From: an uncultured Alphaproteobacteria bacterium
Lineage (GTDB): Bacteria; Pseudomonadota; Alphaproteobacteria; UBA7985
Assembly: GCA_905479265.1 (NCBI GenBank)
Contig: CAJQLX010000020.1
Span: 11,906-75,905, forward strand
DNA length: 64,000 bases
Direction: 5' to 3'
In this document: in pieces, positions 1 to 64,000 of the stretch
Numbering within the stretch: position 1 is the stretch's first letter
Layout of the letters: every line of letters starts with the position of its first letter
Translations under genes and position numbers: made by a program
The notes under the pieces: generated by a model
Databases searched by the model: none
What the model was told of the DNA's origin: nothing
The model's input: only the letters and a program-made list of their open reading frames with translations

Positions 1-34
1 ACCGATTTGGTATCGCGCGAACGGGTGGTCAGCG

Positions 35-1171
35 GTGGCCGAGGACGCTTTTCGCATCTTGGATCAAGCTGAGTTTGACGGGCTGCCCAAGGACAAATAT
101 TTGGGCAAGCTCGACCGTCCGCTCGCGTCTTTGCAAACCCAGCAACAGATCGCTTTGGCCGATTTTGCGCTGACTTTGGGCATGCTTCGCTTTGCGCTCG
201 ATCTGAAGTTTGGTCTGAACCATGCAATCAGCCCCGGCGCATTGAGCGAGTCCTTCAAAGTTGCGTATTCCAGTCGTCGGATGGACGAATGGATCGACGG
301 TTTTCGTCCTGAAACGCCGCTGTACCTTCGGCTGCATAAAGCTCTGCTGCTAGGGGAATTGAATGCAACGCAACGGGAAAAGGCCGCGCTGACCCTGCAT
401 CGGGAGCGTACGCCCCCCATGGTTCACCCCGAGCGTCACATCATCGTCGATTTGGGCTTACAGCAGTTGACGGTGTTTGAAGATCGCCGTGAAGTGCTGT
501 CTATGCCGGTTGTCGTGGGCAAACCGGATCGGCGGACGCCTTTGCTGTCAGACAAGATCGTAAACCTCAAATTCAGCCCCGATTGGTCCGTTCCGCCGCT
601 TATTGCGCGAGAAGACATTCTTCCTATCCTCCAAGACGATCCTTCACTGATCGGTCTGATAGGGATCGAGGTCTTTGATCGCGAAGGGCAGTCGGTTCCG
701 GCGGGGTCTGTGGATTGGAACGCCATCGATCCTCACGCCATTCCCTACAAGTTCGTCATGCCGCCGGGGATCGACAATTTGCTCGGCGGTGTGCGGTTCT
801 CGCTGACAAACGATCAAGCCATCTACTTGCACGATAGCCCCGAACGCCACCGCTTTGGCGCAGGCGTCCGGACGTTTTCGTCCGGCTGCGTTCGCGTCGG
901 GGATTCCGCTGCTTTGGCGTCGTGGATCATGGGGCGGCAAAAGAACTGGAAGCGGACCGAGGTCATCGCAGCGATGGTCAAAGGAAAAACCCGCATCGAG
1001 GTTCTGCCCAACCCCATCGCGGTTGACTTCATTTACTCAACCGTGGGTCTGCAGGCTGACGGAACGCTGGTCTTCAAGCCGGACATTTACGGCGAAGACG
1101 CCAAGCTGGGCCGCAGCCTCGGCTTGGATGTCAACGACGTGCCGCCGCCGTTACCCAAGCCGCGAAACTAG
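35..1171 (+). CDS. L,D-transpeptidase (YkuD domain) family protein; the N-terminus probably continues upstream of the window
   Basis: Catalytic-site motif HDSPERHRFG...SSGCVRV resembles the L,D-transpeptidase signature H..S.GC[VI]R. There is no stop codon between window position 2 and the first Met in this frame, and no signal peptide is visible, so the gene is probably 5'-truncated by the window edge. Confidence 0.75.
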   Translation: MAEDAFRILDQAEFDGLPKDKYLGKLDRPLASLQTQQQIALADFALTLGMLRFALDLKFGLNHAISPGALSESFKVAYSSRRMDEWIDGFRPETPLYLRLHKALLLGELNATQREKAALTLHRERTPPMVHPERHIIVDLGLQQLTVFEDRREVLSMPVVVGKPDRRTPLLSDKIVNLKFSPDWSVPPLIAREDILPILQDDPSLIGLIGIEVFDREGQSVPAGSVDWNAIDPHAIPYKFVMPPGIDNLLGGVRFSLTNDQAIYLHDSPERHRFGAGVRTFSSGCVRVGDSAALASWIMGRQKNWKRTEVIAAMVKGKTRIEVLPNPIAVDFIYSTVGLQADGTLVFKPDIYGEDAKLGRSLGLDVNDVPPPLPKPRN

Positions 1172-2038
1172 CTAGCCGCAGAATTGCTGGTACAGAGCCA
1201 GCTCGGAGCGTGAGGTCGGCAGGATGTTACAATCGTAGCTTTCCGGCGCTGCGGCTTCTTCGGGTGCGAAATCGGCGAAATCGTCGGTAAAGTCATCAAC
1301 AAAACCCGCGTCCGGCTCAACCGCAACAGGCACAATTTCCGGTGCTGAAATCGGGGCAGCAACCTGCGAGAGGCAGTTGGCGCGATAGAACGCGAGTTCG
1401 GACTTAGAAGACGGATTTTGCGAGCAATCAAAGCCCGGAGAGACAAAAACCTGCTGTGAGGGAGCGTTGGCCCCATATACTTGCGGCGCTGCGCCGCCAT
1501 AACCGCTGTTCTGCGGTGTGACACCGCCGCAATATTGCCGATACAGCATCAATTGTGACTTGGATGTTGGGGTCACGGCACAGTTAAACGTCGGTTGCCC
1601 CGACTGGAACTGCGCCGGGATCGTTTCCTGATAAATCGGCTGAGATACGATGGGATTGACGTTGATCGAGGCGTCTGTCAGCCCCGTTTGCTCGTCGAGG
1701 AAAGGATCATTTGCGAACGGATCATCGGCAAACGGGTCGTCTGCGAAAGGATCATCGGCGAAAGGGTCGTCTCCGTAAGCTTGGTCGATCAAAGGGTCGA
1801 GCTCACTGCCCAAATCACCGCCAAAGTCTCCCCCGGCGTCGGTAACAAGTTGCGCTTCAACCGCGAAAGGGTCGTCAAAGACAGTTTGGATGGCATCGAT
1901 GGCGTCGTCGCCAGTGTCCGAAGCGGGCGCGAAGATGTCTTCAGCGGCGACGTCGTCGTTTGCAGACCGTCCACAGCCGGACAGTACCAGTATCGCTAAC
2001 AGAGCAGCGCCGACGTGAAAAATCGTCGTCAGTTTCAT
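1172..2038 (-). CDS. Repeat-containing lipoprotein (hypothetical)
   Basis: Internal Met at 2038 with GAGG 7 nt upstream. Signal peptide plus lipobox (LAILVLSG-C). Five tandem DDPFA/NDPF pentapeptides (nt 1697-1771). Three copies of a two-Cys motif [FY][DN]C...P[ST]S[KR]S[EQ]L..Y..[FYN]C. Converges tail-to-tail with the L,D-transpeptidase gene; the two stop codons abut (TAGCTA). Confidence 0.6.
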   Translation of the reverse strand: MKLTTIFHVGAALLAILVLSGCGRSANDDVAAEDIFAPASDTGDDAIDAIQTVFDDPFAVEAQLVTDAGGDFGGDLGSELDPLIDQAYGDDPFADDPFADDPFADDPFANDPFLDEQTGLTDASINVNPIVSQPIYQETIPAQFQSGQPTFNCAVTPTSKSQLMLYRQYCGGVTPQNSGYGGAAPQVYGANAPSQQVFVSPGFDCSQNPSSKSELAFYRANCLSQVAAPISAPEIVPVAVEPDAGFVDDFTDDFADFAPEEAAAPESYDCNILPTSRSELALYQQFCG

Positions 2039-2309
2039 CACCAGCCTCAAAAAAAATCTTCGAGTAAAATGGCGTTGCAAGGATGGAAAACTCACACCGC
2101 CGGACCTTTAAAAAAACATCAAATCCGCACATTTGATCGAAAAGAGCGAATCTAATATCGTTCATTTATCCTATTTAGAGCGGGAAAACAATGACTTTAT
2201 GCGCCTAATTACGCGATTTAAAATCTGAGATTACAGGCGTAGGCAGTGGATAAGGGTGAGGCGTGGCGATAGGGGGAGCACCGTACGGGCTCGCCCCCAG
2301 AGTTCGCGT

Positions 2310-2639
2310 CTAATGCGCCAGCGTGTTGCGCAGCTGGTAATGACCAGAATGACCCTCTTCGAAGTAATCCATGATGCCGGGGTGCTCCACCGGTACTGGA
2401 TTTTCTTCCATCACGAGGTTCTGTTCAGAGACATAGGCTTCGTAGCTGCCCGTCTCATTCTGCGCCAACAGGTGATAGAAGGGCTGGTCCTTGTGAGGGC
2501 GGATCTCTTTCGGGATCGCCTCGTACCAGGCTTCTGTGTTGGCGTACTGAGGATCGACATCATAAATCACCCCGCGAAAACCGAAGAGACGGTGCGAGAC
2601 GACTTGGCCGATATTGAATTTAGCGCGGTATTCCATCAT
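2310..2639 (-). CDS. HspQ/YccV-like hemimethylated-DNA-binding domain protein
   Basis: KFNIGQVVSHRLFGFRGVIYDVDPQY closely matches the N-terminus of E. coli HspQ (KFGIGQQVRH..LGYLGVVVDVDPEY). The internal Met (MMEYRAKF) removes the overlap with pckA, so the longer 161-aa ORF is probably an over-call. Confidence 0.65.
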   Translation of the reverse strand: MMEYRAKFNIGQVVSHRLFGFRGVIYDVDPQYANTEAWYEAIPKEIRPHKDQPFYHLLAQNETGSYEAYVSEQNLVMEENPVPVEHPGIMDYFEEGHSGHYQLRNTLAH

Positions 2640-2706
2640 GCCACAGACTAGTGCAGGACTTGGGCCAAGTGCAATACGATTGCATGCCTTAACCCAAGTC
2701 TTGCTA

Positions 2707-4320
2707 TCAGACTCGAGGACGAATCCCAGATTCTGCGACGGACGCCGGAACATGCTTCGCAAATTGCAAAAAGTTGTCTGCAAAACGCTTCGCAAGCGTG
2801 TCGGCTGTCGCCTCGTATTCCGACAATTTGGCCCACGTGGTCGAAGGTGTAAGCAAATCTGCTTGAACCGAAGGGCAGGCTTCCGGAACCATCAAACCGA
2901 AGTATGAGTCTCGGATAAAGCCAATGTCCTTAAAACCGCCGCTCAAAATCGCACGAATCATCGCGCGAGTCGCATTTAGCGGAATGCGGCTGCCGACACC
3001 AAACGTGCCGCCCGTCCATCCGGTGTTGACCAACCAGCACTCCGCGCCGGTCGCCTCCACCTTCTCCCGCAGCAGTGCTGCATACTCGCTGGGGTGACGG
3101 GGCATGAACGGCGCGCCGAAGCAGGTCGAGAACGTTGCCTGTGGCTCACTGCCCAAACCGCGCTCTGTTCCCGCGACTTTGGCTGTGTAGCCAGAAAGGA
3201 AATGGTACATCGCCTGATCCGTGGTCAGCTTGGCCAACGGGGGCAAAACGCCGTACGCATCGGCGGTGAGCATGATCACCGCGCGCGGGTTGCTGCCTTG
3301 ACCGGATTTGACGTGCCCGGGGATGAAGTCGATGGGGTAGGACGAGCGTGTGTTTTCGGTCAGGCTCACATCGGTGTAATCCGGCTCACCGGTGACCGGG
3401 TCCAGAATGACGTTTTCCAGCAGCGCGCCGAACTGATTGCTGGCTGCATAGATTTCCGGCTCAGCCTTGGCTGTCAGGTTAATCGCCTTGGCGTAGCAGC
3501 CGCCTTCGAAGTTAAAGACGCCCTTTGGACCCCAGCCGTGCTCATCATCGCCAATCAGCGCACGCTCAGGATCCGCAGACAGCGTGGTTTTGCCGGTCCC
3601 GGACAAGCCAAAGAACAGCGCCACGTCACCGGCCGGGCCAACGTTGGCCGAGCAGTGCATGGGCAGATCGCCGGTTTCTGGCAGCAAGAAGTTCAAAACG
3701 CCAAAGATCGATTTCTTGATCTCACCCGCATATTCGGTGCCGCCAATCAAAACCGTGCGCTTGCTGAAATTCACGACGATAAAGGTTTTGGAGTTGGTGC
3801 CATGGATCGCCGGGTCAGCCTGAACGCTGGGCAAATCAATCACTGTCCAATCCGGGGTCATCGCTTCGCGCTCATCTGCGCTTGGACGGATGAACATGTT
3901 TTGCGCGAACAGATTGTGCCACGCGTACTGTGTGACCACGCGAACATTGATGCGCAGGGCGTCATCCGCCCCGGCGCGCAAGTCTTGAACAAACAAGGTT
4001 TGATCGCGCGCGCCCGCCAGCATCAGGGCTTCGAGTTTGTCGTAAGCCTCCGCCGATAGGGGTTGGTTGACGCTGCCCCAATCAATTTTGGTCTCGGTCT
4101 GCTCGTCACGAACGGTGAATTTGTCTTTGGGCGAGCGCCCGGTGAATTCGCCCGTTTTGGCAACCAGCGCGCCTTGAGCACTGAGTTGACCTTCACCCGC
4201 CTTAATCGACCACTCCACCAAATCAGACCGGCCAAGGTTCCAATGGACGTCTCGCGCAACAGCGGCGAGGGGTAGGGTATTGGCAGATTTGGGGATAGTA
4301 ATGCCCTTGTGGGTCATCAT
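2707..4320 (-). CDS. pckA: Phosphoenolpyruvate carboxykinase (ATP)
   Basis: 537 aa. Kinase-1a P-loop GLSGTGKTTLS. Full-length similarity pattern of ATP-dependent PEPCK (…FNFEGGCYAK…, …RIPLNATRAMIRAIL…). Confidence 0.95.
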   Translation of the reverse strand: MMTHKGITIPKSANTLPLAAVARDVHWNLGRSDLVEWSIKAGEGQLSAQGALVAKTGEFTGRSPKDKFTVRDEQTETKIDWGSVNQPLSAEAYDKLEALMLAGARDQTLFVQDLRAGADDALRINVRVVTQYAWHNLFAQNMFIRPSADEREAMTPDWTVIDLPSVQADPAIHGTNSKTFIVVNFSKRTVLIGGTEYAGEIKKSIFGVLNFLLPETGDLPMHCSANVGPAGDVALFFGLSGTGKTTLSADPERALIGDDEHGWGPKGVFNFEGGCYAKAINLTAKAEPEIYAASNQFGALLENVILDPVTGEPDYTDVSLTENTRSSYPIDFIPGHVKSGQGSNPRAVIMLTADAYGVLPPLAKLTTDQAMYHFLSGYTAKVAGTERGLGSEPQATFSTCFGAPFMPRHPSEYAALLREKVEATGAECWLVNTGWTGGTFGVGSRIPLNATRAMIRAILSGGFKDIGFIRDSYFGLMVPEACPSVQADLLTPSTTWAKLSEYEATADTLAKRFADNFLQFAKHVPASVAESGIRPRV

Positions 4321-4903
4321 GGTCAGTCCTCTGGGTGCGTCCAGCGTTTGCGCTGTTGGACGTGCCGTCTCTGCACTGTGGAGTGTGCATGCGGCAGGGG
4401 TTCAAAAATCATCGCCCGGTTGGACCCGAAGCGACCCCTCAACTGTTGTGCAAAACGCCCGTCACTCAACGATACGCCCGCTCACATCGGCGGGAAGCTG
4501 GGTTGAATCGGTGCATAGGCGGCGCGTTTGTAACGGGCATTACATCAGCCCGAAGCTGAGCCTCGCTTGGCATTACAAAACGGCCTTGCCATTGTTCGTT
4601 TTGGCCTTGTTCCAACACAGACTCAAATAGTGTTGCGAACAAACGACGAACCATATGTATATCTTAGCATGTTCGAAAAAAGGCAGAATAAGGTCTGGAG
4701 TCGCGACTCGAAATTACGTTATAGAAATCGTGCATTTCTAATACGTTGTCTTTCAGAACTCGGATTTCATTACCGATTCCTTTGGCACGATCAGACCGCC
4801 AGTTTGCCTCTCAATTTTCGAGAAGTGTGCTGGCGGTTTTTCTTTGTGCAGGATGATTCGGGCTCAGAAAGACGTTAAAAAGAACGATATTTCAGTGCTT
4901 TGG
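4321..4903. promoter_or_regulatory. Long non-coding leader/promoter region upstream of pckA containing an AT-rich island (about 4630-4800)
   Basis: 583 bp with no credible ORF between the fabH stop and the pckA start. It contains a markedly AT-rich segment in an otherwise 62% GC genome. pckA is transcribed leftwards from this region. Confidence 0.35.
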
Positions 4904-5881
4904 CTACCAGCGGACGAGCGTCGCGCCCCAGGCCAAGCCACCGCCCAACCCCGCCATCACCATCAAGTCACCCCGCTTGAGCTCGCCCGTCTGCTCCAAA
5001 TGGTGCAGAGCCAGCGGCACGGACGCAGCGGAGGTGTTGGCGTGATGGGCAACGGTGGAGATAAAGCGCTCTGGCGGTGCCCCAATTCGGGCAGCAACTG
5101 CGGCCAAAATGCGTTGATTGGCCTGATGCGGCACGTACCATTTCACGTCATCGGGGCTGAAACCGTGGCGATCGAGCAACGTCAGCACCGCGCCGGACAT
5201 CTTCTCAACCGCATGCCGGAACACTTCTTTTCCGGCCATGTGCAGGTGCCCGACGGTCTGGGTCGTGCTGGGCCCACCATCGGTGTGGAGCATATCGATC
5301 AGCGTACCATCGGCGTTCATTTGCAGGTCGATGATGCCGCGATGGTCCAGATCGACTGTGTCGTCAGCCTCCATAACCAGTGCGCCGGCGCCGTCGCCAA
5401 ACAGCACGCAGGTCGAGCGGTCTTCCCAATTCAAAATCCGGCTCATGGTCTCAGCACCAATCACCAGCGCTCGCTTCATCCGCCCGGCGCGCAGCAAAGC
5501 GTCTGCGGTGCCGATGGCGTAGATGAAACCGGCGCAAACCGCCTGAACATCCATCGCCATGGTGCCAGCCGGAACGCCCAAGGCGCGCTGAACCATGGTG
5601 GCGACAGAGGGGAAGGTGAGATCCGGCGTGGTTGTGGCGAGGATAATGCCGTCAATATCGCCAGCCGTGATGCCTGCGTTTTCCAGCGCATTGCGCGCCG
5701 CGTCAATCGCGAGCGTTGAGGTCGTTTCGCCTTCGCCCGCGATATAACGCTGGGCAATGCCGGTGCGGGCTTTGATCCACTCATCGTTGGTTTCCAACGA
5801 CGCAGGCAGGTCGGCGTTCATCACGACGCCTGCGGGCAAAGCGCTGCCGACGGAGCGAATAACGATGGACATGAACGGCAC
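4904..5881 (-). CDS. fabH: 3-oxoacyl-[ACP] synthase III (beta-ketoacyl-ACP synthase III)
   Basis: 325 aa. KAS III pattern: active-site Cys context AVCAGFIYA; C-terminal HQANQRI and GGGLAWGA motifs. It stands alone, with no fabD or fabG neighbour. Confidence 0.85.
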   Translation of the reverse strand: MPFMSIVIRSVGSALPAGVVMNADLPASLETNDEWIKARTGIAQRYIAGEGETTSTLAIDAARNALENAGITAGDIDGIILATTTPDLTFPSVATMVQRALGVPAGTMAMDVQAVCAGFIYAIGTADALLRAGRMKRALVIGAETMSRILNWEDRSTCVLFGDGAGALVMEADDTVDLDHRGIIDLQMNADGTLIDMLHTDGGPSTTQTVGHLHMAGKEVFRHAVEKMSGAVLTLLDRHGFSPDDVKWYVPHQANQRILAAVAARIGAPPERFISTVAHHANTSAASVPLALHHLEQTGELKRGDLMVMAGLGGGLAWGATLVRW

Positions 5882-6134
5882 TCCCTGACTGTTCCATGCA
5901 CTCTATAGACTGGTTTTCTGTTCCTAAGCCCTGTGAATGCGGTTGAACAGGGTCATTACACGATCACAAGCGCTATTTTTGTCTCTTTGTAATTTGAACT
6001 AAAATCGCGTAAAGATGAGTGGACTGGGGCGGCGGGTATTCCGTCGGCTGGTGTGAAATGGGTGGACGGAGGGGGTCCGCGCTCAGGAATCATCATTAAC
6101 AAAACGATAAATTCGCGGACTTCGGAGGTTATTC

Positions 6135-6542
6135 ATGTCCTACCCAATCGAAGAAATTGAGGGTATCGGCCCATCCTACGGCGCCAAACTCAAAACGGCT
6201 GGCATCAAATCGACAACGGCGCTGCTGAAAGCCTGTGCCAAGAAGTCAGGCCGGAAAAAGGTCGCTGAAGACACTGGCATTTCAGAAAAAATGATCCTTG
6301 AGTGGACCAACTTGGCCGATCTGATGCGGATCAAAGGCATCGGCAAGCAGTTCTCCGAGCTGCTCGAAGCTGCTGGCGTGGATACCGTCAAGGAATTGCG
6401 CAACCGCAACGCCGATAACACGGCGGCGAAAATGGCTGAAGTGAACGCGGAAAAGAAGCTGACGCGCTCGGTTCCGGCGGCATCGATGGTTGCAAACTGG
6501 GTTGCTCAAGCCAAAACGATGGACCCGATCATCGAATACTAA
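6135..6542 (+). CDS. DUF4332 domain-containing protein
   Basis: 135 aa with the typical N-terminus (PIEEIEGIGP.Y..KL...GI.T). Followed by a strong terminator. Confidence 0.55.
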   Translation: MSYPIEEIEGIGPSYGAKLKTAGIKSTTALLKACAKKSGRKKVAEDTGISEKMILEWTNLADLMRIKGIGKQFSELLEAAGVDTVKELRNRNADNTAAKMAEVNAEKKLTRSVPAASMVANWVAQAKTMDPIIEY

Positions 6543-6574
6543 GCGCCGCTCAATCGACGCTTCAAAACGTAAGA

Positions 6575-6619
6575 AAACCGCCCTTTGATCGCATTGCCGG
6601 TCAGGGGCGGTTTTTTTTG
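6575..6619. terminator. Bidirectional rho-independent terminator
   Basis: AAACCGCCCT ... AGGGGCGGTTTTTTTTGT: a GC-rich stem with an A-tract upstream and a T8 tract downstream. It lies between a convergent gene pair (DUF4332 on +, DUF853 ATPase on -). Confidence 0.75.
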
Positions 6620-6628
6620 TCTCTGGTC

Positions 6629-8404
6629 TCAGCGCCGACGCCGCTTGGACGATGAACGCCGGCGACGGGTGGAGCCGAACAAGCCTCGCGCGATGGATTT
6701 GCTGAGCTCGCGACCCATCGTCGAGGACATGGAGCGCGCGAAAGACTTCATCGCGGCGTCGCTGATGCTGTCACTGCGGGACGAGCGGCGTTGGGGGCGG
6801 GATGATGAGGAACCGCCGGAGGAGGAAACGCGCCGATTGCCGCCGCCGCTGCCGTAACGAACCCCGCCGCCACCGCTGCGCCGCCCTCGATCCGCTTCGA
6901 AGCGGCGCTGGTCTTCGACATCGCGGGCGTCTTCGTTGGCGAAATCTTCGGCTTCGGCCATGCGCTGTTGCAGGATTTCATAGGCGGAATGGCGGTCGAG
7001 GGTTTCGTCGTAGAGGCCGCCAAGGGGAGATTCGGCCAGAATCGCTTGGCGTTCGGTTGGGGTGATCGGACCCATGCGGCACTGTGGCGGACGGATGAGC
7101 GTCTTTTCGACGACCGACGGCACCCCTTTTTTCTCCAACGTCGAAACCAGCGCTTCGCCAACGCCGAGTTGGGTAATGACGCTTTGGGTATCAAACGCCG
7201 GGTTGGGGCGGAAACTGTCGGCGGCGACGCGCACGGCGCGCTGCTCGGACGGGGTGTAGGCGCGCAGGGCATGTTGGATGCGGTTGCCCAGTTGGGACAG
7301 AACGCGGTCGGGCACGTCTTGGGGGTTTTGGGTGATGAAGTAGAGGCCGACCCCTTTGGACCGGATCAGGCGCACAACCTGCTCAACCTTTTCAATCAAC
7401 CCCGGTTCAGCATCACGAAACAGCAAATGAGCCTCGTCGAAGAAAAACACCAGTTTGGGTTTATCGGTGTCACCGGCTTCGGGGAGTTCTTCGAACAGCT
7501 CGGAGACCAGCCACAGCATAAAAGCGGCGTAGAGCTTGGGCGAGGTCATGAGGGTTTCGGCGCTGAGAATGTTGATCACCCCGCGCCCGGCATCGTCGGT
7601 GCGCATCAAGTCTGCGAGTTTCAGGGCAGGTTCGCCAATAAACGCCTCTGCGCCCTGTCGCGCCAAGGTGAGCAGCGAGCGCTGGATCGCGCCGATGGAT
7701 GCCGTGGAAATCGCGCCATAGGACAAACTCAGTTGCTTGCGGTGCTGTCCCACAAACACCAGCATTTGCCGGAGATCTTTGAAATCCAGCAGGGGCATGC
7801 CTTCTTCATCCGCGACGGCAAAGGCGATGTTCAGGACGCCTTCTTGGGTGGCGTTGAGGTCGAGCATGCGGGAGAGCAGCAGCGGCCCCATATCGGTGAC
7901 GGTTGCCCGCACGGGATGGCCCATCTTGCCGAAAAGATCCCACAGCGCGCTTGGGCTGCCTGCATAATCAAAGTCGCTCAGGCCGAGAATATCGGCGCGT
8001 TCTTCGAGCTTTGGATGCGGTGAACCGGCTTGGCTCAAGCCGCTCACGTCCCCTTTTACATCCGCTACAAAGACCGGAACGCCGGCGGCGGAAAAGGCTT
8101 CGGCCATGATTTGCACCGTGACTGTTTTGCCCGTGCCGGTCGCGCCGGCCACCAAACCGTGACGGTTGGCGTATTTGAGCTTGAGGCCTTGGGCGATACC
8201 GCTGTCTGTACCGCTACCAAGGTAGACCGAACCCTCTGGAACCACCGGGAATTCTCCGTTGAATAATCGCGTTAGGCTTGAGGTAAAGGACGGCTGCGGC
8301 GAGGGCAAGGCGGACGATTGAATTAGGCCGTCAACAGCGCCTTTTGGGCACCAATGCGCCGCTGCCTGTCGAGCGCCATTTGCGTGCTGCTGCGGCTGAG
8401 TCAC
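6629..8404 (-). CDS. HerA-like helicase C-terminal domain / DUF853 (YjgR-like) P-loop ATPase with Arg/Ser/Gly-rich disordered tail
   Basis: ANRHGLVAGATGTGKTVTVQ matches the E. coli YjgR Walker A region (NRHGLITGATGTGKTVTLQ). A Walker B-like FFFDEAH follows. The last ~90 aa are low-complexity (GGGGVRYGSGGGNRR…RRRRSSSKRRRR). Confidence 0.8.
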   Translation of the reverse strand: MTQPQQHANGARQAAAHWCPKGAVDGLIQSSALPSPQPSFTSSLTRLFNGEFPVVPEGSVYLGSGTDSGIAQGLKLKYANRHGLVAGATGTGKTVTVQIMAEAFSAAGVPVFVADVKGDVSGLSQAGSPHPKLEERADILGLSDFDYAGSPSALWDLFGKMGHPVRATVTDMGPLLLSRMLDLNATQEGVLNIAFAVADEEGMPLLDFKDLRQMLVFVGQHRKQLSLSYGAISTASIGAIQRSLLTLARQGAEAFIGEPALKLADLMRTDDAGRGVINILSAETLMTSPKLYAAFMLWLVSELFEELPEAGDTDKPKLVFFFDEAHLLFRDAEPGLIEKVEQVVRLIRSKGVGLYFITQNPQDVPDRVLSQLGNRIQHALRAYTPSEQRAVRVAADSFRPNPAFDTQSVITQLGVGEALVSTLEKKGVPSVVEKTLIRPPQCRMGPITPTERQAILAESPLGGLYDETLDRHSAYEILQQRMAEAEDFANEDARDVEDQRRFEADRGRRSGGGGVRYGSGGGNRRVSSSGGSSSSRPQRRSSRSDSISDAAMKSFARSMSSTMGRELSKSIARGLFGSTRRRRSSSKRRRR

Positions 8405-8501
8405 TTATTTATACGCAGGAGGGGATGAAAACGGGGGTAATCGCAGTATCTATTAGCTTGGGCGCATGTTCGGCGCTGTTTCCTGATCTGTTGAGGCTTC
8501 T

Positions 8502-10571
8502 ATGAGAACGACTTTCCGCGCCCTTGTTGGCTTTGTTGTATTGTTACTGGTGACAATCGGACTTGGTTTCGGTGGTTTCCAGATGGTTAAAGGCCGAATG
8601 GATGCCAATAAGTCGTCGGGTGGTCGCGGTGGCGGGTTCTTTGGCGCGCAGGAGCCGACCTATACCGTTGATCTGCTGGCCTTTGAACGGGCGGACTACA
8701 CGCCAACCATCACAGGCTTTGGCTCGATCACCGCAGGGCGAACGGCGGACTTGCGGCCCTTGGTTTCGGGCTTGCTGGCGTCCACCAACGAACGGCTGGT
8801 TGACGGCGCGCTGGTTCGCCAGGGCACCTCGGTGTTCACAATAGACCCCTTTGATTACGACATCGCGGTCAAGGACGCGTCCATCGCTTTGCGGGATGCG
8901 GAGGCGAAGTTGGTGACGGCGCAGTCTGATCTGGCCGTTGAGCAAGCGGCGCTGAAGCTGGCGCAGGATCAACTGGCGCTGGCCGAAGCCGACCTTGTGC
9001 GGCAGCAAAATTTACGGCGCGAGGGCATCATTTCCGCCGCCGCGCTGGGCAACGCGGAGAACGCGACACTGTCCACCCGAGCCAGCGTTGATACTCGCGC
9101 GGCTGTCGTGGCGCGGGCTGAGGCGGCTATTCCCACCGCAGCCTTGGCCGTGGAGCGCGCAGCGTTGTCGCTGGAACGGGCGGAACGGGATTTGAGCAAT
9201 GCGAACGTGACGGCGCCGTTCAGCGGTGTGGTTCAAGACGTGAGCTTTGCGCTGGGGCGGCAGGTTTCAAGCAACGATGTCCTTGCGCGCCTGGTGGATT
9301 TGCAGCAATTGGAGCTGAAATTCCAACTCTCAGACGAGCAGCTGGGCGCGCTGATCGGTATTGGCGGCAATCGACGTGCCTTGCGCGGGCTGCCGGTCTC
9401 GTTGGTATGGGACGTGGGCAGTCAGCGTTTGGTGTACAAGGCAGAAATTGACCGCACAGCCGTCGCGATTTCGGAAAATCAGGGCGGCATCGACGTCTTT
9501 GCTCGCCTGAGCGATATCAACCCGTTGAACATCCCGCCTGTGGGCGCGTTCATGTCCTACAGCTTCCCTGAGCCGACCATCAAGGGCGCGTTCGCCGTTC
9601 CTGCGTTGGCCGTGAGTCCGACCGGGGAAATGATGGCGGTGACGGACGACAAGCGCATCACGACCTTTGACGTCACCATCGAGCGGCGCGTGGGCGATTT
9701 GACGATTGTCAGCGGTGATGCGGTCAAGGAAGGCGAAACCTATGTTGCGCGGCGGTTTATTCAGTTGGGCGAAGGTTCAAAAGTGAACCCCAACCGTCCG
9801 GATGTGCCAGACGATGGCGGTATGGACGCTGCGAGCGCGGGTTCGCCCGGTGGTTTCCCGACCGAAGGGCCGGTTAAGCTGACCGAAGAGCAGATTACGT
9901 GTCTGGTGGATCTGGTCGAAAATTCTGACATGGCCGCAACGCCCAAGGGCTTTATCATTCCGGCGATTGAGTCCGGCACCCTGACCGATCCGGGCCGAAT
10001 GGCGGGCTTGAAAGAGCGCGCTGGGCTGGATCTGGATGGTTGCTTCCCTGCGACTGAACCGGTGACTGACCCGGCGAAGGCGGAACCGGTCGCGGAAATG
10101 AAAGCGGGCGGGTTCCCGACTGAAGGTCCGGTGAAGCTGACCGAAGGGCAGATTACGTGCTTGGTTGATATGGTCGAGAACTCCGACCTGCCCGCGACAC
10201 CAAAGGGCTTCATCATTCCAGCGATTGAGACCGGCACGATTGCGGATCCGGGCCGAATGGCCGGGCTGAAAGAGCGTGCGGGGTTGGATCTGGACAGTTG
10301 CTTCCCAGCCGAAGAAATGGCGATTGTGGCCGAGCCTGCGGTTGAAGAACAGCCCGGAGGCTTCCCCATGGAAGGGCCGGTTAAGCTGACCGAAGAGCAG
10401 ATTACGTGCTTGGTTGATATGGTCGAGAACTCTGACCTGCCCGCGACACCAAAGGGCTTCATCATTCCAGCGATTGAGACCGGTACGATTGCGGATCCGA
10501 GCCGGATGGCGGGCTTGAAGGAGCGGGCGGGGCTTGACCTCGACAGCTGCTTCCCCGGTTCCAAGGCATAG
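8502..10571 (+). CDS. Efflux RND transporter periplasmic adaptor subunit (membrane fusion protein) with three tandem C-terminal Cys-containing repeat domains
   Basis: N-terminal TM anchor, then coiled-coil, lipoyl and beta-barrel-like segments typical of HlyD/AcrA-family adaptors. Immediately upstream of the RND permease, with a 24-bp gap. The C-terminal 240 aa are three ~83-aa repeats. Confidence 0.8.
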   Translation: MRTTFRALVGFVVLLLVTIGLGFGGFQMVKGRMDANKSSGGRGGGFFGAQEPTYTVDLLAFERADYTPTITGFGSITAGRTADLRPLVSGLLASTNERLVDGALVRQGTSVFTIDPFDYDIAVKDASIALRDAEAKLVTAQSDLAVEQAALKLAQDQLALAEADLVRQQNLRREGIISAAALGNAENATLSTRASVDTRAAVVARAEAAIPTAALAVERAALSLERAERDLSNANVTAPFSGVVQDVSFALGRQVSSNDVLARLVDLQQLELKFQLSDEQLGALIGIGGNRRALRGLPVSLVWDVGSQRLVYKAEIDRTAVAISENQGGIDVFARLSDINPLNIPPVGAFMSYSFPEPTIKGAFAVPALAVSPTGEMMAVTDDKRITTFDVTIERRVGDLTIVSGDAVKEGETYVARRFIQLGEGSKVNPNRPDVPDDGGMDAASAGSPGGFPTEGPVKLTEEQITCLVDLVENSDMAATPKGFIIPAIESGTLTDPGRMAGLKERAGLDLDGCFPATEPVTDPAKAEPVAEMKAGGFPTEGPVKLTEGQITCLVDMVENSDLPATPKGFIIPAIETGTIADPGRMAGLKERAGLDLDSCFPAEEMAIVAEPAVEEQPGGFPMEGPVKLTEEQITCLVDMVENSDLPATPKGFIIPAIETGTIADPSRMAGLKERAGLDLDSCFPGSKA
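9849..10571 (+). repeat. Three tandem ~250-nt in-frame repeats inside the adaptor gene (about 9849-10104, 10105-10353, 10354-10571)
   Basis: Protein unit: GGFPxEGPVKLTEEQITCLVDxVENSDxxATPKGFIIPAIExGTxxDPxRMAGLKERAGLDLDxCFP. Units 2 and 3 are nearly identical at the nucleotide level, and unit 1 is slightly diverged. Each unit has two Cys. Confidence 0.85.
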
Positions 10572-10595
10572 ATAGATAGGTAAGGAGCGAGACCC

Positions 10596-13500
10596 ATGGC
10601 TTTACCAACTTACCGTCCCGATCGTCCCGACGACCTGACCGGTGTTTCCGGCGATACCGGCCTTTTCGCCGTATTCGCCAAACACGGTACGGCGGCGAAT
10701 ATTCTGATGATGCTGATGATCGCAGCGGGCATTTATGCCTTTTTCAACCTGCGGACACAGTTCTTCCCTGACTTCGTGCAGGACCGCATTACCGTGCGGG
10801 TCAACTGGACTGACGCGCCAGCGGGTTCGGTGGATGAGGGGATTGTGCAGCTGTTGGAACCCGAATTGCGGTTCCTTGAAGACGTGGAATCTGTCTTTGC
10901 GTCAGCAGCCGATGGCGGCGCGACGATTTCGCTGCTGTTCGATGTTGGGACCAACATGGAGCGGGCGAAGAGTGATGTTCAGTCGGCTGTTGATGCCGTT
11001 GAAAGCAGCCTGCCTGAAGATGCGGGCGATGCTTCAGTCCGGGTTTCTGCGTTCCGTGATCCGGTGTCGTCGATCCTGATCAGCGGGCCTTTGGACGAAA
11101 AAGGGCTAAAGGTGATTGCGCAGCGGATGCGGGATGACCTGCTGGGGCTTGGGCTGCTGGAAGTGAATATTCAGGGCGCGCGGGATCCGCAGATTGAGGT
11201 CGAAGTTGACGAAGTGGCCTTGCGGCGGCTGGGGCTGACCCCGGCGGATGTCTCTAGCGCCATTGCGCGGCGTGCGCAGGATTTGCCAGCGGGGACGCTG
11301 GGCGGCGAACAAGCGGTTCGCACCCTGGGCACAGAAGCGACCGCTGATTCCGTTGCCAGTGCGCAAATTCGGGCGCAGGGGGATGGCACCATCATTCGCG
11401 TATCCGACGTGGCGCGGGTTCGGGAAATCGTGCCGAATACCGGACGCACCATCTATTACCAAGGCCAACCCGCGCTATCGTTAGACATTCGACGCGGCGC
11501 TGATGGGGATTCGATCCGTCAGCAGCAGGTTATTCAGGATTACATCGATGAAATAGCCCCGACCCTGCCAGCCAATGTCACGGTCACAAACTACAACGTC
11601 TTTGCCGATCTGATCCTTGGCCGCGTGCTGCTGCTGCGGGATAACGCGGTGTTTGGCGTGCTGATTGTCCTGGTGTTCTTGTTCCTGTTCCTGAACGTGC
11701 GCACGGCGTTGTGGATTGCCGTGGGCATTCCGGTTTCCATCGCGGCGACACTGGGCGTCATGCTGATGCTGGGTCTGTCAATCAACATGCTGACGCTGTT
11801 TGCGCTGATCCTATCACTGGGGATTATCGTTGATGATGCCATTGTGGTGGGGGAGTACGCCGATTTTCTGCATGAGCAGGGCTATACGCCGTCGCAAGCG
11901 GCCATTATCGGCGCGCAGCGGATGGTTGGACCGGTCTCGGCCGCAGCGGCGACGACGGTTTTGGCCTTTGGCGTGCTGTATTTCTTGCCCGGGCGGTTTG
12001 GTAACTTCACCCAAGATATTGCCGTGACGGTGGTCGCGGTGCTGATTGCCTCGCTGATCGAGTGTTTCTTTGTTCTGCCCGGTCACATGTACCACGCGCT
12101 CAAAGCGCGACAGCGAGGGGAGCGGCGGTTGCGGTCTGGCAATGGGCATCCGACGCCATTTCACGCCGGGATTTCTGCGTTCCGCAAAAACTTTGATGCC
12201 GGTTTTGAGTACGTGCGCACCAAGCCGTTCCGCCGGATTGTGGCGTTCTCGGTCTGGGCGCGCTATCCGCTGCTGACCTTGGTTGCGGTGATCTTTGCCT
12301 ATTCCATCGCCATGGTGATGACGGGCGAGCCGCGCTGGTCGTTCTTTATTCGGCCTGAGAACAATACGGTGAACGTCAACTTAACAATGGTCGAAGGGGC
12401 CACGCGGGCGGACACGCTGGAGCAGATGCAGATGGCTGAAGCCTATGTCCCGGAGCTGATTGCCGACGCGCGGGATAGTGGGTTGGCGACGCTCAAGCGC
12501 AGTCAGAAATCAGCGCTGGAGGGGTCGTGGTATTCCATTCCCAAGCGAGCGTATGACCGCGCCGCCTTGCAGGTCAAAATCGATCAACTCGAAGACCGCA
12601 TTGCCAATGTTCCCCCCGAAGACGACATCACGGTGATGTTCAGCCAAGTCGGTGCACGGGGTGGACGCAGCTTTGGTGGGACAGGAAACACCAACACGGA
12701 TCCTGATCTGCTGGGCAACATGCGGGTTGAGCTGGTCGAACAGGACACGCGGATTTACTCCACGCGCAACCTGTTCGTCGGCTTGTCTGGGATTCCGAAG
12801 CACCCGAAACTCGAAGGCATTGCGTCCCGGCGGTCGTTCAGCGGTGGCGACACGGGCGCACTGTCGATCGCGTTAGTCGGGGGTGAGACCGAGCAGCTCA
12901 AGGCAGCATCCTTGCAGCTGACGTCCTTCCTCAACGGCATCGGCGGGGTTTCTGAGGCTGAAGACGACACCCCCTATGGCACCACACAGTTGGTGGCGCG
13001 CGTCTCGGACCGAGGGGCGGCGCTGGGCTTTGATGCGGGCAGTGTGGGGCAGCAGTTGCGCTCTTGGCTGTCGGGATCCACGGCGGTCAATCTGATCCGC
13101 GATGACGGAGAAATATCGGTCGAGGTCAAGATCAACGAAGCCGCGCAAACGGCGAATTTCCTCGCTGGGCTGGACCTCTATACCCCCACAGGTGCGGCGG
13201 TGAAGCTGAGCCAGGTGGTCGATTTTACCGAAGTGGCCGGCTTTTCGCTGATCCAATCACGCGACGGATCGCGGCGGATTACGGTGCAGGCTGAGCTGGA
13301 TGAAGACGCGGGCAACGTCGGCGATGTCGAAGCGCGCTTGCGCGATATCGGTGCGCTGGGGCTGTTGGAAAGTGACTATGGCGTGTCGGTTCGGTTTGAG
13401 GGCGAGTCAGAGGAGCAGAGCGAGTTCTTTGTTGCCTTTACCCAAGTGCTGCTGATCGCCATCGCGTTGATTTATCTGGTGCTGGCGTGGGTGTTCCAGT

Positions 13501-14045
13501 CGTTCTTCCGGCCTTTGGTGGTGATGTCGATCATCCCGCTGGGCTTTGTGGGCATGGTGCTGGGGCATTTGGTCCACGGGCAGGTGCTGTCGTTCCTGTC
13601 GCTGATTGGCTTTGTCGGGCTGACGGGGATTATCGTCAATGACAGCATCGTGCTGATTGGAACCATCGAACGGCGGGCCAAAGTGCAGTCTGTCCGCTCG
13701 GCGATTTTGGATGGCGCGGCAGACCGGTTGAGGCCGGTGCTGCTGACCTCGCTGACCACCATTGGCGGTCTGACACCGCTGATCTTCGAAACGTCGGTTC
13801 AGGCGCAATTCCTGATCCCGCCGTCGCTGACCATTGTTTATGGTTTGGGGCTGGGGACGGTGGTGGTGCTGATCCTCGCGCCGGCGCTGTTTGCGGTGCA
13901 GCATGACATTGTGGGCGTGCTGCGCTCTGCGGGTGTTATGTCGGGCACGTGGCTGGGACGACGACGGCCTCAATTCGCGCGACCGGTTGCCGCTGAACCC
14001 GCATCTTTGGCCGGGCAAGCGTCGGATGAAGCGGTGGCGTCTTAG
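10596..14045 (+). CDS. Efflux RND transporter permease subunit (AcrB/AcrD/AcrF family)
   Basis: 1149 aa. Two blocks of hydrophobic helices flank large periplasmic loops. Conserved RND TM4-like motif …LSLGIIVDDAIVV… and a second …GIIVNDSIVLI… The length and architecture match HAE1-type permeases. Confidence 0.9.
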   Translation: MALPTYRPDRPDDLTGVSGDTGLFAVFAKHGTAANILMMLMIAAGIYAFFNLRTQFFPDFVQDRITVRVNWTDAPAGSVDEGIVQLLEPELRFLEDVESVFASAADGGATISLLFDVGTNMERAKSDVQSAVDAVESSLPEDAGDASVRVSAFRDPVSSILISGPLDEKGLKVIAQRMRDDLLGLGLLEVNIQGARDPQIEVEVDEVALRRLGLTPADVSSAIARRAQDLPAGTLGGEQAVRTLGTEATADSVASAQIRAQGDGTIIRVSDVARVREIVPNTGRTIYYQGQPALSLDIRRGADGDSIRQQQVIQDYIDEIAPTLPANVTVTNYNVFADLILGRVLLLRDNAVFGVLIVLVFLFLFLNVRTALWIAVGIPVSIAATLGVMLMLGLSINMLTLFALILSLGIIVDDAIVVGEYADFLHEQGYTPSQAAIIGAQRMVGPVSAAAATTVLAFGVLYFLPGRFGNFTQDIAVTVVAVLIASLIECFFVLPGHMYHALKARQRGERRLRSGNGHPTPFHAGISAFRKNFDAGFEYVRTKPFRRIVAFSVWARYPLLTLVAVIFAYSIAMVMTGEPRWSFFIRPENNTVNVNLTMVEGATRADTLEQMQMAEAYVPELIADARDSGLATLKRSQKSALEGSWYSIPKRAYDRAALQVKIDQLEDRIANVPPEDDITVMFSQVGARGGRSFGGTGNTNTDPDLLGNMRVELVEQDTRIYSTRNLFVGLSGIPKHPKLEGIASRRSFSGGDTGALSIALVGGETEQLKAASLQLTSFLNGIGGVSEAEDDTPYGTTQLVARVSDRGAALGFDAGSVGQQLRSWLSGSTAVNLIRDDGEISVEVKINEAAQTANFLAGLDLYTPTGAAVKLSQVVDFTEVAGFSLIQSRDGSRRITVQAELDEDAGNVGDVEARLRDIGALGLLESDYGVSVRFEGESEEQSEFFVAFTQVLLIAIALIYLVLAWVFQSFFRPLVVMSIIPLGFVGMVLGHLVHGQVLSFLSLIGFVGLTGIIVNDSIVLIGTIERRAKVQSVRSAILDGAADRLRPVLLTSLTTIGGLTPLIFETSVQAQFLIPPSLTIVYGLGLGTVVVLILAPALFAVQHDIVGVLRSAGVMSGTWLGRRRPQFARPVAAEPASLAGQASDEAVAS

Positions 14046-14181
14046 GGCGGCGCATTGCTGGTGGCCGGAACACTTTGGTTATGACCACGGCGGCGGTATG
14101 GTGCTAGAAGCCAGCCTATCGCGGTGCTGAAAATCGGCACCTGATTGTTCCTGTTGTTGCCGTTCGGAAAGTGCTTCGTCC

Positions 14182-15060
14182 ATGTTCGACCCTCGCCGTC
14201 ATGCTGTCCGCCCTGATCTTGCCGATAGCCGTTTGGCTGATTTGTTGCCCGAGGATCACCCGGTCGTCGATGGCGCGCTGGAGCAGGTGATTGCGCCCGT
14301 GGTGCCGATCTTTGCGCATCCAAGCGGCACGGCGGAGCGGGCGTCGGAAGCACTGCTGGGTGAGCGGGTGATGGTGTTTGAGGACCGGGATGGGTTCTCG
14401 TGGTGCCAGCTGGAGACCGATGGTTACGTTGGTTACATCCCCACCGCTGCGCTCAGTCCTGATGTCGCGGAGCCTACGCACCGGGTAAGCGCGGTGCGGA
14501 CGTTTGTCTACAGCGATCCAGATTTCAAATCGGTGGTGTCCGCGGCGCTGTTCATGGGCTCGGACGTGGTGGTTTCGGCGACGGACCCCGATGGGTTCTG
14601 CCAGATTGGTGAGCGGGAATGGGTGTTTTCAGGCCATGTGAGCCCTGTGGCTGCGGTGTCAGAAACCGACCCTATGGCTGTTGCTGAACAGTTCCTGCAC
14701 TCGCCCTATCTGTGGGGTGGGCGGTCGTCGCTGGGGCTGGATTCCGCGGCGTTGGTGCAGCGGGCGTTTGCGGCGTGCGGGCGATCTTTGCCGCGTGACA
14801 GTGACCTGCAGGAAAGCGAGCCGGCGGATTGGCTGGATGATCACGATGGCGCGGCGTGGGCGCAGGCGCTGCCGGGCGATCTGCTGTTCTGGCCTGATCA
14901 CGTGGCGCTGGTGTCGGCGCCGGAGACGCTGATCCATGCCAGTGTGCATGCGATGGCGGTGGTGCAGGAGCCTGTGGCGCAAGCGGTCGCGCGGATCGAA
15001 GCTACGGGGATTGGGGCGCCGCGTTTGATTCGTCGGCCAACAGTCCTCAGGGAGTCTTGA
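14182..15060 (+). CDS. NlpC/P60 (C40 peptidase)-like protein with N-terminal SH3b-like region; catalytic Cys apparently replaced by Ser
   Basis: YLWGGRSSLGLDSAALV aligns with the NlpC/P60 signature Y.WGG…G.DCSG.V, but carries Ser-Ala where Cys-Ser is expected. The downstream His (PDHVALV) is retained. Confidence 0.65.
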   Translation: MFDPRRHAVRPDLADSRLADLLPEDHPVVDGALEQVIAPVVPIFAHPSGTAERASEALLGERVMVFEDRDGFSWCQLETDGYVGYIPTAALSPDVAEPTHRVSAVRTFVYSDPDFKSVVSAALFMGSDVVVSATDPDGFCQIGEREWVFSGHVSPVAAVSETDPMAVAEQFLHSPYLWGGRSSLGLDSAALVQRAFAACGRSLPRDSDLQESEPADWLDDHDGAAWAQALPGDLLFWPDHVALVSAPETLIHASVHAMAVVQEPVAQAVARIEATGIGAPRLIRRPTVLRES

Positions 15061-15067
15061 CCAAACG

Positions 15068-15104
15068 GAAAAGGCTCCGTTCCGGAGCCTTTGCGCTTTT
15101 ATTC
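15068..15104. terminator. Bidirectional rho-independent terminator
   Basis: AAAAGGCTCCGTTCCGGAGCCTTTGCGCTTTTATT: perfect 7-bp inverted repeat GGCTCCG/CGGAGCC flanked by an A-tract and T-tract. It lies between the convergent NlpC/P60-like gene and ttcA. Confidence 0.75.
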
Positions 15105-15134
15105 GATCTTTGTGGGATGGAAGCCTTGGCGCGC

Positions 15135-16091
15135 TCAGTCGAAGGAGAACAGCGCCCGCGTCGAAGAAAAGTGCTCGAAGGTTGATCCCGGCGTGTCCTC
15201 GGCGGTGTCTGCCGCTGCTGTCCGCTGTGCGTCGAGACCGCCAAAGTCAAACAGCGCCGCATCCGCCAGCTGTGAGGGCCGAATGTCCTGCGTGGCGTGG
15301 AAAATCGCATCCAGCCGACCCGGGTGCAGCCGTTCCCACCCTTGGAGCATTTCCTTGATCACCGCGCGCTGGGCCTGTGGCTGCGTGCCACAGAGCGTGC
15401 AGGGTATGATCGGGTACGCCATCGCGCGGGCAAAGCGCGCAATATCGGCCTCGGCGCAGTACGCCAAGGGCCGGATCACCACATGCCGGGAATCGTTGGT
15501 CAGCAGCTTGGGCGGCATGCCTTTGAGCTTGGCGGCGTGGAAGAGGTTGAGGAACAGCGTTTCCACCATATCGTCCCGGTGGTGCCCCAGTGCGATTTTT
15601 GTCGCGCCAAGCTCTGCGGCCGTGCGGTAAATCACCCCGCGCCGCAAGCGCGAACACAGCGAACACGCCACGCGGTCGGCGGGCACTTTCTCCTGAACGA
15701 TCGAATAGGTGTCAGCCTCGATAATCCGGTAGTCCACACCAATGCCATCGAGGTAACCGGGCAAGACGTGCTCGGGGAAGCCCGGCTGCTTCTGGTCGAG
15801 GTTCATGGCGATGATCTCAAACGACACCGGCGCGCGGCGCTGCAGCTCGGTCAGCAGGGTCAGCAGCGTGTAGGAATCCTTGCCACCGGACAGGCACACC
15901 ATGATCCGGTCGCCGTCTTGGATCATCGAATAGTCGGCAATCGCCTTACCCATTTCGCGCGCCAAACGGCGGTGCAGGCGCTTGAAGTTGGTGCTGTCAC
16001 GGGACATGCGCGGCTGCTCGTCGGCGGCAGTTTCGCCCGCGTCCGGCTGTGCATCATCCAGCGGTGCAGTGTTGGCAGTTTCTAGATCCAT
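15135..16091 (-). CDS. ttcA: tRNA 2-thiocytidine(32) synthetase
   Basis: PP-loop SGGKDS (…[13 protein letters not shown]…) plus the CxxC pairs (CSLCSRL, CTLCGT) that define the TtcA family. Confidence 0.9.
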
Positions 16092-16366
16092 GATGGCTCT
16101 TTACCCCAGCCTGACGCCAAAGGGTAGGGGCTGTCCCCGCCGGGTGCGCTACGGCAAACGCATTTCGCTGCTTTGGTGCGTATGGATGGATGGATGGGCG
16201 TGCGCGGGTGCGGCGTCCGCACAGACGAGGGCCTGCACCGTTTCGGGCGATGGCAAGGTCCGCAGGGAAAACCCTGCAAGGTCCAAGGGGACAGGGATGC
16301 AACCGGGGACAAACGCTGTTGTCGCTTTTCGGGTCTTAGCAAAGGAAGAGGAAGGGGGGTCAGGAA

Positions 16367-16442
16367 TGGTGGGCGATGACAGGCTCGAACTGCCGACCCT
16401 CTCGGTGTAAACGAGATGCTCTACCAACTGAGCTAATCGCCC
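16367..16442 (-). tRNA. tRNA-Val (anticodon TAC), CCA encoded
   Basis: Reverse complement reads GGGCGATTAGCTCAGTTGGTAGAGCATCTCGTTTACACCGAGAGGGTCGGCAGTTCGAGCCTGTCATCGCCCACCA. It has the 7-bp acceptor stem, D-loop AGCTCAGTTGGTAGAGC, anticodon loop TTTACAC, T-arm GGTTCGAGCC, and discriminator A followed by CCA. Confidence 0.9.
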
Positions 16443-16624
16443 ACTCCTGAAAGAACGCAACGCGAGGCGCTGTGTTCGTGGTGAAAGCGGTATTACTCCG
16501 CGCGGCCGTGCTCGTAAAGTCGAAAGTCACGTCCGAAGGGTGGACTTGCTATGCATCAGGATCGCGTTCCCGGCATGGCGGCTTTTTCATCAAAATGGCA
16601 CGCGCAGACAGCCGCTGGATGCAC

Positions 16625-16668
16625 CAGGAAACGAGAAGAGCCCCGACGCTCGCAAAGGGAGGTCGGGG
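16625..16668 (-). terminator. Probable terminator of the SH3b-protein gene
   Basis: Hairpin GCCCCGAC-(14 nt)-GTCGGGGC. In the minus sense it is followed by a T-rich run (TCTTCTCGTTTCC). Confidence 0.4.
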
Positions 16669-16724
16669 CCGCGTCATTTCCGTCATCCAGAGGCGGAGTC
16701 TGTGCGTAGAGGGTTACGCCTGAC

Positions 16725-17585
16725 TTAGTTGCCCATCGCCTGTGCCAGCAAAATTGGCAGCAGTTGCTTGATGATGTCAGAGTTGTCCGCTGCTGCTGGG
16801 ATCGCAGCGTTGGCCGCAGCAGCCTTTGCGGCGGCTTCCTCGGCTTCTTTAGCCAGCTCAGCGCGGAGTTTCTCTTCGATTTCCGCTTCCAAGTCGGCGC
16901 GCTTCTGCGTTTCGTTGGCTTCGGTGATCAGCGAGTCGCCGACCAGAGACGAGCGCAAGATTTCCTGCATGATGTTTTTGACGAGCTTGGAGTGGTTGGC
17001 CAAACGGTCGAGTTCGCGCTTGCGCTGGGATGCGGCGGCGAATTCGGTGTCGAGAACATCAATGGTGCCAATCAGGGATGTAAGCTGATTGGTCAGACCC
17101 GACTCAGACAGCGGTGCCTGAGCGTAATCCGGGGATGGTGCAAGGGCATCAACCATAGAGACAGGGGCAGCTGGTGGTGCCACGGGCGCTACTGCGACGG
17201 GAGCTGCCGCGACGGGCGCAGCTGCGACGGGTGCAGGCGCTGGCGCTGGAGCAGGTGCCGGTGCTGGGGCAGCAGCAACGGAACACGTCAGAAACCGCTG
17301 TGAAGAGTATCCGACAAAGGTTGGGTTGTATGAGTCGTAAATCTCGCACCAGCCAGACTGACACGCGCGGGCATCAACGACATTACCGCGCGGCAAGGTC
17401 GCAACGATGGTGCCGTACAGCGCCGGGGTATCGCGGACGTTCAGGGCTTGCGCGGTGGTGGTCACTTGGTCGCGACAGGACGCAAATGGGTCGCCATAGC
17501 TTTGCGCGGATGCGACGCCGGCGCTTCCAGCTAGCAGTGCGGCAGCGGCCGCAAATGAAAAGACACGGTTCAAAACCAATTTCAT
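16725..17585 (-). CDS. Secreted SH3b-domain protein with Ala-Pro repeat linker and C-terminal coiled-coil (hypothetical)
   Basis: Signal peptide MKLVLNRVFSFAAAAALLAGSAGVASA. SH3b-like segment (LNVRDTPALYGTIVATLPRGNVVDARACQSGWCEIYD). (AP)7 plus AAAPVA repeats. Charged heptad region EAEIEEKLRAELAKEAEEAAAKA. Confidence 0.6.
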   Translation of the reverse strand: MKLVLNRVFSFAAAAALLAGSAGVASAQSYGDPFASCRDQVTTTAQALNVRDTPALYGTIVATLPRGNVVDARACQSGWCEIYDSYNPTFVGYSSQRFLTCSVAAAPAPAPAPAPAPAPVAAAPVAAAPVAVAPVAPPAAPVSMVDALAPSPDYAQAPLSESGLTNQLTSLIGTIDVLDTEFAAASQRKRELDRLANHSKLVKNIMQEILRSSLVGDSLITEANETQKRADLEAEIEEKLRAELAKEAEEAAAKAAAANAAIPAAADNSDIIKQLLPILLAQAMGN

Positions 17586-17936
17586 GGTTAGACTCCTAAA
17601 TGAGGACGAGGCGTATGATTAAAAATTGAAATTACGCACGTATGCTTTTTCGCCAATTGGCCGCTCGGAAAAATCCCCCCTTGGGGTGAAAGGCTGCTTT
17701 TCCTCCCATAATAAAAAAACACTTGCAAATATCTTCAGTATAGCTCGCATAAGTGTTAATTTGCTGCGAAATGCAGTGATCCTTGGCTCTGTGGTCCCGT
17801 GCCACGGCGGATTTGGGTCGCATATTGTGCTTTTGCGGGCCGCGACGGTTCTACGAATCCGGTTTATGGGCGGACTTTGGCCCCAAGGATAAAGCACGCT
17901 ACCCATGGCTTTTAGCGGCCTTGGGCCAACTGATGG

Positions 17937-18494
17937 ATGCTTGTGACAGCGATAGGCGACACCAGACAGGGGGCGGAAGGACCAGCGAGCGAATTGCTCC
18001 GCCGTTCATCCGCTGCTGCGGGTCCGGGTGAGCTGACGGCATCGCGGTTTGTCGAATTTACCTTGAGCGATGATGCCGTGATCCATCTCTCTGGCCCAGA
18101 AGATCTGGAAATGGTGGCGCAGCTCTCTGGCTTGCTGGACCGAGACCGCAGCTTGGGCGCAGGCAGCTTGGACGAGATGCGGCTGTATATTCTGTTTCGC
18201 GCGCCCAACGGCCCGCGGCCCGGGATTGCGCTGGTGTCGGCCCGCACGGATTTGGAAGCGCTGATCCGGCGTGAGTTTGCCCCGCGTGTCACGCGCGCCG
18301 AGATTCAGCTGATCTTGCAAACCCTTGCGGGTCAAAGCCTTCAAGTCAGTGCCGTGCGGGATCGGGTCAGTATCGAGACCAAAAAGAGTCAGTCGAAATC
18401 GCTATTGAGTAAGCTGGGTTTTCCGGATTTGGGTCATTTGCGCGCCATCCTACTTGCGCGCTTAGTCATGCGACTGCGAGACGACACGGCGTAG
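17937..18494 (+). CDS. LuxR/GerE-family helix-turn-helix transcriptional regulator
   Basis: C-terminal LTRAEIQLILQTLAGQSLQVSAVRDRVSIETKKSQSKSLLSKLG fits the LuxR HTH pattern (L[TS].RE.E[VI]L..[LV]A.G.S…A..L.[IL]S..T[VI]..H…[IL]..KLG). The true start may be an internal Met. Preceded by a 350-bp AT-rich region. Confidence 0.6.
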   Translation: MLVTAIGDTRQGAEGPASELLRRSSAAAGPGELTASRFVEFTLSDDAVIHLSGPEDLEMVAQLSGLLDRDRSLGAGSLDEMRLYILFRAPNGPRPGIALVSARTDLEALIRREFAPRVTRAEIQLILQTLAGQSLQVSAVRDRVSIETKKSQSKSLLSKLGFPDLGHLRAILLARLVMRLRDDTA

Positions 18495-18718
18495 CGCGAC
18501 AGCGCACGGTGGCGCTCTAGATCAAACGCACGCGGCTGTCGGCCAAAGGCGTCTTTGACTTGGAGAATATCTAAGTCTTCTGCGCCAAGGGCACGGGTGA
18601 AGGTAAAGGCAAAAGGCTCGCGGATGTCGAAGCGCATGGATCCTGCAGGAAGAACCAGCCTCGTTCTTCCATCCCGTCGAGCGCGCGCCCAACCGCCCTT
18701 GCGCGCCTTTGCTGACGC

Positions 18719-19972
18719 TTAGCTGAGGATGGTTTCCGCTGTGAACGACCCGCCAACAGCTTGGACCGGGTCCAGTCCCCACAAGTCCTGAACAATCCCG
18801 GCATAGACAGCGCGGAAATCGGTGGTGTGCACCATGTCGTCTTCGACCAGATCCTCCCGCGCCAAAGAAGGCCGCGCCCCACCAAAGCCGCCAGCGACTT
18901 TTCCGCCAGCGAGCAGGACCGGGGCAGCGGTGCCGTGGTCCGTGCCTTCGGAGCCGTTTTCGTGGAAGCGCCGGCCAAACTCGCTGTAGGTCATGAGCGT
19001 GACGTTGTTCCAGACGCCGATCTCTCGCGCGGCGCGTTCGAACGCGGCCATTGCTGTATCGAGTTCCTGGAGCAAAAACGCGTGTTCTTCGGCTTGATAG
19101 GCGTGGGTATCGAAGCCGCCGTGGGCGACCTTCATCACCGGTGTGGTCACGCCCGCGTCGAGCAACTGCAGCGCCGCGGCGAGTTGGAGGCCAAGCGCGC
19201 TGTCCGGCATGCTGAAGTCCCGGTTGGCGGCTTGGCGCAGCTTGCGTTCCAGCAGGTCGGCGGTGCCAACGGCGTTGGAGTGAACACTCAGCAAGTGGTC
19301 GAGGGCCGCGTTTCCGCCGCTGGGTCGTACGGAGTGGCCGCCGTCCATCATCATGGTGGCGGCGCCCATGGTGCCATCATCGTAGCCGCCCAGAACTCCA
19401 GCGGTGCGCAGGGCTTCGGCTTGGTCGAAAAATTCTTCGATTTCCTCCAGCCCGGTGAAGCGCCCCGGTCCGCGCAACGGCCCCATCTCTCCGCCCAAAC
19501 CAATACCGTCGGCATCGAGGCCGAGGGTGCTTTGGTTCATCAGCCGAGAAACCCAGCCTTGGGTTTCCTTGGTGTCTGCGCCAAGGCCAGCGTTCCAGAT
19601 TTCGATGGAGCGGAAGTGGCTGCGGTTGGGGTTGGGATAACCGACGCCCTCGATCAAGCGGACTTGGCCGCGTTCCCACCCTTTGGCGAGCCCGGACAAG
19701 CTGGGGTGCAGCCCCATATCACCGCCCAGCTGCAGCACGTCTCGCCCCGACAGCGCAAGGGTTGGGCGGACGCGTTGGTAGTTGTCGTCGGCGTAGGGAA
19801 TGAGGGTGTTCAGACCATCGTTGCCGCCTTCCAGTTCAATCAGAATGAGCGTGTGGTCCTTGCCCAACCCAGCCCCGGCTGCCCAAGCAGGCGCGGTGGT
19901 CAGCGGCAAAGAGAGCGCGGATGCGCCCATCAAGCGAAGCCAGTTGCGGCGGTTCATCGAAAGCGTTGTCAT
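18719..19972 (-). CDS. DUF1501 domain-containing protein (sulfatase/alkaline-phosphatase-like), Tat-secreted
   Basis: Twin-arginine signal MNRRNWLRLMGASALSLP…AWA. 417 aa. The DUF1501 family is typically paired with DUF1800. Confidence 0.75.
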   Translation of the reverse strand: MTTLSMNRRNWLRLMGASALSLPLTTAPAWAAGAGLGKDHTLILIELEGGNDGLNTLIPYADDNYQRVRPTLALSGRDVLQLGGDMGLHPSLSGLAKGWERGQVRLIEGVGYPNPNRSHFRSIEIWNAGLGADTKETQGWVSRLMNQSTLGLDADGIGLGGEMGPLRGPGRFTGLEEIEEFFDQAEALRTAGVLGGYDDGTMGAATMMMDGGHSVRPSGGNAALDHLLSVHSNAVGTADLLERKLRQAANRDFSMPDSALGLQLAAALQLLDAGVTTPVMKVAHGGFDTHAYQAEEHAFLLQELDTAMAAFERAAREIGVWNNVTLMTYSEFGRRFHENGSEGTDHGTAAPVLLAGGKVAGGFGGARPSLAREDLVEDDMVHTTDFRAVYAGIVQDLWGLDPVQAVGGSFTAETILS

Positions 19973-20027
19973 GGTTCGGTTCCTTTCACGGATCAGCGTG
20001 CGGTGAAGTGCGGGGTGTGGTGGCGGG

Positions 20028-22217
20028 CTATTTGAGCTGAAAGCGCGGGTCGAGGACGAGCGAGATCAGCAAGTCGTCAAGCCCCTCAACCGCGCGATCG
20101 TTGGTCGCCAGCGCCGGATTGCGCACGGGCAGAAGCATGCTTTCCAGTCCCGCCGAGGTCTGCATCGGTGCGGGCAAAGCCGCCAGCCACTGGTCAGGGT
20201 CGGCAAAGGTTTCCGTCAGGCGCGACTGATAGAGCGCGGCGCGCTGCTCAAAGATTGTGTCGTAGAGGGTGCCAAACAGCGCATCGATGGCTTCGTCATC
20301 ATCGCTGCGCGGGGCAACCGCTGCGCCGATGGCCATTTCGACGATCTGTGGCGGCAGGCCCGCTGCGCCCTTGTGGCTGATGCCGCGCTCGACATCGGGC
20401 AGCTTTGGCATGGTGCGCGACAGCATGCCTGAATGATTAAAGGCATTGGCGATCCGTTTGCTGGTCTTTTTCAACGCGTCAAAGGTCGGCATGTCCAAGC
20501 CTTCTTCTGCTGCTTCAGCTGCGATATAGGACCACACTTGGTCGTCCTTGGTGTCGTCGATCAGGGTCGGGACGGCCTTGATGAGGGCGGCGATCAAGTC
20601 GCGTTCGTCCGCGCTCAACCGGCCAACACCGGGGCTGGATTCCCAAGGGTTCAGCCAGAACTCACGGACAGAATTGCCGTCTTCATCCGTTTCCGGTGCG
20701 ACGCGCTCGATCAGCCGAGACAGCGGGCATTCGGTGCCGCAGCCTTCTTGCTCAATGCCAAAGTAAACGTCACGATCCCCGTCGCCTTCGCCGATCCCGA
20801 CAAAGAAAGCGAGGCTGTGGTAGGTCTGGCCCTTGAAGCCAACATCATAGAGCGACAGGGCAAGGCCGGTTTCCTTCCAGTCGTCTTCCACGGACTTCCA
20901 CGCCCAATCCAGACCGACAAGGCCAATGCGCAAGCCTTGGCTCTCCGGCTTCATCGCCGCTTGGTTGGCGTCGGGCGCGTCATAGGGCTCGAAGCGGTCG
21001 TAGATCCACGTGTTCATCATCTCTTGCAACGAGGCTGTGCGCTGGGCGAGGCTGGCATCGGTGATCCACGCTGCGCCTTCTTGCCACCCGGCAACATTGG
21101 GCGGCATGAACAGCGTTTGACCGGCGTCCAGTGTCAAATCGTGCAGCTCCATCGCTTCGGTGGGGGTGCTGCCAAAGGTGCGGTTGAAGCCGATGTAAAG
21201 CTCCCACGGGGACTTAACCAGCGTGCCTCGGTTGGCTTGGTCCCAGAAGCCGGGCGTGCTGAGAACGGCTCGGTAGAGCGTCGGCAGATCCCAGTCCGAC
21301 GCCTTCCACTGCGCGGTAATATCGGCAACCTGCGCGGCGTCCGGGGTGTCAGAGATAAAGAAGCGCCACATTTTCTCAACGATATAGGGGCCAAAGCTCG
21401 GCTGGCTGAGGATGAGGTCCGGCAGGTCATTGGCGCTGAAATACGCCGTCGCGCCAAAGATGGTTTTCTGGCCCTTGTCGTGCGCAGAACGTTGGAACAT
21501 GAACTGGCCGGTGGAGTCCTCCAAGCTGTTCCCGGTCAGCGCGCGGGAGACTTCGCGGATGTCTTGCTCCGTATAGCCGCGCCCTTGACCCAGGGTGAAC
21601 AGCTCCAGCAGCTCGCGACCAAGGTTCTCGTTGGGTGCTTCGGCGGTGTTTTCCACGTTGTTCAAATAGACCAGCATCGCCGGATCCCGCAGCTGTGCCG
21701 CCAGCATATCTCGGAACGAGCCACCCATGGTGTCGCGCAGCGTCTGGAACTTCTGCGCGGTCAAGTGCGCGTCTTCATGGTTTTCGAACGACGTGACGAA
21801 GTGGTCCATCCAGAACATGGTCATTTGCTCTTTGAACGGGCTTTCTGTGTTCGTCGCCTCGACCATCCACCATGTGCTCAGATCCACGAGGTTGATGTAC
21901 TGCGCGCCCACGGCCAGCTCGCCCAAGGTGTCGTTCTTGCCAAAGAGGAACTCAATCGGTGCGCGCCATTGCTGGGTGAACCCTGGCGCAGGCTGGGTAT
22001 CCAGCGCATTGATGTCGTCGAGGATGCTCTCGATCAAGGCGGCACGGGTTTGTCCGGTGAAGGTGCGCAGGTCGCTAGGCGACGCGGCGAAGCTGGTGCG
22101 GGTCAGCGCGTGGCGCACGTCTTCGGGGCTTAGCGCGTCAGCATGTGCGCGCACCGTGGGGGCAAGGGCGCAGAGGGCAGCGCTGGCTGCGAGCAAGGCA
22201 CGGTTCAGGGTTTTCAT
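20028..22217 (-). CDS. DUF1800 domain-containing protein, Sec-secreted
   Basis: 729 aa. N-terminal signal peptide MKTLNRALLAASAALCALAPTVRAHA. Length and conserved segments are characteristic of DUF1800 proteins that precede DUF1501 partners. 55-bp gap to DUF1501. Confidence 0.75.
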   Translation of the reverse strand: MKTLNRALLAASAALCALAPTVRAHADALSPEDVRHALTRTSFAASPSDLRTFTGQTRAALIESILDDINALDTQPAPGFTQQWRAPIEFLFGKNDTLGELAVGAQYINLVDLSTWWMVEATNTESPFKEQMTMFWMDHFVTSFENHEDAHLTAQKFQTLRDTMGGSFRDMLAAQLRDPAMLVYLNNVENTAEAPNENLGRELLELFTLGQGRGYTEQDIREVSRALTGNSLEDSTGQFMFQRSAHDKGQKTIFGATAYFSANDLPDLILSQPSFGPYIVEKMWRFFISDTPDAAQVADITAQWKASDWDLPTLYRAVLSTPGFWDQANRGTLVKSPWELYIGFNRTFGSTPTEAMELHDLTLDAGQTLFMPPNVAGWQEGAAWITDASLAQRTASLQEMMNTWIYDRFEPYDAPDANQAAMKPESQGLRIGLVGLDWAWKSVEDDWKETGLALSLYDVGFKGQTYHSLAFFVGIGEGDGDRDVYFGIEQEGCGTECPLSRLIERVAPETDEDGNSVREFWLNPWESSPGVGRLSADERDLIAALIKAVPTLIDDTKDDQVWSYIAAEAAEEGLDMPTFDALKKTSKRIANAFNHSGMLSRTMPKLPDVERGISHKGAAGLPPQIVEMAIGAAVAPRSDDDEAIDALFGTLYDTIFEQRAALYQSRLTETFADPDQWLAALPAPMQTSAGLESMLLPVRNPALATNDRAVEGLDDLLISLVLDPRFQLK

Positions 22218-22327
22218 CGGATGTTTCCTTTCGATGAGCTCAAGGTCGTGTGGGGTCTTGTGCGGTGGGTTGATCCGGACCGGCGCGGCCCGTCTTCAGG
22301 GTTTGCTTCGGGGTCAGTTATCCGGCG

Positions 22328-22768
22328 TCAAAGGAACCAGAGGGCAAATTCTTCAGTCTCCAGCAAGAAATCGAGCAGGGCTTCGCGCTTCTCAAACGGC
22401 AGCGTGTCGAGATATTCCACGAACTCCACGAACAGCGCTCTGGACATTTCGGTGCGCGTGTCTTCCACGCGGTTGAAGTTTTCCAGCACGGCGTCAAGGT
22501 CCAGCTCCTCCCGCCATAGCGCTTGCAGCATCTCGTCGGCTTGCTCGTCAATCAGCCCGCCCAGACCTTCGATTTGGCTGTATCGATTTTCGAGCAGGGC
22601 ATCGAGCGCCGCCCAATCGTCGTCGTTCCAGCCTGAGTTGGCCTCCAACGCTTGCCACGGTTCGCCGCCGCGCTGGTTGTTCCAGTAAACGATGCCGACC
22701 GCGCTGATCACGCCGATGTTGAGGAACAGCGAGCCGAGCGCAATCCAGAGGATCAAACGGTTCTGCAT
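22328..22768 (-). CDS. Membrane-anchored acidic periplasmic protein (hypothetical), third gene of the ECF operon
   Basis: 146 aa. N-terminal TM helix (LILWIALGSLFLNIGVISAVGIVYW) followed by a highly acidic helical domain. 3-bp gap to the anti-sigma-like gene. Confidence 0.5.
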   Translation of the reverse strand: MQNRLILWIALGSLFLNIGVISAVGIVYWNNQRGGEPWQALEANSGWNDDDWAALDALLENRYSQIEGLGGLIDEQADEMLQALWREELDLDAVLENFNRVEDTRTEMSRALFVEFVEYLDTLPFEKREALLDFLLETEEFALWFL

Positions 22769-22771
22769 GGT

Positions 22772-23140
22772 CTATTTCCTTTTCCGCCCAGCATCGAAGC
22801 TGAGGCTTAGGCTATCGCCGATGGGGCGAACTTCGATTTGGTGCGGGCCTTTGTTTGAGGAGCCGCCGACCAAGCCGCTTGCCAACTGCGCCCCGGCCGT
22901 CGCGCCAACGCCAAAGCACGCCATCATGCCAAAGATCAGCGCGGCGAGCGTCGCTCGGCCTTTGCGCTGGGCTGGGGCGGTTGCGGCGGCAACCTCTGCC
23001 GCATCGACAATCAGCAGCGCCAGATCAGGGTCGTCCAGCATCGCCCGGTCCAGCGCACGTTGCTCCGGCGCGCTCAGCTTGATCCCCGCAGCGCGCTGTG
23101 CGGCGAGGGCGAGGATGTCATCAGGGTCAAAGGGGCTCAT
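22772..23140 (-). CDS. Putative anti-sigma factor (single-pass membrane protein)
   Basis: Start MSPFDPDDILALAAQRAAG… overlaps the sigma-factor stop (ATGA), the classic sigma/anti-sigma coupling. It has a helical N-domain, one TM segment (ATLAALIFGMMACFGVGATAGAQLA) and a short periplasmic tail. The longer 182-aa ORF is probably an over-call. Confidence 0.5.
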   Translation of the reverse strand: MSPFDPDDILALAAQRAAGIKLSAPEQRALDRAMLDDPDLALLIVDAAEVAAATAPAQRKGRATLAALIFGMMACFGVGATAGAQLASGLVGGSSNKGPHQIEVRPIGDSLSLSFDAGRKRK

Positions 23141-23141
23141 A

Positions 23142-23750
23142 TCAGGCAGCCTTGTTCGCAGCAGGGGCAGGACCGTCCGCGCCCGGCACATCAAATGTGC
23201 CATCGGGCCGGATCCCGGCGTCCCGCAGTTTCTTGAGCGCGCGGGCCTTGAGCACCCGCACGGTGTTATCGGAAATGGACAGCGCCCGGCCAATGTCGGG
23301 ACCGTCGAGGTCGCGGTCAAAACTCAGCACCAACACCAGCGTTTCGCGGTCGGTCAGCATGCCTGCGGGGACCACGTCGCGGATCGAGGAGCGGTGCGCT
23401 GGCGCGGTCGTGGGCAGGTCTGGCGCACTGTCGAGATCACCGCTGGGGTGACGGCGTGCGGCGCGCAGTGTGTTGGCTGCCGTTGAACCTGCGACCACGG
23501 CAAGGAAGGCACTGAGCTTTCCGCGCTGGGGGTCAAAGCGGCGCAGCAGGGCGAAGTCCTTCGCCGCCAGCCGCTCCAGCGTGTCGGCGACACTGTCTTG
23601 GAACAGTCCGGCGTCGGGCGTTAGCCCCTGTCGTGTAAAGGTGCGGCGCACAGCGGCCTCCAAAACGGGGCGTGCCATCAGGACAAATCGGCTCCAAGTG
23701 CGATCATCACCCGCATACAAGGCGGTAAAATCGATTTGATCCAAGTCCAT
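23142..23750 (-). CDS. RNA polymerase sigma-70 factor, ECF subfamily
   Basis: Region-4 HTH (LTDRETLVLVLSFDRDLDGPDIGRALSISDNTVRVLKARALKKLR) and a region-2-like N-domain. About 200 aa. Confidence 0.8.
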   Translation of the reverse strand: MDLDQIDFTALYAGDDRTWSRFVLMARPVLEAAVRRTFTRQGLTPDAGLFQDSVADTLERLAAKDFALLRRFDPQRGKLSAFLAVVAGSTAANTLRAARRHPSGDLDSAPDLPTTAPAHRSSIRDVVPAGMLTDRETLVLVLSFDRDLDGPDIGRALSISDNTVRVLKARALKKLRDAGIRPDGTFDVPGADGPAPAANKAA

Positions 23751-23815
23751 TCGGGCACACGGTTGTTCGTTGTTTCAAAAGCCTTACACAGGCAGAGTAC
23801 GCATTCGTTTACGCC

Positions 23816-24688
23816 GTGCGTAACTTTTTTTCCCTCCAGTGGAGTTTGGGAACAGTGGCAGAGCATTCAGAGTACTTCGTCGATCTAAGCCAAGGGCGCG
23901 TTCACTTTCGCTATGCCGGGGCGGACGATGGCCCGCCGCTGGTGCTGGTTCACGGGTTCTCCTATGCCAGTTGGATGTACAACTTCCTCGGGCCGTTGTT
24001 GGTCGAGGCTGGGTTTCGCGTGTTTGCGGTCGATCTCTATGGGCGCGGGTTCTCGGATCGGCCAAGGGTGCGGCACGATCGGGGGCTGTATAACCGGATG
24101 CTGTCTGAGTTTCTCGATGCGGTAGCGCTGGACGAGCCAGTGACAATGGTGGGGAACTCCATGGGTGGGGGCGTGGTGACGGACTTTGCCGCGCATCATC
24201 CGGGGCAGGTGCGGGCGCTGCTGCTGGTGGTTCCGGCGGGGCTGCGGCTGGGACGGCCAATGAGCCTCGGCTGGCTGGGTGTGCCGATCATCGGCGATCT
24301 GATCTGGCGCTGGGTCGGGCCGGGGCTGGCGTCGAGCACGTCCAAGGTTCGCGCGGTGCGGGATATGGTCAACAGCGCGGTCCGCCAACAAGCCAAGATC
24401 CCCGGCTATTACCCGTCTCTGCTCAGCACGCTGCGGAACTACCCGATGGATGGGCTGCAGGAGAGCTTTGAGGCTGTCGGCGTGCAGGGGACGCCGGTGA
24501 CGGCGCTGTTCGGCGCGGATGACGCGCTGATCCCGCTGGAGGCCGCGACCATCCTCCAAGACGCCATCCCTAAGGCTGAGGTCCAAATCATCGACGACCA
24601 AGGCCACGACTTGGCCCTCGACTGCCCAGAGCTGGTCTTGGACGCCCTGCAAGCGCTGATGGCGCGCACGTCAGAAACGGCGGAATAG
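23816..24688 (+). CDS. Alpha/beta-fold hydrolase
   Basis: PPLVLVHGFSYASWMYNF (oxyanion region), nucleophile elbow VGNSMGGGV, C-terminal …DDQGHDLALD (catalytic His). An alternative GTG start around 23853 (VAEHSEYFV) is possible. Confidence 0.8.
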   Translation: MRNFFSLQWSLGTVAEHSEYFVDLSQGRVHFRYAGADDGPPLVLVHGFSYASWMYNFLGPLLVEAGFRVFAVDLYGRGFSDRPRVRHDRGLYNRMLSEFLDAVALDEPVTMVGNSMGGGVVTDFAAHHPGQVRALLLVVPAGLRLGRPMSLGWLGVPIIGDLIWRWVGPGLASSTSKVRAVRDMVNSAVRQQAKIPGYYPSLLSTLRNYPMDGLQESFEAVGVQGTPVTALFGADDALIPLEAATILQDAIPKAEVQIIDDQGHDLALDCPELVLDALQALMARTSETAE

Positions 24689-24776
24689 GCCAGCGATGGC
24701 GACGGTGTCTCGCGGTTCGTGGGCGAGGTGGGTCGCAACAGGGGCTGGCAATGGAATAAGCTGGCGATGGAATAAA

Positions 24777-24853
24777 TGGTCGGGCTGGCGGGGTTCGAAC
24801 CCGCGACCTCTCGTCCCCCAGACGAACGCGCTACCAGGCTGCGCTACAGCCCG
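24777..24853 (-). tRNA. tRNA-Pro (anticodon GGG), CCA encoded
   Basis: Reverse complement reads CGGGCTGTAGCGCAGCCTGGTAGCGCGTTCGTCTGGGGGACGAGAGGTCGCGGGTTCGAACCCCGCCAGCCCGACCA. D-arm GCGCAGCCTGGTAGCGC; anticodon stem TTCGT/ACGAG with loop CTGGGGG; T-arm GGTTCGAACC. Confidence 0.85.
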
Positions 24854-24997
24854 ACCTTTTGGTAAGGCTCTGACCTAGCGATCTGAGTGTCGGATGGCAA
24901 GTGCAATTGAAGATACCTCGTCATCAGACTGGCGGTTAAATCTGTAAACTCGCGCTTTTGATCAAGCCTGATGGGGATATTGCTCGACGATTGTTCC

Positions 24998-25474
24998 CTA
25001 AAACCGCGCTGTCTCGCACTCGCTCCGGCGCCGTGCGGTGTTCAGGCACAGCCAAATCTGGCCTTCGATGGCGTGATGCTCAAACGTCTTTGCTGCGCGT
25101 TCAAAGTGGCCTTCGCACGTCTTTATCTTTGATGGTTGAGCGTTCGTTACGTGGCTGCAGACCAAGATCAAACCGGGCAGATAGTTTTCACCGTTTGGGC
25201 GCTTTTCGGCGGAAGCGTAGTAGAGCGCTTGGCCGATGCCTTCGTGCCATTTGTGCGACCAATCGACTTCGTAGGCGAACACCCGATCATAGCAATCGAT
25301 CCGCGTTCGGTCGTTGGTGACTGTGACCTCTTGGTCCTTATCCTTACACAGCGCTTCGGCATGGTACTTTTCGTCGTGAGCGGAGGCGGTGTGGGGCAGG
25401 AGGGACGCGAGGAGCGCGAGAGCGAGCAACGGCGTTCGCACACACGCCTGCAGCACTTTTTGGATTTTCAGCAT
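24998..25474 (-). CDS. Small Cys-rich secreted protein (hypothetical)
   Basis: Internal start MLKIQKVLQACVRTPLLALALLASLLPHTASA gives a signal peptide. The mature part has 8 Cys and several His. The 192-aa ORF from the upstream Met lacks a signal and is probably over-extended. Confidence 0.45.
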   Translation of the reverse strand: MLKIQKVLQACVRTPLLALALLASLLPHTASAHDEKYHAEALCKDKDQEVTVTNDRTRIDCYDRVFAYEVDWSHKWHEGIGQALYYASAEKRPNGENYLPGLILVCSHVTNAQPSKIKTCEGHFERAAKTFEHHAIEGQIWLCLNTARRRSECETARF

Positions 25475-25779
25475 AAAAACACAGCACTTCATGGGATTTA
25501 AGCCACACACGAGCGCACGGGGCGGCGTGGCGGACACTGGGCACTGCTTATAATCCAAAAAGTAGCGAAAATTCAATTAATAGGGGTACTAATGTAGGCG
25601 GCTTTTGGCGGTCGGGCGCTCGTTGGGTGCCTTGAAAGGCCAGCCAACCGAACACGAATGCACCGCCCCTTCACATCACCGATGGCTATGGCCGCAAATT
25701 TGCGCATCGGATCGGCTGCCAACCCGCCTATATATAAAAGCAGAAATTACCTCGTGTTCAGGCAGACAGGAGCCTTGCT

Positions 25780-27201
25780 ATGGCTGAGAAGCAGTCCTCG
25801 GAATTTGATGTTGTTGTCATCGGCGGCGGGCCGGGTGGCTATGTGGCGGCGATACGGGCGGCGCAGTTGGGTTTGAAGACGGCCTGTATTGAGGGTCGGG
25901 GCAGCCTTGGCGGGACGTGCTTGAACGTTGGTTGCATTCCGTCAAAAGCGCTGCTGCACGCCTCTGAACAGGTCGCGCACGCCCGTCATTCCTTTGCCGA
26001 TTGGGGCATCAAGGTTGGCGCGGTTGAGGTCGATGTCGAGAAGATGATGGACAAGAAGGAAGAGGTTGTTCACGGCCTGACCTCTGGCATCGAACTGCTG
26101 CTTGCCAAGAACAAAGTCACCTACCTGCAAGGCTGGGCGAGTCTGGGCGGGGATGGCCGGGTTGATGTCAAGCTCAGCGAAGGTGGCGACGCGGTCATCA
26201 GCGCGAAAAACATCATTCTTGCCACTGGCTCTGAAGTCACACCACTGCCCGGAATCGAGATCGACGAGGAACGCATTGTGTCCTCGACCGGCGCGTTGGC
26301 GCTGTCGAGCGTGCCGGAGCACTTGGTTGTCGTCGGCGGCGGGGTGATTGGGTTGGAAATGGGTTCTGTCTGGCAGCGCTTGGGCGCGAAAGTGACGGTT
26401 GTGGAGTTCCTCGACCGCATTTGCCCGGGCATGGACAACGAAATCGCCAAAACCTTCCAAAAAACGCTGGAGGGACAGGGCATCGCCTTCAAACTCGGGC
26501 ACAAGGTCACAGCGGCGAAGAATACGGGCAAGGGCGTTGCGCTGGCCGTTGAGCCGTCTTCGGGCGGTGACGGGGAAGAGATGAGCGCAGACGTGGTGCT
26601 GGTCGCCATTGGACGGCGTCCCTTTACCAACGGCTTGGGGCTTGAGGCTGCGGGCGTTGAGACGGACAAGCAAGGCCGCGTCACGGTCGATGGCGGTTTT
26701 CAGACAACGGCCAAGGGCGTTTTTGCCATCGGTGACGTGATCGACGGCCCGATGCTGGCGCACAAGGCGGAGAAAGAGGGCGTGGCTGTTGCTGAACTGA
26801 TTGCTGGAACCAAGAAGGTCAAAGTGGACTACACCACCGTTCCCGGCATCGTGTACACGGCCCCCGAAGTCGCCAACATCGGCTTTAGCGAGCAAGAGCT
26901 GAAAGAGGCTGGCGTGTCGTACAAGGTCGGTAAATTCCCGTTCAAAGCAAACTCCCGCGCGCGCGCGATGGAGGAAACTGACGGCTTGGTTAAGCTGTTG
27001 GCGCACAAGGATAATGGCCGCATTCTGGGCGCGCACATCATCAGCAAGGACGCGGGCACACTGATCCACGAAGTTGCAGCGGTGATGGAGTTTGGCGGGA
27101 CGTATGAGGATCTGATCCACATCATCCACGGCCACCCAACGCTGAATGAAGCGGTCAAAGAGGCTGCTATGGCAATCGACAAGCGGGCCATCCACGTCTA
27201 A
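25780..27201 (+). CDS. lpdA: Dihydrolipoyl dehydrogenase (E3)
   Basis: FAD-binding GGGPGGYVAAIRAAQLG. Redox disulfide GGTCLNVGCIPSKALL. NAD-binding VVVGGGVIGLEMGS. C-terminal interface HAHPTLNE. It stands alone, with no E1 or E2 neighbours. Confidence 0.95.
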   Translation: MAEKQSSEFDVVVIGGGPGGYVAAIRAAQLGLKTACIEGRGSLGGTCLNVGCIPSKALLHASEQVAHARHSFADWGIKVGAVEVDVEKMMDKKEEVVHGLTSGIELLLAKNKVTYLQGWASLGGDGRVDVKLSEGGDAVISAKNIILATGSEVTPLPGIEIDEERIVSSTGALALSSVPEHLVVVGGGVIGLEMGSVWQRLGAKVTVVEFLDRICPGMDNEIAKTFQKTLEGQGIAFKLGHKVTAAKNTGKGVALAVEPSSGGDGEEMSADVVLVAIGRRPFTNGLGLEAAGVETDKQGRVTVDGGFQTTAKGVFAIGDVIDGPMLAHKAEKEGVAVAELIAGTKKVKVDYTTVPGIVYTAPEVANIGFSEQELKEAGVSYKVGKFPFKANSRARAMEETDGLVKLLAHKDNGRILGAHIISKDAGTLIHEVAAVMEFGGTYEDLIHIIHGHPTLNEAVKEAAMAIDKRAIHV

Positions 27202-27251
27202 ACCGCCTGTTCGGAGACGATTGGGAAGCTTTGGGGGACGAGCGTTCGCTT

Positions 27252-27800
27252 ATGTTGAGAGTAACGGTTTTTGGGCCAGAGAGCACCGGCAAGACCACGC
27301 TGGCGCGCCACCTGTCGCGGGAATTTGAGGCGCTTTACATGCCGGAATATGGCCGTGCCTTTACCCATGCGCTGGCGATTCCTGAAGAGTCTTGGACGCC
27401 CCAACACCTGACCCAAATCGCTACGCAGCACATCATGCTGCGCGAGGATATCGAGGCACGGGGCGGGACGGCGTTGATTGTTGAGGATACGGACGTGGTG
27501 AAAACCGCGATTTGGTCCGACTTTCTGTGTGACAGCCGCGATCCTGCTTTTGACTGGGACGGCGTTGATTTGCCGGATCTTTACTTGCTGCTGACCCCTG
27601 AAACCCCCTTTGTGCAAGACAGCATTCGAATGCACGATCGACAGGCGCGGCGGGAAGATTTTTTTGAGCGGTGCCGGGCTGAGTTGGAGCGTCGCGGGGC
27701 GACTTATCGGTTGATTGACGGCCCCGATTTCAATGATCGGACGGAGCAGGCAGAGGGCTTTGTCGAAGCCTTGCTCGAAATCGCAGACCTCGACGACTGA
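27252..27800 (+). CDS. NadR C-terminal-like P-loop kinase (ribosylnicotinamide-kinase-type AAA ATPase)
   Basis: VTVFGPESTGKTTLARHLSREF…EYGRAF matches the NadR RNK domain (ILGGESSGKSTLVNKLA…EYGREF). The downstream block (DTDVVKTAIWSDF…FD) is also similar. I prefer the start at MLRVT (27252) over 27231. Confidence 0.6.
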   Translation: MLRVTVFGPESTGKTTLARHLSREFEALYMPEYGRAFTHALAIPEESWTPQHLTQIATQHIMLREDIEARGGTALIVEDTDVVKTAIWSDFLCDSRDPAFDWDGVDLPDLYLLLTPETPFVQDSIRMHDRQARREDFFERCRAELERRGATYRLIDGPDFNDRTEQAEGFVEALLEIADLDD

Positions 27801-27810
27801 CCCGCCGGTG

Positions 27811-28581
27811 ATGAAGAACGCGATTGTGCGGTGGCGGTTTCTGTGGCGGTTGCTCATGCTTTTGCTTGTGCCGCTGATTTCGGGCGGCCTGCAAGCAGGC
27901 GCAGAAAGCCGTTTGGATGCGCCAACGGCTCTGCCGACTGAATCCCGCATTGCCTTGGACACCGGTCTTGATTTCCAGATTTTGCCGGAAGAAATTCTGC
28001 TGCCGTGCCCCTTTGGTTACTTTGCCGAGGTTTGCGCGTCAGAGCTGAATCCGGGGTTTGAGTTCATTCCTGTTGATGGGCCGCTGTTGTTTACGGGGGA
28101 AACGCTGGGCGCAGCGGCGAGGGTGCACACGATCCGGGTTGAAGTTGAGCTGGATTCCGGGGGGCCGTCGGTGGCAGACGCCATGGCGACCATTCAGGCC
28201 GTGTTGGGCCATCACCGGGGTTGGACTGCGCGAGGGCTGCATGCCTTTCAACATCTGGCATCGGAGGCACCCAGCCTAAGCATCCTGATCGCCTCGCCCG
28301 CGAGCGTTGATCGACTGTGCGCGCCTTTGGATACGGAGGGCTATTTTTCCTGCCGGGTTGGTCAGCGGGCGGTGTTGAATGTCGAGCGGTGGAATGCGGC
28401 TGTACCGCATTGGACCAGCAGTTTGGAGGAATACCGCGCTTATCTGATCAATCACGAGGTTGGGCATTACCTAGGCATGGGACACGCGCTGTGCACCACG
28501 CCCGGAGAACCAGCGCCGGTGATGCAGCAGCAAAGCATTGATCTGATGGCCTGTGAGCCCAACGGTTGGCCCTACCGCTAG
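27811..28581 (+). CDS. DUF3152-like secreted zinc metallopeptidase-motif protein
   Basis: Internal start MKNAIVRWRFLWRLLMLLLVPLISGG (signal/TM). HEVGHYLGMGH is an HExxHxxGxxH zincin motif. 11 bp after the NadR-like gene's stop. Confidence 0.5.
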   Translation: MKNAIVRWRFLWRLLMLLLVPLISGGLQAGAESRLDAPTALPTESRIALDTGLDFQILPEEILLPCPFGYFAEVCASELNPGFEFIPVDGPLLFTGETLGAAARVHTIRVEVELDSGGPSVADAMATIQAVLGHHRGWTARGLHAFQHLASEAPSLSILIASPASVDRLCAPLDTEGYFSCRVGQRAVLNVERWNAAVPHWTSSLEEYRAYLINHEVGHYLGMGHALCTTPGEPAPVMQQQSIDLMACEPNGWPYR

Positions 28582-28732
28582 GCGGTTTTTTTGACTTCTG
28601 TGGGGATAATTGACCGGTGTTTGCCAAAGCGACCAAGGCGCGCTTGAAACGGTCGCTTTTGCAGTAGTCAGAGCGGCGCGACTGAACCATGTCAGCTAGT
28701 GAAAACCTATCAAGCAGTTTGCGAGAGACTCT

Positions 28733-29032
28733 ATGGCCGGCATGCAGATCATTTACTGGCGCGACATCCCCACGATGGTGCAAATCCGAGAAGGGCGGAA
28801 GCGGTTCACGGCGAACTTGCCCGAGCGGTTTGAGAAGGCCGTGGATGCGGCCGCGATGCGCGACGGTGAAACCAGCACAGACGACTATCTGGCGGAATTC
28901 AAGCGCACGGACCCGGTTGAGGTGGACGGCGATCTGCAAGCCATTGCGGACGCCAAAGCCGCAGAGCTGGACGCTGCATTCGACACTGAACGCCTGCGCG
29001 CGCTGATTGCCGGTGGTGGTCGCGCGGGTTGA
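28733..29032 (+). CDS. Small conserved protein of the type found upstream of MTHFR-like genes in Rhodobacterales (sometimes annotated 'virulence factor' domain)
   Basis: 99 aa: MQIIYWRDIPTMVQIREGRKRFTANLPERFEKAVDAAAMRDGE… The context with metF-like is recalled from memory and was not searched. Confidence 0.35.
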   Translation: MAGMQIIYWRDIPTMVQIREGRKRFTANLPERFEKAVDAAAMRDGETSTDDYLAEFKRTDPVEVDGDLQAIADAKAAELDAAFDTERLRALIAGGGRAG

Positions 29033-29137
29033 GCGCCTGCGCGCGCCCGCTTTGTCAGACATTCACCAACTGCCATTTGCCGCCCGCCATCTGCAATCTG
29101 CCAGCATTAACACGACGACCGACATAAGGTTCGAGCC

Positions 29138-30043
29138 ATGACTGATACCAAACAAGCCGTTATGAATCTGTTCAACGATTTTACCGTTGAAACCACCCCG
29201 AATTCAGCGGCCAAAATCCCGGATTTTAACGCGCGCTTGCGCAATGATACGCCGGTTTACGTGACCTTCTTGCCCGGTTCGGATGTGTTTGAGACCGTGA
29301 CGGTGGCCAAGCGATTGCGGGAAGAAGGCTTTAACCCCATTCCGCACATCGCCGCGCGGTCGATCCAGTCTGAGCAGATGTTGGACGACATTCTGCAGCG
29401 CTATGTTGGCGAGGCCGGGGTCGAGCACGTGTTGACCATTGCCGGTGGCGTGGAGACGCCACTTGGGCCTTATGATAGCTCCATGGCCGTGTTGGAAAGC
29501 GGTTTGATCGACAAAGCGGGGATCCGCAAAGTGTCGGTCGCCGGGCATCCAGAGGGCTCCCCCGACATCACCGATGAGGCGATTAAGGAAGCGCTGGCGT
29601 GGAAAAATGGCTTTGCAGAGCGAACCGGCACGACGCTGGATATCGTCACGCAGTTCGCGTTTGAGGCTGAGCCGCTGATCGCTTGGGATCGCCGGATCAA
29701 CGGGGAGGGCAATACCCTGCCAATCCGCATCGGTCTGCCGGGCCTCGCGACGATCAAGACGCTGCTGGGCTTTTCCAAGGCGGCGGGCGTGGGCAACTCC
29801 ATCCGCTTTTTGATGAAGCGCGCGGCGGACGTGACGAAACTGATGACGGTGAACGCGCCGGACAAGCAGGTTATCGACCTGGCGCGCTATGTTGCCGAAG
29901 ACGCCAATGCGGGTATTCGAGGCGTGCACATGTACGCCATCGGCGGGCTGAAGCGGACGTCGGCGTGGTCCTACGCCCTGCGCGATGGCTTGTTCGATGT
30001 GACGCCGAAGGACCAACTGAAACTCACTGTTGATATCGGCTAA
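29138..30043 (+). CDS. Methylenetetrahydrofolate reductase (MetF-like) family protein
   Basis: 301 aa with a TIM-barrel MTHFR pattern. The blocks VYVTFLPG, VAGHPEGSPD and HMYAIGGL correspond to the MetF segments FVSVTYGA, AAYPEVHPEA and FHFYTLN. Confidence 0.7.
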   Translation: MTDTKQAVMNLFNDFTVETTPNSAAKIPDFNARLRNDTPVYVTFLPGSDVFETVTVAKRLREEGFNPIPHIAARSIQSEQMLDDILQRYVGEAGVEHVLTIAGGVETPLGPYDSSMAVLESGLIDKAGIRKVSVAGHPEGSPDITDEAIKEALAWKNGFAERTGTTLDIVTQFAFEAEPLIAWDRRINGEGNTLPIRIGLPGLATIKTLLGFSKAAGVGNSIRFLMKRAADVTKLMTVNAPDKQVIDLARYVAEDANAGIRGVHMYAIGGLKRTSAWSYALRDGLFDVTPKDQLKLTVDIG

Positions 30044-30161
30044 ATCAATCACACCATAAACCGTCGCGTGCAGGCCAGCGTGGGTTGGCCGCCGGGACGA
30101 TACACAGGTCAAACGCCCGCGCCTCGGACGAGGACGGATCATTCTTTGGAGAGCCTCGTTA

Positions 30162-31091
30162 ATGGCCCATACACTTGTAGCTTCTGCGACCCGCGAATGG
30201 ATCATCGGTGACGACAAGCCGTTTACCGTGATCGGGGAACGCCTGAACCCCACCAACCGCAAAACCTTCCTCGAAGAGCTTTCTGCGGGGAATTATGAAC
30301 GGGTGGAGCGGGATGCGATTTCCCAGACCGAAGCAGGCGCGCACATGTTGGACGTGAACGCCGGCATTCCACCGCACATGGGGCATGAGCCGACCATTTT
30401 GGTCGACATGATCAACCTTGTGCAGGGTCTGACGGATCTGCCGCTGGCGGTAGACAGTTCGGTGAAGGAAGCGCTGATTGCCGGTGTTGAAGCGGCCAAA
30501 GGCCGTCCGCTCATCAACTCGGTCACCGGTGAGGATGAGTCGCTGGATATCGTGCTGCCACTGGCCGCGAAGTACGACTGTCCTGTGGTGGCCATTTGTA
30601 ATGATGAAACCGGTATTTCGCCGGATCCCGAAGTGCGCTTTGCCGTGGCGAAGAAGATTGTTGAACGCGCTGCGGATTTTGGCATCAAAGCCAACGACAT
30701 CGTGATTGACCCCTTGGTCATGCCGCTGGGCGCGACCCCGGCGGATGCGATCCTGACCTACAGCCAGCAGGCGTTCGAGATCGTTGCGAAAATCCGTAAG
30801 GAGCTGGGTGCCAACACGACGTGTGGCCTGTCCAACGTCTCCTTTGGCCTGCCGAACCGACACTGGATGAACGGTATATTCGTGGCAATGGCGGCAGGGT
30901 ACGGCATGACCTCGGCCATCATGAACCCGCTGCACGAGGAAGAAATGACGTCTGTACGCGCCGCCGACGCGCTGCTGGGGCATGATCAATCGTGCATGAA
31001 GTGGATGGCGAAGTACCGGGCACCAGCGCCAGAAGGCGCCGAAGGTGCGGGCCGGGGTCGCCGGGGTGGCGGTCGCCGCCGCTCGGCCTAG
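30162..31091 (+). CDS. Pterin-binding methyltransferase (MtrH/AcsE/MetH-pterin-domain family; methyl-THF--corrinoid methyltransferase-like)
   Basis: DHPS-like pterin-binding barrel: …GAHMLDVNAG…, …RPLINSVTGE…, …GLSNVSFGLPNR… (the conserved CFeSP/MtrH motif). Basic Gly/Arg-rich C-terminal tail. Confidence 0.75.
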   Translation: MAHTLVASATREWIIGDDKPFTVIGERLNPTNRKTFLEELSAGNYERVERDAISQTEAGAHMLDVNAGIPPHMGHEPTILVDMINLVQGLTDLPLAVDSSVKEALIAGVEAAKGRPLINSVTGEDESLDIVLPLAAKYDCPVVAICNDETGISPDPEVRFAVAKKIVERAADFGIKANDIVIDPLVMPLGATPADAILTYSQQAFEIVAKIRKELGANTTCGLSNVSFGLPNRHWMNGIFVAMAAGYGMTSAIMNPLHEEEMTSVRAADALLGHDQSCMKWMAKYRAPAPEGAEGAGRGRRGGGRRRSA

Positions 31092-31313
31092 CGCCGATTT
31101 TATTCTCGGCTTTTAGGCTGGCATTCTCGCCCGCGGCACGATTGGTTTCGTGGCGCGGGCTTTTTTGTTGTTCTGGACCGCCGCCCCGTAAGCGGGCGAT
31201 GGCAAAGCATCACTTGAGCGTGAGTCTAGAGCGCGGCGCGGCTTTGCCCTTTTCCTGTCAGGGTTTTACGCTAAGTGAGATTGGTAAGACCAATTTAGAA
31301 GGAATCGAAGCCC

Positions 31314-31964
31314 ATGACCTTGAACCGACGTACTGCGCTTGGCCTGTTGGCTGGTGGTTTGGCCCTGCCGATGATGCCGGCGGGACTGGCCTTTGCTGCG
31401 CCGACCTTCCCCGGAGAAGCGCGCGTGTCGATGGACTTGTATCAGGGCGATCAGGCGATTGGGCAGCATCGGTATGAGATCACCGGCTCGGCTGCTGCGC
31501 CAACGGTTCGGACCCAAGCGGCCTTTGAGGGGCGGGTTTTTGGCTTTCGGGTCAAATACAATCTCTCGACGGTTGAAACATGGTCGGGCGGGCAACTGTC
31601 ACAGCTGCGCTCACGGGGCGAGCTGCGGGGTGAAGCATTTGAAGTGAGCGCGGACCATGATGGCGGCATCTTGTCGGTGCTGAATGCCAAGGGGCGCCGG
31701 GTCAAAGCCGATGCCAACCTGTTACCCACGACGTATTGGATGCCAAATTTCGTGCAACAGCGGCAGGCTTTGGACACCCAGCGGGGTAAGGTTTTGACCC
31801 TCAACCCGCAGTCTTTGGGCACAGGGTCGTTCCGCGGGCGGTCGGTGCAGGGCTGGGACATGGGCGGCGATCTGCCCATCAAGATTTACTATGACGGCAG
31901 CGGAACCTGGTCGGGATTGCAATTCTCTCTGCTGGGCAACGATTTCGAATATCAGCGGGTCTAA
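31314..31964 (+). CDS. Tat-signal periplasmic protein (hypothetical)
   Basis: MTLNRRTALGLLAGGLALPMMPAGLAFAAPT gives a twin-arginine leader. 216 aa with no recognisable catalytic motif. Confidence 0.5.
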   Translation: MTLNRRTALGLLAGGLALPMMPAGLAFAAPTFPGEARVSMDLYQGDQAIGQHRYEITGSAAAPTVRTQAAFEGRVFGFRVKYNLSTVETWSGGQLSQLRSRGELRGEAFEVSADHDGGILSVLNAKGRRVKADANLLPTTYWMPNFVQQRQALDTQRGKVLTLNPQSLGTGSFRGRSVQGWDMGGDLPIKIYYDGSGTWSGLQFSLLGNDFEYQRV

Positions 31965-31967
31965 GGC

Positions 31968-32717
31968 ATGAAATCTGTTTGGATCACCGGAGCGTCATCG
32001 GGGATTGGCGAGGCGCTGGCGCGATTGATGGCGCGAGAGGGGTGGCGGGTTTATGTCTCGGCGCGCCGGTCTGAGCGCTTGGAGGCGCTGGCGGCGGAAG
32101 GGATTGGCGATATTCGTCCGGTGCCACTCGATGTGACGGACGGCGCCGCGACCCGGCGCGCCGTGGCTCATATGCTCGAAGAGAGCGGGCGGCTGGACCA
32201 AGTCGTGCTGAACGCGGGCGTGTTTTGGCCGCAGACGGCGGCTGATTTCAAGGCGGAAGACGTCCACCGGATGTTCGCGGTCAATGTTGGCGGCGTTGCC
32301 GAAGGGCTGGAAGCGGTTCTGCCGCCGATGATCGAAGCCGGACAGGGGAAAATCTGTTTGCTGGGTTCGGTGGCGGGCTATCGCGGATTGCCGACGTCTC
32401 CGGCCTATTGCGGGACTAAGGCGGCGATCATTGCGATGGCGGAAAGCTTGAAGCCTGAGTTGGATCCGACGGGGGTTGTGGTGCAGGTCGCCTGTCCGGG
32501 GTTTGTGCGCTCGGAAGCGACGGCGATTAATCGGTTTCCCATGCCGTTTCTGATGGACGCAGAAGACGCAGCGGCGGCTTTTTACCGAGGTTTGACCGGT
32601 CATAACCGGTTTGAGATTACCTTTCCCAAAGTGTTTGCGGTGATCCTGAAGACCATGATGAGTTTGCCGTATTGGTTGTTTTTCATGCTTATGCGGCCTT
32701 TGGTGCCGAAGGACTGA
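31968..32717 (+). CDS. SDR-family oxidoreductase
   Basis: N-terminal ITGASSGIGEALAR (TGxxxGxG Rossmann), active-site Y…K (PAYCGTKAA), NAG motif (LNAGV). 4 bp after the upstream gene's stop. Confidence 0.85.
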   Translation: MKSVWITGASSGIGEALARLMAREGWRVYVSARRSERLEALAAEGIGDIRPVPLDVTDGAATRRAVAHMLEESGRLDQVVLNAGVFWPQTAADFKAEDVHRMFAVNVGGVAEGLEAVLPPMIEAGQGKICLLGSVAGYRGLPTSPAYCGTKAAIIAMAESLKPELDPTGVVVQVACPGFVRSEATAINRFPMPFLMDAEDAAAAFYRGLTGHNRFEITFPKVFAVILKTMMSLPYWLFFMLMRPLVPKD

Positions 32718-32842
32718 AAGGGCGGGTCGCGCTGACCCTGTCAGCGTTCGGCTGTCGCCTCAGTTTTACGGCCCACCCGCCCACCCGGGGTTCGCGTTGC
32801 GAACCGCGCTGGCATGGAGCGACCCGTCCGAACCTTGGCACC

Positions 32843-33346
32843 TTAGCGCTCTCGCTTGATCCACAGCGTAATATCCCCCAGCCACAGCCCAAACTTCTTC
32901 ATGCGGGAACGGTTGAGCATGCGATCGTCATCCACACCCAGCATAAAGTCGTCAAAGCTAAACACCATCTGCTGGCGTCCAAAGACGGGGTTGGGCAAAT
33001 CGTAGTTCAGGCTGTAGCCCGACTTAAACACGTTGGTTTCCGTGTGCGCGCCGCGCCCTTCGCCGACAATATCCCCGGCGGTAAAGCGGTAATCGTTGTC
33101 CCCGCGCTTGGCGATGGTCCAGATGCGGGTTTCGTAGCGGCCATCGACGAACCAAAACTCCTCGTTCAGCGTCAGCACCTGGGCGGGTTCATCCCAGACC
33201 CCTTCGATGCGGCACGACATTTGCCGCCCGATGTCTCCGCTGCGGCCCTGATAGAAGCCTGTACCGGTGGCCACGCCGTCGAAGAAACGCTCCAGCACAA
33301 AGGGCGTGACGGTCGGGGCGGTTCCGTTGCTGATGTCAAAGGGCAT
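32843..33346 (-). CDS. DUF3833-like protein (lipocalin-like; associated with cfa/DUF1365 clusters)
   Basis: 167 aa. The family assignment is from recalled context (these clusters usually carry a DUF3833 gene), not from a search. Tightly coupled to the upstream MFS gene, with a 5-bp gap. Confidence 0.4.
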   Translation of the reverse strand: MPFDISNGTAPTVTPFVLERFFDGVATGTGFYQGRSGDIGRQMSCRIEGVWDEPAQVLTLNEEFWFVDGRYETRIWTIAKRGDNDYRFTAGDIVGEGRGAHTETNVFKSGYSLNYDLPNPVFGRQQMVFSFDDFMLGVDDDRMLNRSRMKKFGLWLGDITLWIKRER

Positions 33347-34694
33347 GGGGCAGACGTCCTCTTCGGGTGGTCAGAATGCGTTGGATTTGCGCCTGCTTGG
33401 TCGCGGTGATGGGGAAGCGCCAACTGAGCGAAATCGCGATGATCTTGAGCACAATCGGCAGCAAAGCATAGCCCCCGGCGATGGCCCACAGCGCGCTTTG
33501 TGTCTGCACAGGCGCGCTTTCGACAAAGCCGAAGCCCTTGATCAACAGCGGGCCGACCAACCCGCCGGTTGCAACGGCCAGCGCGGTGGTCATCGACCAA
33601 TAGGCGTAGAACGACCCTGCGCGAGATCGGCCCGCGCGCAGCTCGTCCAGATCCACAACATCCGCTTGGATCGATTGGGGCAGGGTCAAGTCAGCGCCAA
33701 GCGTCAGCCCGGTCAGGAACGATATCACGAGAAAGCCGTAGAAGCCGGCTTCACCCGCAGGCAGCACGGGCGCAAAGGCAAAGATGGGACAAGCGGTGAG
33801 CATGGCGATGCACCACGCCCGATGCTTGCCCACGCGGCGGGAGACCCAGAACCAAAACGGTGTCCCCAGCATGGCCGCGACGAAATAGACGAACAGGATG
33901 CTGCCAACGGTATTGTCTTCCAGCCCGAGATTGTAGCGCACAAAGGTCAGCAACAGCGTCGGCGGCAAGACGTTGGCCAGCGCATTCACCCCGTACGCCA
34001 ACGCCAAGCGCCAGAAGGGGCCATTGCGCAGGGCGGTGGTCCAGCTTTGCCGCAGGCTGTTCGCGGGCGGCGGGTCAGGCGCACGGTCGGGGGTGAGGCT
34101 CAGGCCCAAGCTGACACACAGCGGAAAGCCGATGGCCAGCCCAATCCCCAACGCCGAAATTTGCTCAGCGACCGTCGGGAAAATGGCGATCAGCATAAAG
34201 GAAATCAGCGTGCCAAGGATGATCCCGCCGGTGCGAAAGGTGTTGAGCAAGCTGCGGTCGTTGTACGACTTTGCCAGATCAGGCGTCCACGCGCTGTGCG
34301 GCACTTCGATGAACTCGATACCGATGTAGGCCAGCGTCGCCCACAGTGTGAACTGCCACAGGGGCGGCGGAGACGAGGGCAGCAACAACTGCCACACGGC
34401 AACCATGGCGAAGAGGGTGCCGAGCAGGATCCACGGTCTGCGCCGTCCGGGGATCAGCGGGAAGGCAACGTGGTCCGACAGCCACCCGACCAGCGGATCG
34501 ACCACAAAGATGCACAGCCGGGCGATAAACAGCGCAATCGCCACCGCGCTCAGCCCCAGTCCGAGGTCTTCGCCGTAGTAGTTCTGGAGCAGCACGCCCA
34601 GAGGGATCGACAGGGCGGCAACCGGCAAGGCGGGCAGCGCGTATCCCAGCAAAATGCGCCATGTCAGTGGCGCGTGCGTTGTGGCTTGAGTCAT
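33336..34694 (-). CDS. MFS transporter
   Basis: 452 aa with about 12 predicted TM helices and a two-fold repeat of 6-helix bundles. MFS-like loop motif G..SDR.G-like (GWLSDHV). Confidence 0.8.
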   Translation of the reverse strand: MTQATTHAPLTWRILLGYALPALPVAALSIPLGVLLQNYYGEDLGLGLSAVAIALFIARLCIFVVDPLVGWLSDHVAFPLIPGRRRPWILLGTLFAMVAVWQLLLPSSPPPLWQFTLWATLAYIGIEFIEVPHSAWTPDLAKSYNDRSLLNTFRTGGIILGTLISFMLIAIFPTVAEQISALGIGLAIGFPLCVSLGLSLTPDRAPDPPPANSLRQSWTTALRNGPFWRLALAYGVNALANVLPPTLLLTFVRYNLGLEDNTVGSILFVYFVAAMLGTPFWFWVSRRVGKHRAWCIAMLTACPIFAFAPVLPAGEAGFYGFLVISFLTGLTLGADLTLPQSIQADVVDLDELRAGRSRAGSFYAYWSMTTALAVATGGLVGPLLIKGFGFVESAPVQTQSALWAIAGGYALLPIVLKIIAISLSWRFPITATKQAQIQRILTTRRGRLPHAL

Positions 34695-34752
34695 AGTCTA
34701 AAAGGTGGGGCGAAATCTCATAGGTCAACCGGCGCGCCCACCCTTTGACCGC

Positions 34753-36033
34753 CTAGGCGCGCTCGAACACCAGCTTGCCGCCGACGTAGGTCTTGAGCAC
34801 CACGCCACGGGCGGGAATGCCTTCGTAGTTGAAGTTGCGGCAGCGGCTGTGCAGGCGCGCTTCGGACAGCCGGCGGGGGCGGTCGAGATCCGCAAGCGTC
34901 AGGTCCGCTGGCGCATTGGGCCGGATGCCGCTTTCAAGCGCGAACACGCGGGCCGGCGCCGAGGTCAGAGCGCTGATCAGGCGCGCTTTGGACACGCCGC
35001 GATCTTCGAGCGAGAGTGCCAGCGAGAAGAAGGTCTCCAACCCCACCATCCCCGGTTCTGCTTGCTCGAACGGCACGCGCTTGTGATCGGTGTCGATGGG
35101 GCGGTGGTCTGAAACCAGAGTATCTAGGGTGCCATCGGCCAAGCCTTGCACGACCGCCAACCGGTCGCGGTCTGGGCGCAAGGGGGGGTGGAGCTTGGCG
35201 TGGGTGCGATAATCGCCAATGGCAATGTCGGTGAGCGTCGCGTGGGCGATGCCCGTTCCGGCGGTAATCGGCAGCCCGCGGGCTTTGGCATCGCGAATGG
35301 CGTTCACGCCCTCGGCAGAGGTTACCATGTCAAAGTGCGCCTGTACGCCGGTCATCTCGACCAAGCGCAGGTCACGTTCGATCGACATGACTTCAGCCAG
35401 CGCGGGAATACCGCCCAGACCCATGCGCGCGGCAAGCTCGCCCCCGATGACGCCGGGCTCGCCCCAAACCGCATCCATCTGGCCCAAGCAAACAGTCAAA
35501 CCGGTAGAGCGGGCATAGTTCAGCGCGCGGGAAATCGTATCCAGCGGGCCAACAGGCGCGGTGCCGTTGGAAAAGCCAAGCGCGCCCGCTTCGGCCAGCA
35601 GGCCCAGTTCGGCCAGTTCTTTGCCTTCGCAGCCAACAGTCAGCGCGCCGAGGGTCTGCATGCGCGCGCCCTTGCCCCCTTGCGAGCGGTGCGAGACGGC
35701 GTAAACCGCTTGCGGGCGGTCAATGGCAGGGGCTGTGCTGGGCTGCGCGATAACCGTTGAGATGCCGCCGCGTGCGGCTAAGCGTGCGGTCTCGCCCACC
35801 GTTTCCCGGTATTCCAGGCCGGGTTCGGACAAGTGTACGCGGCTGTCAATCAGTCCCGGCAGCAAGGTCGCGCCTTGGCCGTCAATCACAACATCAGCAT
35901 CCGCCGCGATCGCGCTGTCCCCGCCAAAAACGGCGACGATGCGGTCGCCATAGAGCACCACGCCGCCGGGCCCATCATGACCGTTTGCTGGATCGAACAG
36001 GTGGACGTTACGGATCAGGGTTCGTTTAGACAT
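34753..36033 (-). CDS. Dihydroorotase-like protein, probably non-catalytic PyrC' (ATCase structural partner)
   Basis: Amidohydrolase fold. The first metal-binding motif reads GLIDSRVHLSEPG instead of GLIDLHVHLREPG, so the first His of HxH is lost. Start MSKRTLIRNVHLFDP lies 1 nt after the pyrB stop (TGA-T-ATG). Confidence 0.65.
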   Translation of the reverse strand: MSKRTLIRNVHLFDPANGHDGPGGVVLYGDRIVAVFGGDSAIAADADVVIDGQGATLLPGLIDSRVHLSEPGLEYRETVGETARLAARGGISTVIAQPSTAPAIDRPQAVYAVSHRSQGGKGARMQTLGALTVGCEGKELAELGLLAEAGALGFSNGTAPVGPLDTISRALNYARSTGLTVCLGQMDAVWGEPGVIGGELAARMGLGGIPALAEVMSIERDLRLVEMTGVQAHFDMVTSAEGVNAIRDAKARGLPITAGTGIAHATLTDIAIGDYRTHAKLHPPLRPDRDRLAVVQGLADGTLDTLVSDHRPIDTDHKRVPFEQAEPGMVGLETFFSLALSLEDRGVSKARLISALTSAPARVFALESGIRPNAPADLTLADLDRPRRLSEARLHSRCRNFNYEGIPARGVVLKTYVGGKLVFERA

Positions 36034-36034
36034 A

Positions 36035-37063
36035 TCAAGCCGCCCGCAGCGTTGTGGGTGCGCGCCGGGTGGCCAGCGCTTCGAAACAGGCCATGCGCAC
36101 GGCAACCCCCATCTCAACTTGCTCCCGAATTACCGATTGATCGAGATCATCCGCGATGTCAGAGGCGATTTCGACGCCGCGGTTCATCGGGCCGGGATGC
36201 ATGACCAGCGCGTCGGGTTTGGCCAACGCAAGGCGGTCTCGGTCCAAGCCATAGAACCGGAAAAACTCCCGCCCGCTGGGGATCAGTGTTCCGGCCATCC
36301 GCTCGACCTGCAAGCGCAGCATCATCACGATGTCAACGTCGCGCAAGCCTTCGTCCATGCGGTGATAAACCTCGACGCCCAAAGCCTCGTAGGAATTGGG
36401 CAGCAGCGTCGGCGGACCGATCAGCCGAACCCGCGCGCCCATTTTTTGCAGCAGCAGCAGGTTCGAGCGTGCGACGCGGCTGTGTCGAATATCGCCGCAG
36501 ATCGCGACGGTCAGCCCGTCAATCTTGCCCTTGTGCCGGCGAATGGTCAGGGCGTCGGCCAGCGCTTGGGTCGGGTGTTCGTGCTTGCCATCGCCGCCGT
36601 TGAGGACGTGCGCATCCAGCTTGCGGGACAGCAGCTTCACAGCGCCGGCTTGACCGTGGCGCACGACCAGAAAATCAGGCCGCATGGCGTTCAGCGTGTC
36701 GGCGGTGTCGATCAGGGTCTCACCCTTTTTGACCGAGCTGGTCGCCACATCCATATTCACCACGTCTGCACCCAGCCGCTGTGCTGCAATCTCAAAGGAA
36801 GAGCGCGTGCGGGTCGAGTTCTCGAAGAACAGGTTGATCACGGTTGACCCTGCGAGGGCGTCTGGCGCTTCGCCGGGTTCGAGCTCTGCGAAGTATGCGG
36901 CGCGGTCGAGCAAATAGGCAATCTCACCGGGCTTGAGCGGGTCGATGCCGAGCAAGTGCGCATGGGAAAAGCCGTAGCCGATGGTCGCGGGGGGGAAAGA
37001 CTGTGTCATGGGTCCAATTAATAAGCCAATTCGCGCGCTGGCGGAACGATGAAAACACGGCAT
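36035..37063 (-). CDS. pyrB: Aspartate carbamoyltransferase catalytic subunit
   Basis: Carbamoyl-phosphate site STRTR (…[10 protein letters not shown]…). [12 protein letters not shown] and HPGP… are ATCase/OTCase hallmarks. 342 aa. Confidence 0.9.
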
Positions 37064-37126
37064 ATTCCGCTGACGGCGAAATCAGCGGCCAACCGTGTCT
37101 CAAACTCCAGAGACAGGAAACCTCGG

Positions 37127-38365
37127 TCAGGCTGGTTTCTGCAGCCTGACTTGTGTGACCCCAATTTGATCAAAGTCGAAACCGACCGAACAGTGAATCA
37201 GGTAGTATTCCCACATGCGCTTGAACCGCTCGTCAAAACCCATGTCGCGGATCGTGGTCCAAGCGGCTTGGAACTTATCGTTCCACTGCAGCAATGTCTT
37301 GGCGTAGCTCTTGGCGTATTCGCCGTTAGGCTCGTACTGCATGCCCACGCGCTCGGTGCATTCCCTCATCCGGCTGTGGCTGAGCAAGCGGCCACCGGGG
37401 AAGATATAGCGGCTGATGAAATCGACCTGCGAGAGGTATTCTTCGAGCTTGTCATCTGGCACCGTAATGGCTTGAATCGCCGCAGCACCGCCGGGCTTGA
37501 GCACTTTAGCGATTTGGCCAAAGTAGGTGTCCCAGTATTTCTCGCCCACTGCTTCGATCATCTCAATCGACGCGACGCGGTCGTATCGGCCCGCTTCGGT
37601 ATCGCGATAATCCTGCATCCGCAGCTCAATCTTGTCGCTGATGCCTTCGCGCTGGAAACGGGCGGCGGCGAAGTCGTGCTGCTCTTGGCTGATGGTGATG
37701 CAGGTCATGTTCACGCCGACGTTCTTCACGGCGTACTCCGCAAACCCGCCCCAGCCGCAGCCAATCTCAAGCACTTGATCGCCCGGTTGCATCTGCGCCG
37801 TTTCCGCGATGCGCTTGTATTTCTCCTGCTGCGCGGCATACAGATCGTCGCTGTTGCTGCCTTCAAACACAGCAGACGAATAGGTCATGGAATCATCCAG
37901 CCACGTCGAATAGAACGCGTTGCCCAGATCATAGTGTTCGGCAATGTTGCGCCGCGAACCGTCCTTGGAGTTTGGCCGCAAGAAATGGAAGACCTTGGCC
38001 AACAAGCCGGACCAGCCATAGGTCCGCATGTTGCTCAGGAACCAGTCCTGATTGGTCAGGGCCCAATCCATGAGATCTTTCAGATCCGCTGTGTCAATCA
38101 GCCCGTCCATGTAGACTTCGGCCAGACCCAATTCGCCACCACCGGCAATACGCGGAATTGCACCCCAAGACCGCAGGTGAACGATGCCGTGCGGTCCGGG
38201 TTGCTTACCCTTTACGCAGTACGTCGAACCGTCGGGCAAAGTGACGTCTAATTGCCCAAATTCAATGCCGTCTTCCATCGTCCGAAAGAAGCGTTGAAAG
38301 TTAGGTTTCGCAAACGCTTGACTAAGCGTATTTCCAATCACGATAGAATGCTCCCCACCGAACAT
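37127..38365 (-). CDS. Cyclopropane-fatty-acyl-phospholipid synthase family SAM-dependent methyltransferase (CfaS/UfaM-like)
   Basis: SAM motif VLEIGCGWGGFAEYA. N-terminal CFA-synthase-specific domain. 412 aa. Confidence 0.85.
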   Translation of the reverse strand: MFGGEHSIVIGNTLSQAFAKPNFQRFFRTMEDGIEFGQLDVTLPDGSTYCVKGKQPGPHGIVHLRSWGAIPRIAGGGELGLAEVYMDGLIDTADLKDLMDWALTNQDWFLSNMRTYGWSGLLAKVFHFLRPNSKDGSRRNIAEHYDLGNAFYSTWLDDSMTYSSAVFEGSNSDDLYAAQQEKYKRIAETAQMQPGDQVLEIGCGWGGFAEYAVKNVGVNMTCITISQEQHDFAAARFQREGISDKIELRMQDYRDTEAGRYDRVASIEMIEAVGEKYWDTYFGQIAKVLKPGGAAAIQAITVPDDKLEEYLSQVDFISRYIFPGGRLLSHSRMRECTERVGMQYEPNGEYAKSYAKTLLQWNDKFQAAWTTIRDMGFDERFKRMWEYYLIHCSVGFDFDQIGVTQVRLQKPA

Positions 38366-38407
38366 ATAACCTTTGAGACCTTCCTAGTTGGGGTCTCTTA
38401 GTGCCAA

Positions 38408-39235
38408 TTAAATATTGTTGGCTTGGTTTTGCCAAGTCTGAGCGGAAGAACCAAGCGATACTGCGTCTTTTGGCGGCTCTGGACGGTGGAAAAATGTCGC
38501 TCTTTTGCGGGTGAAGAGATGCAAGGCTTCCCAGTGGATCTCAAAAACCACCTTCAAGGGAATCATCGGCGCTTTGAATAAGGCTTGGAGAAGCGCTTTG
38601 GCGGTCAGTTGAGTCCGCTTGGCGCGATGCGTGGCGATCAATCGGTCGCCTTCCTCGCCCTCGTAACGGATCAGCAGGGAATAGGTCTCACCCGCCGGTT
38701 CCAACCGGAATGAGTAACCGCCGGTGACGGGCATAAAGGGGCTGACGTAGAGTTTCTTGACGGCGTCGTGATGCAGGACGCGCTGGTCCGCCTGCGCGTC
38801 GTTGATCGGCACCAAGTATGAATGCTTGTCGCCAAAGGTATTGTGAACCTCATACAAAACAGCGCGCAAATCCTCATCCGGGCCATAGCAGAACCAGACG
38901 CTGATCGGGTTAAACGTATGCCCCAGAACGCGCGGCATGCACAGGATTTGAACCCGTCCGCCTTCGAGGTCGATATGCGCCGCGCTCAGGTGCGCATCCA
39001 GCCACGGACGCAGCGGAGAGCCGTCGCACGGGCCGTGGTCGCGATCGTTGAAGCTGTAGAGCGAAAACCGGTTATGGCCGAACAGCGGCAGTTCGCGATC
39101 CAGCGTTTCCAGCTCATCAAGATCGAACAGAACGGAGAACACGCGGTATCTGAAACGGTGTTTTTTTGGGTTCATGCGCTGGTGCATGACCCGGCCCCAA
39201 TAGAAGGCAGATTTCAGAGAGCCGCGCGCCGTCAT
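38408..39235 (-). CDS. DUF1365 domain-containing protein (UfaO-like)
   Basis: Family-typical N-terminus YWGRVMHQRMNPKKHRFRYRVFSVLFDLDE. Its start overlaps the upstream oxidoreductase stop. Confidence 0.75.
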   Translation of the reverse strand: MTARGSLKSAFYWGRVMHQRMNPKKHRFRYRVFSVLFDLDELETLDRELPLFGHNRFSLYSFNDRDHGPCDGSPLRPWLDAHLSAAHIDLEGGRVQILCMPRVLGHTFNPISVWFCYGPDEDLRAVLYEVHNTFGDKHSYLVPINDAQADQRVLHHDAVKKLYVSPFMPVTGGYSFRLEPAGETYSLLIRYEGEEGDRLIATHRAKRTQLTAKALLQALFKAPMIPLKVVFEIHWEALHLFTRKRATFFHRPEPPKDAVSLGSSAQTWQNQANNI

Positions 39236-39237
39236 CG

Positions 39238-40623
39238 CTATTCAGCCGCAACGCGTTGGCTGTCGATCTCAGACAAGGGCGCCAGCCGGTCGAATTGCAG
39301 TTGCACCGCACGGGCCATATCGACACAGCGTACAGAAGCGCTCATCGGTACAATGTCCTTGGTCCACTCAACCTGAGCCCCGAGCGCGGCAGCCACACTC
39401 AAACCAGCCTGACATCCATCCTCGTGGAAGCCATAGCCGGCATAGGCACCGGCGAACCACGTGCGGTTGATGCCTTGCAGCGAGGCGAGCTGCGATTGCG
39501 CGTCCAGTGCTGCTTGGTCGAAGAGTGGGTGGTCATAATCGAAAGTCTGAATGACCTTCGCGGGGTCAATTTCATCGTAGGGGTTCAGGGTGACAAACAC
39601 GGGCTCTGGGCTTTCAAAGCTCTGCAGCGCGTTCATGTAATAGGTTACGGCCACCGGACTTGCCGTTTCACCAAAATCCCGGCTCAAGTAGTTCCAAGCG
39701 CCCCAAACGGCGCGGTTGTTCGGCATCTGCGACGTGTCGGTGTGAAGCACGGCGCGGTTGGCTTGGTATTTGAGATTGCCCAACGTGGCGCGTTCGGCGT
39801 CGGTGGCGCTGTCGCCGAGGATGCTTAGGGCCTGGTTGCTGTGACAGGCGAGAATGACATCGTCGAACAGGTCTTCGTGTCCGTCGGCGGTGCGCAGCTT
39901 GACCGAGTTCGGACCGCGCTCCAGCTCCACCACGGCGGAACCCATGCGCACGCGTCCGGGGCCGAGCGCTTGGACGATACGGTTTACGTATTCACGCGAG
40001 CCCCCATCGACCGTGTACCACTGGATCGTTTGACCGTTCTGCATCAGGCCGTGGTTTTTGAAAAAGCGCAGGAAGGTCGCGAGCGGAAAGTCGCGGAAGC
40101 CTTCTGTGCTGGACGACCAAATCGCAGCCGAGGAAGGAAGCAGGAAGTCTTCGGCAAAGGGAGAGTTGAGGTCGTGCTTGTCCAAAAAATCGCCAACCGT
40201 CATGGTTGGATCAACGCGGTCACCGTGCATTTTGTTGCCAACGTCGATAAACCGCAGCGCCTGACGCACCATTTTCCAATGGCGCGGGCTGAGCCAGTTT
40301 TTCGCGCCAGCGAGCAGGTCGCGCCCGGTGAACTCGCGCTTTCCGTTTGCGATCCCAACCGCGAAATGCATTTCCGCCTGCTTTGTCGGTACGTTCAATT
40401 CGTCGAACAAGCCGCACAGGTTCGGATAGTTGGCATGATTAAAGACGATGAAACCCGTATCAACCGGACCGGACCAGCCGTCGAGGGTGACGTCCACGGT
40501 ATTGCTGTGACCGCCCAGACGAGAGTCGGCTTCGTACAGGGTTACGTCGGCGCTGTTGCGCAGGGCGTAGGCGGCTGAAAGTCCGGAGATACCGGATCCG
40601 ACAATAGCAATCTTGTTTCTCAT
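39238..40623 (-). CDS. NAD(P)/FAD-dependent oxidoreductase, amine-oxidase-like (UfaD-like)
   Basis: Dinucleotide fold KIAIVGSGISGLSAAYAL…YEADSRLGGH. 461 aa. 4-nt overlap with the photolyase gene. Confidence 0.8.
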   Translation of the reverse strand: MRNKIAIVGSGISGLSAAYALRNSADVTLYEADSRLGGHSNTVDVTLDGWSGPVDTGFIVFNHANYPNLCGLFDELNVPTKQAEMHFAVGIANGKREFTGRDLLAGAKNWLSPRHWKMVRQALRFIDVGNKMHGDRVDPTMTVGDFLDKHDLNSPFAEDFLLPSSAAIWSSSTEGFRDFPLATFLRFFKNHGLMQNGQTIQWYTVDGGSREYVNRIVQALGPGRVRMGSAVVELERGPNSVKLRTADGHEDLFDDVILACHSNQALSILGDSATDAERATLGNLKYQANRAVLHTDTSQMPNNRAVWGAWNYLSRDFGETASPVAVTYYMNALQSFESPEPVFVTLNPYDEIDPAKVIQTFDYDHPLFDQAALDAQSQLASLQGINRTWFAGAYAGYGFHEDGCQAGLSVAAALGAQVEWTKDIVPMSASVRCVDMARAVQLQFDRLAPLSEIDSQRVAAE

Positions 40624-42176
40624 GCGGCGTGGGCCTTTTCGGCTTGGGAAGTCGGTGAGGAGGAAGGCGGGGTCGCAGGCTTTTTGATCGTCGAATAGGC
40701 AGCAAGCGCACGCGCGCGGGCAGTGGCGTGATCGACGATGGGTCGCGGGTAAGTCTTACCCAAGGTCACGCCGCCTGCTTGCATCAGCAGTGGATCAGCA
40801 TTCCAAGGTTCAAACAAGCTCTTGTCGTCCAGTTTGGCCAATTCAGGGACGAAGTGACGGATATATTTTGCGTCTGGGTCGAACTTTGGGCCTTGCGTGA
40901 TGGGATTGAACACGCGGAAAAACGGCGAGGCGTCTGCGCCGCTGCCGGCCACCCACTGCCAGCCTGCGCTGTTGGAGGCGATATCGGCATCGACCAGCGT
41001 GTCCCAGAACCAGCGCTCACCTTTTTGCCATGGCTGCAGTTGGTGTTTGACGAGGAACGAGCCGGTGATCATCCTCACGCGGTTATGCATCCAGCCGGTT
41101 TGCCACAGTTGGCGCATGCCGGCATCGACCATGGGGTAGCCCGTCTGCCCTTTGCACCACGCCGCGTAGCCGTCTGCATTTTCATCCCATGGGAAGCGAT
41201 CAAAATCGGCTTTCCAGTTGTGGGAAGGCAGGGTCGGGAAGTGGTGGAGCAGGTAATAGGAAAACTCGCGCCAGCCGATTTCACGCAAAAAGGCCCAGCC
41301 GGGGTTTTCGAGTTGTGGTGTGGTGCTCATCACCTGCAACGTCCAATGCCAGAGCTGCCGCGGTGATACGTGCCCGAATTTCAGGAATGGGCTGAGGCGG
41401 GAGCAGGCTTCCAGATCGGGCCGGTTGCGGCCTTCATTGTAGTTTCCCAGTCCGCCACCGCGCCCGTCGCCCGCGATAAACGCATCAAAACGGGCCTGAG
41501 CGCCCGCTTCGCCCGGCGTCCACGTCGCCGCTAAACCAGCGGACCAGTCCGGCGCGGTGGGCAACAGGTTCAGCGCGTCGAGGGTTAGCGCGTCGCGGAT
41601 CGGTCCGTTGAAAGCCGGGATTTGCGCTGGCGCGGGGGTGGGTTGGCTGACGCTGTGAAGGCTGATGGTTTTCCAGTAGGGGGTAAAAACCTTGAACACA
41701 CCGCCGCTCTTGTTACGGACGGCAACGGGTTCTGAGATCAGGTTGCCGTTGAAGGATTTCGCTTCGATCCCTTGGTCTTTGAGCGTGGTCTTTAGGCCAG
41801 CGTCTGGCTCACGATCATAGGGCGCGTAGGATCGGTTCCAGAACACAGCACCAGCGCCGAGTTGGTCCGCCAGATCCGCAATCACGCCGTCGGCTTTGCC
41901 GCGCAGCAAAACCAGCCCGCTACCGCGCTTCTCCAAGTCTGCATTCAGCGCGGCTAAGCCCTGATGCAGCCACCAGCGCGACGCGCCACCCAAGGCCCAC
42001 GGGCCGGGTGTTTCGTCATCAAGAACATAAGCGCAAACCACGGGACCGCCGCGCTCGACGGCGGCATTGAGCGCAGGATTGTCGGCCAGACGGAGGTCAT
42101 GGCGAAACCACAGGATGCTGACGGGCTGATTTGGATTTGAGGCGGCAGTGGTCAAAGGTCTCGATACTCGGTGCAT
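40620..42176 (-). CDS. phr: Deoxyribodipyrimidine photolyase (cryptochrome/photolyase family)
   Basis: N-terminal photolyase domain (LWFRHDLRLADNPAL). FAD-binding domain with the Trp-rich region (…WREFSYYLL…, …TGYPMVDAGMRQLWQTGWMHNRVRMI…). Confidence 0.9.
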   Translation of the reverse strand: MHRVSRPLTTAASNPNQPVSILWFRHDLRLADNPALNAAVERGGPVVCAYVLDDETPGPWALGGASRWWLHQGLAALNADLEKRGSGLVLLRGKADGVIADLADQLGAGAVFWNRSYAPYDREPDAGLKTTLKDQGIEAKSFNGNLISEPVAVRNKSGGVFKVFTPYWKTISLHSVSQPTPAPAQIPAFNGPIRDALTLDALNLLPTAPDWSAGLAATWTPGEAGAQARFDAFIAGDGRGGGLGNYNEGRNRPDLEACSRLSPFLKFGHVSPRQLWHWTLQVMSTTPQLENPGWAFLREIGWREFSYYLLHHFPTLPSHNWKADFDRFPWDENADGYAAWCKGQTGYPMVDAGMRQLWQTGWMHNRVRMITGSFLVKHQLQPWQKGERWFWDTLVDADIASNSAGWQWVAGSGADASPFFRVFNPITQGPKFDPDAKYIRHFVPELAKLDDKSLFEPWNADPLLMQAGGVTLGKTYPRPIVDHATARARALAAYSTIKKPATPPSSSPTSQAEKAHAA

Positions 42177-42230
42177 TGCGTTGAAAATCCCGAGCGACGC
42201 GCGGGGTGGCGCATGCTTGGGCGCAGCGCA

Positions 42231-42995
42231 TCACCGCAACAAAGATTCCCCCCTGACTGCTGCGATTTGCCGCTTTCCCAAAAGGTAGACCGCGCATTTG
42301 GTAAGACCAGTCCCTTGCGCAACAGAATTATGAGAGAACAGAGCCGTTATCGAGGGGTGAGCAACGTTCAAACCGCCGGTAAAGGTGCCAAAGGCCGGTA
42401 GGATCAGTCGCTGCGAATCGTGGATAAAACAAGAGCGCGTCAGCGGGCGACCGTTGGGGCCGCGAATGCTGGCTTTTGGGTGCCAATGTCCTGAGATTTC
42501 GCCCGGCAACGGGAACAGCGGGGAGGCTTCGTGCCGGAAGTGCAGCGGGCCAAGTAAAATGTCCTCGTGAACGTCACCGCCCAAGTGCTCGGGAACCTCT
42601 GGGTCGTGGTTGCCTGTCACCCAGATGAAGCGCTCGACTGAGGCTGTGAGGCGCTGCACGCGGGCGAGCAGGGCATCGCTTAGGCCAGCGATGACCGCAG
42701 GATTATGAAAGGAATCGCCCAATGAAATCAGCGTGCGCGCTTTGGTCGACGCCACCAGCGCCTCGACCCGGCTGAGGGTTTCGTCACTGTCATAGGGGGG
42801 TAAGAACGTGCCTGAGCGCGCAAAGGCTGCGCCCTTTTCAAGGTGCAGATCGCTGACGATCAAAGCGCTGGCTGCGGGCCACAAAAGCGCGCCTGTGACG
42901 TGCGCCACAAGCTGCTCACCGTTGAAGGAAAACGGGAATAACGGGTTCGCGGGCGAGGTCTTGGGCTTGGCTTTGGCGGCGGAAACGTCTGTCAT
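42231..42995 (-). CDS. Metallophosphoesterase, PdeM-like (ligase-associated DNA-damage-response endonuclease family)
   Basis: LIVSDLHLEKGAAF… GDSFHN… VTGNHD… are calcineurin-like motifs. The C-terminal CFIHD…LILPAFGTFTGG is PdeM-like. No Lhr or ligase gene is adjacent. Confidence 0.6.
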   Translation of the reverse strand: MTDVSAAKAKPKTSPANPLFPFSFNGEQLVAHVTGALLWPAASALIVSDLHLEKGAAFARSGTFLPPYDSDETLSRVEALVASTKARTLISLGDSFHNPAVIAGLSDALLARVQRLTASVERFIWVTGNHDPEVPEHLGGDVHEDILLGPLHFRHEASPLFPLPGEISGHWHPKASIRGPNGRPLTRSCFIHDSQRLILPAFGTFTGGLNVAHPSITALFSHNSVAQGTGLTKCAVYLLGKRQIAAVRGESLLR

Positions 42996-43173
42996 GGGGT
43001 GGGTTTAAAGCAGGCTTAGTGAGCTGTCATCACCTGCGCGATTGCACGGCTCTGGCGGAGTGACGCACGGCATGTGCCGGGGCAGGGCGAGTGCTGCTTG
43101 AAACCGCGATTGTGCAAGTGGTGTCGCGACAGGGCTAGGGGCGGTGTGGGCGGTGGTGTAGCAGGGGAAAGTC

Positions 43174-45333
43174 ATGTCTGCTCCTGCCACTGTTTTGATC
43201 GATTTTCCCATGTCTCAAACGCCTAAATTCCATCGATTGCTGAACCCCAAAACCATCGCCGTTGTTGGTGGATCGTGGGCAGCGGCGGTGATTGAGCAGT
43301 GCGAACGCATGGGGTTTGAGGGCGAGATTTGGCCGGTTCACCCCAGCAAAACCGACGTTCGAGGCCGCAGAGCCTATGCGTCGATTGACGCGCTTCCCGC
43401 GGCGCCAGACGCGACTTTTGTTGGGGTGAACCGAGCGGCAACGCTGGAGGTTGTGCGCGCACTTTCAGCCCGGGGCGCAGGCGGGGCGACGTGCTTTGCA
43501 GCGGGCTGGGCCGAAGTTGAAGCCGAGGGCGAGGCCATGCAAGCGGCGTTGCTGGAAGCCGCCGGTGACATGCCGATTTTTGGGCCCAACTGCTATGGGC
43601 TGATCAACTATTGCACCGGCGCGACGCTGTGGCCGGACGTTCATGGCGGTTCGCGGGTGGAGCGCGGGGCGGCGCTGATTTGCCAATCGTCGAACATTGC
43701 CATCAACCTGACCATGCAGCGTCGGGCGTTGCCGCTGAGTTTCGTTCTGACCGTCGGGAACGGCGCGCAGGTGGGGCTGGGCGATATGATCGAGGAGCTG
43801 GCCGCCGATGAGCGGGTAACAAGCATTGGCTTGTATATCGAAGGATTTGGCGATCCGGCGCGCTTTGCCCAAGCCGTGGCCGCAGCGCACGCGCGCGGTG
43901 TTGGCGTGGTGGCGATCAAGGCTGGACAGTCCGAAGGCGGGCAAGCGCTGGCGCTGACGCATACGGCGTCGCTGGCTGGTGGCGCGGCGGTGGCGTCTGC
44001 GTTCCTGGCGCGCACAGGCGTGGCGGAAGTGGCGACGCTGCCAACCCTGCTGGAAACGCTCAAGGTGCTGCATTTCAAGGGCGCGCTGGACAATTGCCGG
44101 GTCATATCGGTGAGCTGTTCGGGCGGTGAAGCGGGTTTGATGGCGGATTTGGGCGCAGCGGCGGGACTGGAATTTCCAGCCCTGAGCGAGGCGGAAGCAG
44201 CACGGATCGGCGAGAGCTTGAACCCCCTTGTCACCGTCTCCAACCCCTTTGACTACAACACCTTTGATTGGGGTGATTCGGCGGCGCTGGGGGCGATGTG
44301 GGCGGGGATCATGGCGCTGGACGTTGCGCACCCGATGTTGGTGATCGATTGGCCAGCAGAAGGCACGGGACCGACGCACACGTGGGACGTGGCGATTGAG
44401 GCCGTTGGCGCGGCGCTGAACGGATCAGATCGGCGGGCCGGGGTTCCGGCGCTGGTGGCATCCTTGCCGGAGAATATGCCCGGCGCGGCGGCAGAAAAGA
44501 TTGCTGGGCTGGGTCTGGTGCCGGGGCATGGCTTAGACGAGCATCTGCAGGCCGTTGCGGGCGCAGCGCAAATTGGCGGGCATCGCCGGGCACTGGCAAA
44601 CGCAACCGTGCTGCCCGTGCAGATTTTGCCCGGTGGGCGGGCGTCCGGTTCCTCCCCCATGTTGGATGAAGCGGCAGCAAAAACACGGCTGGGGTCGTTT
44701 GGGATTCCTGTGCCAGAGCATCGAACCTGCGCAAGCGTTGAAGAGGCGGTCGCGGCAGTGGTTGACTTTGGCCACGCCGGGACGCGCTGCGCGATGAAGA
44801 TTTTGGGCGATTTTCCGCATAAAACGGAGCTGGGCGGCGTCCGGCTGGGGCTGGGCGCGGATGATCTGGACGCGGTTCGATCGGCGGCGCGTGCCTTGCT
44901 GAACATTTCCGGTGCCGTGTTGGTCGAGCCGATGGCCGATAAGCCGGTGGTCGAGATGATCCTTGGCGTTGCGCAGGATCCGGCGCTGGGGCTGCATGTG
45001 GTCTTGGGCGCGGGCGGGGTTTTGACCGAGATTTTGGCCGACAGCGAAATCCTGCTGTTTCCTTACGCTGAGGCTGACGTTCGAGCGGCGCTGGAACGCT
45101 TGCGGATATGGCCGCTGCTGGCCGGGTATCGCGGGGCGGCTGGCGGTGATGTGAGCGCGCTGGTTGGCGCGGTGATGGCGCTGGGTGATTTCGTGCAGGC
45201 CCATGCGGACCGGCTGATCGAGCTGGACATCAACCCGTTGTTTGTCCATGCGGCAACTGAAGCAAGTGGCGCAGGTGGCGCGAGTGGCGCAGGCGTCATG
45301 GCGGTTGACGCTCTGGTCAGAATGACGGACTGA
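43174..45333 (+). CDS. Acetate--CoA ligase family protein (ADP/NDP-forming acyl-CoA synthetase, fused alpha/beta domains)
   Basis: N-terminal CoA-binding domain (KTIAVVGGS), succinyl-CoA-synthetase-like ligase-CoA domain, C-terminal ATP-grasp. 719 aa. An alternative start is at 43210. Confidence 0.8.
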   Translation: MSAPATVLIDFPMSQTPKFHRLLNPKTIAVVGGSWAAAVIEQCERMGFEGEIWPVHPSKTDVRGRRAYASIDALPAAPDATFVGVNRAATLEVVRALSARGAGGATCFAAGWAEVEAEGEAMQAALLEAAGDMPIFGPNCYGLINYCTGATLWPDVHGGSRVERGAALICQSSNIAINLTMQRRALPLSFVLTVGNGAQVGLGDMIEELAADERVTSIGLYIEGFGDPARFAQAVAAAHARGVGVVAIKAGQSEGGQALALTHTASLAGGAAVASAFLARTGVAEVATLPTLLETLKVLHFKGALDNCRVISVSCSGGEAGLMADLGAAAGLEFPALSEAEAARIGESLNPLVTVSNPFDYNTFDWGDSAALGAMWAGIMALDVAHPMLVIDWPAEGTGPTHTWDVAIEAVGAALNGSDRRAGVPALVASLPENMPGAAAEKIAGLGLVPGHGLDEHLQAVAGAAQIGGHRRALANATVLPVQILPGGRASGSSPMLDEAAAKTRLGSFGIPVPEHRTCASVEEAVAAVVDFGHAGTRCAMKILGDFPHKTELGGVRLGLGADDLDAVRSAARALLNISGAVLVEPMADKPVVEMILGVAQDPALGLHVVLGAGGVLTEILADSEILLFPYAEADVRAALERLRIWPLLAGYRGAAGGDVSALVGAVMALGDFVQAHADRLIELDINPLFVHAATEASGAGGASGAGVMAVDALVRMTD

Positions 45334-45392
45334 ATGGACGTTTGCACCGGGTCCAAACCACGGATTTACTTTGTCAGCACAGGGAGTGCGCA

Positions 45393-46181
45393 ACCATGAC
45401 TTCTGCCCTTTCAACCCGCACCGAAGGCGGGATCCTTGAAGTAACGCTCGACCGGCCAAAGGCCAACGCAATCAATCTGACGACCAGCCGGGAAATGGGC
45501 GAGATCTTTGCGGGTTTCCGGGACGATCCGGCTTTGCGGGTGGCCATCGTTAAGACCGCAGGAGACAAGTTTTTCTCCGCCGGTTGGGACTTGAAGGCAG
45601 CGGCGGACGGCGATGCTGTCGATGGGGACTATGGTCAGGGTGGTTTTGCCGGCTTGCAGGAGCTGCGAGACTTGAACAAGCCGGTGATTGCCTGTGTGCA
45701 GGGTATGGCCGTTGGGGGCGGGTTTGAGTTGGCGCTGTCGTGTGACTTGATTTACGCCACCGCGGCTTCGTCCTTTGCCCTGCCGGAGATCAAAGCCGGC
45801 ACGCTGGCGGATGCGGCGACCATCAAACTGCCCAAACGCATGCCCTACCACGTGGCCATGGACTTGCTGTTCACCGGGCGGTGGATGGACGCGGAAGAGG
45901 CGGCGCGCTGGGGGCTGGTGAACCAAGTTCTGGCCGATGGTGCCGCACTGGAAGCGCGGGTTTGGGAGATTGCTCGCTTGCTCGAATCCGGTCCGCCGCT
46001 GGTGTTCGCCTCGATCAAAGAAGTCGCGCGGGCGGCTGAAGGCGAGAAATTTCAGGATGTTATGAATTCTGTCACTAAACGTAAGTTAAGCACCGTCGAT
46101 GTGCTTTACGGCTCAGAAGATAACCTCGAAGGCTTTAAAGCTTTCGCGGAGAAGCGTGACCCGGTTTGGAAAGGCCGCTAA
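45393..46181 (+). CDS. Enoyl-CoA hydratase/isomerase (crotonase) family protein
   Basis: Internal start MTSALSTRTEGGILEVTLDRPKANAINL. Oxyanion-hole region CVQGMAVGGGFELALSCD. Confidence 0.8.
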   Translation, partial: TMTSALSTRTEGGILEVTLDRPKANAINLTTSREMGEIFAGFRDDPALRVAIVKTAGDKFFSAGWDLKAAADGDAVDGDYGQGGFAGLQELRDLNKPVIACVQGMAVGGGFELALSCDLIYATAASSFALPEIKAGTLADAATIKLPKRMPYHVAMDLLFTGRWMDAEEAARWGLVNQVLADGAALEARVWEIARLLESGPPLVFASIKEVARAAEGEKFQDVMNSVTKRKLSTVDVLYGSEDNLEGFKAFAEKRDPVWKGR

Positions 46182-46210
46182 AATACCGGTAAAGACAGGA
46201 GGCTGCGGCT

Positions 46211-46993
46211 ATGGATTATGACACGATCAAAACAGAGGTTGAGGGCGGTGTTGGTATCATCACCTTAAACCGGCCTGACTCGCTGAACGCGTTCAACACA
46301 CAGATGCGCGCGGACTTTGTCGCGGCGGCGGCGGAGATGGAAGCCAATGATGCCGTGCGGGCCGTGGTGCTGACCGGGGCAGGGCGCGGGTTCTGTGCCG
46401 GGGCCGATCTGAAGGAAACCGGCGGGACGCGGGAAAAGACCGTGACGGAGGTGCTGATCGAAGAATACAAGCCCGGCATCATGGCCATCGCGAATTCGGA
46501 CAAGACATACATTGCGGCGGTTGCCGGTCCTGCGAGCGGGATTGGGGCGGCCTATGCGCAGGCTTGTGACATGATGATCATGGGTGAGGGCGCCTATATC
46601 TACATGGCGTTTGCCGCGATTGCGCTGGTTCCTGATGGCGGGAACACGTGGCAGTTGGTGCGCCAGTTGGGGTACAAGCGGGCCTATGAGGCCATTTTGG
46701 AAGGTCAGAAAATTCCAGCGGCTCAAGCGGTCGAGTGGGGTTTGGCAAATCGGGTAACGGCGGATGAGACCCTGCTCGAAGACGCCAAAGCCTGGGCTGA
46801 GAAAGCCGCGAATGCTGCGCCGCTGGCGGTTCGTAACGTCAAGCGCATCTTGCGGGCGGCGACGGAAAATGACTTGAGTGCGGTGATCGACGATGAGGCG
46901 CACCGGCAGTTCGAGTGCATGAACTCCAAGGATTTCAATGAGGGGGTTTCGGCCTTCTTCCAGAAGCGGCCACCGGCGTTCAAAGGGCACTAG
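46211..46993 (+). CDS. Enoyl-CoA hydratase/isomerase (crotonase) family protein
   Basis: GVGIITLNRPDSLNAF; …GAGRGFCAGADLKE…; 260 aa. Confidence 0.8.
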   Translation: MDYDTIKTEVEGGVGIITLNRPDSLNAFNTQMRADFVAAAAEMEANDAVRAVVLTGAGRGFCAGADLKETGGTREKTVTEVLIEEYKPGIMAIANSDKTYIAAVAGPASGIGAAYAQACDMMIMGEGAYIYMAFAAIALVPDGGNTWQLVRQLGYKRAYEAILEGQKIPAAQAVEWGLANRVTADETLLEDAKAWAEKAANAAPLAVRNVKRILRAATENDLSAVIDDEAHRQFECMNSKDFNEGVSAFFQKRPPAFKGH

Positions 46994-47194
46994 CCTGCGG
47001 TTGGCATGAAGCCGGGATCAAGCGGACGCGCGGCTCTCGGCTTCGCCGTGACCCACGCGGCGTTTTTCGCTCGGCCCGGCGCCCTTTTTCAAGGGCTTGG
47101 ACCGAGCCGCAGGGCGCGTGCGCCCGTGTGACAGGGCCAGCACCGACATCCTGACCCTGCAAAACGCTGCGCTTTGCAGGGATTTTGTGGATTC

Positions 47195-48355
47195 TTAGTG
47201 GTGGCGCTCGGAGACTTTGCCGTCTTCGAAGCCGATGAACAGGCGTCCAGCCAAAAGCTCTAACGCGGCGTCGCCGAACAAATCTCGACGCCACCCTGAT
47301 AGAGCTGCAACACCGGACTCGCTGCCGTCTTCTGCCAAGCGTTCCAGCTCTTCGGTGTTGGCGATGATGCGCTGTGCGACGCCGGCGTTTTCGGCCCTCG
47401 ACTTCAGCAATACCCTGAGCAGCGCCGCGCCTTGGGCGGCTGCGTCGGACAGCGGCTTGCGTTTTTTCAGCTTGGGCGCGTCATCACGGGATTTTTCCAG
47501 ACCTTCTTTGATGGCCTCCAAGATCGCGTGGCCCTGCTTGCCTTTGGCCGCATTTTCCGAGTAGCCGCGCACTTGACCCAAGGTTGCTGCATTGGTTGGC
47601 GCACTGGCGGCGATTTCCATGACGGTGTCGTCCCGGATCACGCGGTTGCGGGGCACGTCGCGGCGCTGGGCTTCGAGCTCGCGCCACTTGGCCACGGAAA
47701 CCAGCACGTTCAGGAACTGGGGCTTGTCGCCCCGTGGTTTGAGCCGGCGCCATGCGTCTTCGACGTTGGGTTGGTAGCGGGCAAGGTCCGCAATGGCGCT
47801 CATTTCTTCCTGCACCCAGCCTACGCGGTTTTCGCGTTCGAGTTGGGCGGTCAGCTCCACAAACACTTTGCGCAGGTGGGTCACGTCGCCAAGGGCGTAG
47901 TTGATTTGCGTTTCTGTCAGCGGGCGGCGGGACCAGTCGGTGTAGCGGGCGGTTTTATCCAGCTCTGCCCCGGCCAAGGCGCGGGCCAAGCGCTCATAGC
48001 CCACTTGCTCACCAAAGCCGCAGACCATGGCCGCGATTTGGGTGTCGAACAACGGCGAGGGCAAGGTGCCGGAGAGGTTGGCGAAGATCTCAAGATCCTG
48101 CCCGGCGGCGTGAAACACCTTGGGCATATCCGTGTCGTTCATCAGGGTAAACAGCGGCGTCAGGTCCATGCCGTCGGCCAAAGGATCGATGGCGACGGCT
48201 TCGTCATCGGTCGCGACCTGCACCAGACACAGCAGCGGATAATAGGTCTTTTCCCTCACAAATTCCGTATCGACGGTGAGGAAATCAGCGCTCTTGGCGC
48301 GCTCGCAAAAGGCCTCAAGGGCCGCTTGATCTTCGATCATGTCTGGATGGGTCAT
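47195..48355 (-). CDS. rnd: Ribonuclease D
   Basis: DEDDy 3'-5' exonuclease motifs (FLTVDTEF…, …YALGDVTHL…) followed by an HRDC domain. 386 aa. Confidence 0.85.
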   Translation of the reverse strand: MTHPDMIEDQAALEAFCERAKSADFLTVDTEFVREKTYYPLLCLVQVATDDEAVAIDPLADGMDLTPLFTLMNDTDMPKVFHAAGQDLEIFANLSGTLPSPLFDTQIAAMVCGFGEQVGYERLARALAGAELDKTARYTDWSRRPLTETQINYALGDVTHLRKVFVELTAQLERENRVGWVQEEMSAIADLARYQPNVEDAWRRLKPRGDKPQFLNVLVSVAKWRELEAQRRDVPRNRVIRDDTVMEIAASAPTNAATLGQVRGYSENAAKGKQGHAILEAIKEGLEKSRDDAPKLKKRKPLSDAAAQGAALLRVLLKSRAENAGVAQRIIANTEELERLAEDGSESGVAALSGWRRDLFGDAALELLAGRLFIGFEDGKVSERHH

Positions 48356-48401
48356 GCAGGGCTTTTAGCGCCGAAACCCCAGCAAGGCCAAGCCTTTGTG
48401 T

Positions 48402-49289
48402 TCAGGCCTCGTTTGCGGGCGCGCGTGCGGGGCGTGGTCGGGTGGCCAGCCAGACGCCGAAACTGGTCAAACCGATGCCGATCCATGTCGTCCAGCGCAT
48501 GGTGTCGCCAAACACCAGCCAGCTTGTGACCGCGACCAGTGATGGGATGAGATAGAAGAAACTCGCCACGTTGATGGCCGACTGCGACTGGATCAGCGTA
48601 TTGAGCAGGGCGACCGCGCCGATGCTGAGCACCACGATCAACCAGCCCAGCCAAAACAGATACTGGCCCGTGACGGTTGGCAGTTCGCGTTCGACAAAGA
48701 CGGTTATCGGGACGGTCACCAGCAGGGAGCCTGCGAACTGCCAGACCGCGCCGGCGCGCCAGTCAAAGGCGCGGACGAATTTCTTTTGATAAACCGATCC
48801 CACCGATATCCCGACCAGAGCCACCAATATGGCGTAGACGGCCCCGGTGGTGCCGACTTGTCCAGCGTCAAAAACAACCACCAACACGGTTCCAGCCAGC
48901 CCAAACACCAGCCCCAGCCACAGCACCACGGTGGTTCGCTCGGCCAGCAGCCAGATGGCCAGCAGGGCCGTCAGCAGGGGCTGAAGACCGACAATCAGCG
49001 CCGAAGTCGCCGCGCCCATGCCGTGTTCAACTGCCCAGAAGACGCCGCCCAGATACACGCCGTGGATCAGCGCGCCGGCGACCATCAAATGCCCGCGCTG
49101 CTGCCACGTTGCCGGCCAAGCCGCTCGGCTCAGCCATGCCAAGCCCGCGACCAGCAGCATGACGATAAAGAACCGGATCGACAATGTGGTCAGCGCTGGA
49201 CCGTGCGGCATGGTGCCTCGCGCACCGAGAAAACCAGTGTGCCACAGCAGGACAAAGGCGACAGGGATCAGCGGTGTAAAGCGGGTCAT
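48402..49289 (-). CDS. DMT-family (EamA-like) transporter
   Basis: Start at the internal MTRFTPLIP (49289). 10 TM helices as a duplicated 5-TM EamA pattern. The upstream 250 codons of the 548-aa ORF have no coding features. Confidence 0.7.
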
Positions 49290-49541
49290 AGGGCGTCCGG
49301 ATGCTGTGCAAGCCCTCGTCTGAACCGAGAGTCCGGTTCTGTGTTGGGGCAAAGCGGTGCTGCTGTCCAGCGCGCGCGCAGACACCCCGCCTCGCATCTG
49401 GTGCACAGCCCGGCCGCGTGCTTGGCGTTTGTGGAATGGCGCACTCTGTCTTATTCCTGCGCGCGCAAAGACCACGGCAGCAGGCCTGTTTCGCCTGAGG
49501 CCGCTCGTCTGATCGAACACAGACAACTGGAAGCCCTTGCT

Positions 49542-51359
49542 ATGAGCGACTCTCTTCACCCCTTCCGCAGCCATACGTGCAGCGACCTGCGCGCCAGTGA
49601 TGTTGGCAGCACGGCCCGTGTTTCGGGCTGGATCAACCGCCGCCGGGAACACGCTGGCCCTTTGTTTATTGACCTGCGCGACCACTATGGCGTGACCCAG
49701 TGCGTCGTGCTGGAAAGCAGCCCGCATTACGAGATGCTTAAGCGCATCAAGCTGGAATCCGTTGTGACGCTCACCGGCCGCGTGATGAAGCGCGATGACG
49801 AGGCGATCAATGACAAGCTGGCCACCGGCGAAATCGAGCTCTACGTCGATGATGCGGTTGTTCAGTCCTCCTCCGATCAAGTGCCGTTGCAGGTGAATTC
49901 CAACGACGACATCAACGAAGATTTGCGCCTGACCTACCGCTACCTCGATTTGCGGCGGGAGAAGGTGCACGCGAACATCATGCTGCGGGCCAAGGTGATT
50001 GAAAGCCTGCGTAAGATGATGGTGGCGCAGGGCTTTACCGAATTCCAAACGCCGATCCTGACCGCGTCTTCACCAGAAGGCGCGCGCGATTTTCTGGTGC
50101 CCTCGCGCCTGAACCCCGGCAAGTTTTATGCGCTACCCCAAGCACCCCAGCAGTTCAAGCAGCTGTTGATGATGGCGGGTTTTGATCGCTACTTCCAAAT
50201 CGCACCGTGTTTCCGGGATGAAGACAGCCGCGCAGACCGCTCACCGGGTGAGTTCTATCAGCTCGACTTCGAGATGAGCTTTGTCACGCAGCAGGACGTC
50301 TTTGACGCCATCGAACCGGTGCTTCACGGCTTGTTCACGACGTTCCATGACGCCTCTGGCACGCCGCACAAAGTAACCCCGATGCCGTTCCCGCACATCG
50401 CCTACGACGAGTCCATGACCAAGTATGGTTCGGATAAGCCAGACTTGCGCAACCCGATCATCCTCGGCGACGTTACCGAGCATTTCGCAGGGTCCGGCTT
50501 CAAGATCTTCGCCAAGCTGATCGAAGAAAAGGACTTCAAAGTGATCGCCGTGCCGGGCAAGGGCGGGGGTTCGCGCGCCAAGTGTGACCGCATGGATTCT
50601 TGGGCGAAAAAGCAAGGCAAGCCGGGCTTGGGCTACATCTTCTGGCGGGCTGGCGAAGACGGCGCGGTCGAAGGTTCTGGCCCACTGGCTAAAAATATTG
50701 GCCCAGAGCGCACTGAGGCCATCCGGCAGCAGTTGGGGCTTGAGGCGGGTGATGCCTGTTTCTTCACCTGTGACAAGCGTCTGCCTGCGCTTCAGTTTGC
50801 TGGCCAAGCCCGCAGTGAAGCAGGTCGCGAATTGGGTCTGATCGAAGAAGGCGAGTTCAAGTTCGTCTGGATCGTTGACTTCCCCATGTTCGAGGAAGAC
50901 GAAGACACGGGCAAGATCGAGTTCTCGCACAACCCATTCTCTATGCCACAAGGCGGGATGGATGCGCTGGAAACCCAAGATCCGCTGGATATCAAAGCCT
51001 TCCAGTACGACATCGTTTGCAATGGCATTGAGCTGTGTTCTGGCGCGATCCGGAACCACTTGCCCGAAGTGATGTACAAAGCCTTCTCCATCGCTGGCTA
51101 TGGTCAGGACGTGGTCGAGGAAGAGTTTGGCGGCATGCTAAGCGCGATGAAGTTCGGCGCGCCGCCACACGGCGGTGCTGCACCGGGTGTGGACCGGATG
51201 GTCATGCTGTTGGCCGACGAGCCGAACATCCGCGAAGTGATTGCCTTCCCGTTGAACGGGCAGGGCCAAGACCTGATGATGCAGGCCCCCTCCGAGGTCA
51301 GCACGCAGCAGCTTGATGATCTGCACATCAAATCGGTTCCGCCGCTGGAAATCACCTAA
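49542..51359 (+). CDS. aspS: Aspartate--tRNA ligase
   Basis: Start [13 protein letters not shown]… N-terminal OB anticodon-binding domain. Class II motifs [18 protein letters not shown] (motif 2) and [14 protein letters not shown] (motif 3). 605 aa. Confidence 0.95.
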
Positions 51360-51382
51360 GCGGCTTTGTCCGTCCTGCATCG

Positions 51383-51412
51383 GCCTCCACCCCCTTGGAA
51401 ACAAGGGGTGGA
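51383..51412. other. Perfect 13-bp-stem hairpin downstream of aspS (probable intrinsic terminator lacking a U-tract)
   Basis: CCTCCACCCCTTG-GAAA-CAAGGGGTGGAGG, 24 bp after the aspS stop. Confidence 0.5.
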
Positions 51413-51617
51413 GGCCGCCAAGGCCTCAAGATAAAGGCTTACCAAAAATGCTTACGCCGACGGCGCGCCCTCTTTTTTAACGATGAGAGTGCGCTGTGGA
51501 TGTGCGTCATCTTGCACATGTCGCAAATTAAACTTTCGGTGGTCGTGTCTCGCAAGCTGGCACCTTTGCAAAGCGATAGCTCACTAGCTGTAAAACAGTC
51601 TATGAGAGCCACCGGAC

Positions 51618-52760
51618 ATGACTTACCCTTCCGATCCAAATCGCCCTGAATTTGCCTTTGGTGCCCGTGCGCGCCAATCCCCGTATTTTGAGCGGGCTCG
51701 GTCAGCGGGTGCGTGCATGTACACGCTCTATAATCACATGGTCATGCCGGTCAGTTACGGTCAGCCCGGTGCTGAATACGACCGCCTGATGAACCATGCT
51801 TCGGTTTGGGATGTCGCCGCAGAGCGACAGGTCCAACTCAAAGGCCCCGACGCGCAAAAGCTGGCGCAGATGATGTCTCCCCGCGACGTGGCTAAGTGTA
51901 AGACTGGGCAGGGCTTTTACACGCCTATCCTCAACAAAGCAGGCGGTGTCGTGAACGACCCTATTCTGCTCAAGCTCGAAGACGATTTGCTCTGGCTTTC
52001 CATCGCCGACAGCGATGTCCGCCTCTACGCGATGGGGTTGGCTGATGCCTATGATCTGGACGTCGAGGTCTCCGAACCCGATGCCTCACCGCTGGCGGTC
52101 CAAGGCCCAAAGGCAGAGGATGTCATCGCCCACGCCTTTGGCGAGCACGTGCGCGACATCCGGTACTTCTGGTTCATCCAGACGGAATTGCAGGGCATTC
52201 CCGTCGTGCTGCAGCGGTCGGGTTGGTCTAAGCAGGGCGGCTTCGAGATTTACTTGCGCGATGGCTCTCGCGGCGCTGAGCTGTGGGACATCATCTGGGC
52301 TGCGGGTGAAGAGATCGTCGGCGAACCCTGGGGCCCCGGCGCGCCTAACGCGATTGAGCGCATCGAAAGCGGCCTGTTCAGCTGGGGCACCGACTTTGAT
52401 GAACAGAACAACCCCTATGAGTGCGGCTTGGGCAAGTGGTGCAAGCTGGACGGTGAGCACGATTTCCTCGCCAAAGCGGCGCTGATCCGCATCCAGGAAG
52501 AAGGCGCGCGCGAAGCGTTGGTTGGACTGCAATTGAATGCCGGTGAGCCTTTGCCGAGCGTCACAAAACCGATGCCGATTACGGATGCATCTGGAGCCGT
52601 GATCGGAACCTTGCGCGCGTCCGTCTGGTCGCCGCGACTGAACAAGAACATTGGTCTTGGCCGCATCGCAAGCGCGGAGTCCGGTTTGGGCAACACGCTC
52701 AAGGCAGACCTTGGATCTGGGGTCGTTGAGGCGACCGTGGTCGGCGTTCCGTTCGCCTAA
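51618..52760 (+). CDS. Glycine-cleavage-T (GcvT) family aminomethyltransferase, DmdA-like
   Basis: GcvT fold blocks (…LWDVAAERQVQLKGPDA…, …FYTPILNKAGGVVNDPILLKL…, …AVQGPKAEDV…). 380 aa. Confidence 0.7.
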   Translation: MTYPSDPNRPEFAFGARARQSPYFERARSAGACMYTLYNHMVMPVSYGQPGAEYDRLMNHASVWDVAAERQVQLKGPDAQKLAQMMSPRDVAKCKTGQGFYTPILNKAGGVVNDPILLKLEDDLLWLSIADSDVRLYAMGLADAYDLDVEVSEPDASPLAVQGPKAEDVIAHAFGEHVRDIRYFWFIQTELQGIPVVLQRSGWSKQGGFEIYLRDGSRGAELWDIIWAAGEEIVGEPWGPGAPNAIERIESGLFSWGTDFDEQNNPYECGLGKWCKLDGEHDFLAKAALIRIQEEGAREALVGLQLNAGEPLPSVTKPMPITDASGAVIGTLRASVWSPRLNKNIGLGRIASAESGLGNTLKADLGSGVVEATVVGVPFA

Positions 52761-52796
52761 GCGCAGCGGGCGGCATCCAACAGCCGCGCCAAAGAC

Positions 52797-52826
52797 AAAA
52801 GGGGGCCGCAGCCCCCTTTTTTTATG
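52797..52826. terminator. Bidirectional rho-independent terminator
   Basis: AAAAGGGGGCCGCAGCCCCCTTTTTTTAT, between the convergent GcvT-family and VWA genes. Confidence 0.75.
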
Positions 52827-52843
52827 CCTGCGGCATCATTGGC

Positions 52844-55294
52844 TTAGAGCGCGATTTCTACGCTTGTCAGGTTCAGCGCCTTTAAACGCTCGATGACATC
52901 ACCGCCCGAGGTCCGCTTCACCGGCGTTGGGTTGCGCCGGTCGGGGCTCAAGTGCAGGATTGTATCGGGCGCTTCAAGGGCAGAGTAGCGGTCCCCGTGG
53001 TCGCCACGGTTGGTGCCTCGGTGGTCGCCGCGGCGTTCGTCATTGAGTGCGCCGCTGCCGCACTGATGATTGCGCGGCTGAGGCTGCTGCGATAGGTCAC
53101 CTTCCTCGCCGTACCCGTCACCGTACTCATCGTCGCGTGGCAATCCTTCATGGTATTGCTTGAACTCATCGCGCCGCCCTGCGCCCGCACCGTACCCGCG
53201 CCGATCGTCGTGAAACTCACCGAAATCATGGCGACACGCCTTCATGGTCTGCAAGATGTCTTCCAGCCGAGCAATCGTGGTTTCCTGCTCCACAATTCGC
53301 GCTTCCAAAGCGATGATCTTTGTCGCGCCCGCTTGGGCGTCTTCTTGCGCCTGAAACAGGCTGAGCTGCAGGGCTTGATTGCCTTTTTGCGCGTTATCGA
53401 GCGCCTTGTTCGCTGCGGTAAGCTTGGCTGAAACCGTGCTCAGTTCCGCGCGCGTCTGGTCCAGTTCGATCCGCAGCTGATCTTTCTCGCTCTGACAGTT
53501 CTCCAACGCGGCGGTGAAGCCACCACGCTCCCCGATGGCCGAATCCAACGACGCTTGGCATTGCTGGATTTCTGCGGCCTGCGTCGCGTTCTCGGCTTCC
53601 AACACGGCAATGCGCGCTTTCAGCTGCTCCCGGTCCGATTGCAGCTCGGTCAGTGTTGTCAGCAGCGCCGAGTGCTTGTTGCGCTCTTCCTTGTATTTCT
53701 TGCGGTATTGGTCGCGCTGCTCTTGCGTGGCGGCCAGTTCCGTGCCCAAGGCCTCAACTTGGCCTTGCAGTGCGCCAATATTCGTTTTCAGATCCGCGAT
53801 CATGGCGTCTGATGTGGTGTCGGCGTCAGCCTGTTTGCGCTGGCATTGCTCACGCTCGGCTTTCAGCTTTTTGGTGTGCTCTTTGTGGTGCGTGGTCAGG
53901 TCCCCAATCGTGCGGTCACACTGGTTCTTGAGTTCATTGGCGCGCGCTGTGCTGCTCGCCATTTGCTCAACCAACGAAGCCTCCAGAATCCCGATCTTTT
54001 CTCGCAAGCTCATCTGTTCCCGGCTCAGGTCGAATACCCGCTGCTTCAATTCAGCGTTCTGCAGCAGCACGTCTCTGATTTCCTGTGTCTTGCGACCCAG
54101 GCTTTTGTGGAAGCGATCCGAAACGCCGCGCAGACGCAGGATTTCTTTCTCCATCCCAAGGATGACGTCGTCCCGGTCCCCAATGGTCTGATTGGCCTCT
54201 TCCAGTCTCACCTCAAGGACGCGGATCAACTGGCGCGCGTCGGCCAGTTCACCCGTGAGGGCATCGATTTTTGCGCTGAGTTGGCCAATGGTCTCGGTAA
54301 TCTGGAACAGCGAAAAGTCCTGATCCAGATGGTCCGCCAAGTCGTCCTGTATGGTTGCCAGATGTTGGTTCGCGGCGGTTATGTCTCGAATGACCTGACC
54401 CAACTGTCGCTCAATCGTCTCGGTCTGCGCGCTGTGGCCGTCCATCTGGCTGAGCAAGCGCGTCAGGGTCTGTTCCAAAGCTACGGTGTGCGACTCTGCT
54501 TGCGCCACGCGGGTCAGCACGCCCAGCAAAGTCCCAACGCTGGCCGGGTCATCGGCGTGGGCGAAGACGCCGCCGGTGTTGTTGGCCATACAGCGCAGGC
54601 TGGGCCGGTCACTGCGGGGCGCGTTGACGGACAGAACATGGACGGTAAAGCCTTCATTGGCCAAATCAATCATGCGCTCACACACGTTTTTTGGCGTGTC
54701 GGGGCATTGATCGCGGCCATCGGAAATCAGTACGATCGACCCGCCACTAAAGCCCTCAGACCGCATGATTTCTGCTGCGGCCTGAACAGACGACCACAGG
54801 GGGGAGCCTTGCGAAGACGGGCTGTTGGCAACGGCCTGCCAGCTCTTGAGGTCTCGTGCGCTGGGCAGGCGGATTTCGCCTTGGCGCGTTGAGTACGCGT
54901 GGGTGGGCCAACACGTTCCCTGTGCCTCGCCGCCATAGCGCAGAACGTCCACATCGGCTTCGCGCATCAACAGTGGCATCACGGTGCCAAAGGCCTCAGC
55001 CGCGACTTCCGCCTTGGATACCGGCGCCGATGCACTCATCGACGACAGCATGGACCGTGACCCATCATAGATCACCGCCACGCGGGGACGTTGACGGTTT
55101 GGCTGGACTTGCACAGGCAGGGACTGCAACAGGCGCATGATTTGGTGCAGCTCTGCTGTATTTACCGGCGCAATCGCCATGTCCCGCCCCTTGTCGGACG
55201 GCGGTTGCATGCGTTCAGCCTGCACCCCGACGGGCCCAAGAAACACCAGCCCCACGAGGACCAACACGGTCCACCTTCTCACTTTACTGAACAT
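52844..55294 (-). CDS. Secreted von Willebrand factor A (VWA) domain protein with about 400-aa coiled-coil and His/Arg/Asp/Gly-rich disordered C-terminus
   Basis: Signal peptide MFSKVRRWTVLVLVGLVFLGPVGVQA. VWA/MIDAS-like DxSxS (VIYDGSRSM) with …SPLWSSV… and …LISDGRD… Long heptad-rich segment (res ~270-690). Tail contains RGDHRGTNRGDHGDRY. Confidence 0.7.
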   Translation of the reverse strand: MFSKVRRWTVLVLVGLVFLGPVGVQAERMQPPSDKGRDMAIAPVNTAELHQIMRLLQSLPVQVQPNRQRPRVAVIYDGSRSMLSSMSASAPVSKAEVAAEAFGTVMPLLMREADVDVLRYGGEAQGTCWPTHAYSTRQGEIRLPSARDLKSWQAVANSPSSQGSPLWSSVQAAAEIMRSEGFSGGSIVLISDGRDQCPDTPKNVCERMIDLANEGFTVHVLSVNAPRSDRPSLRCMANNTGGVFAHADDPASVGTLLGVLTRVAQAESHTVALEQTLTRLLSQMDGHSAQTETIERQLGQVIRDITAANQHLATIQDDLADHLDQDFSLFQITETIGQLSAKIDALTGELADARQLIRVLEVRLEEANQTIGDRDDVILGMEKEILRLRGVSDRFHKSLGRKTQEIRDVLLQNAELKQRVFDLSREQMSLREKIGILEASLVEQMASSTARANELKNQCDRTIGDLTTHHKEHTKKLKAEREQCQRKQADADTTSDAMIADLKTNIGALQGQVEALGTELAATQEQRDQYRKKYKEERNKHSALLTTLTELQSDREQLKARIAVLEAENATQAAEIQQCQASLDSAIGERGGFTAALENCQSEKDQLRIELDQTRAELSTVSAKLTAANKALDNAQKGNQALQLSLFQAQEDAQAGATKIIALEARIVEQETTIARLEDILQTMKACRHDFGEFHDDRRGYGAGAGRRDEFKQYHEGLPRDDEYGDGYGEEGDLSQQPQPRNHQCGSGALNDERRGDHRGTNRGDHGDRYSALEAPDTILHLSPDRRNPTPVKRTSGGDVIERLKALNLTSVEIAL

Positions 55295-55664
55295 CGCTCT
55301 ACCATCCCACGCCTTGATGAATTCAGGGCTGGCAGATCAAAGACAGCCCGTTCCCCATGTTATGCGTTCTTTCTCGATAGATTGAGCCTTGAATAGCGCG
55401 CTTTGGTTGAGCCGCTGTGGAGGGTTTTCAATAAATTGTGGATAAATGTCGTGTAATCTTTTTTAGATCATATCTTGAGCGGAGGCCCACAGCCCGCAAT
55501 CCCCGCAATCGCCCAATCGCGTGCTTATACGCGCGCCAAACGGTTCAGATTCTTTGGGCTTTCAGGCCGCCGGCGGTTGTCCTTGCGTCCTTGGCCGATG
55601 TACCGTGGCCGCACGCATCAGTGGCTTTCACCGCACCTTGAAACGGATAAGGATACTGCCAATC

Positions 55665-56213
55665 ATGATTGGATGGATATTAACCCGGCCTCTCGCCCTT
55701 CTAACCGGTGTCGTCGGCGGGGCCGCAGCGTCTCAAGTGCCAACCTTTCAAAACGCCTATCTCACGTATTTGCAAGGGCGCGTGGACGAAGCCAACCGAA
55801 CCGCTCAGATCGCCCAGCAGGAACTCAGCCGCGCCATGGAAACCATGGGCGTGGCCAGCGAAGAGGCGCTCAAGACCGCTGTGGAACAGAGCGAAGGAAT
55901 GGCAGCTGCGGCCTTGCAAAGCTCCATAACCGCTTGGGACTCTTTGGTTGAGCGCGCAGCGTGGCTGCAAGCGACCATCACCGATATGACCAGTCAGCAG
56001 GCCTTTGAACGTCTGATCAAGCTGCCGCTGAATCTGCGCCCGGAATTTGTGCAAGGGACTTTGCGTAATTTCGAGATGGGCATCGCCTTTACCCTCGAAA
56101 GCGCCGTGATGGTGCTCAGTGCGGCTTTGCTGGCCTATTTCATCGCACGACTGGTGGCACGGCTTTTCTGGCGGCTGGTCCGCCCCAAGCCAATGACCCC
56201 GCAGAAGGGCTAG
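55665..56213 (+). CDS. DUF2937 family membrane protein
   Basis: Internal start MIGWILTRPLALLTGVVGGAAA; ATG confirmed at 55665. C-terminal TM helix. Confidence 0.5.
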   Translation: MIGWILTRPLALLTGVVGGAAASQVPTFQNAYLTYLQGRVDEANRTAQIAQQELSRAMETMGVASEEALKTAVEQSEGMAAAALQSSITAWDSLVERAAWLQATITDMTSQQAFERLIKLPLNLRPEFVQGTLRNFEMGIAFTLESAVMVLSAALLAYFIARLVARLFWRLVRPKPMTPQKG

Positions 56214-56216
56214 ATT

Positions 56217-57257
56217 TTGGCACTGCGCATGCTCGAAATCGTTGGGGACACCCAGACGTTGGCCCGCTGCCGCAACGTGCTGGACCAGCGTCGCGTGACG
56301 GATGTCTGGCAGCTCACCGGGGCTGTGCATACCCACAACGAAGACGGCGGCGCCCCGCCCGAAGCGGACGACATTCGCCCACCAGATCGCGGTTCACTGC
56401 GCGCGTTGATCCAGCAAGGCGACCAACAAGGGATCCTCGATGCCCTCTCGGCGGTTGTCTCCAGTGACGCCAAAGCTCGGATTGTCTTGCTGCCCGTGGA
56501 CGCAACGGAACCGGAACCAGCCCTGTCCGAGGCTGAGGACTTTCGCCAGCGGATCAGCACCCCGCGCCAGGTGCTCTATTCCACCATCGCCAGCGGCGGC
56601 AAACCGACCCTGAGCTATTACGCCTATGTTGTCTTGGCCACGTTGGTCGCGGCTGTGGGTTTGCTGACCGATTCTGTTGCCGTTGTGATCGGCGCGATGG
56701 TGATCGCCCCCTTGCTTGGGCCGCTTTTGGCGCTGGCCTTTGGCTCGACATTGGGCGATGCCGCGCTGATCCGGCGTTCCCTGATGTCTGCATCCTCGGG
56801 CATCGGTCTGGCCCTTGCCTTGTCGTTTGGCGCCGGTGTTTTGTTTCCATTGGACGTCGAAACACAGGAAATCACCAGCCGGCTGGGCGTAGGCTTGGAC
56901 GGTTTGTTGGTGGCCATCGCATCGGGTGCCGCCGGTGCGCTGGCCGCGTCTCGGGGCACGCCGGGGGCGCTTGTCGGGGTCATGGTCGCTGTGGCGATCT
57001 TACCGCCAACCACCGTGGTTGGGCTCATGCTGGGGCAGGGGCGGATCATGGATGCTTGGGGCGCGTTGCAATTGCTCGGCTTGAACATCGCTGGTTTACA
57101 GCTCGCCGCTCAGGCTGTTTTTGTCGCCAATGGCATTCGTCCGGGCCGTTGGTGGGAGAAACGGGGCGCGCGGCAATCGCGCGTCGTTTCAACGCTGGTG
57201 TCCGGTACAGTGGTGCTGGTGTTCTTGGTCGTCTTTTTCACGCGCGATTTCAGTTGA
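56217..57257 (+). CDS. DUF389 (TIGR00341) family membrane protein
   Basis: N-terminal soluble domain followed by 6-7 TM helices with the typical Gly/Ala-rich repeats. TTG start at 56217, or ATG at 56229. Confidence 0.6.
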   Translation: MALRMLEIVGDTQTLARCRNVLDQRRVTDVWQLTGAVHTHNEDGGAPPEADDIRPPDRGSLRALIQQGDQQGILDALSAVVSSDAKARIVLLPVDATEPEPALSEAEDFRQRISTPRQVLYSTIASGGKPTLSYYAYVVLATLVAAVGLLTDSVAVVIGAMVIAPLLGPLLALAFGSTLGDAALIRRSLMSASSGIGLALALSFGAGVLFPLDVETQEITSRLGVGLDGLLVAIASGAAGALAASRGTPGALVGVMVAVAILPPTTVVGLMLGQGRIMDAWGALQLLGLNIAGLQLAAQAVFVANGIRPGRWWEKRGARQSRVVSTLVSGTVVLVFLVVFFTRDFS

Positions 57258-57434
57258 ACGATCACCGGCGGCGCTGGGGCGCAAAAAACCTTCTGTTTGA
57301 CTCAGAGGTTCAGCTCGCCTGAACCTCTGCCTGACTGGCGAAGTCTAGGGTGTGATCGGTCAAGGCTGCGCAGCACCGACGCAGTCGGCTTGGCCTTGAC
57401 CGATCGAGGGGCAAAGCCCCTGATCGTCTTGTGG

Positions 57435-57485
57435 AAAAAGGGGAGGCGGTAGCCGACCGGCGACACTGTCGCCGACCCCCTTTGT
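57435..57485. terminator. Bidirectional terminator between DUF389 gene and leuD
   Basis: AAAAAGGGG…CGGCGACACTGTCGCCG…CCCCCTTTGTT: nested GC-rich palindrome flanked by an A-tract and T-tract. Confidence 0.5.
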
Positions 57486-57499
57486 TCCAACACAGATCC

Positions 57500-58111
57500 T
57501 TAAACGGCCATATGAGCCCAGGGCCGGTCAGCGCGGTCTGAGGTCTCAAACGTGGTGATGTCTTCGGCATGTTCGAGCGTCATGCCAACCGGGTCCAAGC
57601 CCTCTAGCAAGCGCCGCTGCAAACCCTCGTCCAACGTGAAACGGATCACCTCGCCATTGGGGCGTTCAATGGTCAGGGCTTCAACGTTGACGCTGATGGT
57701 GGAGGCTTGGTTGGCGTCTTGCATGAGCTTATCGACCTGCTCTTGGGGCAAGGCGATGGGCAAGATGGAGTTGTTGAAGCAGTTGTTGTAGAAAATGTCA
57801 GCGAAGCTTGGCGCGATGATCACGCGAAAGCCCCAGTCCACCAAAGCCCAAGGCGCGTGCTCACGCGATGAGCCACAGCCAAAGTTGTCGCCAGCGACCA
57901 AAACGGAGCTGTCTTTATATTGCGGCTGGTTCAGCGCAAATCCTTCAACCACTTCACCGTCGGGCGTGCGACGCATCTCGTCGAACAAGCCTTCTGACAA
58001 GCCCGTGCGTTTGATGGTTTTGAGGAACTGCTTGGGGATGATCATGTCGGTATCGACGTTGACCAGATTGAGCGGCGCGGCCACACCGCTGTGCGAACGA
58101 AGCTTATCCAT
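57500..58111 (-). CDS. leuD: 3-isopropylmalate dehydratase small subunit
   Basis: 203 aa with the LeuD pattern …DTDMIIPKQFLK… and …FGCGSSREHAPWAL…. Confidence 0.9.
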   Translation of the reverse strand: MDKLRSHSGVAAPLNLVNVDTDMIIPKQFLKTIKRTGLSEGLFDEMRRTPDGEVVEGFALNQPQYKDSSVLVAGDNFGCGSSREHAPWALVDWGFRVIIAPSFADIFYNNCFNNSILPIALPQEQVDKLMQDANQASTISVNVEALTIERPNGEVIRFTLDEGLQRRLLEGLDPVGMTLEHAEDITTFETSDRADRPWAHMAV

Positions 58112-58146
58112 GGGGCTTGATCCTTTTTCTTGTGCGGTGGGTTGGC

Positions 58147-59559
58147 TTAGAAGTCGCGGACGTCGGTCAAGTGACCGGTGATCGCAGCGGCCGCAGCCAT
58201 GGCGGGGGAGACCAAGTGCGTCCGGCCACCACGGCCCTGCCGGCCTTCAAAGTTGCGGTTTGAGGTCGATGCCGCGCGCTCACCCACGGTGAGTTTGTCG
58301 TCATTCATGGCCAGACACATGGAACAGCCCGGCTCGCGCCAATCGAAACCCGCTTCGATGAAGATCGCCGCAAGGCCTTCTTCTTCGGCCTGTGCTTTGA
58401 CCAGGCCAGAGCCCGGAACCACCATCGCGCGAACGCCGTCTTTGACCTTTTTGCCTTTGGCGATTTCTGCCGCAGCGCGCAAATCTTCGATCCGGCCATT
58501 GGTGCAAGAACCCAGAAAAACCGTATCAACCGCGACGTTGCTCATCGGCTCACCAGCGGTCAGGCCCATGTATTCAAGGCTCCGAGCCGCCGCTTCGCGC
58601 TTGTTGTCATCGTCGAAATCATCGGGGTGCGGCACGGTGCCGGTAATCGGCGCCACGTCCTCGGGGGAGGTGCCCCAAGTGACCATCGGCGGGATGTCAG
58701 CGGTATCGAGCGTAACGGTCTTGTCGTAGTGCGCGCCGGTATCGGTGTGCAGCGTGGACCAGTATGCCACCGCAGCGTCCCATGCTTCGCCTTGGGGGGC
58801 GAGTGGGCGGCCTTTGAAGAACTCAAAGGTCTTCTCATCCGGCGCGATCAGCCCGGCGCGTGCGCCGGCTTCGATGGACATGTTGCACATGGTCATCCGA
58901 CCTTCGACCGACAGCGCACGGACCGCTTCACCGGCGTATTCCATGACATAGCCCGTACCGCCAGCGGTGCCGATTTTGCCGATGATGGCAAGGATCAGGT
59001 CTTTTGCGGTCACGCCAAAGCCCAAATCGCCGTTGACTTGGATCAGCATGTTTTTCGACTTCGCCAAAGCGAGGGTTTGCGTGGCCAAGACGTGTTCAAC
59101 CTGGCTGGTCCCAATCCCAAACGCTAAAGCGCCGAAAGCGCCGTGGGTGGAGGTGTGGGAGTCACCGCAAACAACAGTGGTGCCGGGCAGGGTGAAGCCT
59201 TGCTCTGGGCCGATGATGTGAACGATGCCCTGGCGCGGGTCGTTCATGCCGTATACCGGCACATCATTTTTGGCGCAGTTTTCCATCAGGGTCTCGACCT
59301 GAATCCGGCTTTCCTTGTTGGCAATGCCACCGGCTCGGTCGGACGTGGGGACGTTGTGATCCGGAACCGCGAGGGTCAGGTCCGGACGACGCACTTTGCG
59401 GCCTGCCAGCTCCAGCCCTTCAAAGGCTTGCGGCGAGGTCACTTCGTGGACGAGGTGACGGTCAATGTAGATCAGGTGCGTGCCGTCGTCGTTTTGACGA
59501 ACAACGTGCTTGTCCCAGATTTTGTCATAAAGGGTTTTGGGGCCAGCCGAAGTGCTCAT
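58147..59559 (-). CDS. leuC: 3-isopropylmalate dehydratase large subunit
   Basis: Start [20 protein letters not shown]. Aconitase-family Fe-S ligand regions (…[15 protein letters not shown]…, …GSCTNGR…). 470 aa. Confidence 0.95.
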
Positions 59560-59753
59560 GCGGTTTGATCCTGCGCTAAAGGTTGTTCTGCTTTTCAATA
59601 GCCCAATACAACGCAAACAGGGCTTTGTCATCGCCTCGACATGCAAGCCTTGAGTGCGAAAGGGCGGGCTGTCTCACACCAGCGAATCACAACCAACGCT
59701 GGAAGCGCAGCCTTGAGCGCTCAAGCGGAAGCCGCGGCCCGTGGCGGCAGGCG

Positions 59754-60551
59754 CTAGAGCGCCAACACCGCCCGGCGTGTCATGACGGAAATAAGGTGGG
59801 CCCGATATTCGCCGGAGCCGTGGAGGTCTTCGAGCATGTCGTCAGCATCAACGCTCAACCCGTCCAATGCCTGAGCGTCCATGGATCCGGCCAACGCCTT
59901 TTCTGCTGCGGTCCACCGGAATACACCGCTGGACCCTGCGCCCGTGACCGCAACGCGAATGGCGCCATCGGCCAATTCAGCCACCATCACCCCAACCATA
60001 GCATAGCGTGAAGCGGGGTTCGGAAACTTGGCATAGGCCGCGCGTTTTGGGACGGGAAAGGCAATGGCTGTGACCAGTTCGTCTTCTTCCAGCGCCGTTT
60101 CAAACATATCAACAAAGAAATCGTCGGCGAGGATATCACGGCGGTCTGTTCGCACAGTCGCGCCGAGCGCAAGCACAGCAGCGGGATAGTCCGCCGAAGG
60201 GTCATTGTTGGCAACCGAGCCGCCCATTGTTCCGCGGTGGCGCACCATGGGGTCGCCAATTTGACCAGCCAGCGCGCTAACACTTGGAATGCGCTGGTTC
60301 ATTAGCGCATCGGCGTTGACCGCAGCATGGGTCGTGGACGCGCCAACAATCACCACGTCACCGTCTTCGCAAATACCAATCAAATCTTCGATTCTGGAGA
60401 CATCCACCAGCTCCGAAGGTGCCGCCAAGCGGGCCTTCATGGTGGGGATCAGGGTTTGACCGCCCGCGATATATTTCGGATCATCGCCTTTGGAAAAGGC
60501 ATCAACCGCCGCAGGCACCGCGTTCACACGCGCATAGGAAACGTCGTACAT
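59754..60551 (-). CDS. Xanthine-dehydrogenase/CO-dehydrogenase family FAD-binding medium subunit (CoxM-like)
   Basis: FAD-binding PCMH-type domain: …YIAGGQTLIPTMK…, …TMGGSVANNDPSADYPAAVLALGA… 265 aa. Confidence 0.8.
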   Translation of the reverse strand: MYDVSYARVNAVPAAVDAFSKGDDPKYIAGGQTLIPTMKARLAAPSELVDVSRIEDLIGICEDGDVVIVGASTTHAAVNADALMNQRIPSVSALAGQIGDPMVRHRGTMGGSVANNDPSADYPAAVLALGATVRTDRRDILADDFFVDMFETALEEDELVTAIAFPVPKRAAYAKFPNPASRYAMVGVMVAELADGAIRVAVTGAGSSGVFRWTAAEKALAGSMDAQALDGLSVDADDMLEDLHGSGEYRAHLISVMTRRAVLAL

Positions 60552-60572
60552 ATCTTATTCCTTCCCCTCGGA

Positions 60573-61073
60573 TCAGGCCGAAGCCGTCTGGGTCTCACCG
60601 GATTGAGCCATGGTTTCAGCCGCCGCTTCGATGGCTTTGACGATGTTGTGGTAGCCTGTGCAGCGACACAGATTGCCTTCAAGTTGCTCGCGGATGGTTT
60701 TCTCATCCAGCTTGCCTTCGTACCGGCGGATCATATCGGCCGCCGACATAATCATGCCCGGCGTACAAAATCCGCACTGCAAGCCATGGTGCTCACGAAA
60801 CGCTTCTTGAACGGGGTGAAGCGTATCTGCGCTGGGCGCGAGGCCTTCGATCGTGGTGATTTCCGCCCCTTGAGCCATGACCGCTAACATCGAACAGGAC
60901 TTCATCGCTTGACCGTCCACGTGCACCGTACACGCACCGCATTGGGAGGTTTCGCAACCAACGTGGGTTCCGGTCAGGCCCAAGTGTTCCCGAATGAAAC
61001 TGACCAGCAAAGTCCGGTCCTCAACGTCAGCAGAAACGGCTTTTCCGTTCACGGTCATGGAAATCTGAGTCAT
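60573..61073 (-). CDS. (2Fe-2S)-binding small subunit of the xanthine/CO-dehydrogenase family (CoxS-like)
   Basis: Plant-type ferredoxin motif [11 protein letters not shown] and second cluster motif CGFCTPG…CRCTGY. Start MTQIS is preceded by GAGGAGAG 9 nt upstream. Confidence 0.85.
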
Positions 61074-61165
61074 GTGGTTTGGCTCTCCTCTATTCATGCT
61101 TATATTAATCAGTGTGCGCAGGGCCTGTCACCCTGCCTCGTGTCGCAACAGAGCCGGAAACAGGC

Positions 61166-61726
61166 ATGGCCGATGTGTCTCGAACGAGCGAAGGGCTAGA
61201 TCGGTTGCCCTTGGCGGTTGATCTGGACGGTACTTTGCACCGTGGTGATTTGTCGTGGTGGTCGCTGCGCGTGGCGCTGTGGCTGAACCCATGGAAAGCC
61301 GCACGCGCCCTCCGCCTTCCCCGTCCGGCTGCTAAACAGGCGCTGGCCGAGCAGGTGCTCCGGCACTTTGACGCCTATGATCTCAAATGGAACGCTGATT
61401 TCGAAAGCTGGTTGGATCAGCAGGGGGCCATGGATCGCAGGTTGGTTTTAGCCAGCGGATCGACGTTTGAGTTCGTGCGCCGGGTCGGGGCAGAATTTGA
61501 CTACTTCGACAGCGTCATTGCCAGTGATGGCACCACCAACCTCACCGGTGAGGCCAAAGCCCGCCGCTTGTCGACCCTGTTCCCCGATGGCTTTGTCTAC
61601 GCTGGAAATTCGCAGCAGGATTGGCCCGTGTGGCAAGCCGCGCGCGGGGCCGTTCTGGTCAACTGCTCCCCCGGCCTCGAAGCCCGCGCCCGCAAAGCCT
61701 TCGCCATCGAGGCGGTTTTCCCATGA
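61166..61726 (+). CDS. HAD-superfamily hydrolase-like protein
   Basis: Motif I LAVDLDGTL near the N-terminus (start MADVSRT at 61166). 186 aa. Confidence 0.45.
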   Translation: MADVSRTSEGLDRLPLAVDLDGTLHRGDLSWWSLRVALWLNPWKAARALRLPRPAAKQALAEQVLRHFDAYDLKWNADFESWLDQQGAMDRRLVLASGSTFEFVRRVGAEFDYFDSVIASDGTTNLTGEAKARRLSTLFPDGFVYAGNSQQDWPVWQAARGAVLVNCSPGLEARARKAFAIEAVFP

Positions 61727-61851
61727 GCGCTCGCCAGCAAAAAAGCCGATAAGCGCGATCAAGGCGCGGATTTCGTGAAGATTTGCCCCTCGGGTTTGCT
61801 ACAACCCTCAAGCAGAAGATCCATCCAACGGCAGCAAAGGGCGCGGCCACC

Positions 61852-62907
61852 ATGTCACAGAAAATTCTCGTCACCGGCGGCTTGGGCTACATTGGCAGTC
61901 ACGTGGTGGTTGAGTTGTGCGCGGCTGGTTACGAGCCCGTCATCGTCGATAACCTCTCCAACGCCCGCGCTTCGGTGCTTGATCGGCTGGAGCGTCTGAC
62001 CCAGCAACCGCTGACGCATTTCGACGTCGATATTCGCAATCGAGCGGCCATGGAAACGGTGCTGACGCAAGCCCCGTGCGACGGCCTCATCCACTTGGCC
62101 GCGTTCAAGGCTGTGGGTGAGTCGGTCGAAGAACCACTGAAATATTACGACAACAACGTTGCTGGCTCGGTAGCGCTGTTCGACGTTTTTGAGCGCGCAG
62201 GGGGCGGGGGGATCGTGTTTTCCTCCTCCGCTACTGTTTATGGCGACGTCAAGGTTTTCCCGCTGCACGAAGGCATGCCCGTCCAGCCAACAAACCCCTA
62301 TGGCGCGACAAAGGCGATGATCGAACAGGTGCTTGCTGACGTCGCCAACGCCCCAAAGGCCAAAACCCAAGGCTTATCATTGCGCTACTTTAACCCTGCT
62401 GGCGCCCACGATAGCGCGCTGATCGGTGAAGATCCAAAGGACCGTCCCAACAACCTGTTCCCCATCATCGTTCAAGTGGCGGTCGGCAAGCGCGATCACC
62501 TGACCATCTTTGGCGAGGATTACGACACGCCAGACGGAACCGGCGTGCGGGATTATATCCACGTGGTCGATCTGGCCAAAGCCCACGTCATGGCGCTGAA
62601 ATCGCTGTTGGCTGGCGCATTTGAACAGCGTTTCACAGCGCTCAACCTTGGCACCGGCACACCCTATTCCGTCCGGCAGGTGGTAACCGCGTTTGAGGCT
62701 GAGTTGGGGCAGGCCGTACCGCAAGAAATGGGTGCGCGACGCGGGGGCGACGTGGCCACTTTGCTCGCCGACCCCCGCGCAGCCGAGCGCGCGATTGGCT
62801 GGAAAGCAGAGCGTGAATTGCCCGAAATGGTTCGCGATGCGTGGCGCTGGGCTGGCGCTGCGCGGCAGTGGGGGCTATGGGACGAGGATGACAGTACAGC
62901 ACCCTGA
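61852..62907 (+). CDS. galE: UDP-glucose 4-epimerase
   Basis: Start MSQKILVTGGLGYIGSH (Rossmann GxxGxxG). Catalytic YGATK (YxxxK). 351 aa. Confidence 0.9.
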   Translation: MSQKILVTGGLGYIGSHVVVELCAAGYEPVIVDNLSNARASVLDRLERLTQQPLTHFDVDIRNRAAMETVLTQAPCDGLIHLAAFKAVGESVEEPLKYYDNNVAGSVALFDVFERAGGGGIVFSSSATVYGDVKVFPLHEGMPVQPTNPYGATKAMIEQVLADVANAPKAKTQGLSLRYFNPAGAHDSALIGEDPKDRPNNLFPIIVQVAVGKRDHLTIFGEDYDTPDGTGVRDYIHVVDLAKAHVMALKSLLAGAFEQRFTALNLGTGTPYSVRQVVTAFEAELGQAVPQEMGARRGGDVATLLADPRAAERAIGWKAERELPEMVRDAWRWAGAARQWGLWDEDDSTAP

Positions 62908-63877
62908 AACCACCGCTCACCCGATGTCGCAAGCCCCCGCTTTGTCGATCGTCGCGCCGTGCCTGAACGAGGCGGCAGGTCTCGACGCGTTTTTAGCGCG
63001 CATGATCGCAGCCGCAGAGACCACGGGCCTGTCGTACGAAATCGTGCTGGTGGATGACGGTTCGACGGACCAGACTTGGGCCCGTATGGTCCAAGCACGC
63101 GCCAGCAATCCGCACCTGCGCGCCCTGCGACTTTCCCGGAATTTTGGGCATCAGCGCGCCCTGAGTGCTGGTTTGTCTCGCGCCCGAGGCGCGCGCGTGT
63201 TGCTGATCGATGCCGACTTGCAAGATCCCCCCGAAGCCCTTGGCCCCATGCTGGCGCTCATGGACGCCCATCACGCCGATGTCGTCTATGGTCGCCGGTT
63301 GGAACGCGCTGGTGAAAGTTGGTTCAAGAAGGCGTCTGCGCGGCTGTTTTACCGCGTGCTGCGCTGGCTTTCTTCGACGGATATTCCCGCTGACACCGGC
63401 GATTTTCGCCTGCTGTCGAGTCGGATAGTCGCTCACCTCAATGCCATGCCAGAGCAACAGCGCTATTTGCGTGGGATGATTGCATGGTTGGGCGGAACAC
63501 AGGTGCCTTACGACTATCGTCGTGAGTCCCGTGGGACCGGGCAAACCGGGTACCCGCTGCGCCGCATGTTCAGTTTCGCCGCCGACGCCATCACCGGTTT
63601 TTCCATGGCCCCGCTGCGGCTGTGTCTGGCGCTGGCTGGGCTGTCGATTGGGCTGGCGCTGGGGCTTTTGGTCTACGTGCTGGCAAGCGTGGTGGCCGGG
63701 TCCGCGGTGCGCGGTTGGGCCAGTTTGGCGATGATTTTCCTGTTTTTCCAGTCGGTGCAGCTGCTGTGCATTGGTCTGGTTGGCGAATACCTCGGACGGC
63801 TGTTTATGGAGCAAAAGCGCCGCCCGTTGTTCATCGTTGCAGATGAACTGGGCGGCGATCCATCACCGGGCGATTAG
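62888..63877 (+). CDS. Family-2 glycosyltransferase, polyprenyl-phosphate sugar transferase type (GtrB/ArnC/DPM1-like) with C-terminal TM helices
   Basis: LSIVAPCLNEA…YEIVLVDDGSTD (DxD region). …IDADLQDPPE… Two C-terminal hydrophobic helices. The start overlaps the galE 3' end; an alternative start is at 62924. Confidence 0.8.
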   Translation: MTVQHPETTAHPMSQAPALSIVAPCLNEAAGLDAFLARMIAAAETTGLSYEIVLVDDGSTDQTWARMVQARASNPHLRALRLSRNFGHQRALSAGLSRARGARVLLIDADLQDPPEALGPMLALMDAHHADVVYGRRLERAGESWFKKASARLFYRVLRWLSSTDIPADTGDFRLLSSRIVAHLNAMPEQQRYLRGMIAWLGGTQVPYDYRRESRGTGQTGYPLRRMFSFAADAITGFSMAPLRLCLALAGLSIGLALGLLVYVLASVVAGSAVRGWASLAMIFLFFQSVQLLCIGLVGEYLGRLFMEQKRRPLFIVADELGGDPSPGD

Positions 63878-64000
63878 GCCGTCAGCGGCATGGCCCGCTC
63901 AACCAGCGAAATCCAGTAAGAGCAGCCATAGGGAATCGCGTCGTCGTTAAAGTCGTACTCGGGGTGATGCAGCCCCGCCGTGTCGCCGTTGCCGACAAAG
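63874..64000 (-). CDS. 3' end of an unidentified minus-strand gene (C-terminal 41 codons only)
   Basis: Open frame from the window edge to TAA at 63874-63876 (…GNGDTAGLHHPEYDFNDDAIPYGCSYWISLVERAMPLTA*). Its stop overlaps the glycosyltransferase stop. Confidence 0.3.
   Translation of the reverse strand, partial: FVGNGDTAGLHHPEYDFNDDAIPYGCSYWISLVERAMPLTA

Follow-up and report, generated by a model that had tools for sequence, protein, structure and literature searches.

A three-unit, cysteine-bearing C-terminal tail on an RND efflux adaptor of an uncultured marine alphaproteobacterium

Solved adaptors of RND efflux pumps end at the membrane-proximal domain, whereas the adaptor encoded in the window analysed here, a stretch of 64,000 nucleotides, adds about 258 residues that comprise three helical modules and their linkers. 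The locus raises the question of what these modules are, what they might do for the pump, and whether three of them are really present. Adaptors are increasingly viewed as active parts of efflux pumps, and accessory domains have been documented almost only for metal pumps (the N-terminus of CusB, the C-terminus of SilB). The tail described here is a new accessory-domain variant on a known pump type.

The operon and its two proteins

The adaptor/permease pair is a genuine and conserved two-gene RND efflux operon of an uncultured marine alphaproteobacterium. Both genes have the same orientation, and because the intergenic gap is only 24 nt we regard them as one operon; the pairing is kept at every related locus examined. 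The assignment made in a preliminary description is borne out by family profiles, as the adaptor scores 116.4 bits with TIGR01730 (RND_mfp; cut-off 94.9; best stretch residues 202-429) and also matches PF13437 (HlyD_3), and the permease scores 424 bits with PF00873 (ACR_tran; gathering cut-off 28; E 1.2e-126) in two stretches, in both halves of the protein. The features of the locus are as follows, in window coordinates.

8502..10571, + strand: adaptor gene (open reading frame); its product, an RND membrane fusion protein (periplasmic adaptor) of 689 aa, ends in the three-unit tail
8505..8615, + strand: N-terminal helix including the membrane anchor, aa 2-38 (AlphaFold2 secondary structure, helix 2-38)
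8661..9794, + strand: canonical adaptor body, aa 54-431, with lipoyl, beta-barrel and membrane-proximal domains and a long alpha-hairpin (AlphaFold2, NCBIfam/Pfam and fold matches)
9801..9848, + strand: linker from the membrane-proximal domain to unit 1, aa 434-449, predicted disordered (residues 434-450 with pLDDT<50)
9849..10049, + strand: unit 1, aa 450-516, predicted three-helix bundle with Cys467 and Cys514 (AlphaFold2 and repeat search)
10050..10106, + strand: linker 1, ATEPVTDPAKAEPVAEMKA, Ala/Pro/Glu-rich (residues 518-536 with pLDDT<50)
10107..10307, + strand: unit 2, aa 536-602, with Cys553 and Cys600 (repeat search and single-unit AlphaFold2 model)
10308..10355, + strand: linker 2, AEEMAIVAEPAVEEQP (residues 605-618 with pLDDT<50)
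10356..10556, + strand: unit 3, aa 619-685, with Cys636 and Cys683, followed by GSKA and the stop codon (AlphaFold2 and repeat search)
10582..10587, + strand: ribosome-binding site AAGGAG, 8 nt 5' of the permease ATG (read from the sequence)
10596..14045, + strand: RND permease gene, 1149 aa (open reading frame and PF00873 match)
12447..12620, + strand: clade-specific insertion in the second periplasmic loop of the permease, about 40 aa long and located within residues 618-675 (alignment of five permeases)
14123..14141, + strand: terminator-like hairpin of 8 pairs with a T-rich tail, 3' of the permease stop (consensus match only)

The two-gene operon may end at the hairpin at 14123..14141; sites of this kind are no more frequent in the region than in shuffled sequence. 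None of the genes beside the pair is common to the four clades examined, and the neighbourhood names no partner. A gene for a TolC/OprM-type outer-membrane factor adjoins the operon neither in the window nor in the relatives, and none of the ten larger open reading frames elsewhere in the window encodes one.

The full-length AlphaFold2 model of the adaptor (mean pLDDT 81) contains the four-domain fold, with hairpin helices at residues 117-173 and 179-232. Foldseek searches with this model returned AcrA, MexA, MacA and EmrA (E between 1e-24 and 1e-17; alignments of about 390-420 columns), and the window adaptor shares with them the body of alpha-hairpin, lipoyl, beta-barrel and membrane-proximal domains and, like canonical adaptors, has its gene paired with that of an RND permease. 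At the sequence level, only about 20% of positions are identical to those of solved adaptors, and unlike the canonical AcrA/MexA/MacA/EmrA set, the protein is anchored by a membrane helix and not by a lipid. With 54-57 residues per helix, the hairpin has a length which we take to be nearer to that of MacA than to that of AcrA, and in the model it would allow the adaptor to meet an outer-membrane factor tip to tip. The N-terminal helix is followed by a Gly/Arg-rich stretch, GGRGGGFFG (aa 40-48), that is invariant across the clade (alignment A2) and lies in a region of low confidence (residues 39-49, pLDDT<50).

The canonical body ends near residue 431, and the extra residues reported before do follow the membrane-proximal domain and form three two-Cys units. 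Tandem Repeats Finder gave a single array at 9845-10555 (period 249, 2.8 copies, score 879), and a repeat search gave three 200-nt copies at 9849, 10107 and 10356, spaced by 258 and 249 nt, which agrees with the three tandem units already described. The repeat length of about 83 aa needs to be qualified, as it comprises a folded core of 67 aa plus a linker. In the full-length model the tail has the appearance of beads on a string, in which disordered Ala/Pro/Glu linkers of 14-19 residues (pLDDT<50) connect the units; the helices of unit 1 are predicted at 462-473, 479-490, 497-507 and 511-514. The six Cys residues (467/514, 553/600 and 636/683), two per unit as noted earlier, are the only ones of the adaptor.

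The solved structures nearest to the permease are HAE1-type pumps (E about 1e-49), and the permease stays below the cut-off of every NCBIfam RND subfamily: its best score is 370.9 against 1250 for the HAE1 multidrug subfamilies (NF033617/NF000282/TIGR00915), and it scores 159.4 against 701 for the heavy-metal CusA/CzcA family (TIGR00914). These profiles thus place the pump in no substrate class. Its unusual length had also been pointed out; the 1149 aa are correct, but the length is not specific to the tail, since the whole RND clade has long permeases and a tail-less relative (P0034) is paired with one of 1147 aa. We therefore rejected a connection between permease length and tail. The insertion of about 40 aa is absent in three more distant relatives.

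A rare family of adaptor-tail modules

The AlphaFold2 model of a single unit (unit 2) is a three-helix bundle with pLDDT 90 and pTM 0.76. Comparison with Pfam and NCBIfam gave no match at E<=1 and no relative was found in the PDB, so that none of the curated domains, those of adaptors and carbohydrate-binding modules included, corresponds to the unit; generic small three-helix bundles, such as the X domain of the paramyxovirus phosphoprotein and the domains of staphylococcal protein A, are among the closest known systems. The 'LTEEQ' likeness to the LTXXQ family of CpxP and Spy (PF07813) amounts to no more than a short motif, as the window unit has no match to this family at E<=1 and, of 35 diverse members of the tail-module family, only one matches it, with E 0.049.

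The earlier statement that the module matches nothing known thus holds for curated domains, but not in the sense that the module is unique to the window gene. A profile search of 1.84 billion proteins (1.84e9 representatives) retrieved 179 relatives. Nearly all of these lack Cys and form the very end of adaptors of a similar kind, where one to three copies are present. Of the proteins examined that contain the domain, 59 are at least 400 aa long, and 55 of these 59 are adaptors; in nearly all, 0-7 residues follow the last domain, and one, two or three copies occur in 29, 19 and 11 proteins, respectively. In the window, the last unit ends 4 residues before the C-terminus, and all three units match the family profile (P0011, the exact protein, three domains), which was built partly from them. 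A full-text literature search found no paper that describes the module, and two adaptor reviews (PMC4446572; PMC13328181, 2026) make no mention of it. The module is a member of a rare, undescribed family that occurs almost only at the C-terminus of related adaptors: a separate, adaptor-specific accessory module of a lineage of marine alphaproteobacterial pumps.

The closest comparison is with the Cys-less alphaproteobacterial module (e.g. P0033 from an Octadecabacter MAG, P0064, P0038 and P0049), which is homologous by profile (E down to 1e-19), has no Pfam, NCBIfam or PDB entry either, and occupies the same site after the membrane-proximal domain in a two-gene RND operon. It aligns with the window units across the three-helix region (conserved L11, L19, V23, P29, K33, L40, R57 and G59), but it usually occurs as one copy, ends at RMGG without the xDLDSCFP extension that bears the second Cys, and keeps R35 and R53, where the window units have F and G. 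The window clade has gained the short C-terminal extension xDLDSCFP together with the Cys pair, and has lost two family-conserved arginines. The window module is a clade-specific, Cys-bearing and amplified version of a rare adaptor-tail family, its copies apparently kept alike by gene conversion.

Both Cys are present in 40 family units, neither in 161, and one in 2; the second Cys is absent only from frameshift-disrupted fragments (e.g. P0007 and P0010), and both are invariant across the 40 complete units of the window clade. As units have either both Cys or none, one structural disulfide per unit is suggested, with the reservation that this co-occurrence is confined to one clade and hence is not phylogenetically independent evidence. 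By adaptor topology the units are periplasmic, and Cys pairs in the periplasm are normally oxidised.

Possible roles of the tail

The best explanation, to which we give a probability of about 0.4, is that disulfide-stapled units serve as tethered, multivalent protein-docking modules near the pump. The adaptor is anchored by its N-terminal membrane helix and carries its three tail modules on disordered linkers past the membrane-proximal domain. In each unit, a disulfide between the Cys of helix 1 and that of the C-terminal extension would stabilise the fold and fix the exit point of the next linker. The units would dock proteins near the inner-membrane side of the assembled pump, with up to 18 units per complex if six adaptors surround a permease trimer; the most likely partner would be the periplasmic surface of the own permease or neighbouring adaptors, and docking would stabilise or regulate pump assembly. 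We favour docking over the binding of a small ligand because the positions that are conserved family-wide besides the hydrophobic core are charged (E14, R15/R16, E24, K33, R35, R53, E55 and R57), and no cluster of His, Met or Trp is conserved across the family. The lack of a conserved third gene across the four clades also favours this reading, and as single-copy relatives have a short linker, on the order of 10-25 residues, the ancestral target was probably close to the membrane-proximal domain. However, it is not obvious why one docking site should need three separately conserved copies, which would agree no less well with multivalent binding or with the binding of cargo. If a partner were found, it would show either that pump assembly is stabilised or regulated in a novel manner, or that substrate is delivered by a new route.

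The latter corresponds to the next reading, which we consider somewhat unlikely, namely that the tethered units act as swinging arms that capture the pump substrate, or a carrier of it, and pass it to the permease entrance. A precedent is the adaptor SilB of Cupriavidus metallidurans, whose C-terminus, as outlined in a review, carries a metallochaperone domain that resembles CusF (Bersch et al. 2011, reviewed in PMC4446572). SilB and the window protein are both RND adaptors with an accessory domain at their C-terminal end; the domain of SilB is a single-copy, metal-binding beta-barrel that also exists as the free protein CusF. The window tail, by contrast, consists of three copies of a predicted three-helix bundle that has no metal-ligand motif. 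A set of copies that are held on flexible Ala/Pro-rich linkers and are all under purifying selection would fit capture and delivery better than docking at a single site, and the tail presumably resembles the tandem lipoyl domains of the E. coli pyruvate dehydrogenase E2. On the other hand, the unit is all-alpha and not a CusF-like beta-barrel with a Met/His/Trp metal site (it has no Pfam match and no conserved set of these residues), the conserved polar residues are Arg, Lys and Glu, and no convincing free-standing periplasmic homologue was found, as the short matches are adaptor fragments. More speculative still is a specific form of this idea, in which a disulfide-stapled swinging-arm chain presents a periplasmic cargo or partner to the permease, and the 40-aa permease insertion might be the docking site; if true, this would be a substrate-delivery or regulatory mechanism that is new for RND pumps outside the metal case of CusF and SilB.

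A role in which the units fasten the pump to the cell wall, by binding to peptidoglycan or to a component of the outer membrane, we regard as improbable. Wall-binding proteins typically contain small modules in tandem, joined by Pro/Ala-rich linkers, and by an estimate from model linker lengths, three linkers and three domains could exceed 200 Å when fully extended. But in most members of the family there is a single unit, whose short linker is estimated not to reach the wall, and neither the unit nor the family members show any similarity to LysM, PG_binding, SH3b, OmpA-like or CBM/carbohydrate-binding families. The downstream genes of relatives encode murein-peptide peptidases (an M19 dipeptidase; an SH3+NlpC/P60 protein), which would suit an anchoring role, but the downstream peptidase of the window (14182-15060) has no signal peptide as judged from its sequence and is presumably cytoplasmic.

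The Cys pairs might instead be functional thiols that bind metal or sense redox state, for which one could adduce their invariance in all 40 complete units of the clade and the acidic D-x-D motif that adjoins the second Cys. We think this equally improbable, since the two Cys are 47 residues apart without any CxxC-type motif, the protein is located where Cys pairs are normally oxidised, 161 units of the same family do without Cys, and the permease has no above-cut-off heavy-metal RND match (TIGR00914, 159 bits against 701).

The three copies and their assembly

A further possibility, that the array was expanded in assembly or duplicated very recently and that its copies have no function of their own, is already refuted: such repeats do break short-read assemblies (there is an N gap in the array of L001, and contigs of two MAGs end within it), but the identical three-unit, 689-aa protein occurs on no fewer than 24 independent contigs, which stem from different samples and several assemblers, six contigs compared with the window differ from it by 3-7 SNPs that are all synonymous, and the copies differ from each other at 11-18% of nucleotides, chiefly at synonymous sites. 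A pilon-polished contig of 700 kb (L010), probably from long reads, spans an array of the same length, and our survey of orthologues with 60-92% identity, which had been proposed along with the assembly concern, found the units retained in two or three copies.

Units 2 and 3 had been described as almost identical in DNA and recently duplicated. They differ at 23 of 201 nt (88.6% DNA identity, dS 0.53), with 18 synonymous and 3 non-synonymous codon changes, and unit 1 has 82-83% DNA identity to both (dS 0.9-1.0). Near-identity is limited to a central tract of 87 nt:

10148-10234 in unit 2, + strand: probable gene-conversion tract, 1 mismatch in 87 nt against 10397-10483 in unit 3

A clustering of differences as strong as this occurred in about 2 of 10,000 permutations (p about 2e-4), and the tract probably reflects gene conversion. 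Recent duplication is at odds with a divergence of dS 0.5-1.0 and with the two or three units of the orthologues, and dN/dS values of 0.06-0.07 between units point to strong purifying selection on each copy. Derived units tend to cluster by genome and not by position, whereas ancestral-type first units cluster by position; for unit 1 the clustering by genome rests on a small gap, with identities of 0.82-0.83 within a genome versus 0.79-0.80 between genomes. The copies thus appear to be in part homogenised by gene conversion.

An open reading frame of 278 aa on the minus strand (9761-10597) overlaps the array and was rejected as a gene, as the population SNPs are all synonymous in the plus frame, which has a low dN/dS and continues from the adaptor body in all orthologues. 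Several apparent relatives were also dismissed. The small stand-alone homologues P0001-P0010 are fragments of the same adaptors that arose from repeat gaps and frameshifts, P0050, P0067 and P0139 resemble chimeras or gene-calling errors, and P0032, which seemed to be a tail-less close relative, is a frameshift artefact with the unit present in another frame. The repeat thus disrupts short-read assemblies, and public databases contain spurious 'small proteins' and truncated adaptors as a result.

A tail of helical modules on an RND adaptor

The adaptor and the permease are encoded next to each other, and the adaptor ends in three repeat units:

8502-10571, + strand: adaptor open reading frame, 689 aa
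9849-10049, + strand: unit 1, adaptor aa 450-516
10107-10307, + strand: unit 2, adaptor aa 536-602
10356-10556, + strand: unit 3, adaptor aa 619-685
10596-14045, + strand: permease open reading frame, 1149 aa

The assignment as an RND efflux pair in the preliminary description was confirmed, as the adaptor scores 116.4 bits against TIGR01730 ('efflux RND transporter periplasmic adaptor subunit', curated cut-off 94.9) and the permease is an ACR_tran RND permease (E 1e-126), whose ATG is preceded by an AAGGAG site at 8 nt. The adaptor belongs to the RND adaptor family and has every defining feature that was tested; its TIGR01730 match stops at residue 429. The three tandem two-Cys units described after the adaptor body are real, since they were found by a repeat search (three copies of 200 nt, starting at 9849, 10107 and 10356) as well as by reading of the protein, and all six Cys of the adaptor lie within the tail. 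Tandem Repeats Finder reports a single array at 9845-10555 (period 249, 2.8 copies, score 879). All three units follow the pattern GGFPxEGPVKLTExQITCLVDxVENSD...GLDLDxCFP and are separated by the linkers ATEPVTDPAKAEPVAEMKA and then AEEMAIVAEPAVEEQP.

The tail consists of helical modules that fold independently, are strongly conserved and are strung on flexible linkers, and it is attached to the membrane-proximal end of the adaptor. AlphaFold2-modeling of a single unit, based on an alignment of 30 sequences, packed helices 13-24, 30-41 and 48-58 into a three-helix bundle, after which a short helix covers 62-65; the mean pLDDT was 90 and the pTM 0.76. The model of the full-length adaptor (mean pLDDT 81) has the following parts:

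Residues 2-38: N-terminal helix
Residues 117-173 and 179-232: helices of a long alpha-hairpin
To about residue 431: barrel and membrane-proximal domains
Linkers 434-450, 518-536 and 605-618, pLDDT<50: connections of three separate bundles

Foldseek matched the adaptor body to AcrA, MexA, MacA and EmrA (E 1e-24 to 1e-17), and none of the solved adaptors matched covers the tail. Directly after the membrane helix, a Gly/Arg-rich motif, GGRGGGFFG (aa 40-48, window 8619-8645), is invariant in 12/12 clade members and modeled as disordered (pLDDT about 40); the more distant adaptor sequences read do not show it.

Age and integrity of the array

The array had been suspected to be a recent duplication or an assembly artefact, with units 2 and 3 almost identical in DNA, and neither suspicion was upheld. 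Between units 2 and 3, 23/201 nt differ (88.6% identity); 18 of the codon changes are synonymous and 3 are non-synonymous (dS 0.53, dN/dS 0.06). Unit 1 shares 82-83% identity with the other two (dS 0.9-1.0, dN/dS 0.07), and these values reject a fresh duplication. The mismatches between units 2 and 3 fall in clusters, and only a central 87-nt tract is nearly identical (10148-10234 versus 10397-10483, 1 mismatch; p ~2e-4 by permutation). We read this as a probable gene-conversion tract, from which the earlier impression of near-identity probably arose.

An artefact is rejected by the occurrence of the identical protein on at least 24 contigs, 10 kb to 1 Mb long, from various samples and assemblers (a cluster of 26 sequences in the public collection), and by its orthologues. 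Six of these contigs carry 3-7 substitutions each relative to the window, all of them synonymous because the protein is identical. The survey of orthologous adaptors that had been proposed found, at 60-92% identity, three units in proteins of 680-691 aa and two units in those of 601-615 aa. A 700-kb pilon-polished contig, which is probably long-read (L010), carries three units in an array as long as that of the window.

The orthologue units fall into two types, a divergent first unit (e.g. GGLPSEGPVNLTDEQKTCMATLIADLPDRPKERLQGAIESGVIENPERLKGMQERFDLDIDSCFP) that forms its own clade by position in the related loci L003, L006, L007 and L010, and a 'PKGFIIPA' type that is found at all other positions and, in the window lineage, at all three. 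The 'PKGFIIPA' units tend to group by genome and not by position; the identity between units 2 and 3 is 97% in L007 and 91% in the closely related L010. This pattern points to concerted evolution or to repeated local duplication, with a strong signal for units 2 and 3 and a modest one for unit 1.

Assemblies do suffer at the repeat. In short-read assemblies, the related contig L001 has an N gap within the array (about 7055-7400), and in two MAGs one contig stops and another begins within the repeat (L005/L011; L008/L012); in long-read assemblies, adaptors are frameshift-truncated there (e.g. L021, 7200-7500). A search with the unit alone returned ten 'small proteins' (P0001-P0010) present in public protein sets, which we reject as genuine, as they are adaptor fragments from assembly breaks and frameshifts. 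The apparent tail loss in another adaptor, P0032, is likewise a frameshift. An opposite-strand open reading frame of 278 aa (9761-10597, - strand) mirrors the array and was rejected as coding, as the + frame fits population SNPs and dN/dS. In L001, the gene caller placed a comparable opposite-strand frame on the adaptor body (6183-7142), replacing the gapped adaptor gene.

A C-terminal domain family and its likely role

The tail belongs to no described domain family, in agreement with the earlier remark that it matches no recognized module: the family proteins examined have no Pfam domain over this region, and the unit profile found nothing under E 0.06 among PDB sequences. Searched against 1.84 billion representative proteins, the profile gave 179 matches at E<=1e-3, 25 of them at E<=1e-10. 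The adaptor body was also matched in 55/59 domain-bearing proteins of at least 400 aa that were examined; nearly all of these 59 end 0-7 residues past the last domain, and they carry one (29 proteins), two (19) or three copies (11). Short matches are mostly adaptor fragments in which the membrane-proximal end ...LGAGIRVRP... precedes the domain. The majority form is protein-terminal and lacks Cys (consensus V.L[TD]PERRA.LIAFVE.N.RMP..VK.RLL.QL....VP...VERLE.RMGG). The only documented C-terminal accessory domain of an adaptor that we found is the CusF-like domain of SilB (PMC4446572), which is present in a single copy and has a different fold, in contrast to the three helical units described here; a 2026 review of adaptors makes no mention of a C-terminal extension. 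The tail is a real, conserved feature, and what is new is the domain family and its amplification, on a pump of a known type.

The window's clade gained an xDLDSCFP extension plus both Cys, and the family-conserved R35 and R53 are changed to F and G. Of the two Cys (profile positions 18 and 65), 40 units have both, 161 have neither and 2 have a single one; the second is missing only in frameshift-disrupted fragments (e.g. P0007 and P0010). Because the Cys co-occur, reside in the periplasm, and were gained together with the extension, each unit probably contains a structural disulfide, which would tie the C-terminal extension to helix 1. The units are likely binding modules and not spacers, as the dN/dS of 0.06 extends over the whole unit, and we infer that the ancestral target was near the pump, since the linker of single-copy relatives is short, in the order of 10-25 residues.

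Our main reading, at a probability of about 0.4, is protein docking, in which the units would bind to the permease or to neighboring adaptors. It is favored over cargo capture because the polar residues conserved family-wide are Arg, Lys and Glu, and no metal or aromatic ligand sets are found. Its main weakness is the question why two or three separately conserved copies would be needed; these copies are the main argument for a multivalent or swinging-arm function, but the named residues speak against cargo capture, which we consider rather doubtful. Anchoring to the wall and thiol chemistry by the Cys pairs are both improbable and rank below docking and cargo capture.

The permease and the surrounding genes

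The permease is long, as had been pointed out, but this is not specific to the tail, as relatives have 1117-1147 aa, including the partner of a truly tail-less adaptor; the length is a trait of the clade. In the second periplasmic loop (aa 618-675, window 12447-12620), the window and L007 share an insertion of ~40 aa that is absent in three more distant relatives (L013, L021, L022), and its co-occurrence with Cys-bearing units is based on five sequences and confounded by phylogeny. The permease reaches no NCBIfam subfamily cut-off, and its scores therefore give no substrate class. No outer-membrane factor gene adjoins the pair in any clade examined, and apart from the pair itself, the four clades compared have no neighbor genes in common. 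The related loci are from uncultured marine Alphaproteobacteria (MAG labels 'Alphaproteobacteria bacterium', 'Geminicoccus sp.' and 'Rhodospirillaceae bacterium'), with some contigs from TARA ocean samples. In the Octadecabacter-type locus L013, whose adaptor unit lacks Cys, a DsbD_N-domain protein (12812-13612, - strand) adjoins the pump, probably by coincidence.

Downstream of the pump, an SH3+NlpC/P60 peptidase (14182-15060, + strand) has the motif GLDSAALV in place of the GLDCSALV of its orthologues in L001 (11184-13127) and L002 (8797-10739), and the expected catalytic Cys is therefore now Ser. Between permease and peptidase, L001 and L002 have an M19 dipeptidase gene, which in L001 begins 2 nt past the permease stop and which is missing from the window; this pair of murein-peptide peptidases may be in decay in the window lineage. 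Upstream of the adaptor, a HerA-like/DUF853 ATPase (6629-8404, - strand) has a long low-complexity Gly/Ser/Arg-rich C-terminal tail; its open reading frame is the longer one, at 591 aa versus 538 aa for the gene called in sister contigs. Further features of the window are:

16367-16442, - strand: tRNA-Val
16725-17585, - strand: SH3-domain protein with (AP)n-rich linker
18719-22217, - strand: adjacent DUF1501/DUF1800 gene pair
24777-24853, - strand: tRNA-Pro

Follow-up and report, generated by a model that had tools for sequence, protein, structure and literature searches.

A CnrX-like sigma/anti-sigma module beside a DUF1800/DUF1501 pair in an uncultured alphaproteobacterium

The window (the whole stretch of DNA analysed, 64,000 nucleotides) carries at 18719-23750 five co-directional open reading frames on the minus strand, encoding an ECF-type sigma factor, a candidate anti-sigma factor, a membrane-anchored CnrX/NccX-like protein (position +2) and two exported proteins of the DUF1800 and DUF1501 families (Table 1). 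Open reading frames and Pfam matches bear out the five genes and the identities that a sequence-only reading had given them, and the set is no chance group of frames, because homologues of all five products keep the same order elsewhere. The spacings of 3 bp before the third gene (anti-sigma TAG-ACC-ATG) and of roughly 110 bp before the DUF1800 gene (110 bp in the sequence) were also described correctly; 55 bp separate DUF1800 from DUF1501. The ATGA coupling proposed for the sigma and anti-sigma genes was mistaken: the junction reads gcc TGA t ATG agc, with one T between stop and start, i.e. tight spacing without overlap. This junction varies among relatives, from a 4-nt overlap (L001) to gaps of 1-3 nt (L005, L008).

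Table 1 Genes and other features of the locus
Feature	Coordinates	Strand	Product	Remarks
Candidate operon promoter	23784..23812	minus		-35 GTAAAC 23812-23807, 17-nt spacer, -10 GTGTAA 23789-23784
Leader GGCTTTTGAAACAACGAACAACCGTGTGCCCGA	23751..23783	minus		between candidate -10 and sigma ATG; near-invariant in four relatives
Sigma gene	23750..23142	minus	202 aa	Sigma70_r4 match; ECF-type, sigma2 + sigma4 only
Anti-sigma gene candidate	23140..22772	minus	122 aa	position +1 after sigma
TM-anchored CnrX/NccX-like gene	22768..22328	minus	146 aa	Pfam Metal_resist PF13801
Intercistronic gap, 110 bp	22218..22327	minus		poorly conserved except DUF1800 ribosome-binding site (alignment, four relatives)
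DUF1800 gene	22217..20028	minus	729 aa	PF08811, 320 bits
DUF1501 gene	19972..18719	minus	417 aa	PF07394, 103 bits
Perfect 8-bp hairpin GGAAGAAC-GAGGCTG-GTTCTTCC	18648..18670	minus		48 nt past DUF1501 stop, read from sequence

The sequence-only reading had looked to an autoregulated promoter upstream of 23750, and a conserved candidate dyad does lie there. The block is invariant in four aligned relatives despite diverged flanking sequence, GTAAAC-N17-GTGTAA has a single exact match within the 64-kb window, and the sister lineage L099 carries CCTAAACG-N14-CTGTGTAT with the same spacing. Across the sigma family, the dyad GGGG[AC][TC]-N16-17-CGTA was found upstream of the sigma gene in 21 of 72 regions (1.3 in shuffles), which argues for autoregulation; that the window-clade dyad differs from this family-wide motif counts against the autoregulated-operon explanation favoured below. 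The leader contains no Shine-Dalgarno sequence and has no Rfam match. No copy of the promoter motif occurs in the 110-bp gap, even allowing 3 mismatches, the terminator scan returned no terminator-like site there on the minus strand, and the RNA fold z-score of the gap is 0.34. Throughout the window clade the corresponding gap is 80-140 bp long and poorly conserved and may hold a separate promoter, a further point against a five-gene operon; the junction is ~10 bp in Reyranella-type loci. The hairpin beyond DUF1501 possibly marks the operon end, and was not called by the terminator scan because no U-tract follows it.

The sigma factor matches Pfam Sigma70_r4 (E 3e-9), with Sigma70_r2 below threshold (17.4 bits) and TIGR02937 at 39.3, under its cut-off of 42.9; in the sigma-family alignment, sigma2 was detected in 11 of 15 members. 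Its closest solved structures are the ECF sigmas RpoE (2q1z) and SigL, together with FliA region 4, and CnrH was not among the PDB matches at E<=0.01. The window clade has diverged in both sigma2 and sigma4, and the loss of canonical sigma2 residues from the window protein again weighs against the explanation favoured below. With 214 representatives at E<=1e-10, the family is a small ECF group (~200 clusters at 50% identity), and the trio of sigma, anti-sigma and CnrX-like sensor is nearly universal in the sampled contexts; judged from these sequences, the trio is the conserved core of the group.

The candidate anti-sigma factor comprises a cytoplasmic part of ~60 aa, one hydrophobic segment (a TM helix at ~aa 61-86) and a periplasmic tail of ~36 aa; a single TM and a short periplasmic tail are common to the anti-sigmas of both clades. 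Its sequence can be aligned with those +1 proteins from distant members of the family that bear the anti-sigma helix AAWLDGRL. Pfam zf-HC2 matches 4 of 18 anti-sigma family members, and the family profile matches RslA weakly (3hug_B, E 0.044); on its own, the window protein matches nothing in Pfam, zf-HC2 included. This result, with one His and one Cys in 122 aa, accords with the earlier statement that the ChrR zinc motif and cupin domain are absent.

The third product had been described as a membrane-anchored acidic periplasmic protein; acidity (pI 4.05, 29 D/E vs 9 K/R) and anchor both hold, but its membership of the CnrX family (Metal_resist) had gone unrecognised. PF13801 scores 39.6 bits (cut-off 29.2), and the family profile matches NccX (3e-8), CnrX (6e-8), Spy (6e-7) and CpxP (4e-3) in the PDB, identifying the protein by homology as a membrane-anchored CnrX/NccX relative, in whose TM segment S13, N17 and G25 are invariant in both clades. 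The acidity is probably lineage-wide, because DUF1800 and DUF1501 are acidic too (pI 4.49 and 4.94). Where CnrX has its ligands H42, H46, E63, H119 and M123, the family consensus has l, a, l, a and l, and the window protein contains neither His nor Cys in its 146 aa; Ni/Co bound at the canonical CnrX site is discounted as the operon cue.

The DUF1800 protein matches PF08811 at E 3.5e-95 across aa 36-417 and is a long form, with a C-terminal extension of ~310 aa. Its AF2 model (pLDDT 80.8) shows a helical N-domain, a four-strand beta meander (aa 430-489) and a helical C-terminus, for which Foldseek returned no PDB match (best E 0.2); C493 and C497 are invariant. The Sec secretion ascribed to it agrees with its N-terminus, judged Sec-like solely by eye (K2, R6, hydrophobic run, VRA-HA). 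The DUF1501 protein (PF07394, E 2.3e-29) carries the twin-arginine motif NRRNWLR, whose R8 and R9 are kept in 66/69 and 69/69 diverse DUF1501 proteins, in line with the Tat secretion claimed for it. Invariant in all 69 are D52, N55, S118, H119, D288, H290, E331, D345 and H346, including the groups S118-H119, D288-x-H290 and D345-H346. The sequence matched no PDB chain; Foldseek best matches of the model were S1 sulfatases, the AP-superfamily protein 3lxq and the periplasmic domain of YejM (probability ~1, TM 0.3-0.4). The model is moderately confident (pLDDT 71.6), which counts against the enzyme part of the explanation offered below. The structure prediction suggested earlier, read together with the alignment, points to an AP-superfamily-like fold with invariant Asp, His and Ser at the sites expected for metal and nucleophile, and DUF1501 is a sulfatase/alkaline-phosphatase-fold protein with Ser118 as putative nucleophile. 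The fold first proposed, sulfatase/phosphatase-like, is retained in this result; sulfatase activity is unlikely, because the formylglycine motif C/S-x-P-x-R is missing despite the matching fold (absent from the 69 diverse members, with P-N-R-S-H-F-R-S invariant instead). A phospho-ester hydrolase or transferase is more probable than a formylglycine sulfatase.

Loss of synteny between the ECF and DUF pairs had been named as evidence against a shared operon; the five-gene order is kept in close relatives and in 19 distant genome loci (Reyranella, others), and also in 3-4 metagenome loci. In the distant loci the sigma is 33-39% identical and flanking genes differ, and the trio followed by DUF1800/DUF1501 occurs in several divergent alphaproteobacterial lineages. 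Viewed from the sigma side, among 31 sampled loci with enough downstream sequence, the DUF pair adjoins the trio in just three, plus one fragment; the trio stands without it in 28 (16-17 of which are one syntenic lineage), so the trio-pair linkage is lineage-specific. The "dedicated" ECF control first envisaged for the DUF pair is therefore not family-wide, most sampled family members having the trio alone. Viewed from the DUF side, all 76 loci with a contig reaching far enough have DUF1501 after DUF1800, and the pair is common in soil Reyranella and PVC bacteria also. No recurrent upstream regulator accompanies ~45 of 80 DUF1800/DUF1501 loci, which counts against the operon reading, and the sigma-family HMM gave one weak match at other DUF loci (20 bits, ~4 kb downstream in L078). 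Within the pair's sister clade, the place of the trio directly upstream is taken by a two-component system of OmpR type (10/10), so that the long-form pair always has a dedicated envelope-signalling module. This system is nearest to CopRS/CusRS, with heavy-metal RR/HK models best in 8 of 8 proteins at scores far under curated cut-offs; the HK alignments start at ~residue 165-186 and cover the C-terminal part only (inferred cytoplasmic), without the N-terminal sensor region.

With little more than even confidence, we favour an autoregulated switch of CnrYXH type, co-transcribed with the genes for DUF1501, a periplasmic metalloenzyme with a Ser nucleophile, and its helical partner DUF1800. The sequences establish the gene content, the homologies and the conservation of synteny, catalytic-type residues and the promoter-like block. 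The regulatory half would be a three-component transmembrane switch of ECF-type sigma, anti-sigma and a four-helix protein of the CnrX/NccX/Spy/CpxP superfamily, with the single-pass anti-sigma keeping the sigma at the membrane. Because the anti-sigma has just ~36 periplasmic residues, the CnrX-like protein would have to provide the sensing surface; a periplasmic cue may alter it, and the change would reach the anti-sigma, probably via adjacent TM/juxtamembrane segments, and free the sigma. The freed sigma would then transcribe the operon from the candidate autoregulated promoter upstream of its own gene, and read-through, which we infer across the 110-bp gap, would take transcription on into the payload half. 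There, Sec-exported DUF1800 and Tat-exported DUF1501, the latter a putative AP-superfamily metalloenzyme, may act jointly on a periplasmic or envelope substrate. The trio-pair linkage provides an experimental handle on the very common uncharacterised DUF1800/DUF1501 pair.

It appears unlikely that the two halves are merely adjacent, the trio being self-contained with targets elsewhere and DUF1800-DUF1501 an independently transcribed neighbour. Such an arrangement would fit the trio standing alone in the majority of the family members sampled, where the next genes are unrelated or on the opposite strand, the 110-bp gap lacking a copy of the sigma promoter motif, and the missing adjacent regulator at most DUF pairs. 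However, the same sigma family neighbours DUF pairs across several divergent lineages whose flanks differ, and does so with two DUF1800 architectures, Reyranella-type junctions measure ~10 bp, no terminator-like site was found in the gap, and other DUF loci gave the family HMM only the L078 match. Rather less probable is a quality-control loop, in which a Spy/CpxP/ZraP-like +2 protein would monitor DUF1800/DUF1501 folding or metallation, or general envelope protein stress, with misfolded exported proteins titrating it off the anti-sigma. CpxP and ZraP are established modulators of envelope signalling systems, Spy nearly equals CnrX as a PDB match and CpxP matches also, and the CnrX metal ligands, like His and Cys in the window protein, are all absent; yet NccX and CnrX are the best matches, the +2 protein has a TM anchor and is encoded beside a short anti-sigma, as CnrX is but the soluble Spy/CpxP are not, and the DUF proteins are excluded as its general client because most lineages have the trio without them. 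Lower again we place phosphorus scavenging, with DUF1501 as a Tat-exported phosphatase/phosphodiesterase like PhoD/PhoX in a marine oligotroph and DUF1800 as an accessory: neither PhoB/PhoR nor pst genes lie near the examined loci, control is by ECF or CopRS-like two-component systems, not PhoBR, and soil Reyranella and PVC bacteria commonly carry the pair too, against which stand the modelled AP-superfamily fold, the Ser at the nucleophile position, the D/H pairs, Tat export and the marine alphaproteobacterial MAG lineage of the source. Least probable is a canonical CnrYXH/NccYXH-like regulon for resistance to heavy metals (Ni/Co/Cd-type), despite NccX and CnrX as top PDB relatives, a Pfam family named for heavy-metal resistance, the metal-stress ties of ECF281/290/291 in the main published description (PMC7826278) and the heavy-metal best models of the sister-clade proteins (8/8), since 0 of 5 CnrX ligands are conserved, the order is sigma, anti-sigma, X, unlike cnrYXH, CnrH is missing from the PDB matches of the sigma at E<=0.01, the conserved unit in close relatives has no RND or CDF efflux genes, and the two-component scores and truncated HK alignments fall short.

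The CnrYXH-like module that we favour is a three-part envelope switch of a known kind, not a new kind of system. Nor is the ECF module an unclassified novelty: in the main published description (Casas-Pastor et al. 2021, PMC7826278), the sigma genes of ECF281 and ECF290 are followed by one for an anti-sigma (+1) and one for a heavy-metal-resistance protein (+2), i.e. the same sigma, +1 anti-sigma, +2 Metal_resist order as in the window and throughout its sigma family. Compared with ECF281 as described there, the window clade has a sigma diverged in sigma2/sigma4, another promoter-like dyad and an anti-sigma without zf-HC2 signal, and that main description does not mention DUF1800/DUF1501 as neighbours of ECF281/ECF290. 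Other DUF1800-DUF1501 pairs and the DUF1501-PSCyt/PSD1 modules of Planctomycetes and Verrucomicrobia share the two Pfam families and their order; the published contexts are chitin-synthase islands or cytochrome-like PSCyt partners, the DUF1501 twin-arginine signal has been described before (PMC5122149, PMC3542564), and the literature offers a function for DUF1800/DUF1501 in no context, whereas the window pair lies behind an ECF trio and its DUF1800 is extended by ~310 aa. With S1 formylglycine sulfatases and the AP superfamily, DUF1501 shares conserved Asp, His and a hydroxyl residue at the expected metal/nucleophile positions, but lacks C/S-x-P-x-R and reaches TM-scores of just 0.3-0.4. CnrYXH/NccYXH of Cupriavidus metallidurans (ECF291) likewise combines a sigma (CnrH), a small anti-sigma (CnrY) that crosses the membrane once and leaves a very short tail in the periplasm, and a TM-anchored periplasmic sensor protein (CnrX), to which the window +2 protein is detectably homologous over the whole periplasmic domain. 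The two systems differ in gene order (sigma, anti-sigma, X vs Y-X-H), in a sigma not detectably close to CnrH, in an anti-sigma family whose relatives are class-I zf-HC2-type domains, not CnrY, in the absence of all CnrX Ni/Co ligands from the +2 family, and in the linked output, which is DUF1800/DUF1501 in the window and an RND efflux pump in CnrYXH/NccYXH.

Five co-directional ORFs on the minus strand of 18719-23750 encode a sigma factor, an anti-sigma factor (the +1 protein), a Metal_resist/CnrX-like protein (the +2 protein), a DUF1800 protein and a DUF1501 protein. We lean, with modest confidence, towards reading the locus as a CnrYXH-like switch that drives a DUF1800/DUF1501 operon. By this mechanism, the CnrX-fold +2 protein would sense a periplasmic cue, other than Ni/Co at the canonical site, and relay it to the short anti-sigma factor; the freed sigma factor would then transcribe its own operon, including DUF1800 and a Tat-exported DUF1501 metalloenzyme.

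Features of the operon and its surroundings (window coordinates)
Feature	Position	Strand	Remark
tRNA-Val(TAC)	16367-16442	-	
Secreted SH3_3-domain protein	16725-17585	-	Pfam 7.7e-8
185-aa ORF (orf185), convergent with DUF1501	17937-18494	+	kept in close relatives L005 and L008, not in L001
Perfect 8-bp hairpin	48 nt past DUF1501 stop		read from sequence
DUF1501 gene	19972..18719	-	
DUF1800 gene	22217..20028	-	
DUF1800 C-terminal extension, ~310 aa (aa 418-729)	20031-20966	-	outside Pfam model
CnrX-like (+2) gene	22768..22328	-	
Anti-sigma (+1) gene	23140..22772	-	
Sigma gene	23750..23142	-	
tRNA-Pro(GGG)	24777-24853	-	

The sequence-only reading had given spacings of 3 bp and 110 bp, and both are right when read from the sequence: the anti-sigma/+2 junction is TAG-ACC-ATG, and 110 bp precede DUF1800. 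Its ATGA overlap between the sigma and anti-sigma genes is an error, the junction being TGA-T-ATG with the genes merely abutting; relatives have a 4-nt overlap or gaps of 1-3 nt here. The DUF1800/DUF1501 junction, also read from the sequence, is 55 bp. The 110-bp gap is weakly conserved, a terminator scan found no terminator-like site on its coding strand, and the structure of the gap RNA was not significant. Read-through from the sigma promoter into DUF1800/DUF1501 would be the simplest reading of this layout. A sigma-70 promoter scan returned no match, terminator-like sites did not exceed chance level, and an Rfam scan identified no family beyond the two tRNAs.

The two tRNA genes bracket a segment holding the operon, an alpha/beta hydrolase gene, orf185 and the SH3 protein. 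We rejected a genomic island for this segment; such an origin seems unlikely because the GC content is unremarkable and the neighbours are common to relatives. The C-terminus of orf185, which lies outside the conserved five-gene unit and has no significant Pfam or NCBIfam match, resembles by eye a LuxR/GerE helix-turn-helix. The SH3_3 protein combines an (Ala-Pro)n run with a Lys/Glu/Ala-rich C-terminal half, and SH3 or NlpC/P60 genes lie near the operon in relatives too.

Close relatives (sigma 66-82% identical) carry the same five genes, which is weak evidence since the whole neighbourhood is syntenic there. We sampled the DUF side with a DUF1800 alignment scan limited to one genome per species (at least 80 loci). 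Among the matches listed, 19 further loci from Reyranella, Reyranellaceae, Rhodospirillales and 'Rhizobiaceae' MAGs had the same sigma family 1.1-1.2 kb upstream of DUF1800, scoring 250-319 bits to the family HMM as against at most 20 bits elsewhere, with an anti-sigma factor and a TM-anchored LxxxQ-repeat protein encoded in between; two truncated contigs also showed Metal_resist upstream of DUF1800. The Reyranella-type loci, distant carriers of all five genes, differ in a short DUF1800 (about 515 aa), a trio/DUF1800 junction of about 10 bp and a divergent GGT-like neighbour, versus the alpha/beta hydrolase in the window. These distant loci have other neighbours; what is conserved is the five genes and not their surroundings. 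Reyranella soli NBRC 108950 and Reyranella sp. CPCC 100927 are cultured carriers of the five-gene form. Some 45 other informative loci among the matches listed carry the DUF pair, and a Pfam survey of the genes ahead of it found no recurrent family there.

The sigma-side sample, comprising four locus contexts and a metagenome scan with a narrow sigma alignment, revealed the sigma, anti-sigma and Metal_resist genes nearly always together, with DUF1800/DUF1501 after this trio in only 3 of 31 loci whose downstream sequence reached 1.9 kb or more; one fragment adds a further case. The linked/unlinked ratio is biased because a single syntenic lineage, contributing 16 or 17 of the unlinked loci, dominates the metagenome sample; after collapsing it, roughly eleven distinct contexts are unlinked and about six are linked. 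Neighbour-joining, without support values, places the DUF-linked sigma factors in no fewer than two separate parts of the sigma tree, and the DUF1501 tree likewise has ECF-linked members in two or more regions. We conclude that this ECF group is built around the trio, to which the DUF pair is attached in a recurrent minority of lineages, the window's included. Mere adjacency of trio and pair, for which the stand-alone trios and the distant five-gene loci have to be set against each other, is in our judgement unlikely. Overall, the observation in the sequence-only reading was essentially correct and its operon idea reasonable, with synteny in the close relatives and the 19 distant loci; the dedicated ECF control module that it proposed may describe this locus, where the trio adjoins the pair, but the association is lineage-specific, and family-wide the trio mostly stands alone.

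One locus (L123:5519-8583) encodes a sigma factor and a 200-aa +1 protein followed directly by DUF1800 and DUF1501, leaving no room for a Metal_resist gene. In the large syntenic lineage that dominates the metagenome sample, whose trio stands alone (L105, L112, L116, L118, L120, L122, L124-L127, L129-L132, L135, L137, L142, L143, L145, L148), a gene ending in ...FPAFIVIDDKGNDFF lies 40-60 nt upstream of the trio, and the sigma start is apparently TTG.

Promoter prediction upstream of 23750, as the sequence-only reading had proposed, yielded a candidate dyad: the block GCGTAAAC-N17-GTGTAAGG, with a conserved leader behind it, does not vary among four relatives whose flanks have diverged, and occurs once in the 64-kb window. 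We found no second copy in the 110-bp gap or elsewhere in the window, where matches with up to 3 mismatches were below chance. The sister lineage L099 carries CCTAAACG-N14-CTGTGTAT at the same spacing. With more sequences, and only then, a family dyad became clear, GGGG[AC][TC]-N16-17-[CT]GT[AT]N[AG], present in 21 of 72 non-redundant upstream regions (shuffles: 1.3 on average, 5 at most) and located 33-83 nt upstream of the sigma gene in 20 of the 21 regions carrying it. This dyad looks like an autoregulated ECF promoter and could serve for finding unlinked regulon members in complete genomes. The variants GGGGAT(G)-N16-CGTATA and GGGGCCT-N17-CGTTAG occur upstream of sigma at L067, L081, L092, L096, L098, L114, L139 and the Reyranella-type loci. 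Equating the window-clade block (that of the window locus and its close relatives) with the Reyranella-type block was rejected, as alignment by eye showed different motifs; a divergent dyad in the window clade fits the divergence of the sigma2 and sigma4 residues there.

Membership of the ECF class (group 4) was judged on the presence of sigma2 and sigma4 only, a length of about 170-220 aa and a match to an ECF or sigma-70 model. The window sigma factor (202 aa) matches Sigma70_r4 above the Pfam cut-off (36.6 bits, E 3e-9), and scores below threshold against Sigma70_r2 (17.4 bits, cut-off 24) and just under it against TIGR02937 (39.3, cut-off 42.9), because canonical sigma2 residues are gone from the window clade (e.g., DAAQDVF to QDSVADT, TWL to AFL). 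Within the family alignment, r4 was detected in 15/15 and r2 in 11/15 members, and the family is alignable over its full length, the window clade being 33-39% identical to distant members. The closest solved relatives are the ECF sigma factors RpoE and SigL (full-length) plus FliA region 4; CnrH was not among the PDB matches at E<=0.01. A window-clade profile searched against 1.84 billion representatives retrieved 214 proteins at E<=1e-10; the window sigma family is a small, distinct group. The window comes from an uncultured marine alphaproteobacterium: a locus 99% identical to it belongs to a MAG labelled Alphaproteobacteria bacterium, and the closest named sigma homologues among the matches listed are 'TMED89' and a 'Kiloniella sp.' MAG.

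The window anti-sigma factor (122 aa) has one TM/hydrophobic segment (aa 61-86) with about 36 residues past it. It has no Pfam domain and no zf-HC2 match, and the H-x3-C-x2-C residues are absent. Both clades have alignable +1 proteins that cross the membrane once and end in a periplasmic tail of 30-40 aa, and the AAWLDGRL anti-sigma helix is present in distant members. Across the family, Pfam recognised zf-HC2 in 4 of the 18 +1 proteins aligned, with weak or faint matches in L094-L097; the sole PDB match of the family profile, a weak one, was the anti-sigma factor RslA.

The +2 protein matches PF13801 Metal_resist (39.6 bits, cut-off 29.2), as do its counterparts in relatives and throughout the sigma family. 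Residues 3-29 anchor it in the membrane at the N-terminus, the periplasmic part is acidic, and the protein contains neither His nor Cys. Since DUF1800 (pI 4.49) and DUF1501 (pI 4.94) are acidic as well, low pI values seem to be characteristic of this marine lineage. The single sequence gave no match against the PDB; with the family profile, we obtained NccX (4clv, 3.1e-8) and CnrX (4wwb, 5.8e-8; CnrX chains to 1e-6), then Spy (6e-7), CpxP (4e-3) and ZraP (0.39), the match spanning the whole periplasmic domain. Since NccX and CnrX rank first over the whole domain, the +2 protein is a genuine CnrX/NccX homologue inside the Spy/CpxP superfamily. A Spy/CpxP-like quality-control loop, with Spy and CpxP among the matches and NccX and CnrX at their head, appears distinctly unlikely. 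We take the Ni/Co ligands of CnrX to be H42, H46, E63 and H119 plus M123, located on the chain as printed; opposite them, in the HMMER alignment, the +2 family consensus has l, a, l, a and l. On this alignment, the Ni/Co site is not conserved in the +2 family.

DUF1800 (PF08811, 320.1 bits, threshold 26.1, aa 36-417 only) and DUF1501 (PF07394, 103.2 bits, gathering threshold 27) are taken to act together because DUF1501 comes next after DUF1800 in 76/76 loci with enough contig among the matches listed. NCBIfam gave no name for four of the five operon proteins, and the full texts, titles and abstracts examined assign neither DUF1501, which only 12 open-access papers mention, nor DUF1800 a function. 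At least 7,997 of 8,000 scored candidates were DUF1501 relatives at E<=1e-10. Agrobacterium vitis has two tandem DUF1800-DUF1501 pairs (PMC5122149), echoed by two in a Thiothrix MAG (L083:5270-10647). Two DUF1800 proteins are among the abundant bacterial proteins of the arsenic-/barium-mineralising vesicle fraction of Entotheonella (PMC12981691), an anecdotal link to metal handling.

The Tat signal assigned to DUF1501 from sequence alone was borne out by the twin-arginine MNRRNWLRLMGASALSL before a hydrophobic stretch, with R9 in 69/69 and R8 in 66/69 family members, which predicts export. DUF1501 had no PDB match as a single sequence or as a family profile. Its AF2 model (pLDDT 71.6, pTM 0.75) retrieved S1 sulfatases, the AP-superfamily protein 3lxq and the YejM periplasmic domain as top Foldseek matches, the S1 sulfatases at E 4e-5 to 1e-3 and probability about 1 with a TM of only 0.3-0.4. 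Invariant polar residues in 69 diverse members are R9, D52, N55, R69, S118, H119, D288, H290, E331, R334, N339, D345 and H346, of which D52, S118, D288-x-H290 and D345-H346 come after predicted strands. In the alkaline-phosphatase superfamily the metal site is made up of an Asp that follows strand 1, a nucleophilic Ser or Thr, and D/H pairs further along the chain. These residues of DUF1501 appear comparable, and the pattern would fit such a metal site with a Ser nucleophile. A formylglycine sulfatase is argued against by the motif at the nucleophile position, P-N-R-S-H-F-R-S, invariant in the 69 members; the formylglycine motif C/S-x-P-x-R of S1 sulfatases, whose fold the DUF1501 model shares, is absent from all of them. 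The sulfatase/phosphatase-like fold proposed in the sequence-only reading agrees with the model. Weighed with this residue pattern on one side and the CnrX-fold regulator on the other, phosphorus scavenging as the role of the operon is in our view very unlikely.

The DUF1800 model (AF2-type, pLDDT 80.8) opens with a helical N-domain. A four-strand beta meander comes next at aa 430-489, the invariant C493-x3-C497 lies just after it, and the C-terminal region is again helical. No relative was found among solved structures by Foldseek (best E 0.2) or against the PDB with the single sequence. The C-terminal extension is common to the window clade and a two-component-linked Rhodobacterales clade. 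Other long DUF1800 variants differ in length (e.g., L029, L032, L073).

That clade, the sister of the window DUF1501, comprises Yoonia, Shimia, Cognatiyoonia, Loktanella and MAGs (L009-L011, L013-L019), and in 10/10 loci the genes immediately ahead of the long DUF1800-DUF1501 pair encode a response regulator of the OmpR type and a HAMP histidine kinase. Heavy-metal subfamilies (TIGR01387, TIGR01386) were the best NCBIfam models for 8/8 regulator proteins, all under the CopRS/CusRS/CzcRS cut-offs (response regulators 210-219 versus 279; kinases 144-179 versus 292); the kinase alignments cover only the C-terminal part, inferred to be cytoplasmic, from about residue 165-186. The regulator is swapped: where the window clade has the trio, the sister clade has a CopRS-like two-component system. 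The replacement suggests that the DUF pair depends on input from envelope ions or envelope stress. It also underlies a broader proposal, one we consider doubtful, that DUF1800/DUF1501 form a periplasmic metal- or cation-stress-responsive enzyme system wired per lineage to interchangeable envelope ion sensors. Under that proposal, the window lineage and Reyranella would use a CnrX-fold ECF switch, sensing something else because the Ni/Co site is lost, and Rhodobacterales a CopRS-like system; the inducer of either regulator would then show what the DUF pair family as a whole does physiologically. Few uncharacterised pairs of exported bacterial proteins are as widespread as DUF1800/DUF1501, and the conserved sigma/anti-sigma/sensor switch directly upstream offers a practical handle on it.

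Among known systems, RpoE-ChrR had been excluded by the sequence-only reading, rightly: ChrR combines a zinc motif of the ZAS type with a cupin domain at the C-terminus, whereas the window anti-sigma factor, with one His, one Cys and no Pfam match, has neither. In the ECF classification 2.0 (PMC7826278), ECF281 and ECF290 were split from the old CnrH group ECF20; their +1 gene encodes an anti-sigma factor, of the zinc-finger type in ECF281, and their +2 gene a heavy-metal-resistance protein. Set beside that published description, this architecture is that of the window trio: the PF13801 protein at +2 is shared with ECF281, and zf-HC2 at +1 is recognised in some family members, the window protein itself giving no match. 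Since the regulatory half is an already described architecture, the gain is incremental, not conceptual. Relative to CnrYXH/NccYXH, the gene order is sigma, anti-sigma, X in the window and Y-X-H there; no CnrH-like sigma factor was detected, and the anti-sigma profile weakly matches RslA and is not CnrY-like. Canonical metal resistance is highly improbable for a unit that has the Metal_resist protein and, in the relatives compared, lacks efflux genes corresponding to the cnrCBA target. The likeness to CnrYXH/NccYXH lies in the +2 protein, a TM-anchored homologue of CnrX, itself a four-helix hooked hairpin; with the Ni/Co ligands of CnrX missing from its family, the locus would represent a CnrX-fold sensor that has shed all metal ligands, and so bears on the diversification of the CnrX sensor family.

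Follow-up and report, generated by a model that had tools for sequence, protein, structure and literature searches.

A putative photolyase and furan-fatty-acid stress cluster that carries pyrB-pyrC' and has apparently exchanged its sigmaE promoters in an uncultured marine alphaproteobacterium

Results

Gene content of the locus

The window analysed here is a 64-kb stretch of uncultured Alphaproteobacteria DNA from a marine lineage, in which a gene string occupies positions 32843–42995. This interval is filled by nine ORFs, all co-directional on the minus strand, in the order PdeM, photolyase, UfaD-like, UfaO (DUF1365), UfaM-like, PyrB, PyrC', MFS_2, and DUF3833; the ORF listing and family profile matches bear out the names given in the initial annotation. 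Gaps of at most 63 bp had been claimed there, whereas corrected starts give junctions, in gene order, of +54, −4, +2, +66, +117, +1, +58, and −11 nt, the widest intergenic gap being 117 nt. The identical order, including pyrB-pyrC', was found in every covering contig of the window's clade (76–99% UfaO identity), namely L001–L008 for the whole string and L092 through pyrC', so the arrangement is not due to chance.

The PdeM-family metallophosphoesterase (42231–42995; 254 aa) is assigned as a ligase-associated DNA damage response endonuclease (TIGR04123, 206.6 bits versus a cutoff of 150; PF00149). The Lhr-like helicase adjoining PdeM is absent from the window and present upstream in L009 and L030. 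A 518-aa ORF (40620–42176; PF00875 and PF03441) encodes a PhrA-like, class III-like CPD photolyase, whose best solved relative is the DNA photolyase 4U63 (517 bits, E 3.6e-154). Its stop codon is overlapped by 4 nt (ATGA) by the start of ufaD (39238–40623), predicted to encode a 461-aa UfaD-like FAD-dependent fatty-acyl desaturase of the amine-oxidase fold (PF01593 and PF13450). The next gene (38408–39235) specifies a 275-aa DUF1365 protein (PF07103, 266.7 bits), the family identified with UfaO (PMC7380195) and predicted to carry out O2-dependent furan ring formation; its AF2 model (pLDDT 92.8) gave weak matches to calycin/FABP-like barrels. The UfaM-like ORF (37127–38365; 412 aa) belongs to the CMAS family of putative SAM-dependent fatty-acyl methylases (PF02353, 270 bits), and its likely start is GTG at 38341, preceded by the Shine-Dalgarno sequence GGGGAG and giving 404 aa. 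Beyond pyrB-pyrC' lie a 452-aa MFS_2 (GPH-family) transporter gene (33336–34694; PF13347, 223.6 bits) and, overlapping its end by 11 nt, a 167-aa DUF3833 gene (32843–33346; PF12915, 118 bits) whose product has no N-terminal signal peptide here. A convergent plus-strand pair, unmentioned in the initial annotation, is part of the same conserved neighborhood: DUF6134 with a signal peptide (31314–31964; 216 aa; PF19630, 100 bits), followed by a 249-aa short-chain dehydrogenase/reductase (SDR; 31968–32717; PF00106, 157.8 bits). The latter is an accessory gene of the type of RSP1087, the SDR within the Rhodobacter sphaeroides core regulon (PMC5507510).

The cluster in relatives and the sigmaE promoter

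Among 48 distant loci (38–54% UfaO identity), the core consists of ufaD-ufaO-ufaM(-MFS_2-DUF3833) plus the convergent SDR/DUF6134 pair. Neighbor frequencies, counted over 28 distant loci, place UfaD directly upstream of UfaO in 27, MFS_2 after ufaM in 13 (a conserved ufa accessory gene), DUF3833 in 13, and the convergent SDR in 17. DUF6134 accompanies the ufa clusters of L011, L016, L024, and others, where a sigmaE promoter precedes it. The exact ECF11 sigmaE promoter TGATCC-N16-CGTA, counted on the coding strand within 350 bp upstream, was present in 22 of the 48 distant loci, often beside a divergent rpoE-chrR; the divergent genes in these relatives encode an ECF sigma factor and a ChrR cupin. 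The motif would arise by chance in an estimated ∼4e-4 of loci (ten fixed bases in 380 bp). In a UfaO tree anchored by synteny, the window's clade was monophyletic and nested among sigmaE-linked sequences. Assignment of the genes described here as putative Ufa orthologs is based on family membership, gene order, and the rpoE-chrR linkage in relatives.

A search for RpoE-type promoters had been proposed at 42996–43173, 38366–38407, and 37064–37126, but none of these regions holds the motif, and TGATCC-N15-18-CGTA has zero exact matches across the 64 kb. Near matches, differing at one or two positions, fall within genes and lack conservation, and the motif is also absent from the orthologous places in L001–L008 and L092. 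No rpoE/chrR homolog is encoded in the 64-kb window, whose sole ECF-like sigma factor shows ∼26% identity to ECF11 RpoE and is not accompanied by a ChrR partner. An exact same-strand motif is likewise missing from about half of the distant loci, so this absence is not unique to the window's clade. Of the proposed singlet-oxygen sigmaE/ChrR regulon, therefore, the gene content stands: it is the phr / ufaD-ufaO-ufaM / MFS_2 / DUF3833 / SDR neighborhood whose relatives carry ECF11 promoters and adjoining rpoE-chrR. Membership of the regulon in the window's organism is unlikely on present evidence, because the window contains neither the motif nor rpoE/chrR. An rpoE-chrR pair may lie elsewhere in the genome with altered promoter specificity.

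pyrB-pyrC' within the cluster

The gene at 36035–37009 (minus strand) encodes the 324-aa catalytic chain of aspartate carbamoyltransferase (NF002032, 395 bits versus a cutoff of 263), with its most likely start at 37009, matching the calls in relatives. One nucleotide separates the pyrB stop codon from pyrC' (34753–36033, minus strand; most likely start 36033), whose 426-aa product aligns with Aquifex dihydroorotase (DHOase). Of the six metal/catalytic ligands, four have been replaced (H61 by R, D153 by N, H180 by G, and H232 by M) and two, H63 and D305, are retained, and the score falls under every DHOase equivalog cutoff; the earlier label pyrC' is thereby borne out, the product being an inactive, dihydroorotase-like PyrB partner. 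Such a pair is reminiscent of the Pseudomonas-type class A aspartate carbamoyltransferase (ATCase), in which pyrB likewise adjoins a dihydroorotase-like gene without zinc ligands and PyrB and PyrC' form a PyrB-PyrC' holoenzyme.

The nearest PyrB homologs outside the clade come from Rhodospirillales-type alphaproteobacteria (67–72% identity). Neither pyrB nor pyrC occurs within the ufa cluster in any of the 48 distant loci, and in every cluster-bearing contig of the clade the pair is embedded; L092, too, keeps the insertion, with MFS_2-DUF3833 lost. In L094 the pair stands in its ancestral context and in L093 (81% identity) in a non-embedded one. Comparison of these gene contexts indicates that a native pyrB-pyrC' pair is translocated between ufaM and MFS_2 in the window's clade. 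The suggestion of a local rearrangement or separate promoters is supported by these contexts together with the promoter-like block and hairpin described below.

Candidate operators and promoters

The window contains exactly two copies of the 12-mer TTGGTAAGACCA (0 expected), one ahead of the photolyase gene and one ahead of DUF6134. The first copy belongs to site A (42297–42311), a GntR/FadR-type palindrome reading ACTGGTCTTACCAAA on the minus strand and a candidate operator for phr-ufaD-ufaO, which lies within the coding 3' tail of PdeM, with the photolyase ATG ∼120 nt downstream. Site A comprises 17 invariant columns without third-codon wobble, the longest such run in the PdeM alignment of four clade members; L001, L004/5, and L092 have the site, and distant loci do not. 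A search with the 11-mer over 94 loci returned clade members only, at orthologous positions only. Site B (31280–31294), a second candidate operator with the DUF6134 ATG 20 nt downstream, is the perfect GntR/FadR-type palindrome ATTGGTAAGACCAAT and the best-conserved block of the DUF6134 upstream region in four clade members; it is absent in L092. With the next T (31280–31295) it reads ATTGGTAAGACCAATT, equal to the last 16 bases of the 17-bp Escherichia coli pdhR operator AATTGGTaagACCAATT (PMC7660256). The E. coli PdhR box AATTGGTnnnACCAATT, bound by a GntR-family regulator of the FadR subfamily, shares the central AAG with site B, although the target genes in the window are unrelated and the organism is different. 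A third palindrome, site C (TTGGCAAAACCAA), is overlapped by the −35 of a sigma70-like block, TTGGCA-N17-TTTAAT (38407–38435, minus strand), at the 3' end of ufaO, a candidate separate promoter/operator for ufaM. This block is conserved in the window, L001, L003, L004, and L006, with the variant TTGCCA-N17-TTTAAT in L092. No GntR-family gene lies within the 64 kb.

Between ufaM and pyrB, a hairpin followed by a U-run (37051–37097, minus strand) resembles an intrinsic terminator or attenuator (−25.2 kcal/mol, z = −4.3; none of 200 shuffled sequences reached this stability). L001 and L003 have an equivalent hairpin and U-run with other stem bases; the hairpin was not significant in L004, L006, and L092. 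The block TTCCGC...TTGGCTTA(T/G)T (37017–37046, minus strand) ends 7–8 nt before the pyrB ATG without a Shine-Dalgarno sequence and is a candidate pyrB promoter whose mRNA would be leaderless or nearly so. It is kept in six clade sequences, including L092, and is missing in L093 and L094, where pyrB lies outside the ufa context. Upstream of MFS_2, TTGACC-N12-CCCCACCT (34703–34728, minus strand) ends exactly 8 nt before the ATG and is a candidate sigma32-like promoter for a leaderless MFS_2-DUF3833 transcript (consensus used, CTTGAAA[11-15]CCCCATnT; PMC6699477). The generic pattern matches nowhere else in the window, but a single match is not significant alone (0.43 expected; 32% of shuffles give at least one match), and the spacer is short (12 nt). 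The motif stands at a fixed distance in L001, L003, L004, and L006, in which the remaining spacer has diverged.

Discussion

The closest known system is the sigmaE-ChrR core regulon of R. sphaeroides (Cereibacter), composed of RSP1091-1087 (ufaD, ufaO, two unknowns, and SDR) and RSP2143-2144 (phrA and ufaM). The window shares its FAD oxidoreductase, DUF1365, CMAS methylase, CPD photolyase, and SDR families, and presumably the same chemistry (PMC7380195). In R. sphaeroides, these genes occupy two loci beside divergent rpoE-chrR with TGATCC-N16-CGTA promoters, whereas the window has them at a single locus that lacks this promoter, is not joined by rpoE-chrR anywhere in the 64 kb, and contains the inserted pyrB-pyrC'. 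By gene order, the window is matched by Rhodopseudomonas palustris RPA2571-RPA2570-RPA2569(-RPA2568), an identical contiguous ufaD-ufaO-ufaM arrangement in which the three genes RPA2571-2570-2569 suffice for 9M5-FuFA synthesis; unlike the window, that locus as described has no photolyase/PdeM upstream and no pyr genes downstream (PMC7380195). Pseudomonas syringae DC3000 PSPTO_1121-1114 (phrB ... SDR, amine oxidase, DUF1365-type, cfa) is likewise a photolyase-headed, co-directional lipid locus. Its ECF11 promoter (consensus TGATCC-N16-CGTA; PMC5507510) lies inside the upstream gene, whereas the equivalent place in the window, the PdeM 3' end, holds the GntR-type palindrome. A precedent for repressor instead of sigmaE control is the light-inducible phrB-SDR-FAD oxidoreductase-ufaM-cryB cluster of Pseudomonas putida and Pseudomonas mendocina, which is governed by a class II LitR (MerR/CarH family) and short LOV proteins (PMC9758184). 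The LitR operator (TGTACA-N12-GGTATA-like) and adjoining litR of that cluster are absent in the window, whose palindrome is of the GntR/FadR type.

With a probability of roughly 60%, we read the locus as a known photolyase and furan-fatty-acid stress cluster into which pyrB-pyrC' moved and whose sigmaE promoters were apparently replaced. By analogy with R. sphaeroides and R. palustris, UfaM would methylate cis-vaccenate chains on phospholipids to 11Me-12t-18:1, UfaD would desaturate this to 11Me-10t,12t-18:2, and the DUF1365 beta-barrel protein UfaO would insert O2-derived oxygen to yield the furan fatty acid 9M5-FuFA; the CPD photolyase gene is co-located with these lipid genes. The MFS_2, DUF3833, DUF6134, and SDR accessory proteins are dispensable for synthesis in Rhodobacter. 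The class A ATCase genes, with their inactive partner, would have moved from a ruvX...plsY-dprA neighborhood, their usual position and that seen in Aestuariispira, into the stress lipid cluster, and the ECF11 promoters would have been lost from the cluster in the window's lineage. The string would no longer form one operon and may comprise about five units plus the convergent DUF6134-SDR unit: PdeM alone; phr-ufaD-ufaO, probably translationally coupled; ufaM, under a separate sigma70-like promoter and followed by the terminator-like hairpin; and, each probably with a leaderless mRNA, pyrB-pyrC' under its own promoter and MFS_2-DUF3833 under a sigma32-like one. The phr-ufaD-ufaO and DUF6134-SDR units would share a near-identical operator of the GntR/FadR type, TTGGTAAGACCA, and we infer that sigmaE-ChrR has given way to a metabolite-sensing repressor of the GntR family that is encoded elsewhere.

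It is unlikely, though worth weighing, that the TTGGTAAGACCA sites and the TTGACC...CCCCAC motif are nonregulatory, reflecting coding constraint, close kinship, or chance, with constitutive expression from ordinary promoters. The clade sequences are few (four to six) and partly independent, site A falls in PdeM coding sequence, the sigma32 pattern in its generic form carries no significance by itself, and no regulator gene was found in the window. However, the two 12-mer copies stand in nonhomologous contexts, one coding and one intergenic, and precede the two units that have sigmaE promoters in relatives; site A is invariant at synonymous positions while its flanks vary, and both site B and the sigma32-like block have stayed identical within spacers that otherwise diverged (e.g., L004 and L006). 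We consider it rather improbable that the genes are Ufa-like by sequence only and that the product, instead of 9M5-FuFA, is for example a furan with other substituents or an acyl chain that is only methyl-branched, diunsaturated, or cyclopropane-bearing. Even sigmaE-linked relatives are just 40–54% identical, and the CMAS protein also resembles cyclopropane synthases, but its ∼250 bits against the equivalog models reach none of their cutoffs (400–650). Moreover, the three genes ufaD-ufaO-ufaM, in this order, were shown to suffice for R. palustris to make furan fatty acids, and the enzymes of R. sphaeroides and R. palustris can replace one another although diverged (PMC7380195).

Direct control of the string by RpoE-type promoters as part of the ECF11 singlet-oxygen regulon, as in R. 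sphaeroides, is very improbable: the string has the genes of the core regulon (PMC5507510; PMC6852236) and relatives at 40–54% identity have both promoter and adjoining rpoE-chrR, but against this stand the lack of exact motifs in the window, the intragenic and unconserved nature of the degenerate matches, the empty orthologous sites of every clade contig, and an ECF-like sigma so distant from RpoE with no ChrR beside it. Least probable is a functional position for pyrB-pyrC', in which pyrimidine synthesis would be co-regulated with dimer repair and stress by attenuated read-through from ufaM, as the hairpin and U-run ahead of pyrB and retention of the insertion in all cluster-bearing clade members, even L092, might suggest, since a conserved promoter-like block lies between hairpin and pyrB ATG, the hairpin is unconserved in half of the clade, and an essential gene pair is expected to be retained wherever it lands. 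We know of no biochemical link in this respect. The reading of a relocated pyrB-pyrC' pair and replaced promoters would describe a known system in which the regulation and structure of the cluster are new in this lineage.

Gene content of the string and its relatives

The initial annotation described a string of nine co-directional genes at positions 32843–42995, and ORF calling in the window filled this interval with nine minus-strand ORFs; the string and the names given to its genes were both borne out by Pfam and NCBIfam profile searches. In gene order, these encode PdeM (an equivalog by TIGR04123, 206.6 bits against a cutoff of 150), a photolyase (phr), the amine-oxidase-fold FAD enzyme UfaD (PF01593 and PF13450), the DUF1365 protein UfaO (PF07103, 266.7 bits, matching over its full length), the CMAS-family methyltransferase UfaM (PF02353, 270 bits), a PyrB equivalog (NF002032, 395 bits against a cutoff of 263), an adjoining dihydroorotase-like protein (pyrC'), an MFS_2 transporter, and a DUF3833 protein. 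Start codons were corrected from relatives' gene calls and from conserved Shine-Dalgarno and leader sequences, to 37009 for pyrB, 36033 for pyrC', and a GTG at 38341 for ufaM, giving junctions, in gene order, of +54, −4, +2, +66, +117, +1, +58, and −11 nt. Immediately downstream of the string, and part of its neighborhood, is a convergent plus-strand DUF6134-SDR pair (31314–32717).

The window comes from an uncultured marine alphaproteobacterium, for which a species-level genome collection contained only three close relatives, all “Alphaproteobacteria bacterium” MAGs; a metagenome scan yielded distant relatives only, and members of the immediate clade were gathered by exact-protein look-ups. 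All clade contigs that span the region share the gene order of the window, with pyrB-pyrC' between ufaM and MFS_2. A more distant member, L092 (PyrB 88% identical), carries PdeM-phr-ufaD-ufaO-ufaM-pyrB-pyrC' without MFS_2-DUF3833, and its convergent unit retains a DPRP cryptochrome-like gene. Among 28 distant loci with enough flanking DNA, UfaD was present in 27, UfaM in 26, the convergent SDR in 17, MFS_2 and DUF3833 in 13 each, DUF6134 in eight, photolyase in five, and PdeM in two, while PyrB or PyrC was found in 0 of 28; all genes but pyrB-pyrC' are therefore recurrent members of the neighborhood.

The best solved relative of the photolyase was 4U63 (517 bits), which we take to be the Agrobacterium class III CPD photolyase PhrA. 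Several relatives (L009, L011, and L092) have a DPRP gene (PF04244, cryptochrome/photolyase-related) between SDR and DUF6134; this gene is missing from the window, which thus has only one photolyase-family gene at the locus. No partner of PdeM in the ligase-associated damage system (Lhr-like DEXH helicase, ATP-dependent ligase, or exonuclease) was found within the window; a helicase adjoins PdeM in L009 and L030.

Divergent from PdeM, a plus-strand group at 43174–46993 encodes an NDP-forming acyl-CoA synthetase (CoA_binding_2/Succ_CoA_lig/ATP-grasp_5) followed by two enoyl-CoA hydratases. This arrangement is kept in the clade contigs L001 and L004, but an M20 peptidase takes its place in L092, and these genes are therefore probably not members of the ufa system. 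On the other flank, a plus-strand MTHFR-like gene followed by a pterin-binding MtrH/CdhD-like methyltransferase gene (29138–31091) lies beside the cluster throughout the clade (L004 and L092). Elsewhere in the window, a DUF1501/DUF1800 gene pair occupies 18719–22217 (minus strand), and a plus-strand ORF at 48786–51359 encodes aspartyl-tRNA synthetase. Because the catalytic and anticodon-binding domains of the latter begin only at residue 278 and its 5' part overlaps an EamA transporter gene (48402–50048, minus strand), the real aspS start lies much further downstream than the ORF start.

Relationship to the characterized furan-fatty-acid system

UfaM, UfaD, and UfaO make the furan fatty acid 9M5-FuFA, UfaO being equated with DUF1365, while RSP1087–1089 are dispensable for synthesis; in R. 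palustris the ufa genes RPA2571-2570-2569 stand in the order ufaD-ufaO-ufaM (PMC7380195), the same order as in the window. The ufaD gene lies directly upstream of ufaO with a gap of 2 nt, and the same pairing occurs in 27 of the 28 distant loci. Against the Cfa (cyclopropane synthase) equivalog models, UfaM scored ∼250 bits where the cutoffs are 400 to 650, which shows that by these profiles the CMAS protein is not a Cfa equivalog; the low score is no demonstration of UfaM activity for this putative methylase. A PDB sequence search with UfaO gave no meaningful solved relative. Its AlphaFold model is confident (pLDDT 92.8) and had weak matches only, to calycin, fatty-acid-binding-protein-like, and nitrobindin barrels; the predicted fold fits a protein that may hold an acyl chain and adds little beyond that.

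Homologs of UfaO form a tight clade at 76 to 99% identity and then fall to about 50%. In a simple neighbor-joining tree of UfaO, built without bootstrap, sigmaE-linked loci are found in all parts of the tree, and the window clade forms a single long branch in their midst; the loci around it have rpoE-chrR and sigmaE promoters, as R. sphaeroides does. The sigmaE motifs of the relatives, their divergent ECF sigma and ChrR genes, and the nested UfaO tree support orthology of the window cluster with the characterized Ufa system and suggest that sigmaE control is ancestral; the enzymology of the string is inferred from the characterized orthologs. The assignment of the gene content to a furan-fatty-acid, sigmaE-regulon set is upheld by gene families, gene order, and relatives' neighborhoods.

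Absence of the sigmaE-ChrR signature

The initial annotation further proposed sigmaE/ChrR singlet-oxygen control as in R. sphaeroides. The promoter consensus of this ECF11 group is TGATCC-N16-CGTA, and in P. syringae such a promoter precedes a locus in which the same lipid genes follow a photolyase gene (PMC5507510). Of the 48 distant loci, 22 carry an exact motif no more than 350 bp upstream of ufaD or phr, often with a second copy on the other strand, and further copies precede DUF3833 and the DUF6134 unit. Both divergent genes were scanned at four loci, and at each of these they encode an ECF sigma factor and a ChrR-type cupin anti-sigma; at a fifth locus the scan covered the sigma gene alone. 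Many distant relatives carry an internal sigmaE-type promoter (TGATCC or TGATCT, N16, CGTA) for DUF3833 inside the 3' end of MFS_2, in its last codons (positions 13457–13482 of L011; also L024, L028, L033, L038, L048, and L083), which suggests that DUF3833 may be expressed separately from the transporter in those relatives.

The exact motif occurred 0 times in the 64-kb window (0.19 expected) and in 0 of 4 clade loci, as compared to 22 of 48 distant loci, and is absent from all three orthologous places in every clade contig. It is also missing from L029 and L030, two outgroup loci arranged as PdeM-phr-ufa; L009 has it. Matches with one to two mismatches or a 17-nt spacer at 41714–41740 and 42381–42406 were rejected, being inside phr and PdeM and not conserved, as was a degenerate TGATGA-N16-CTTT upstream of PdeM considered as a relic promoter, the spacing of which is not kept in L004. 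Pfam and tblastn searches found no rpoE or chrR homolog in the 64 kb. The sole ECF-like sigma (23142–23750, minus strand) shares about 26% identity with ECF11 RpoE and lacks a ChrR cupin partner. This divergent protein has Sigma70_r4 and a weak r2 region, and a downstream ORF on the same strand (about 22772–23140) encodes a small protein with one hydrophobic segment, possibly an anti-sigma. With neither motif nor rpoE/chrR in the 64 kb, regulation of the sigmaE type finds no support in this organism; what stands of the initial interpretation is the gene content, the pyrC' call, and a local rearrangement of pyrB-pyrC'.

GntR/FadR-type palindromes at positions where relatives carry sigmaE promoters

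Exactly two copies of the 12-mer TTGGTAAGACCA are present in the window, as compared to 0 expected: at 42298–42309, inside the 3' tail of PdeM and about 120 nt before the photolyase ATG (site A), and at 31281–31292, 20 nt before DUF6134 (site B). The sigmaE promoters of relatives sit at those two places, before phr and before DUF6134. In the 94 loci that were fetched (about 1 Mb in total), the 11-mer was confined to clade members and to the positions of sites A and B. Site A shows 17 invariant columns in a row, with no third-codon wobble, across four diverged sequences, and site B is the best-conserved block of the DUF6134 upstream spacer. The full site B, ATTGGTAAGACCAAT, is a perfect 6-3-6 palindrome.

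Written (A)TTGGTAAGACCAA(T), the clade palindrome has the operator type of GntR/FadR-subfamily regulators and is a candidate operator. Of the 12 bases specified in (A)TTGGT-N3-ACCAA(T), site B matches all 12 and site A 10. Site B also agrees with the 17-bp E. coli pdhR operator, AATTGGTaagACCAATT, over the last 16 bases of that operator (PMC7660256). No GntR-family gene (PF00392/FCD) was present among the window ORFs scanned, and the cognate regulator could be encoded elsewhere.

Near-matches to the ATTGGTnnnACCAAT palindrome, with one to two mismatches, lie at 25249–25263 and 26800–26814, one of them about 520 nt upstream of a dihydrolipoamide-dehydrogenase-like gene (25780–27201). Between PdeM and the divergent acyl-CoA synthetase, the block TAGCCCTGTCGCGACACCACTTGCACAATCGCGG (43104–43137), which includes the palindrome GTCGCGAC, is strongly conserved in the window, L001, and L004 and may be an operator or promoter of either divergent unit.

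Other cis elements within the string

A conserved TTGGCA-N17-TTTAAT block occupies the last 30 nt of ufaO, its −35 element lying within a related palindrome, and is followed by a 5' UTR, the Shine-Dalgarno sequence GGGGAG, and ufaM. Between ufaM and pyrB, a strong hairpin with a U-run is present in the window, L001, and L003 (z = −4.3), with differing stem sequences; no significant hairpin was detected there in L004, L006, or L092. A conserved TTGGCTTAGT-type block, without a Shine-Dalgarno sequence, ends 7 to 8 nt before the pyrB ATG and is missing where pyrB lies outside the cluster. Five clade sequences have TTGACC-N12-CCCCACnT ending at the same distance, exactly 8 nt, from the downstream MFS_2 ATG, the remaining spacer (58–313 nt) being unrelated. 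This motif resembles the sigma32 consensus CTTGAAA[11-15]CCCCATnT (PMC6699477), a pattern that alone is not significant in the window. The R. sphaeroides RpoHI/II logo (TTG at −36 to −34, A−12, T−9) fits only if the spacer is shortened by 2 nt, and the motif is therefore called sigma32-like rather than RpoH-proven. A generic sigma70 and terminator scan over 31–44 kb was uninformative, its counts being equal to the shuffled expectation, and Rfam gave no match at E ≤ 1 over the same interval, hence no known riboswitch or pyr leader there.

Origin of the pyrB-pyrC' insertion

Relative to the Aquifex dihydroorotase, pyrC' has lost four of six metal or catalytic ligands (H61R, D153N, H180G, and H232M). 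The dihydroorotase-like protein is therefore taken as an inactive PyrC', as initially annotated, and a PyrB equivalog adjoined by such a protein without metal ligands matches the class A ATCase arrangement. The nearest non-clade homologs of PyrB are from Rhodospirillales-type alphaproteobacteria (67–72% identity), the same group as for the other genes, so pyrB is native. Third-position GC is 0.76 for pyrB and pyrC' as compared to about 0.70 for the ufa genes; this difference is too small to indicate foreign origin, MFS_2 and DUF3833 are equally high, and there is no clear compositional break. Repeats around the insertion were short and at chance level, and neither inverted nor direct ones border the cassette; there is hence no sign of a mobile element.

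In Aestuariispira the context is ruvX-...-pyrB-pyrC'-plsY-dprA, and in L093, a locus outside the ufa context (PyrB 81%), pyrB-pyrC' is not beside ufaM. The simplest reading of these gene orders is that the only pyrB-pyrC' copy was translocated within the lineage, after the split from that of L093, and then would have gained or kept its own promoter, in agreement with the local rearrangement first suggested. The pair is mainly a clean example of an essential gene pair landing in a stress operon while insulated from it, with no wider consequence on present evidence.

A proposed regulatory scheme and its significance

From conservation, transcription would proceed from about five minus-strand units and the convergent unit. 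In this scheme, a single GntR-type repressor would control both phr-ufaD-ufaO and DUF6134-SDR, ufaM would be expressed from its own promoter, pyrB-pyrC' would be insulated, and MFS_2-DUF3833 would lie behind a heat-shock-sigma-like promoter. As to control of the LitR/CarH type, no MerR-family gene is present in or beside the string. Pseudomonas LitR/LOV is a precedent for a repressor-based alternative to sigmaE at such a cluster, but the operator type differs here, that of LitR being TGTACA-type (PMC9758184). A farther-reaching reading, tentative and held at a probability of 0.3, is that the clade swapped the ancient sigmaE-ChrR control for a third regime: a metabolite-sensing GntR/FadR-family repressor acting at TTGGTAAGACCA on phr-ufaDO and DUF6134-SDR, an RpoH-type promoter for MFS_2-DUF3833, and a pyrB-pyrC' insertion that cut the cluster into leaderless mini-operons. 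If the effector were an acyl-CoA or oxidized lipid, the cue for furan-fatty-acid synthesis would be lipid status instead of singlet oxygen.

The system belongs to a known type, in a variant that is new in structure and regulation; of interest are a specific candidate operator and a naturally occurring example of regulon rewiring rather than a new mechanism. Furan fatty acids have been proposed to act as scavengers in membranes and to signal photo-oxidative damage, and their bacterial synthesis has been linked to singlet oxygen through the sigmaE-ChrR switch or, in Pseudomonas, to light sensing by LitR/LOV. Here a marine lineage retains the same set of enzymes without a sigmaE promoter at the cluster and without rpoE-chrR nearby, and the short, testable operator candidate together with the candidate promoters makes the signal for furan-fatty-acid synthesis outside phototrophs directly testable.
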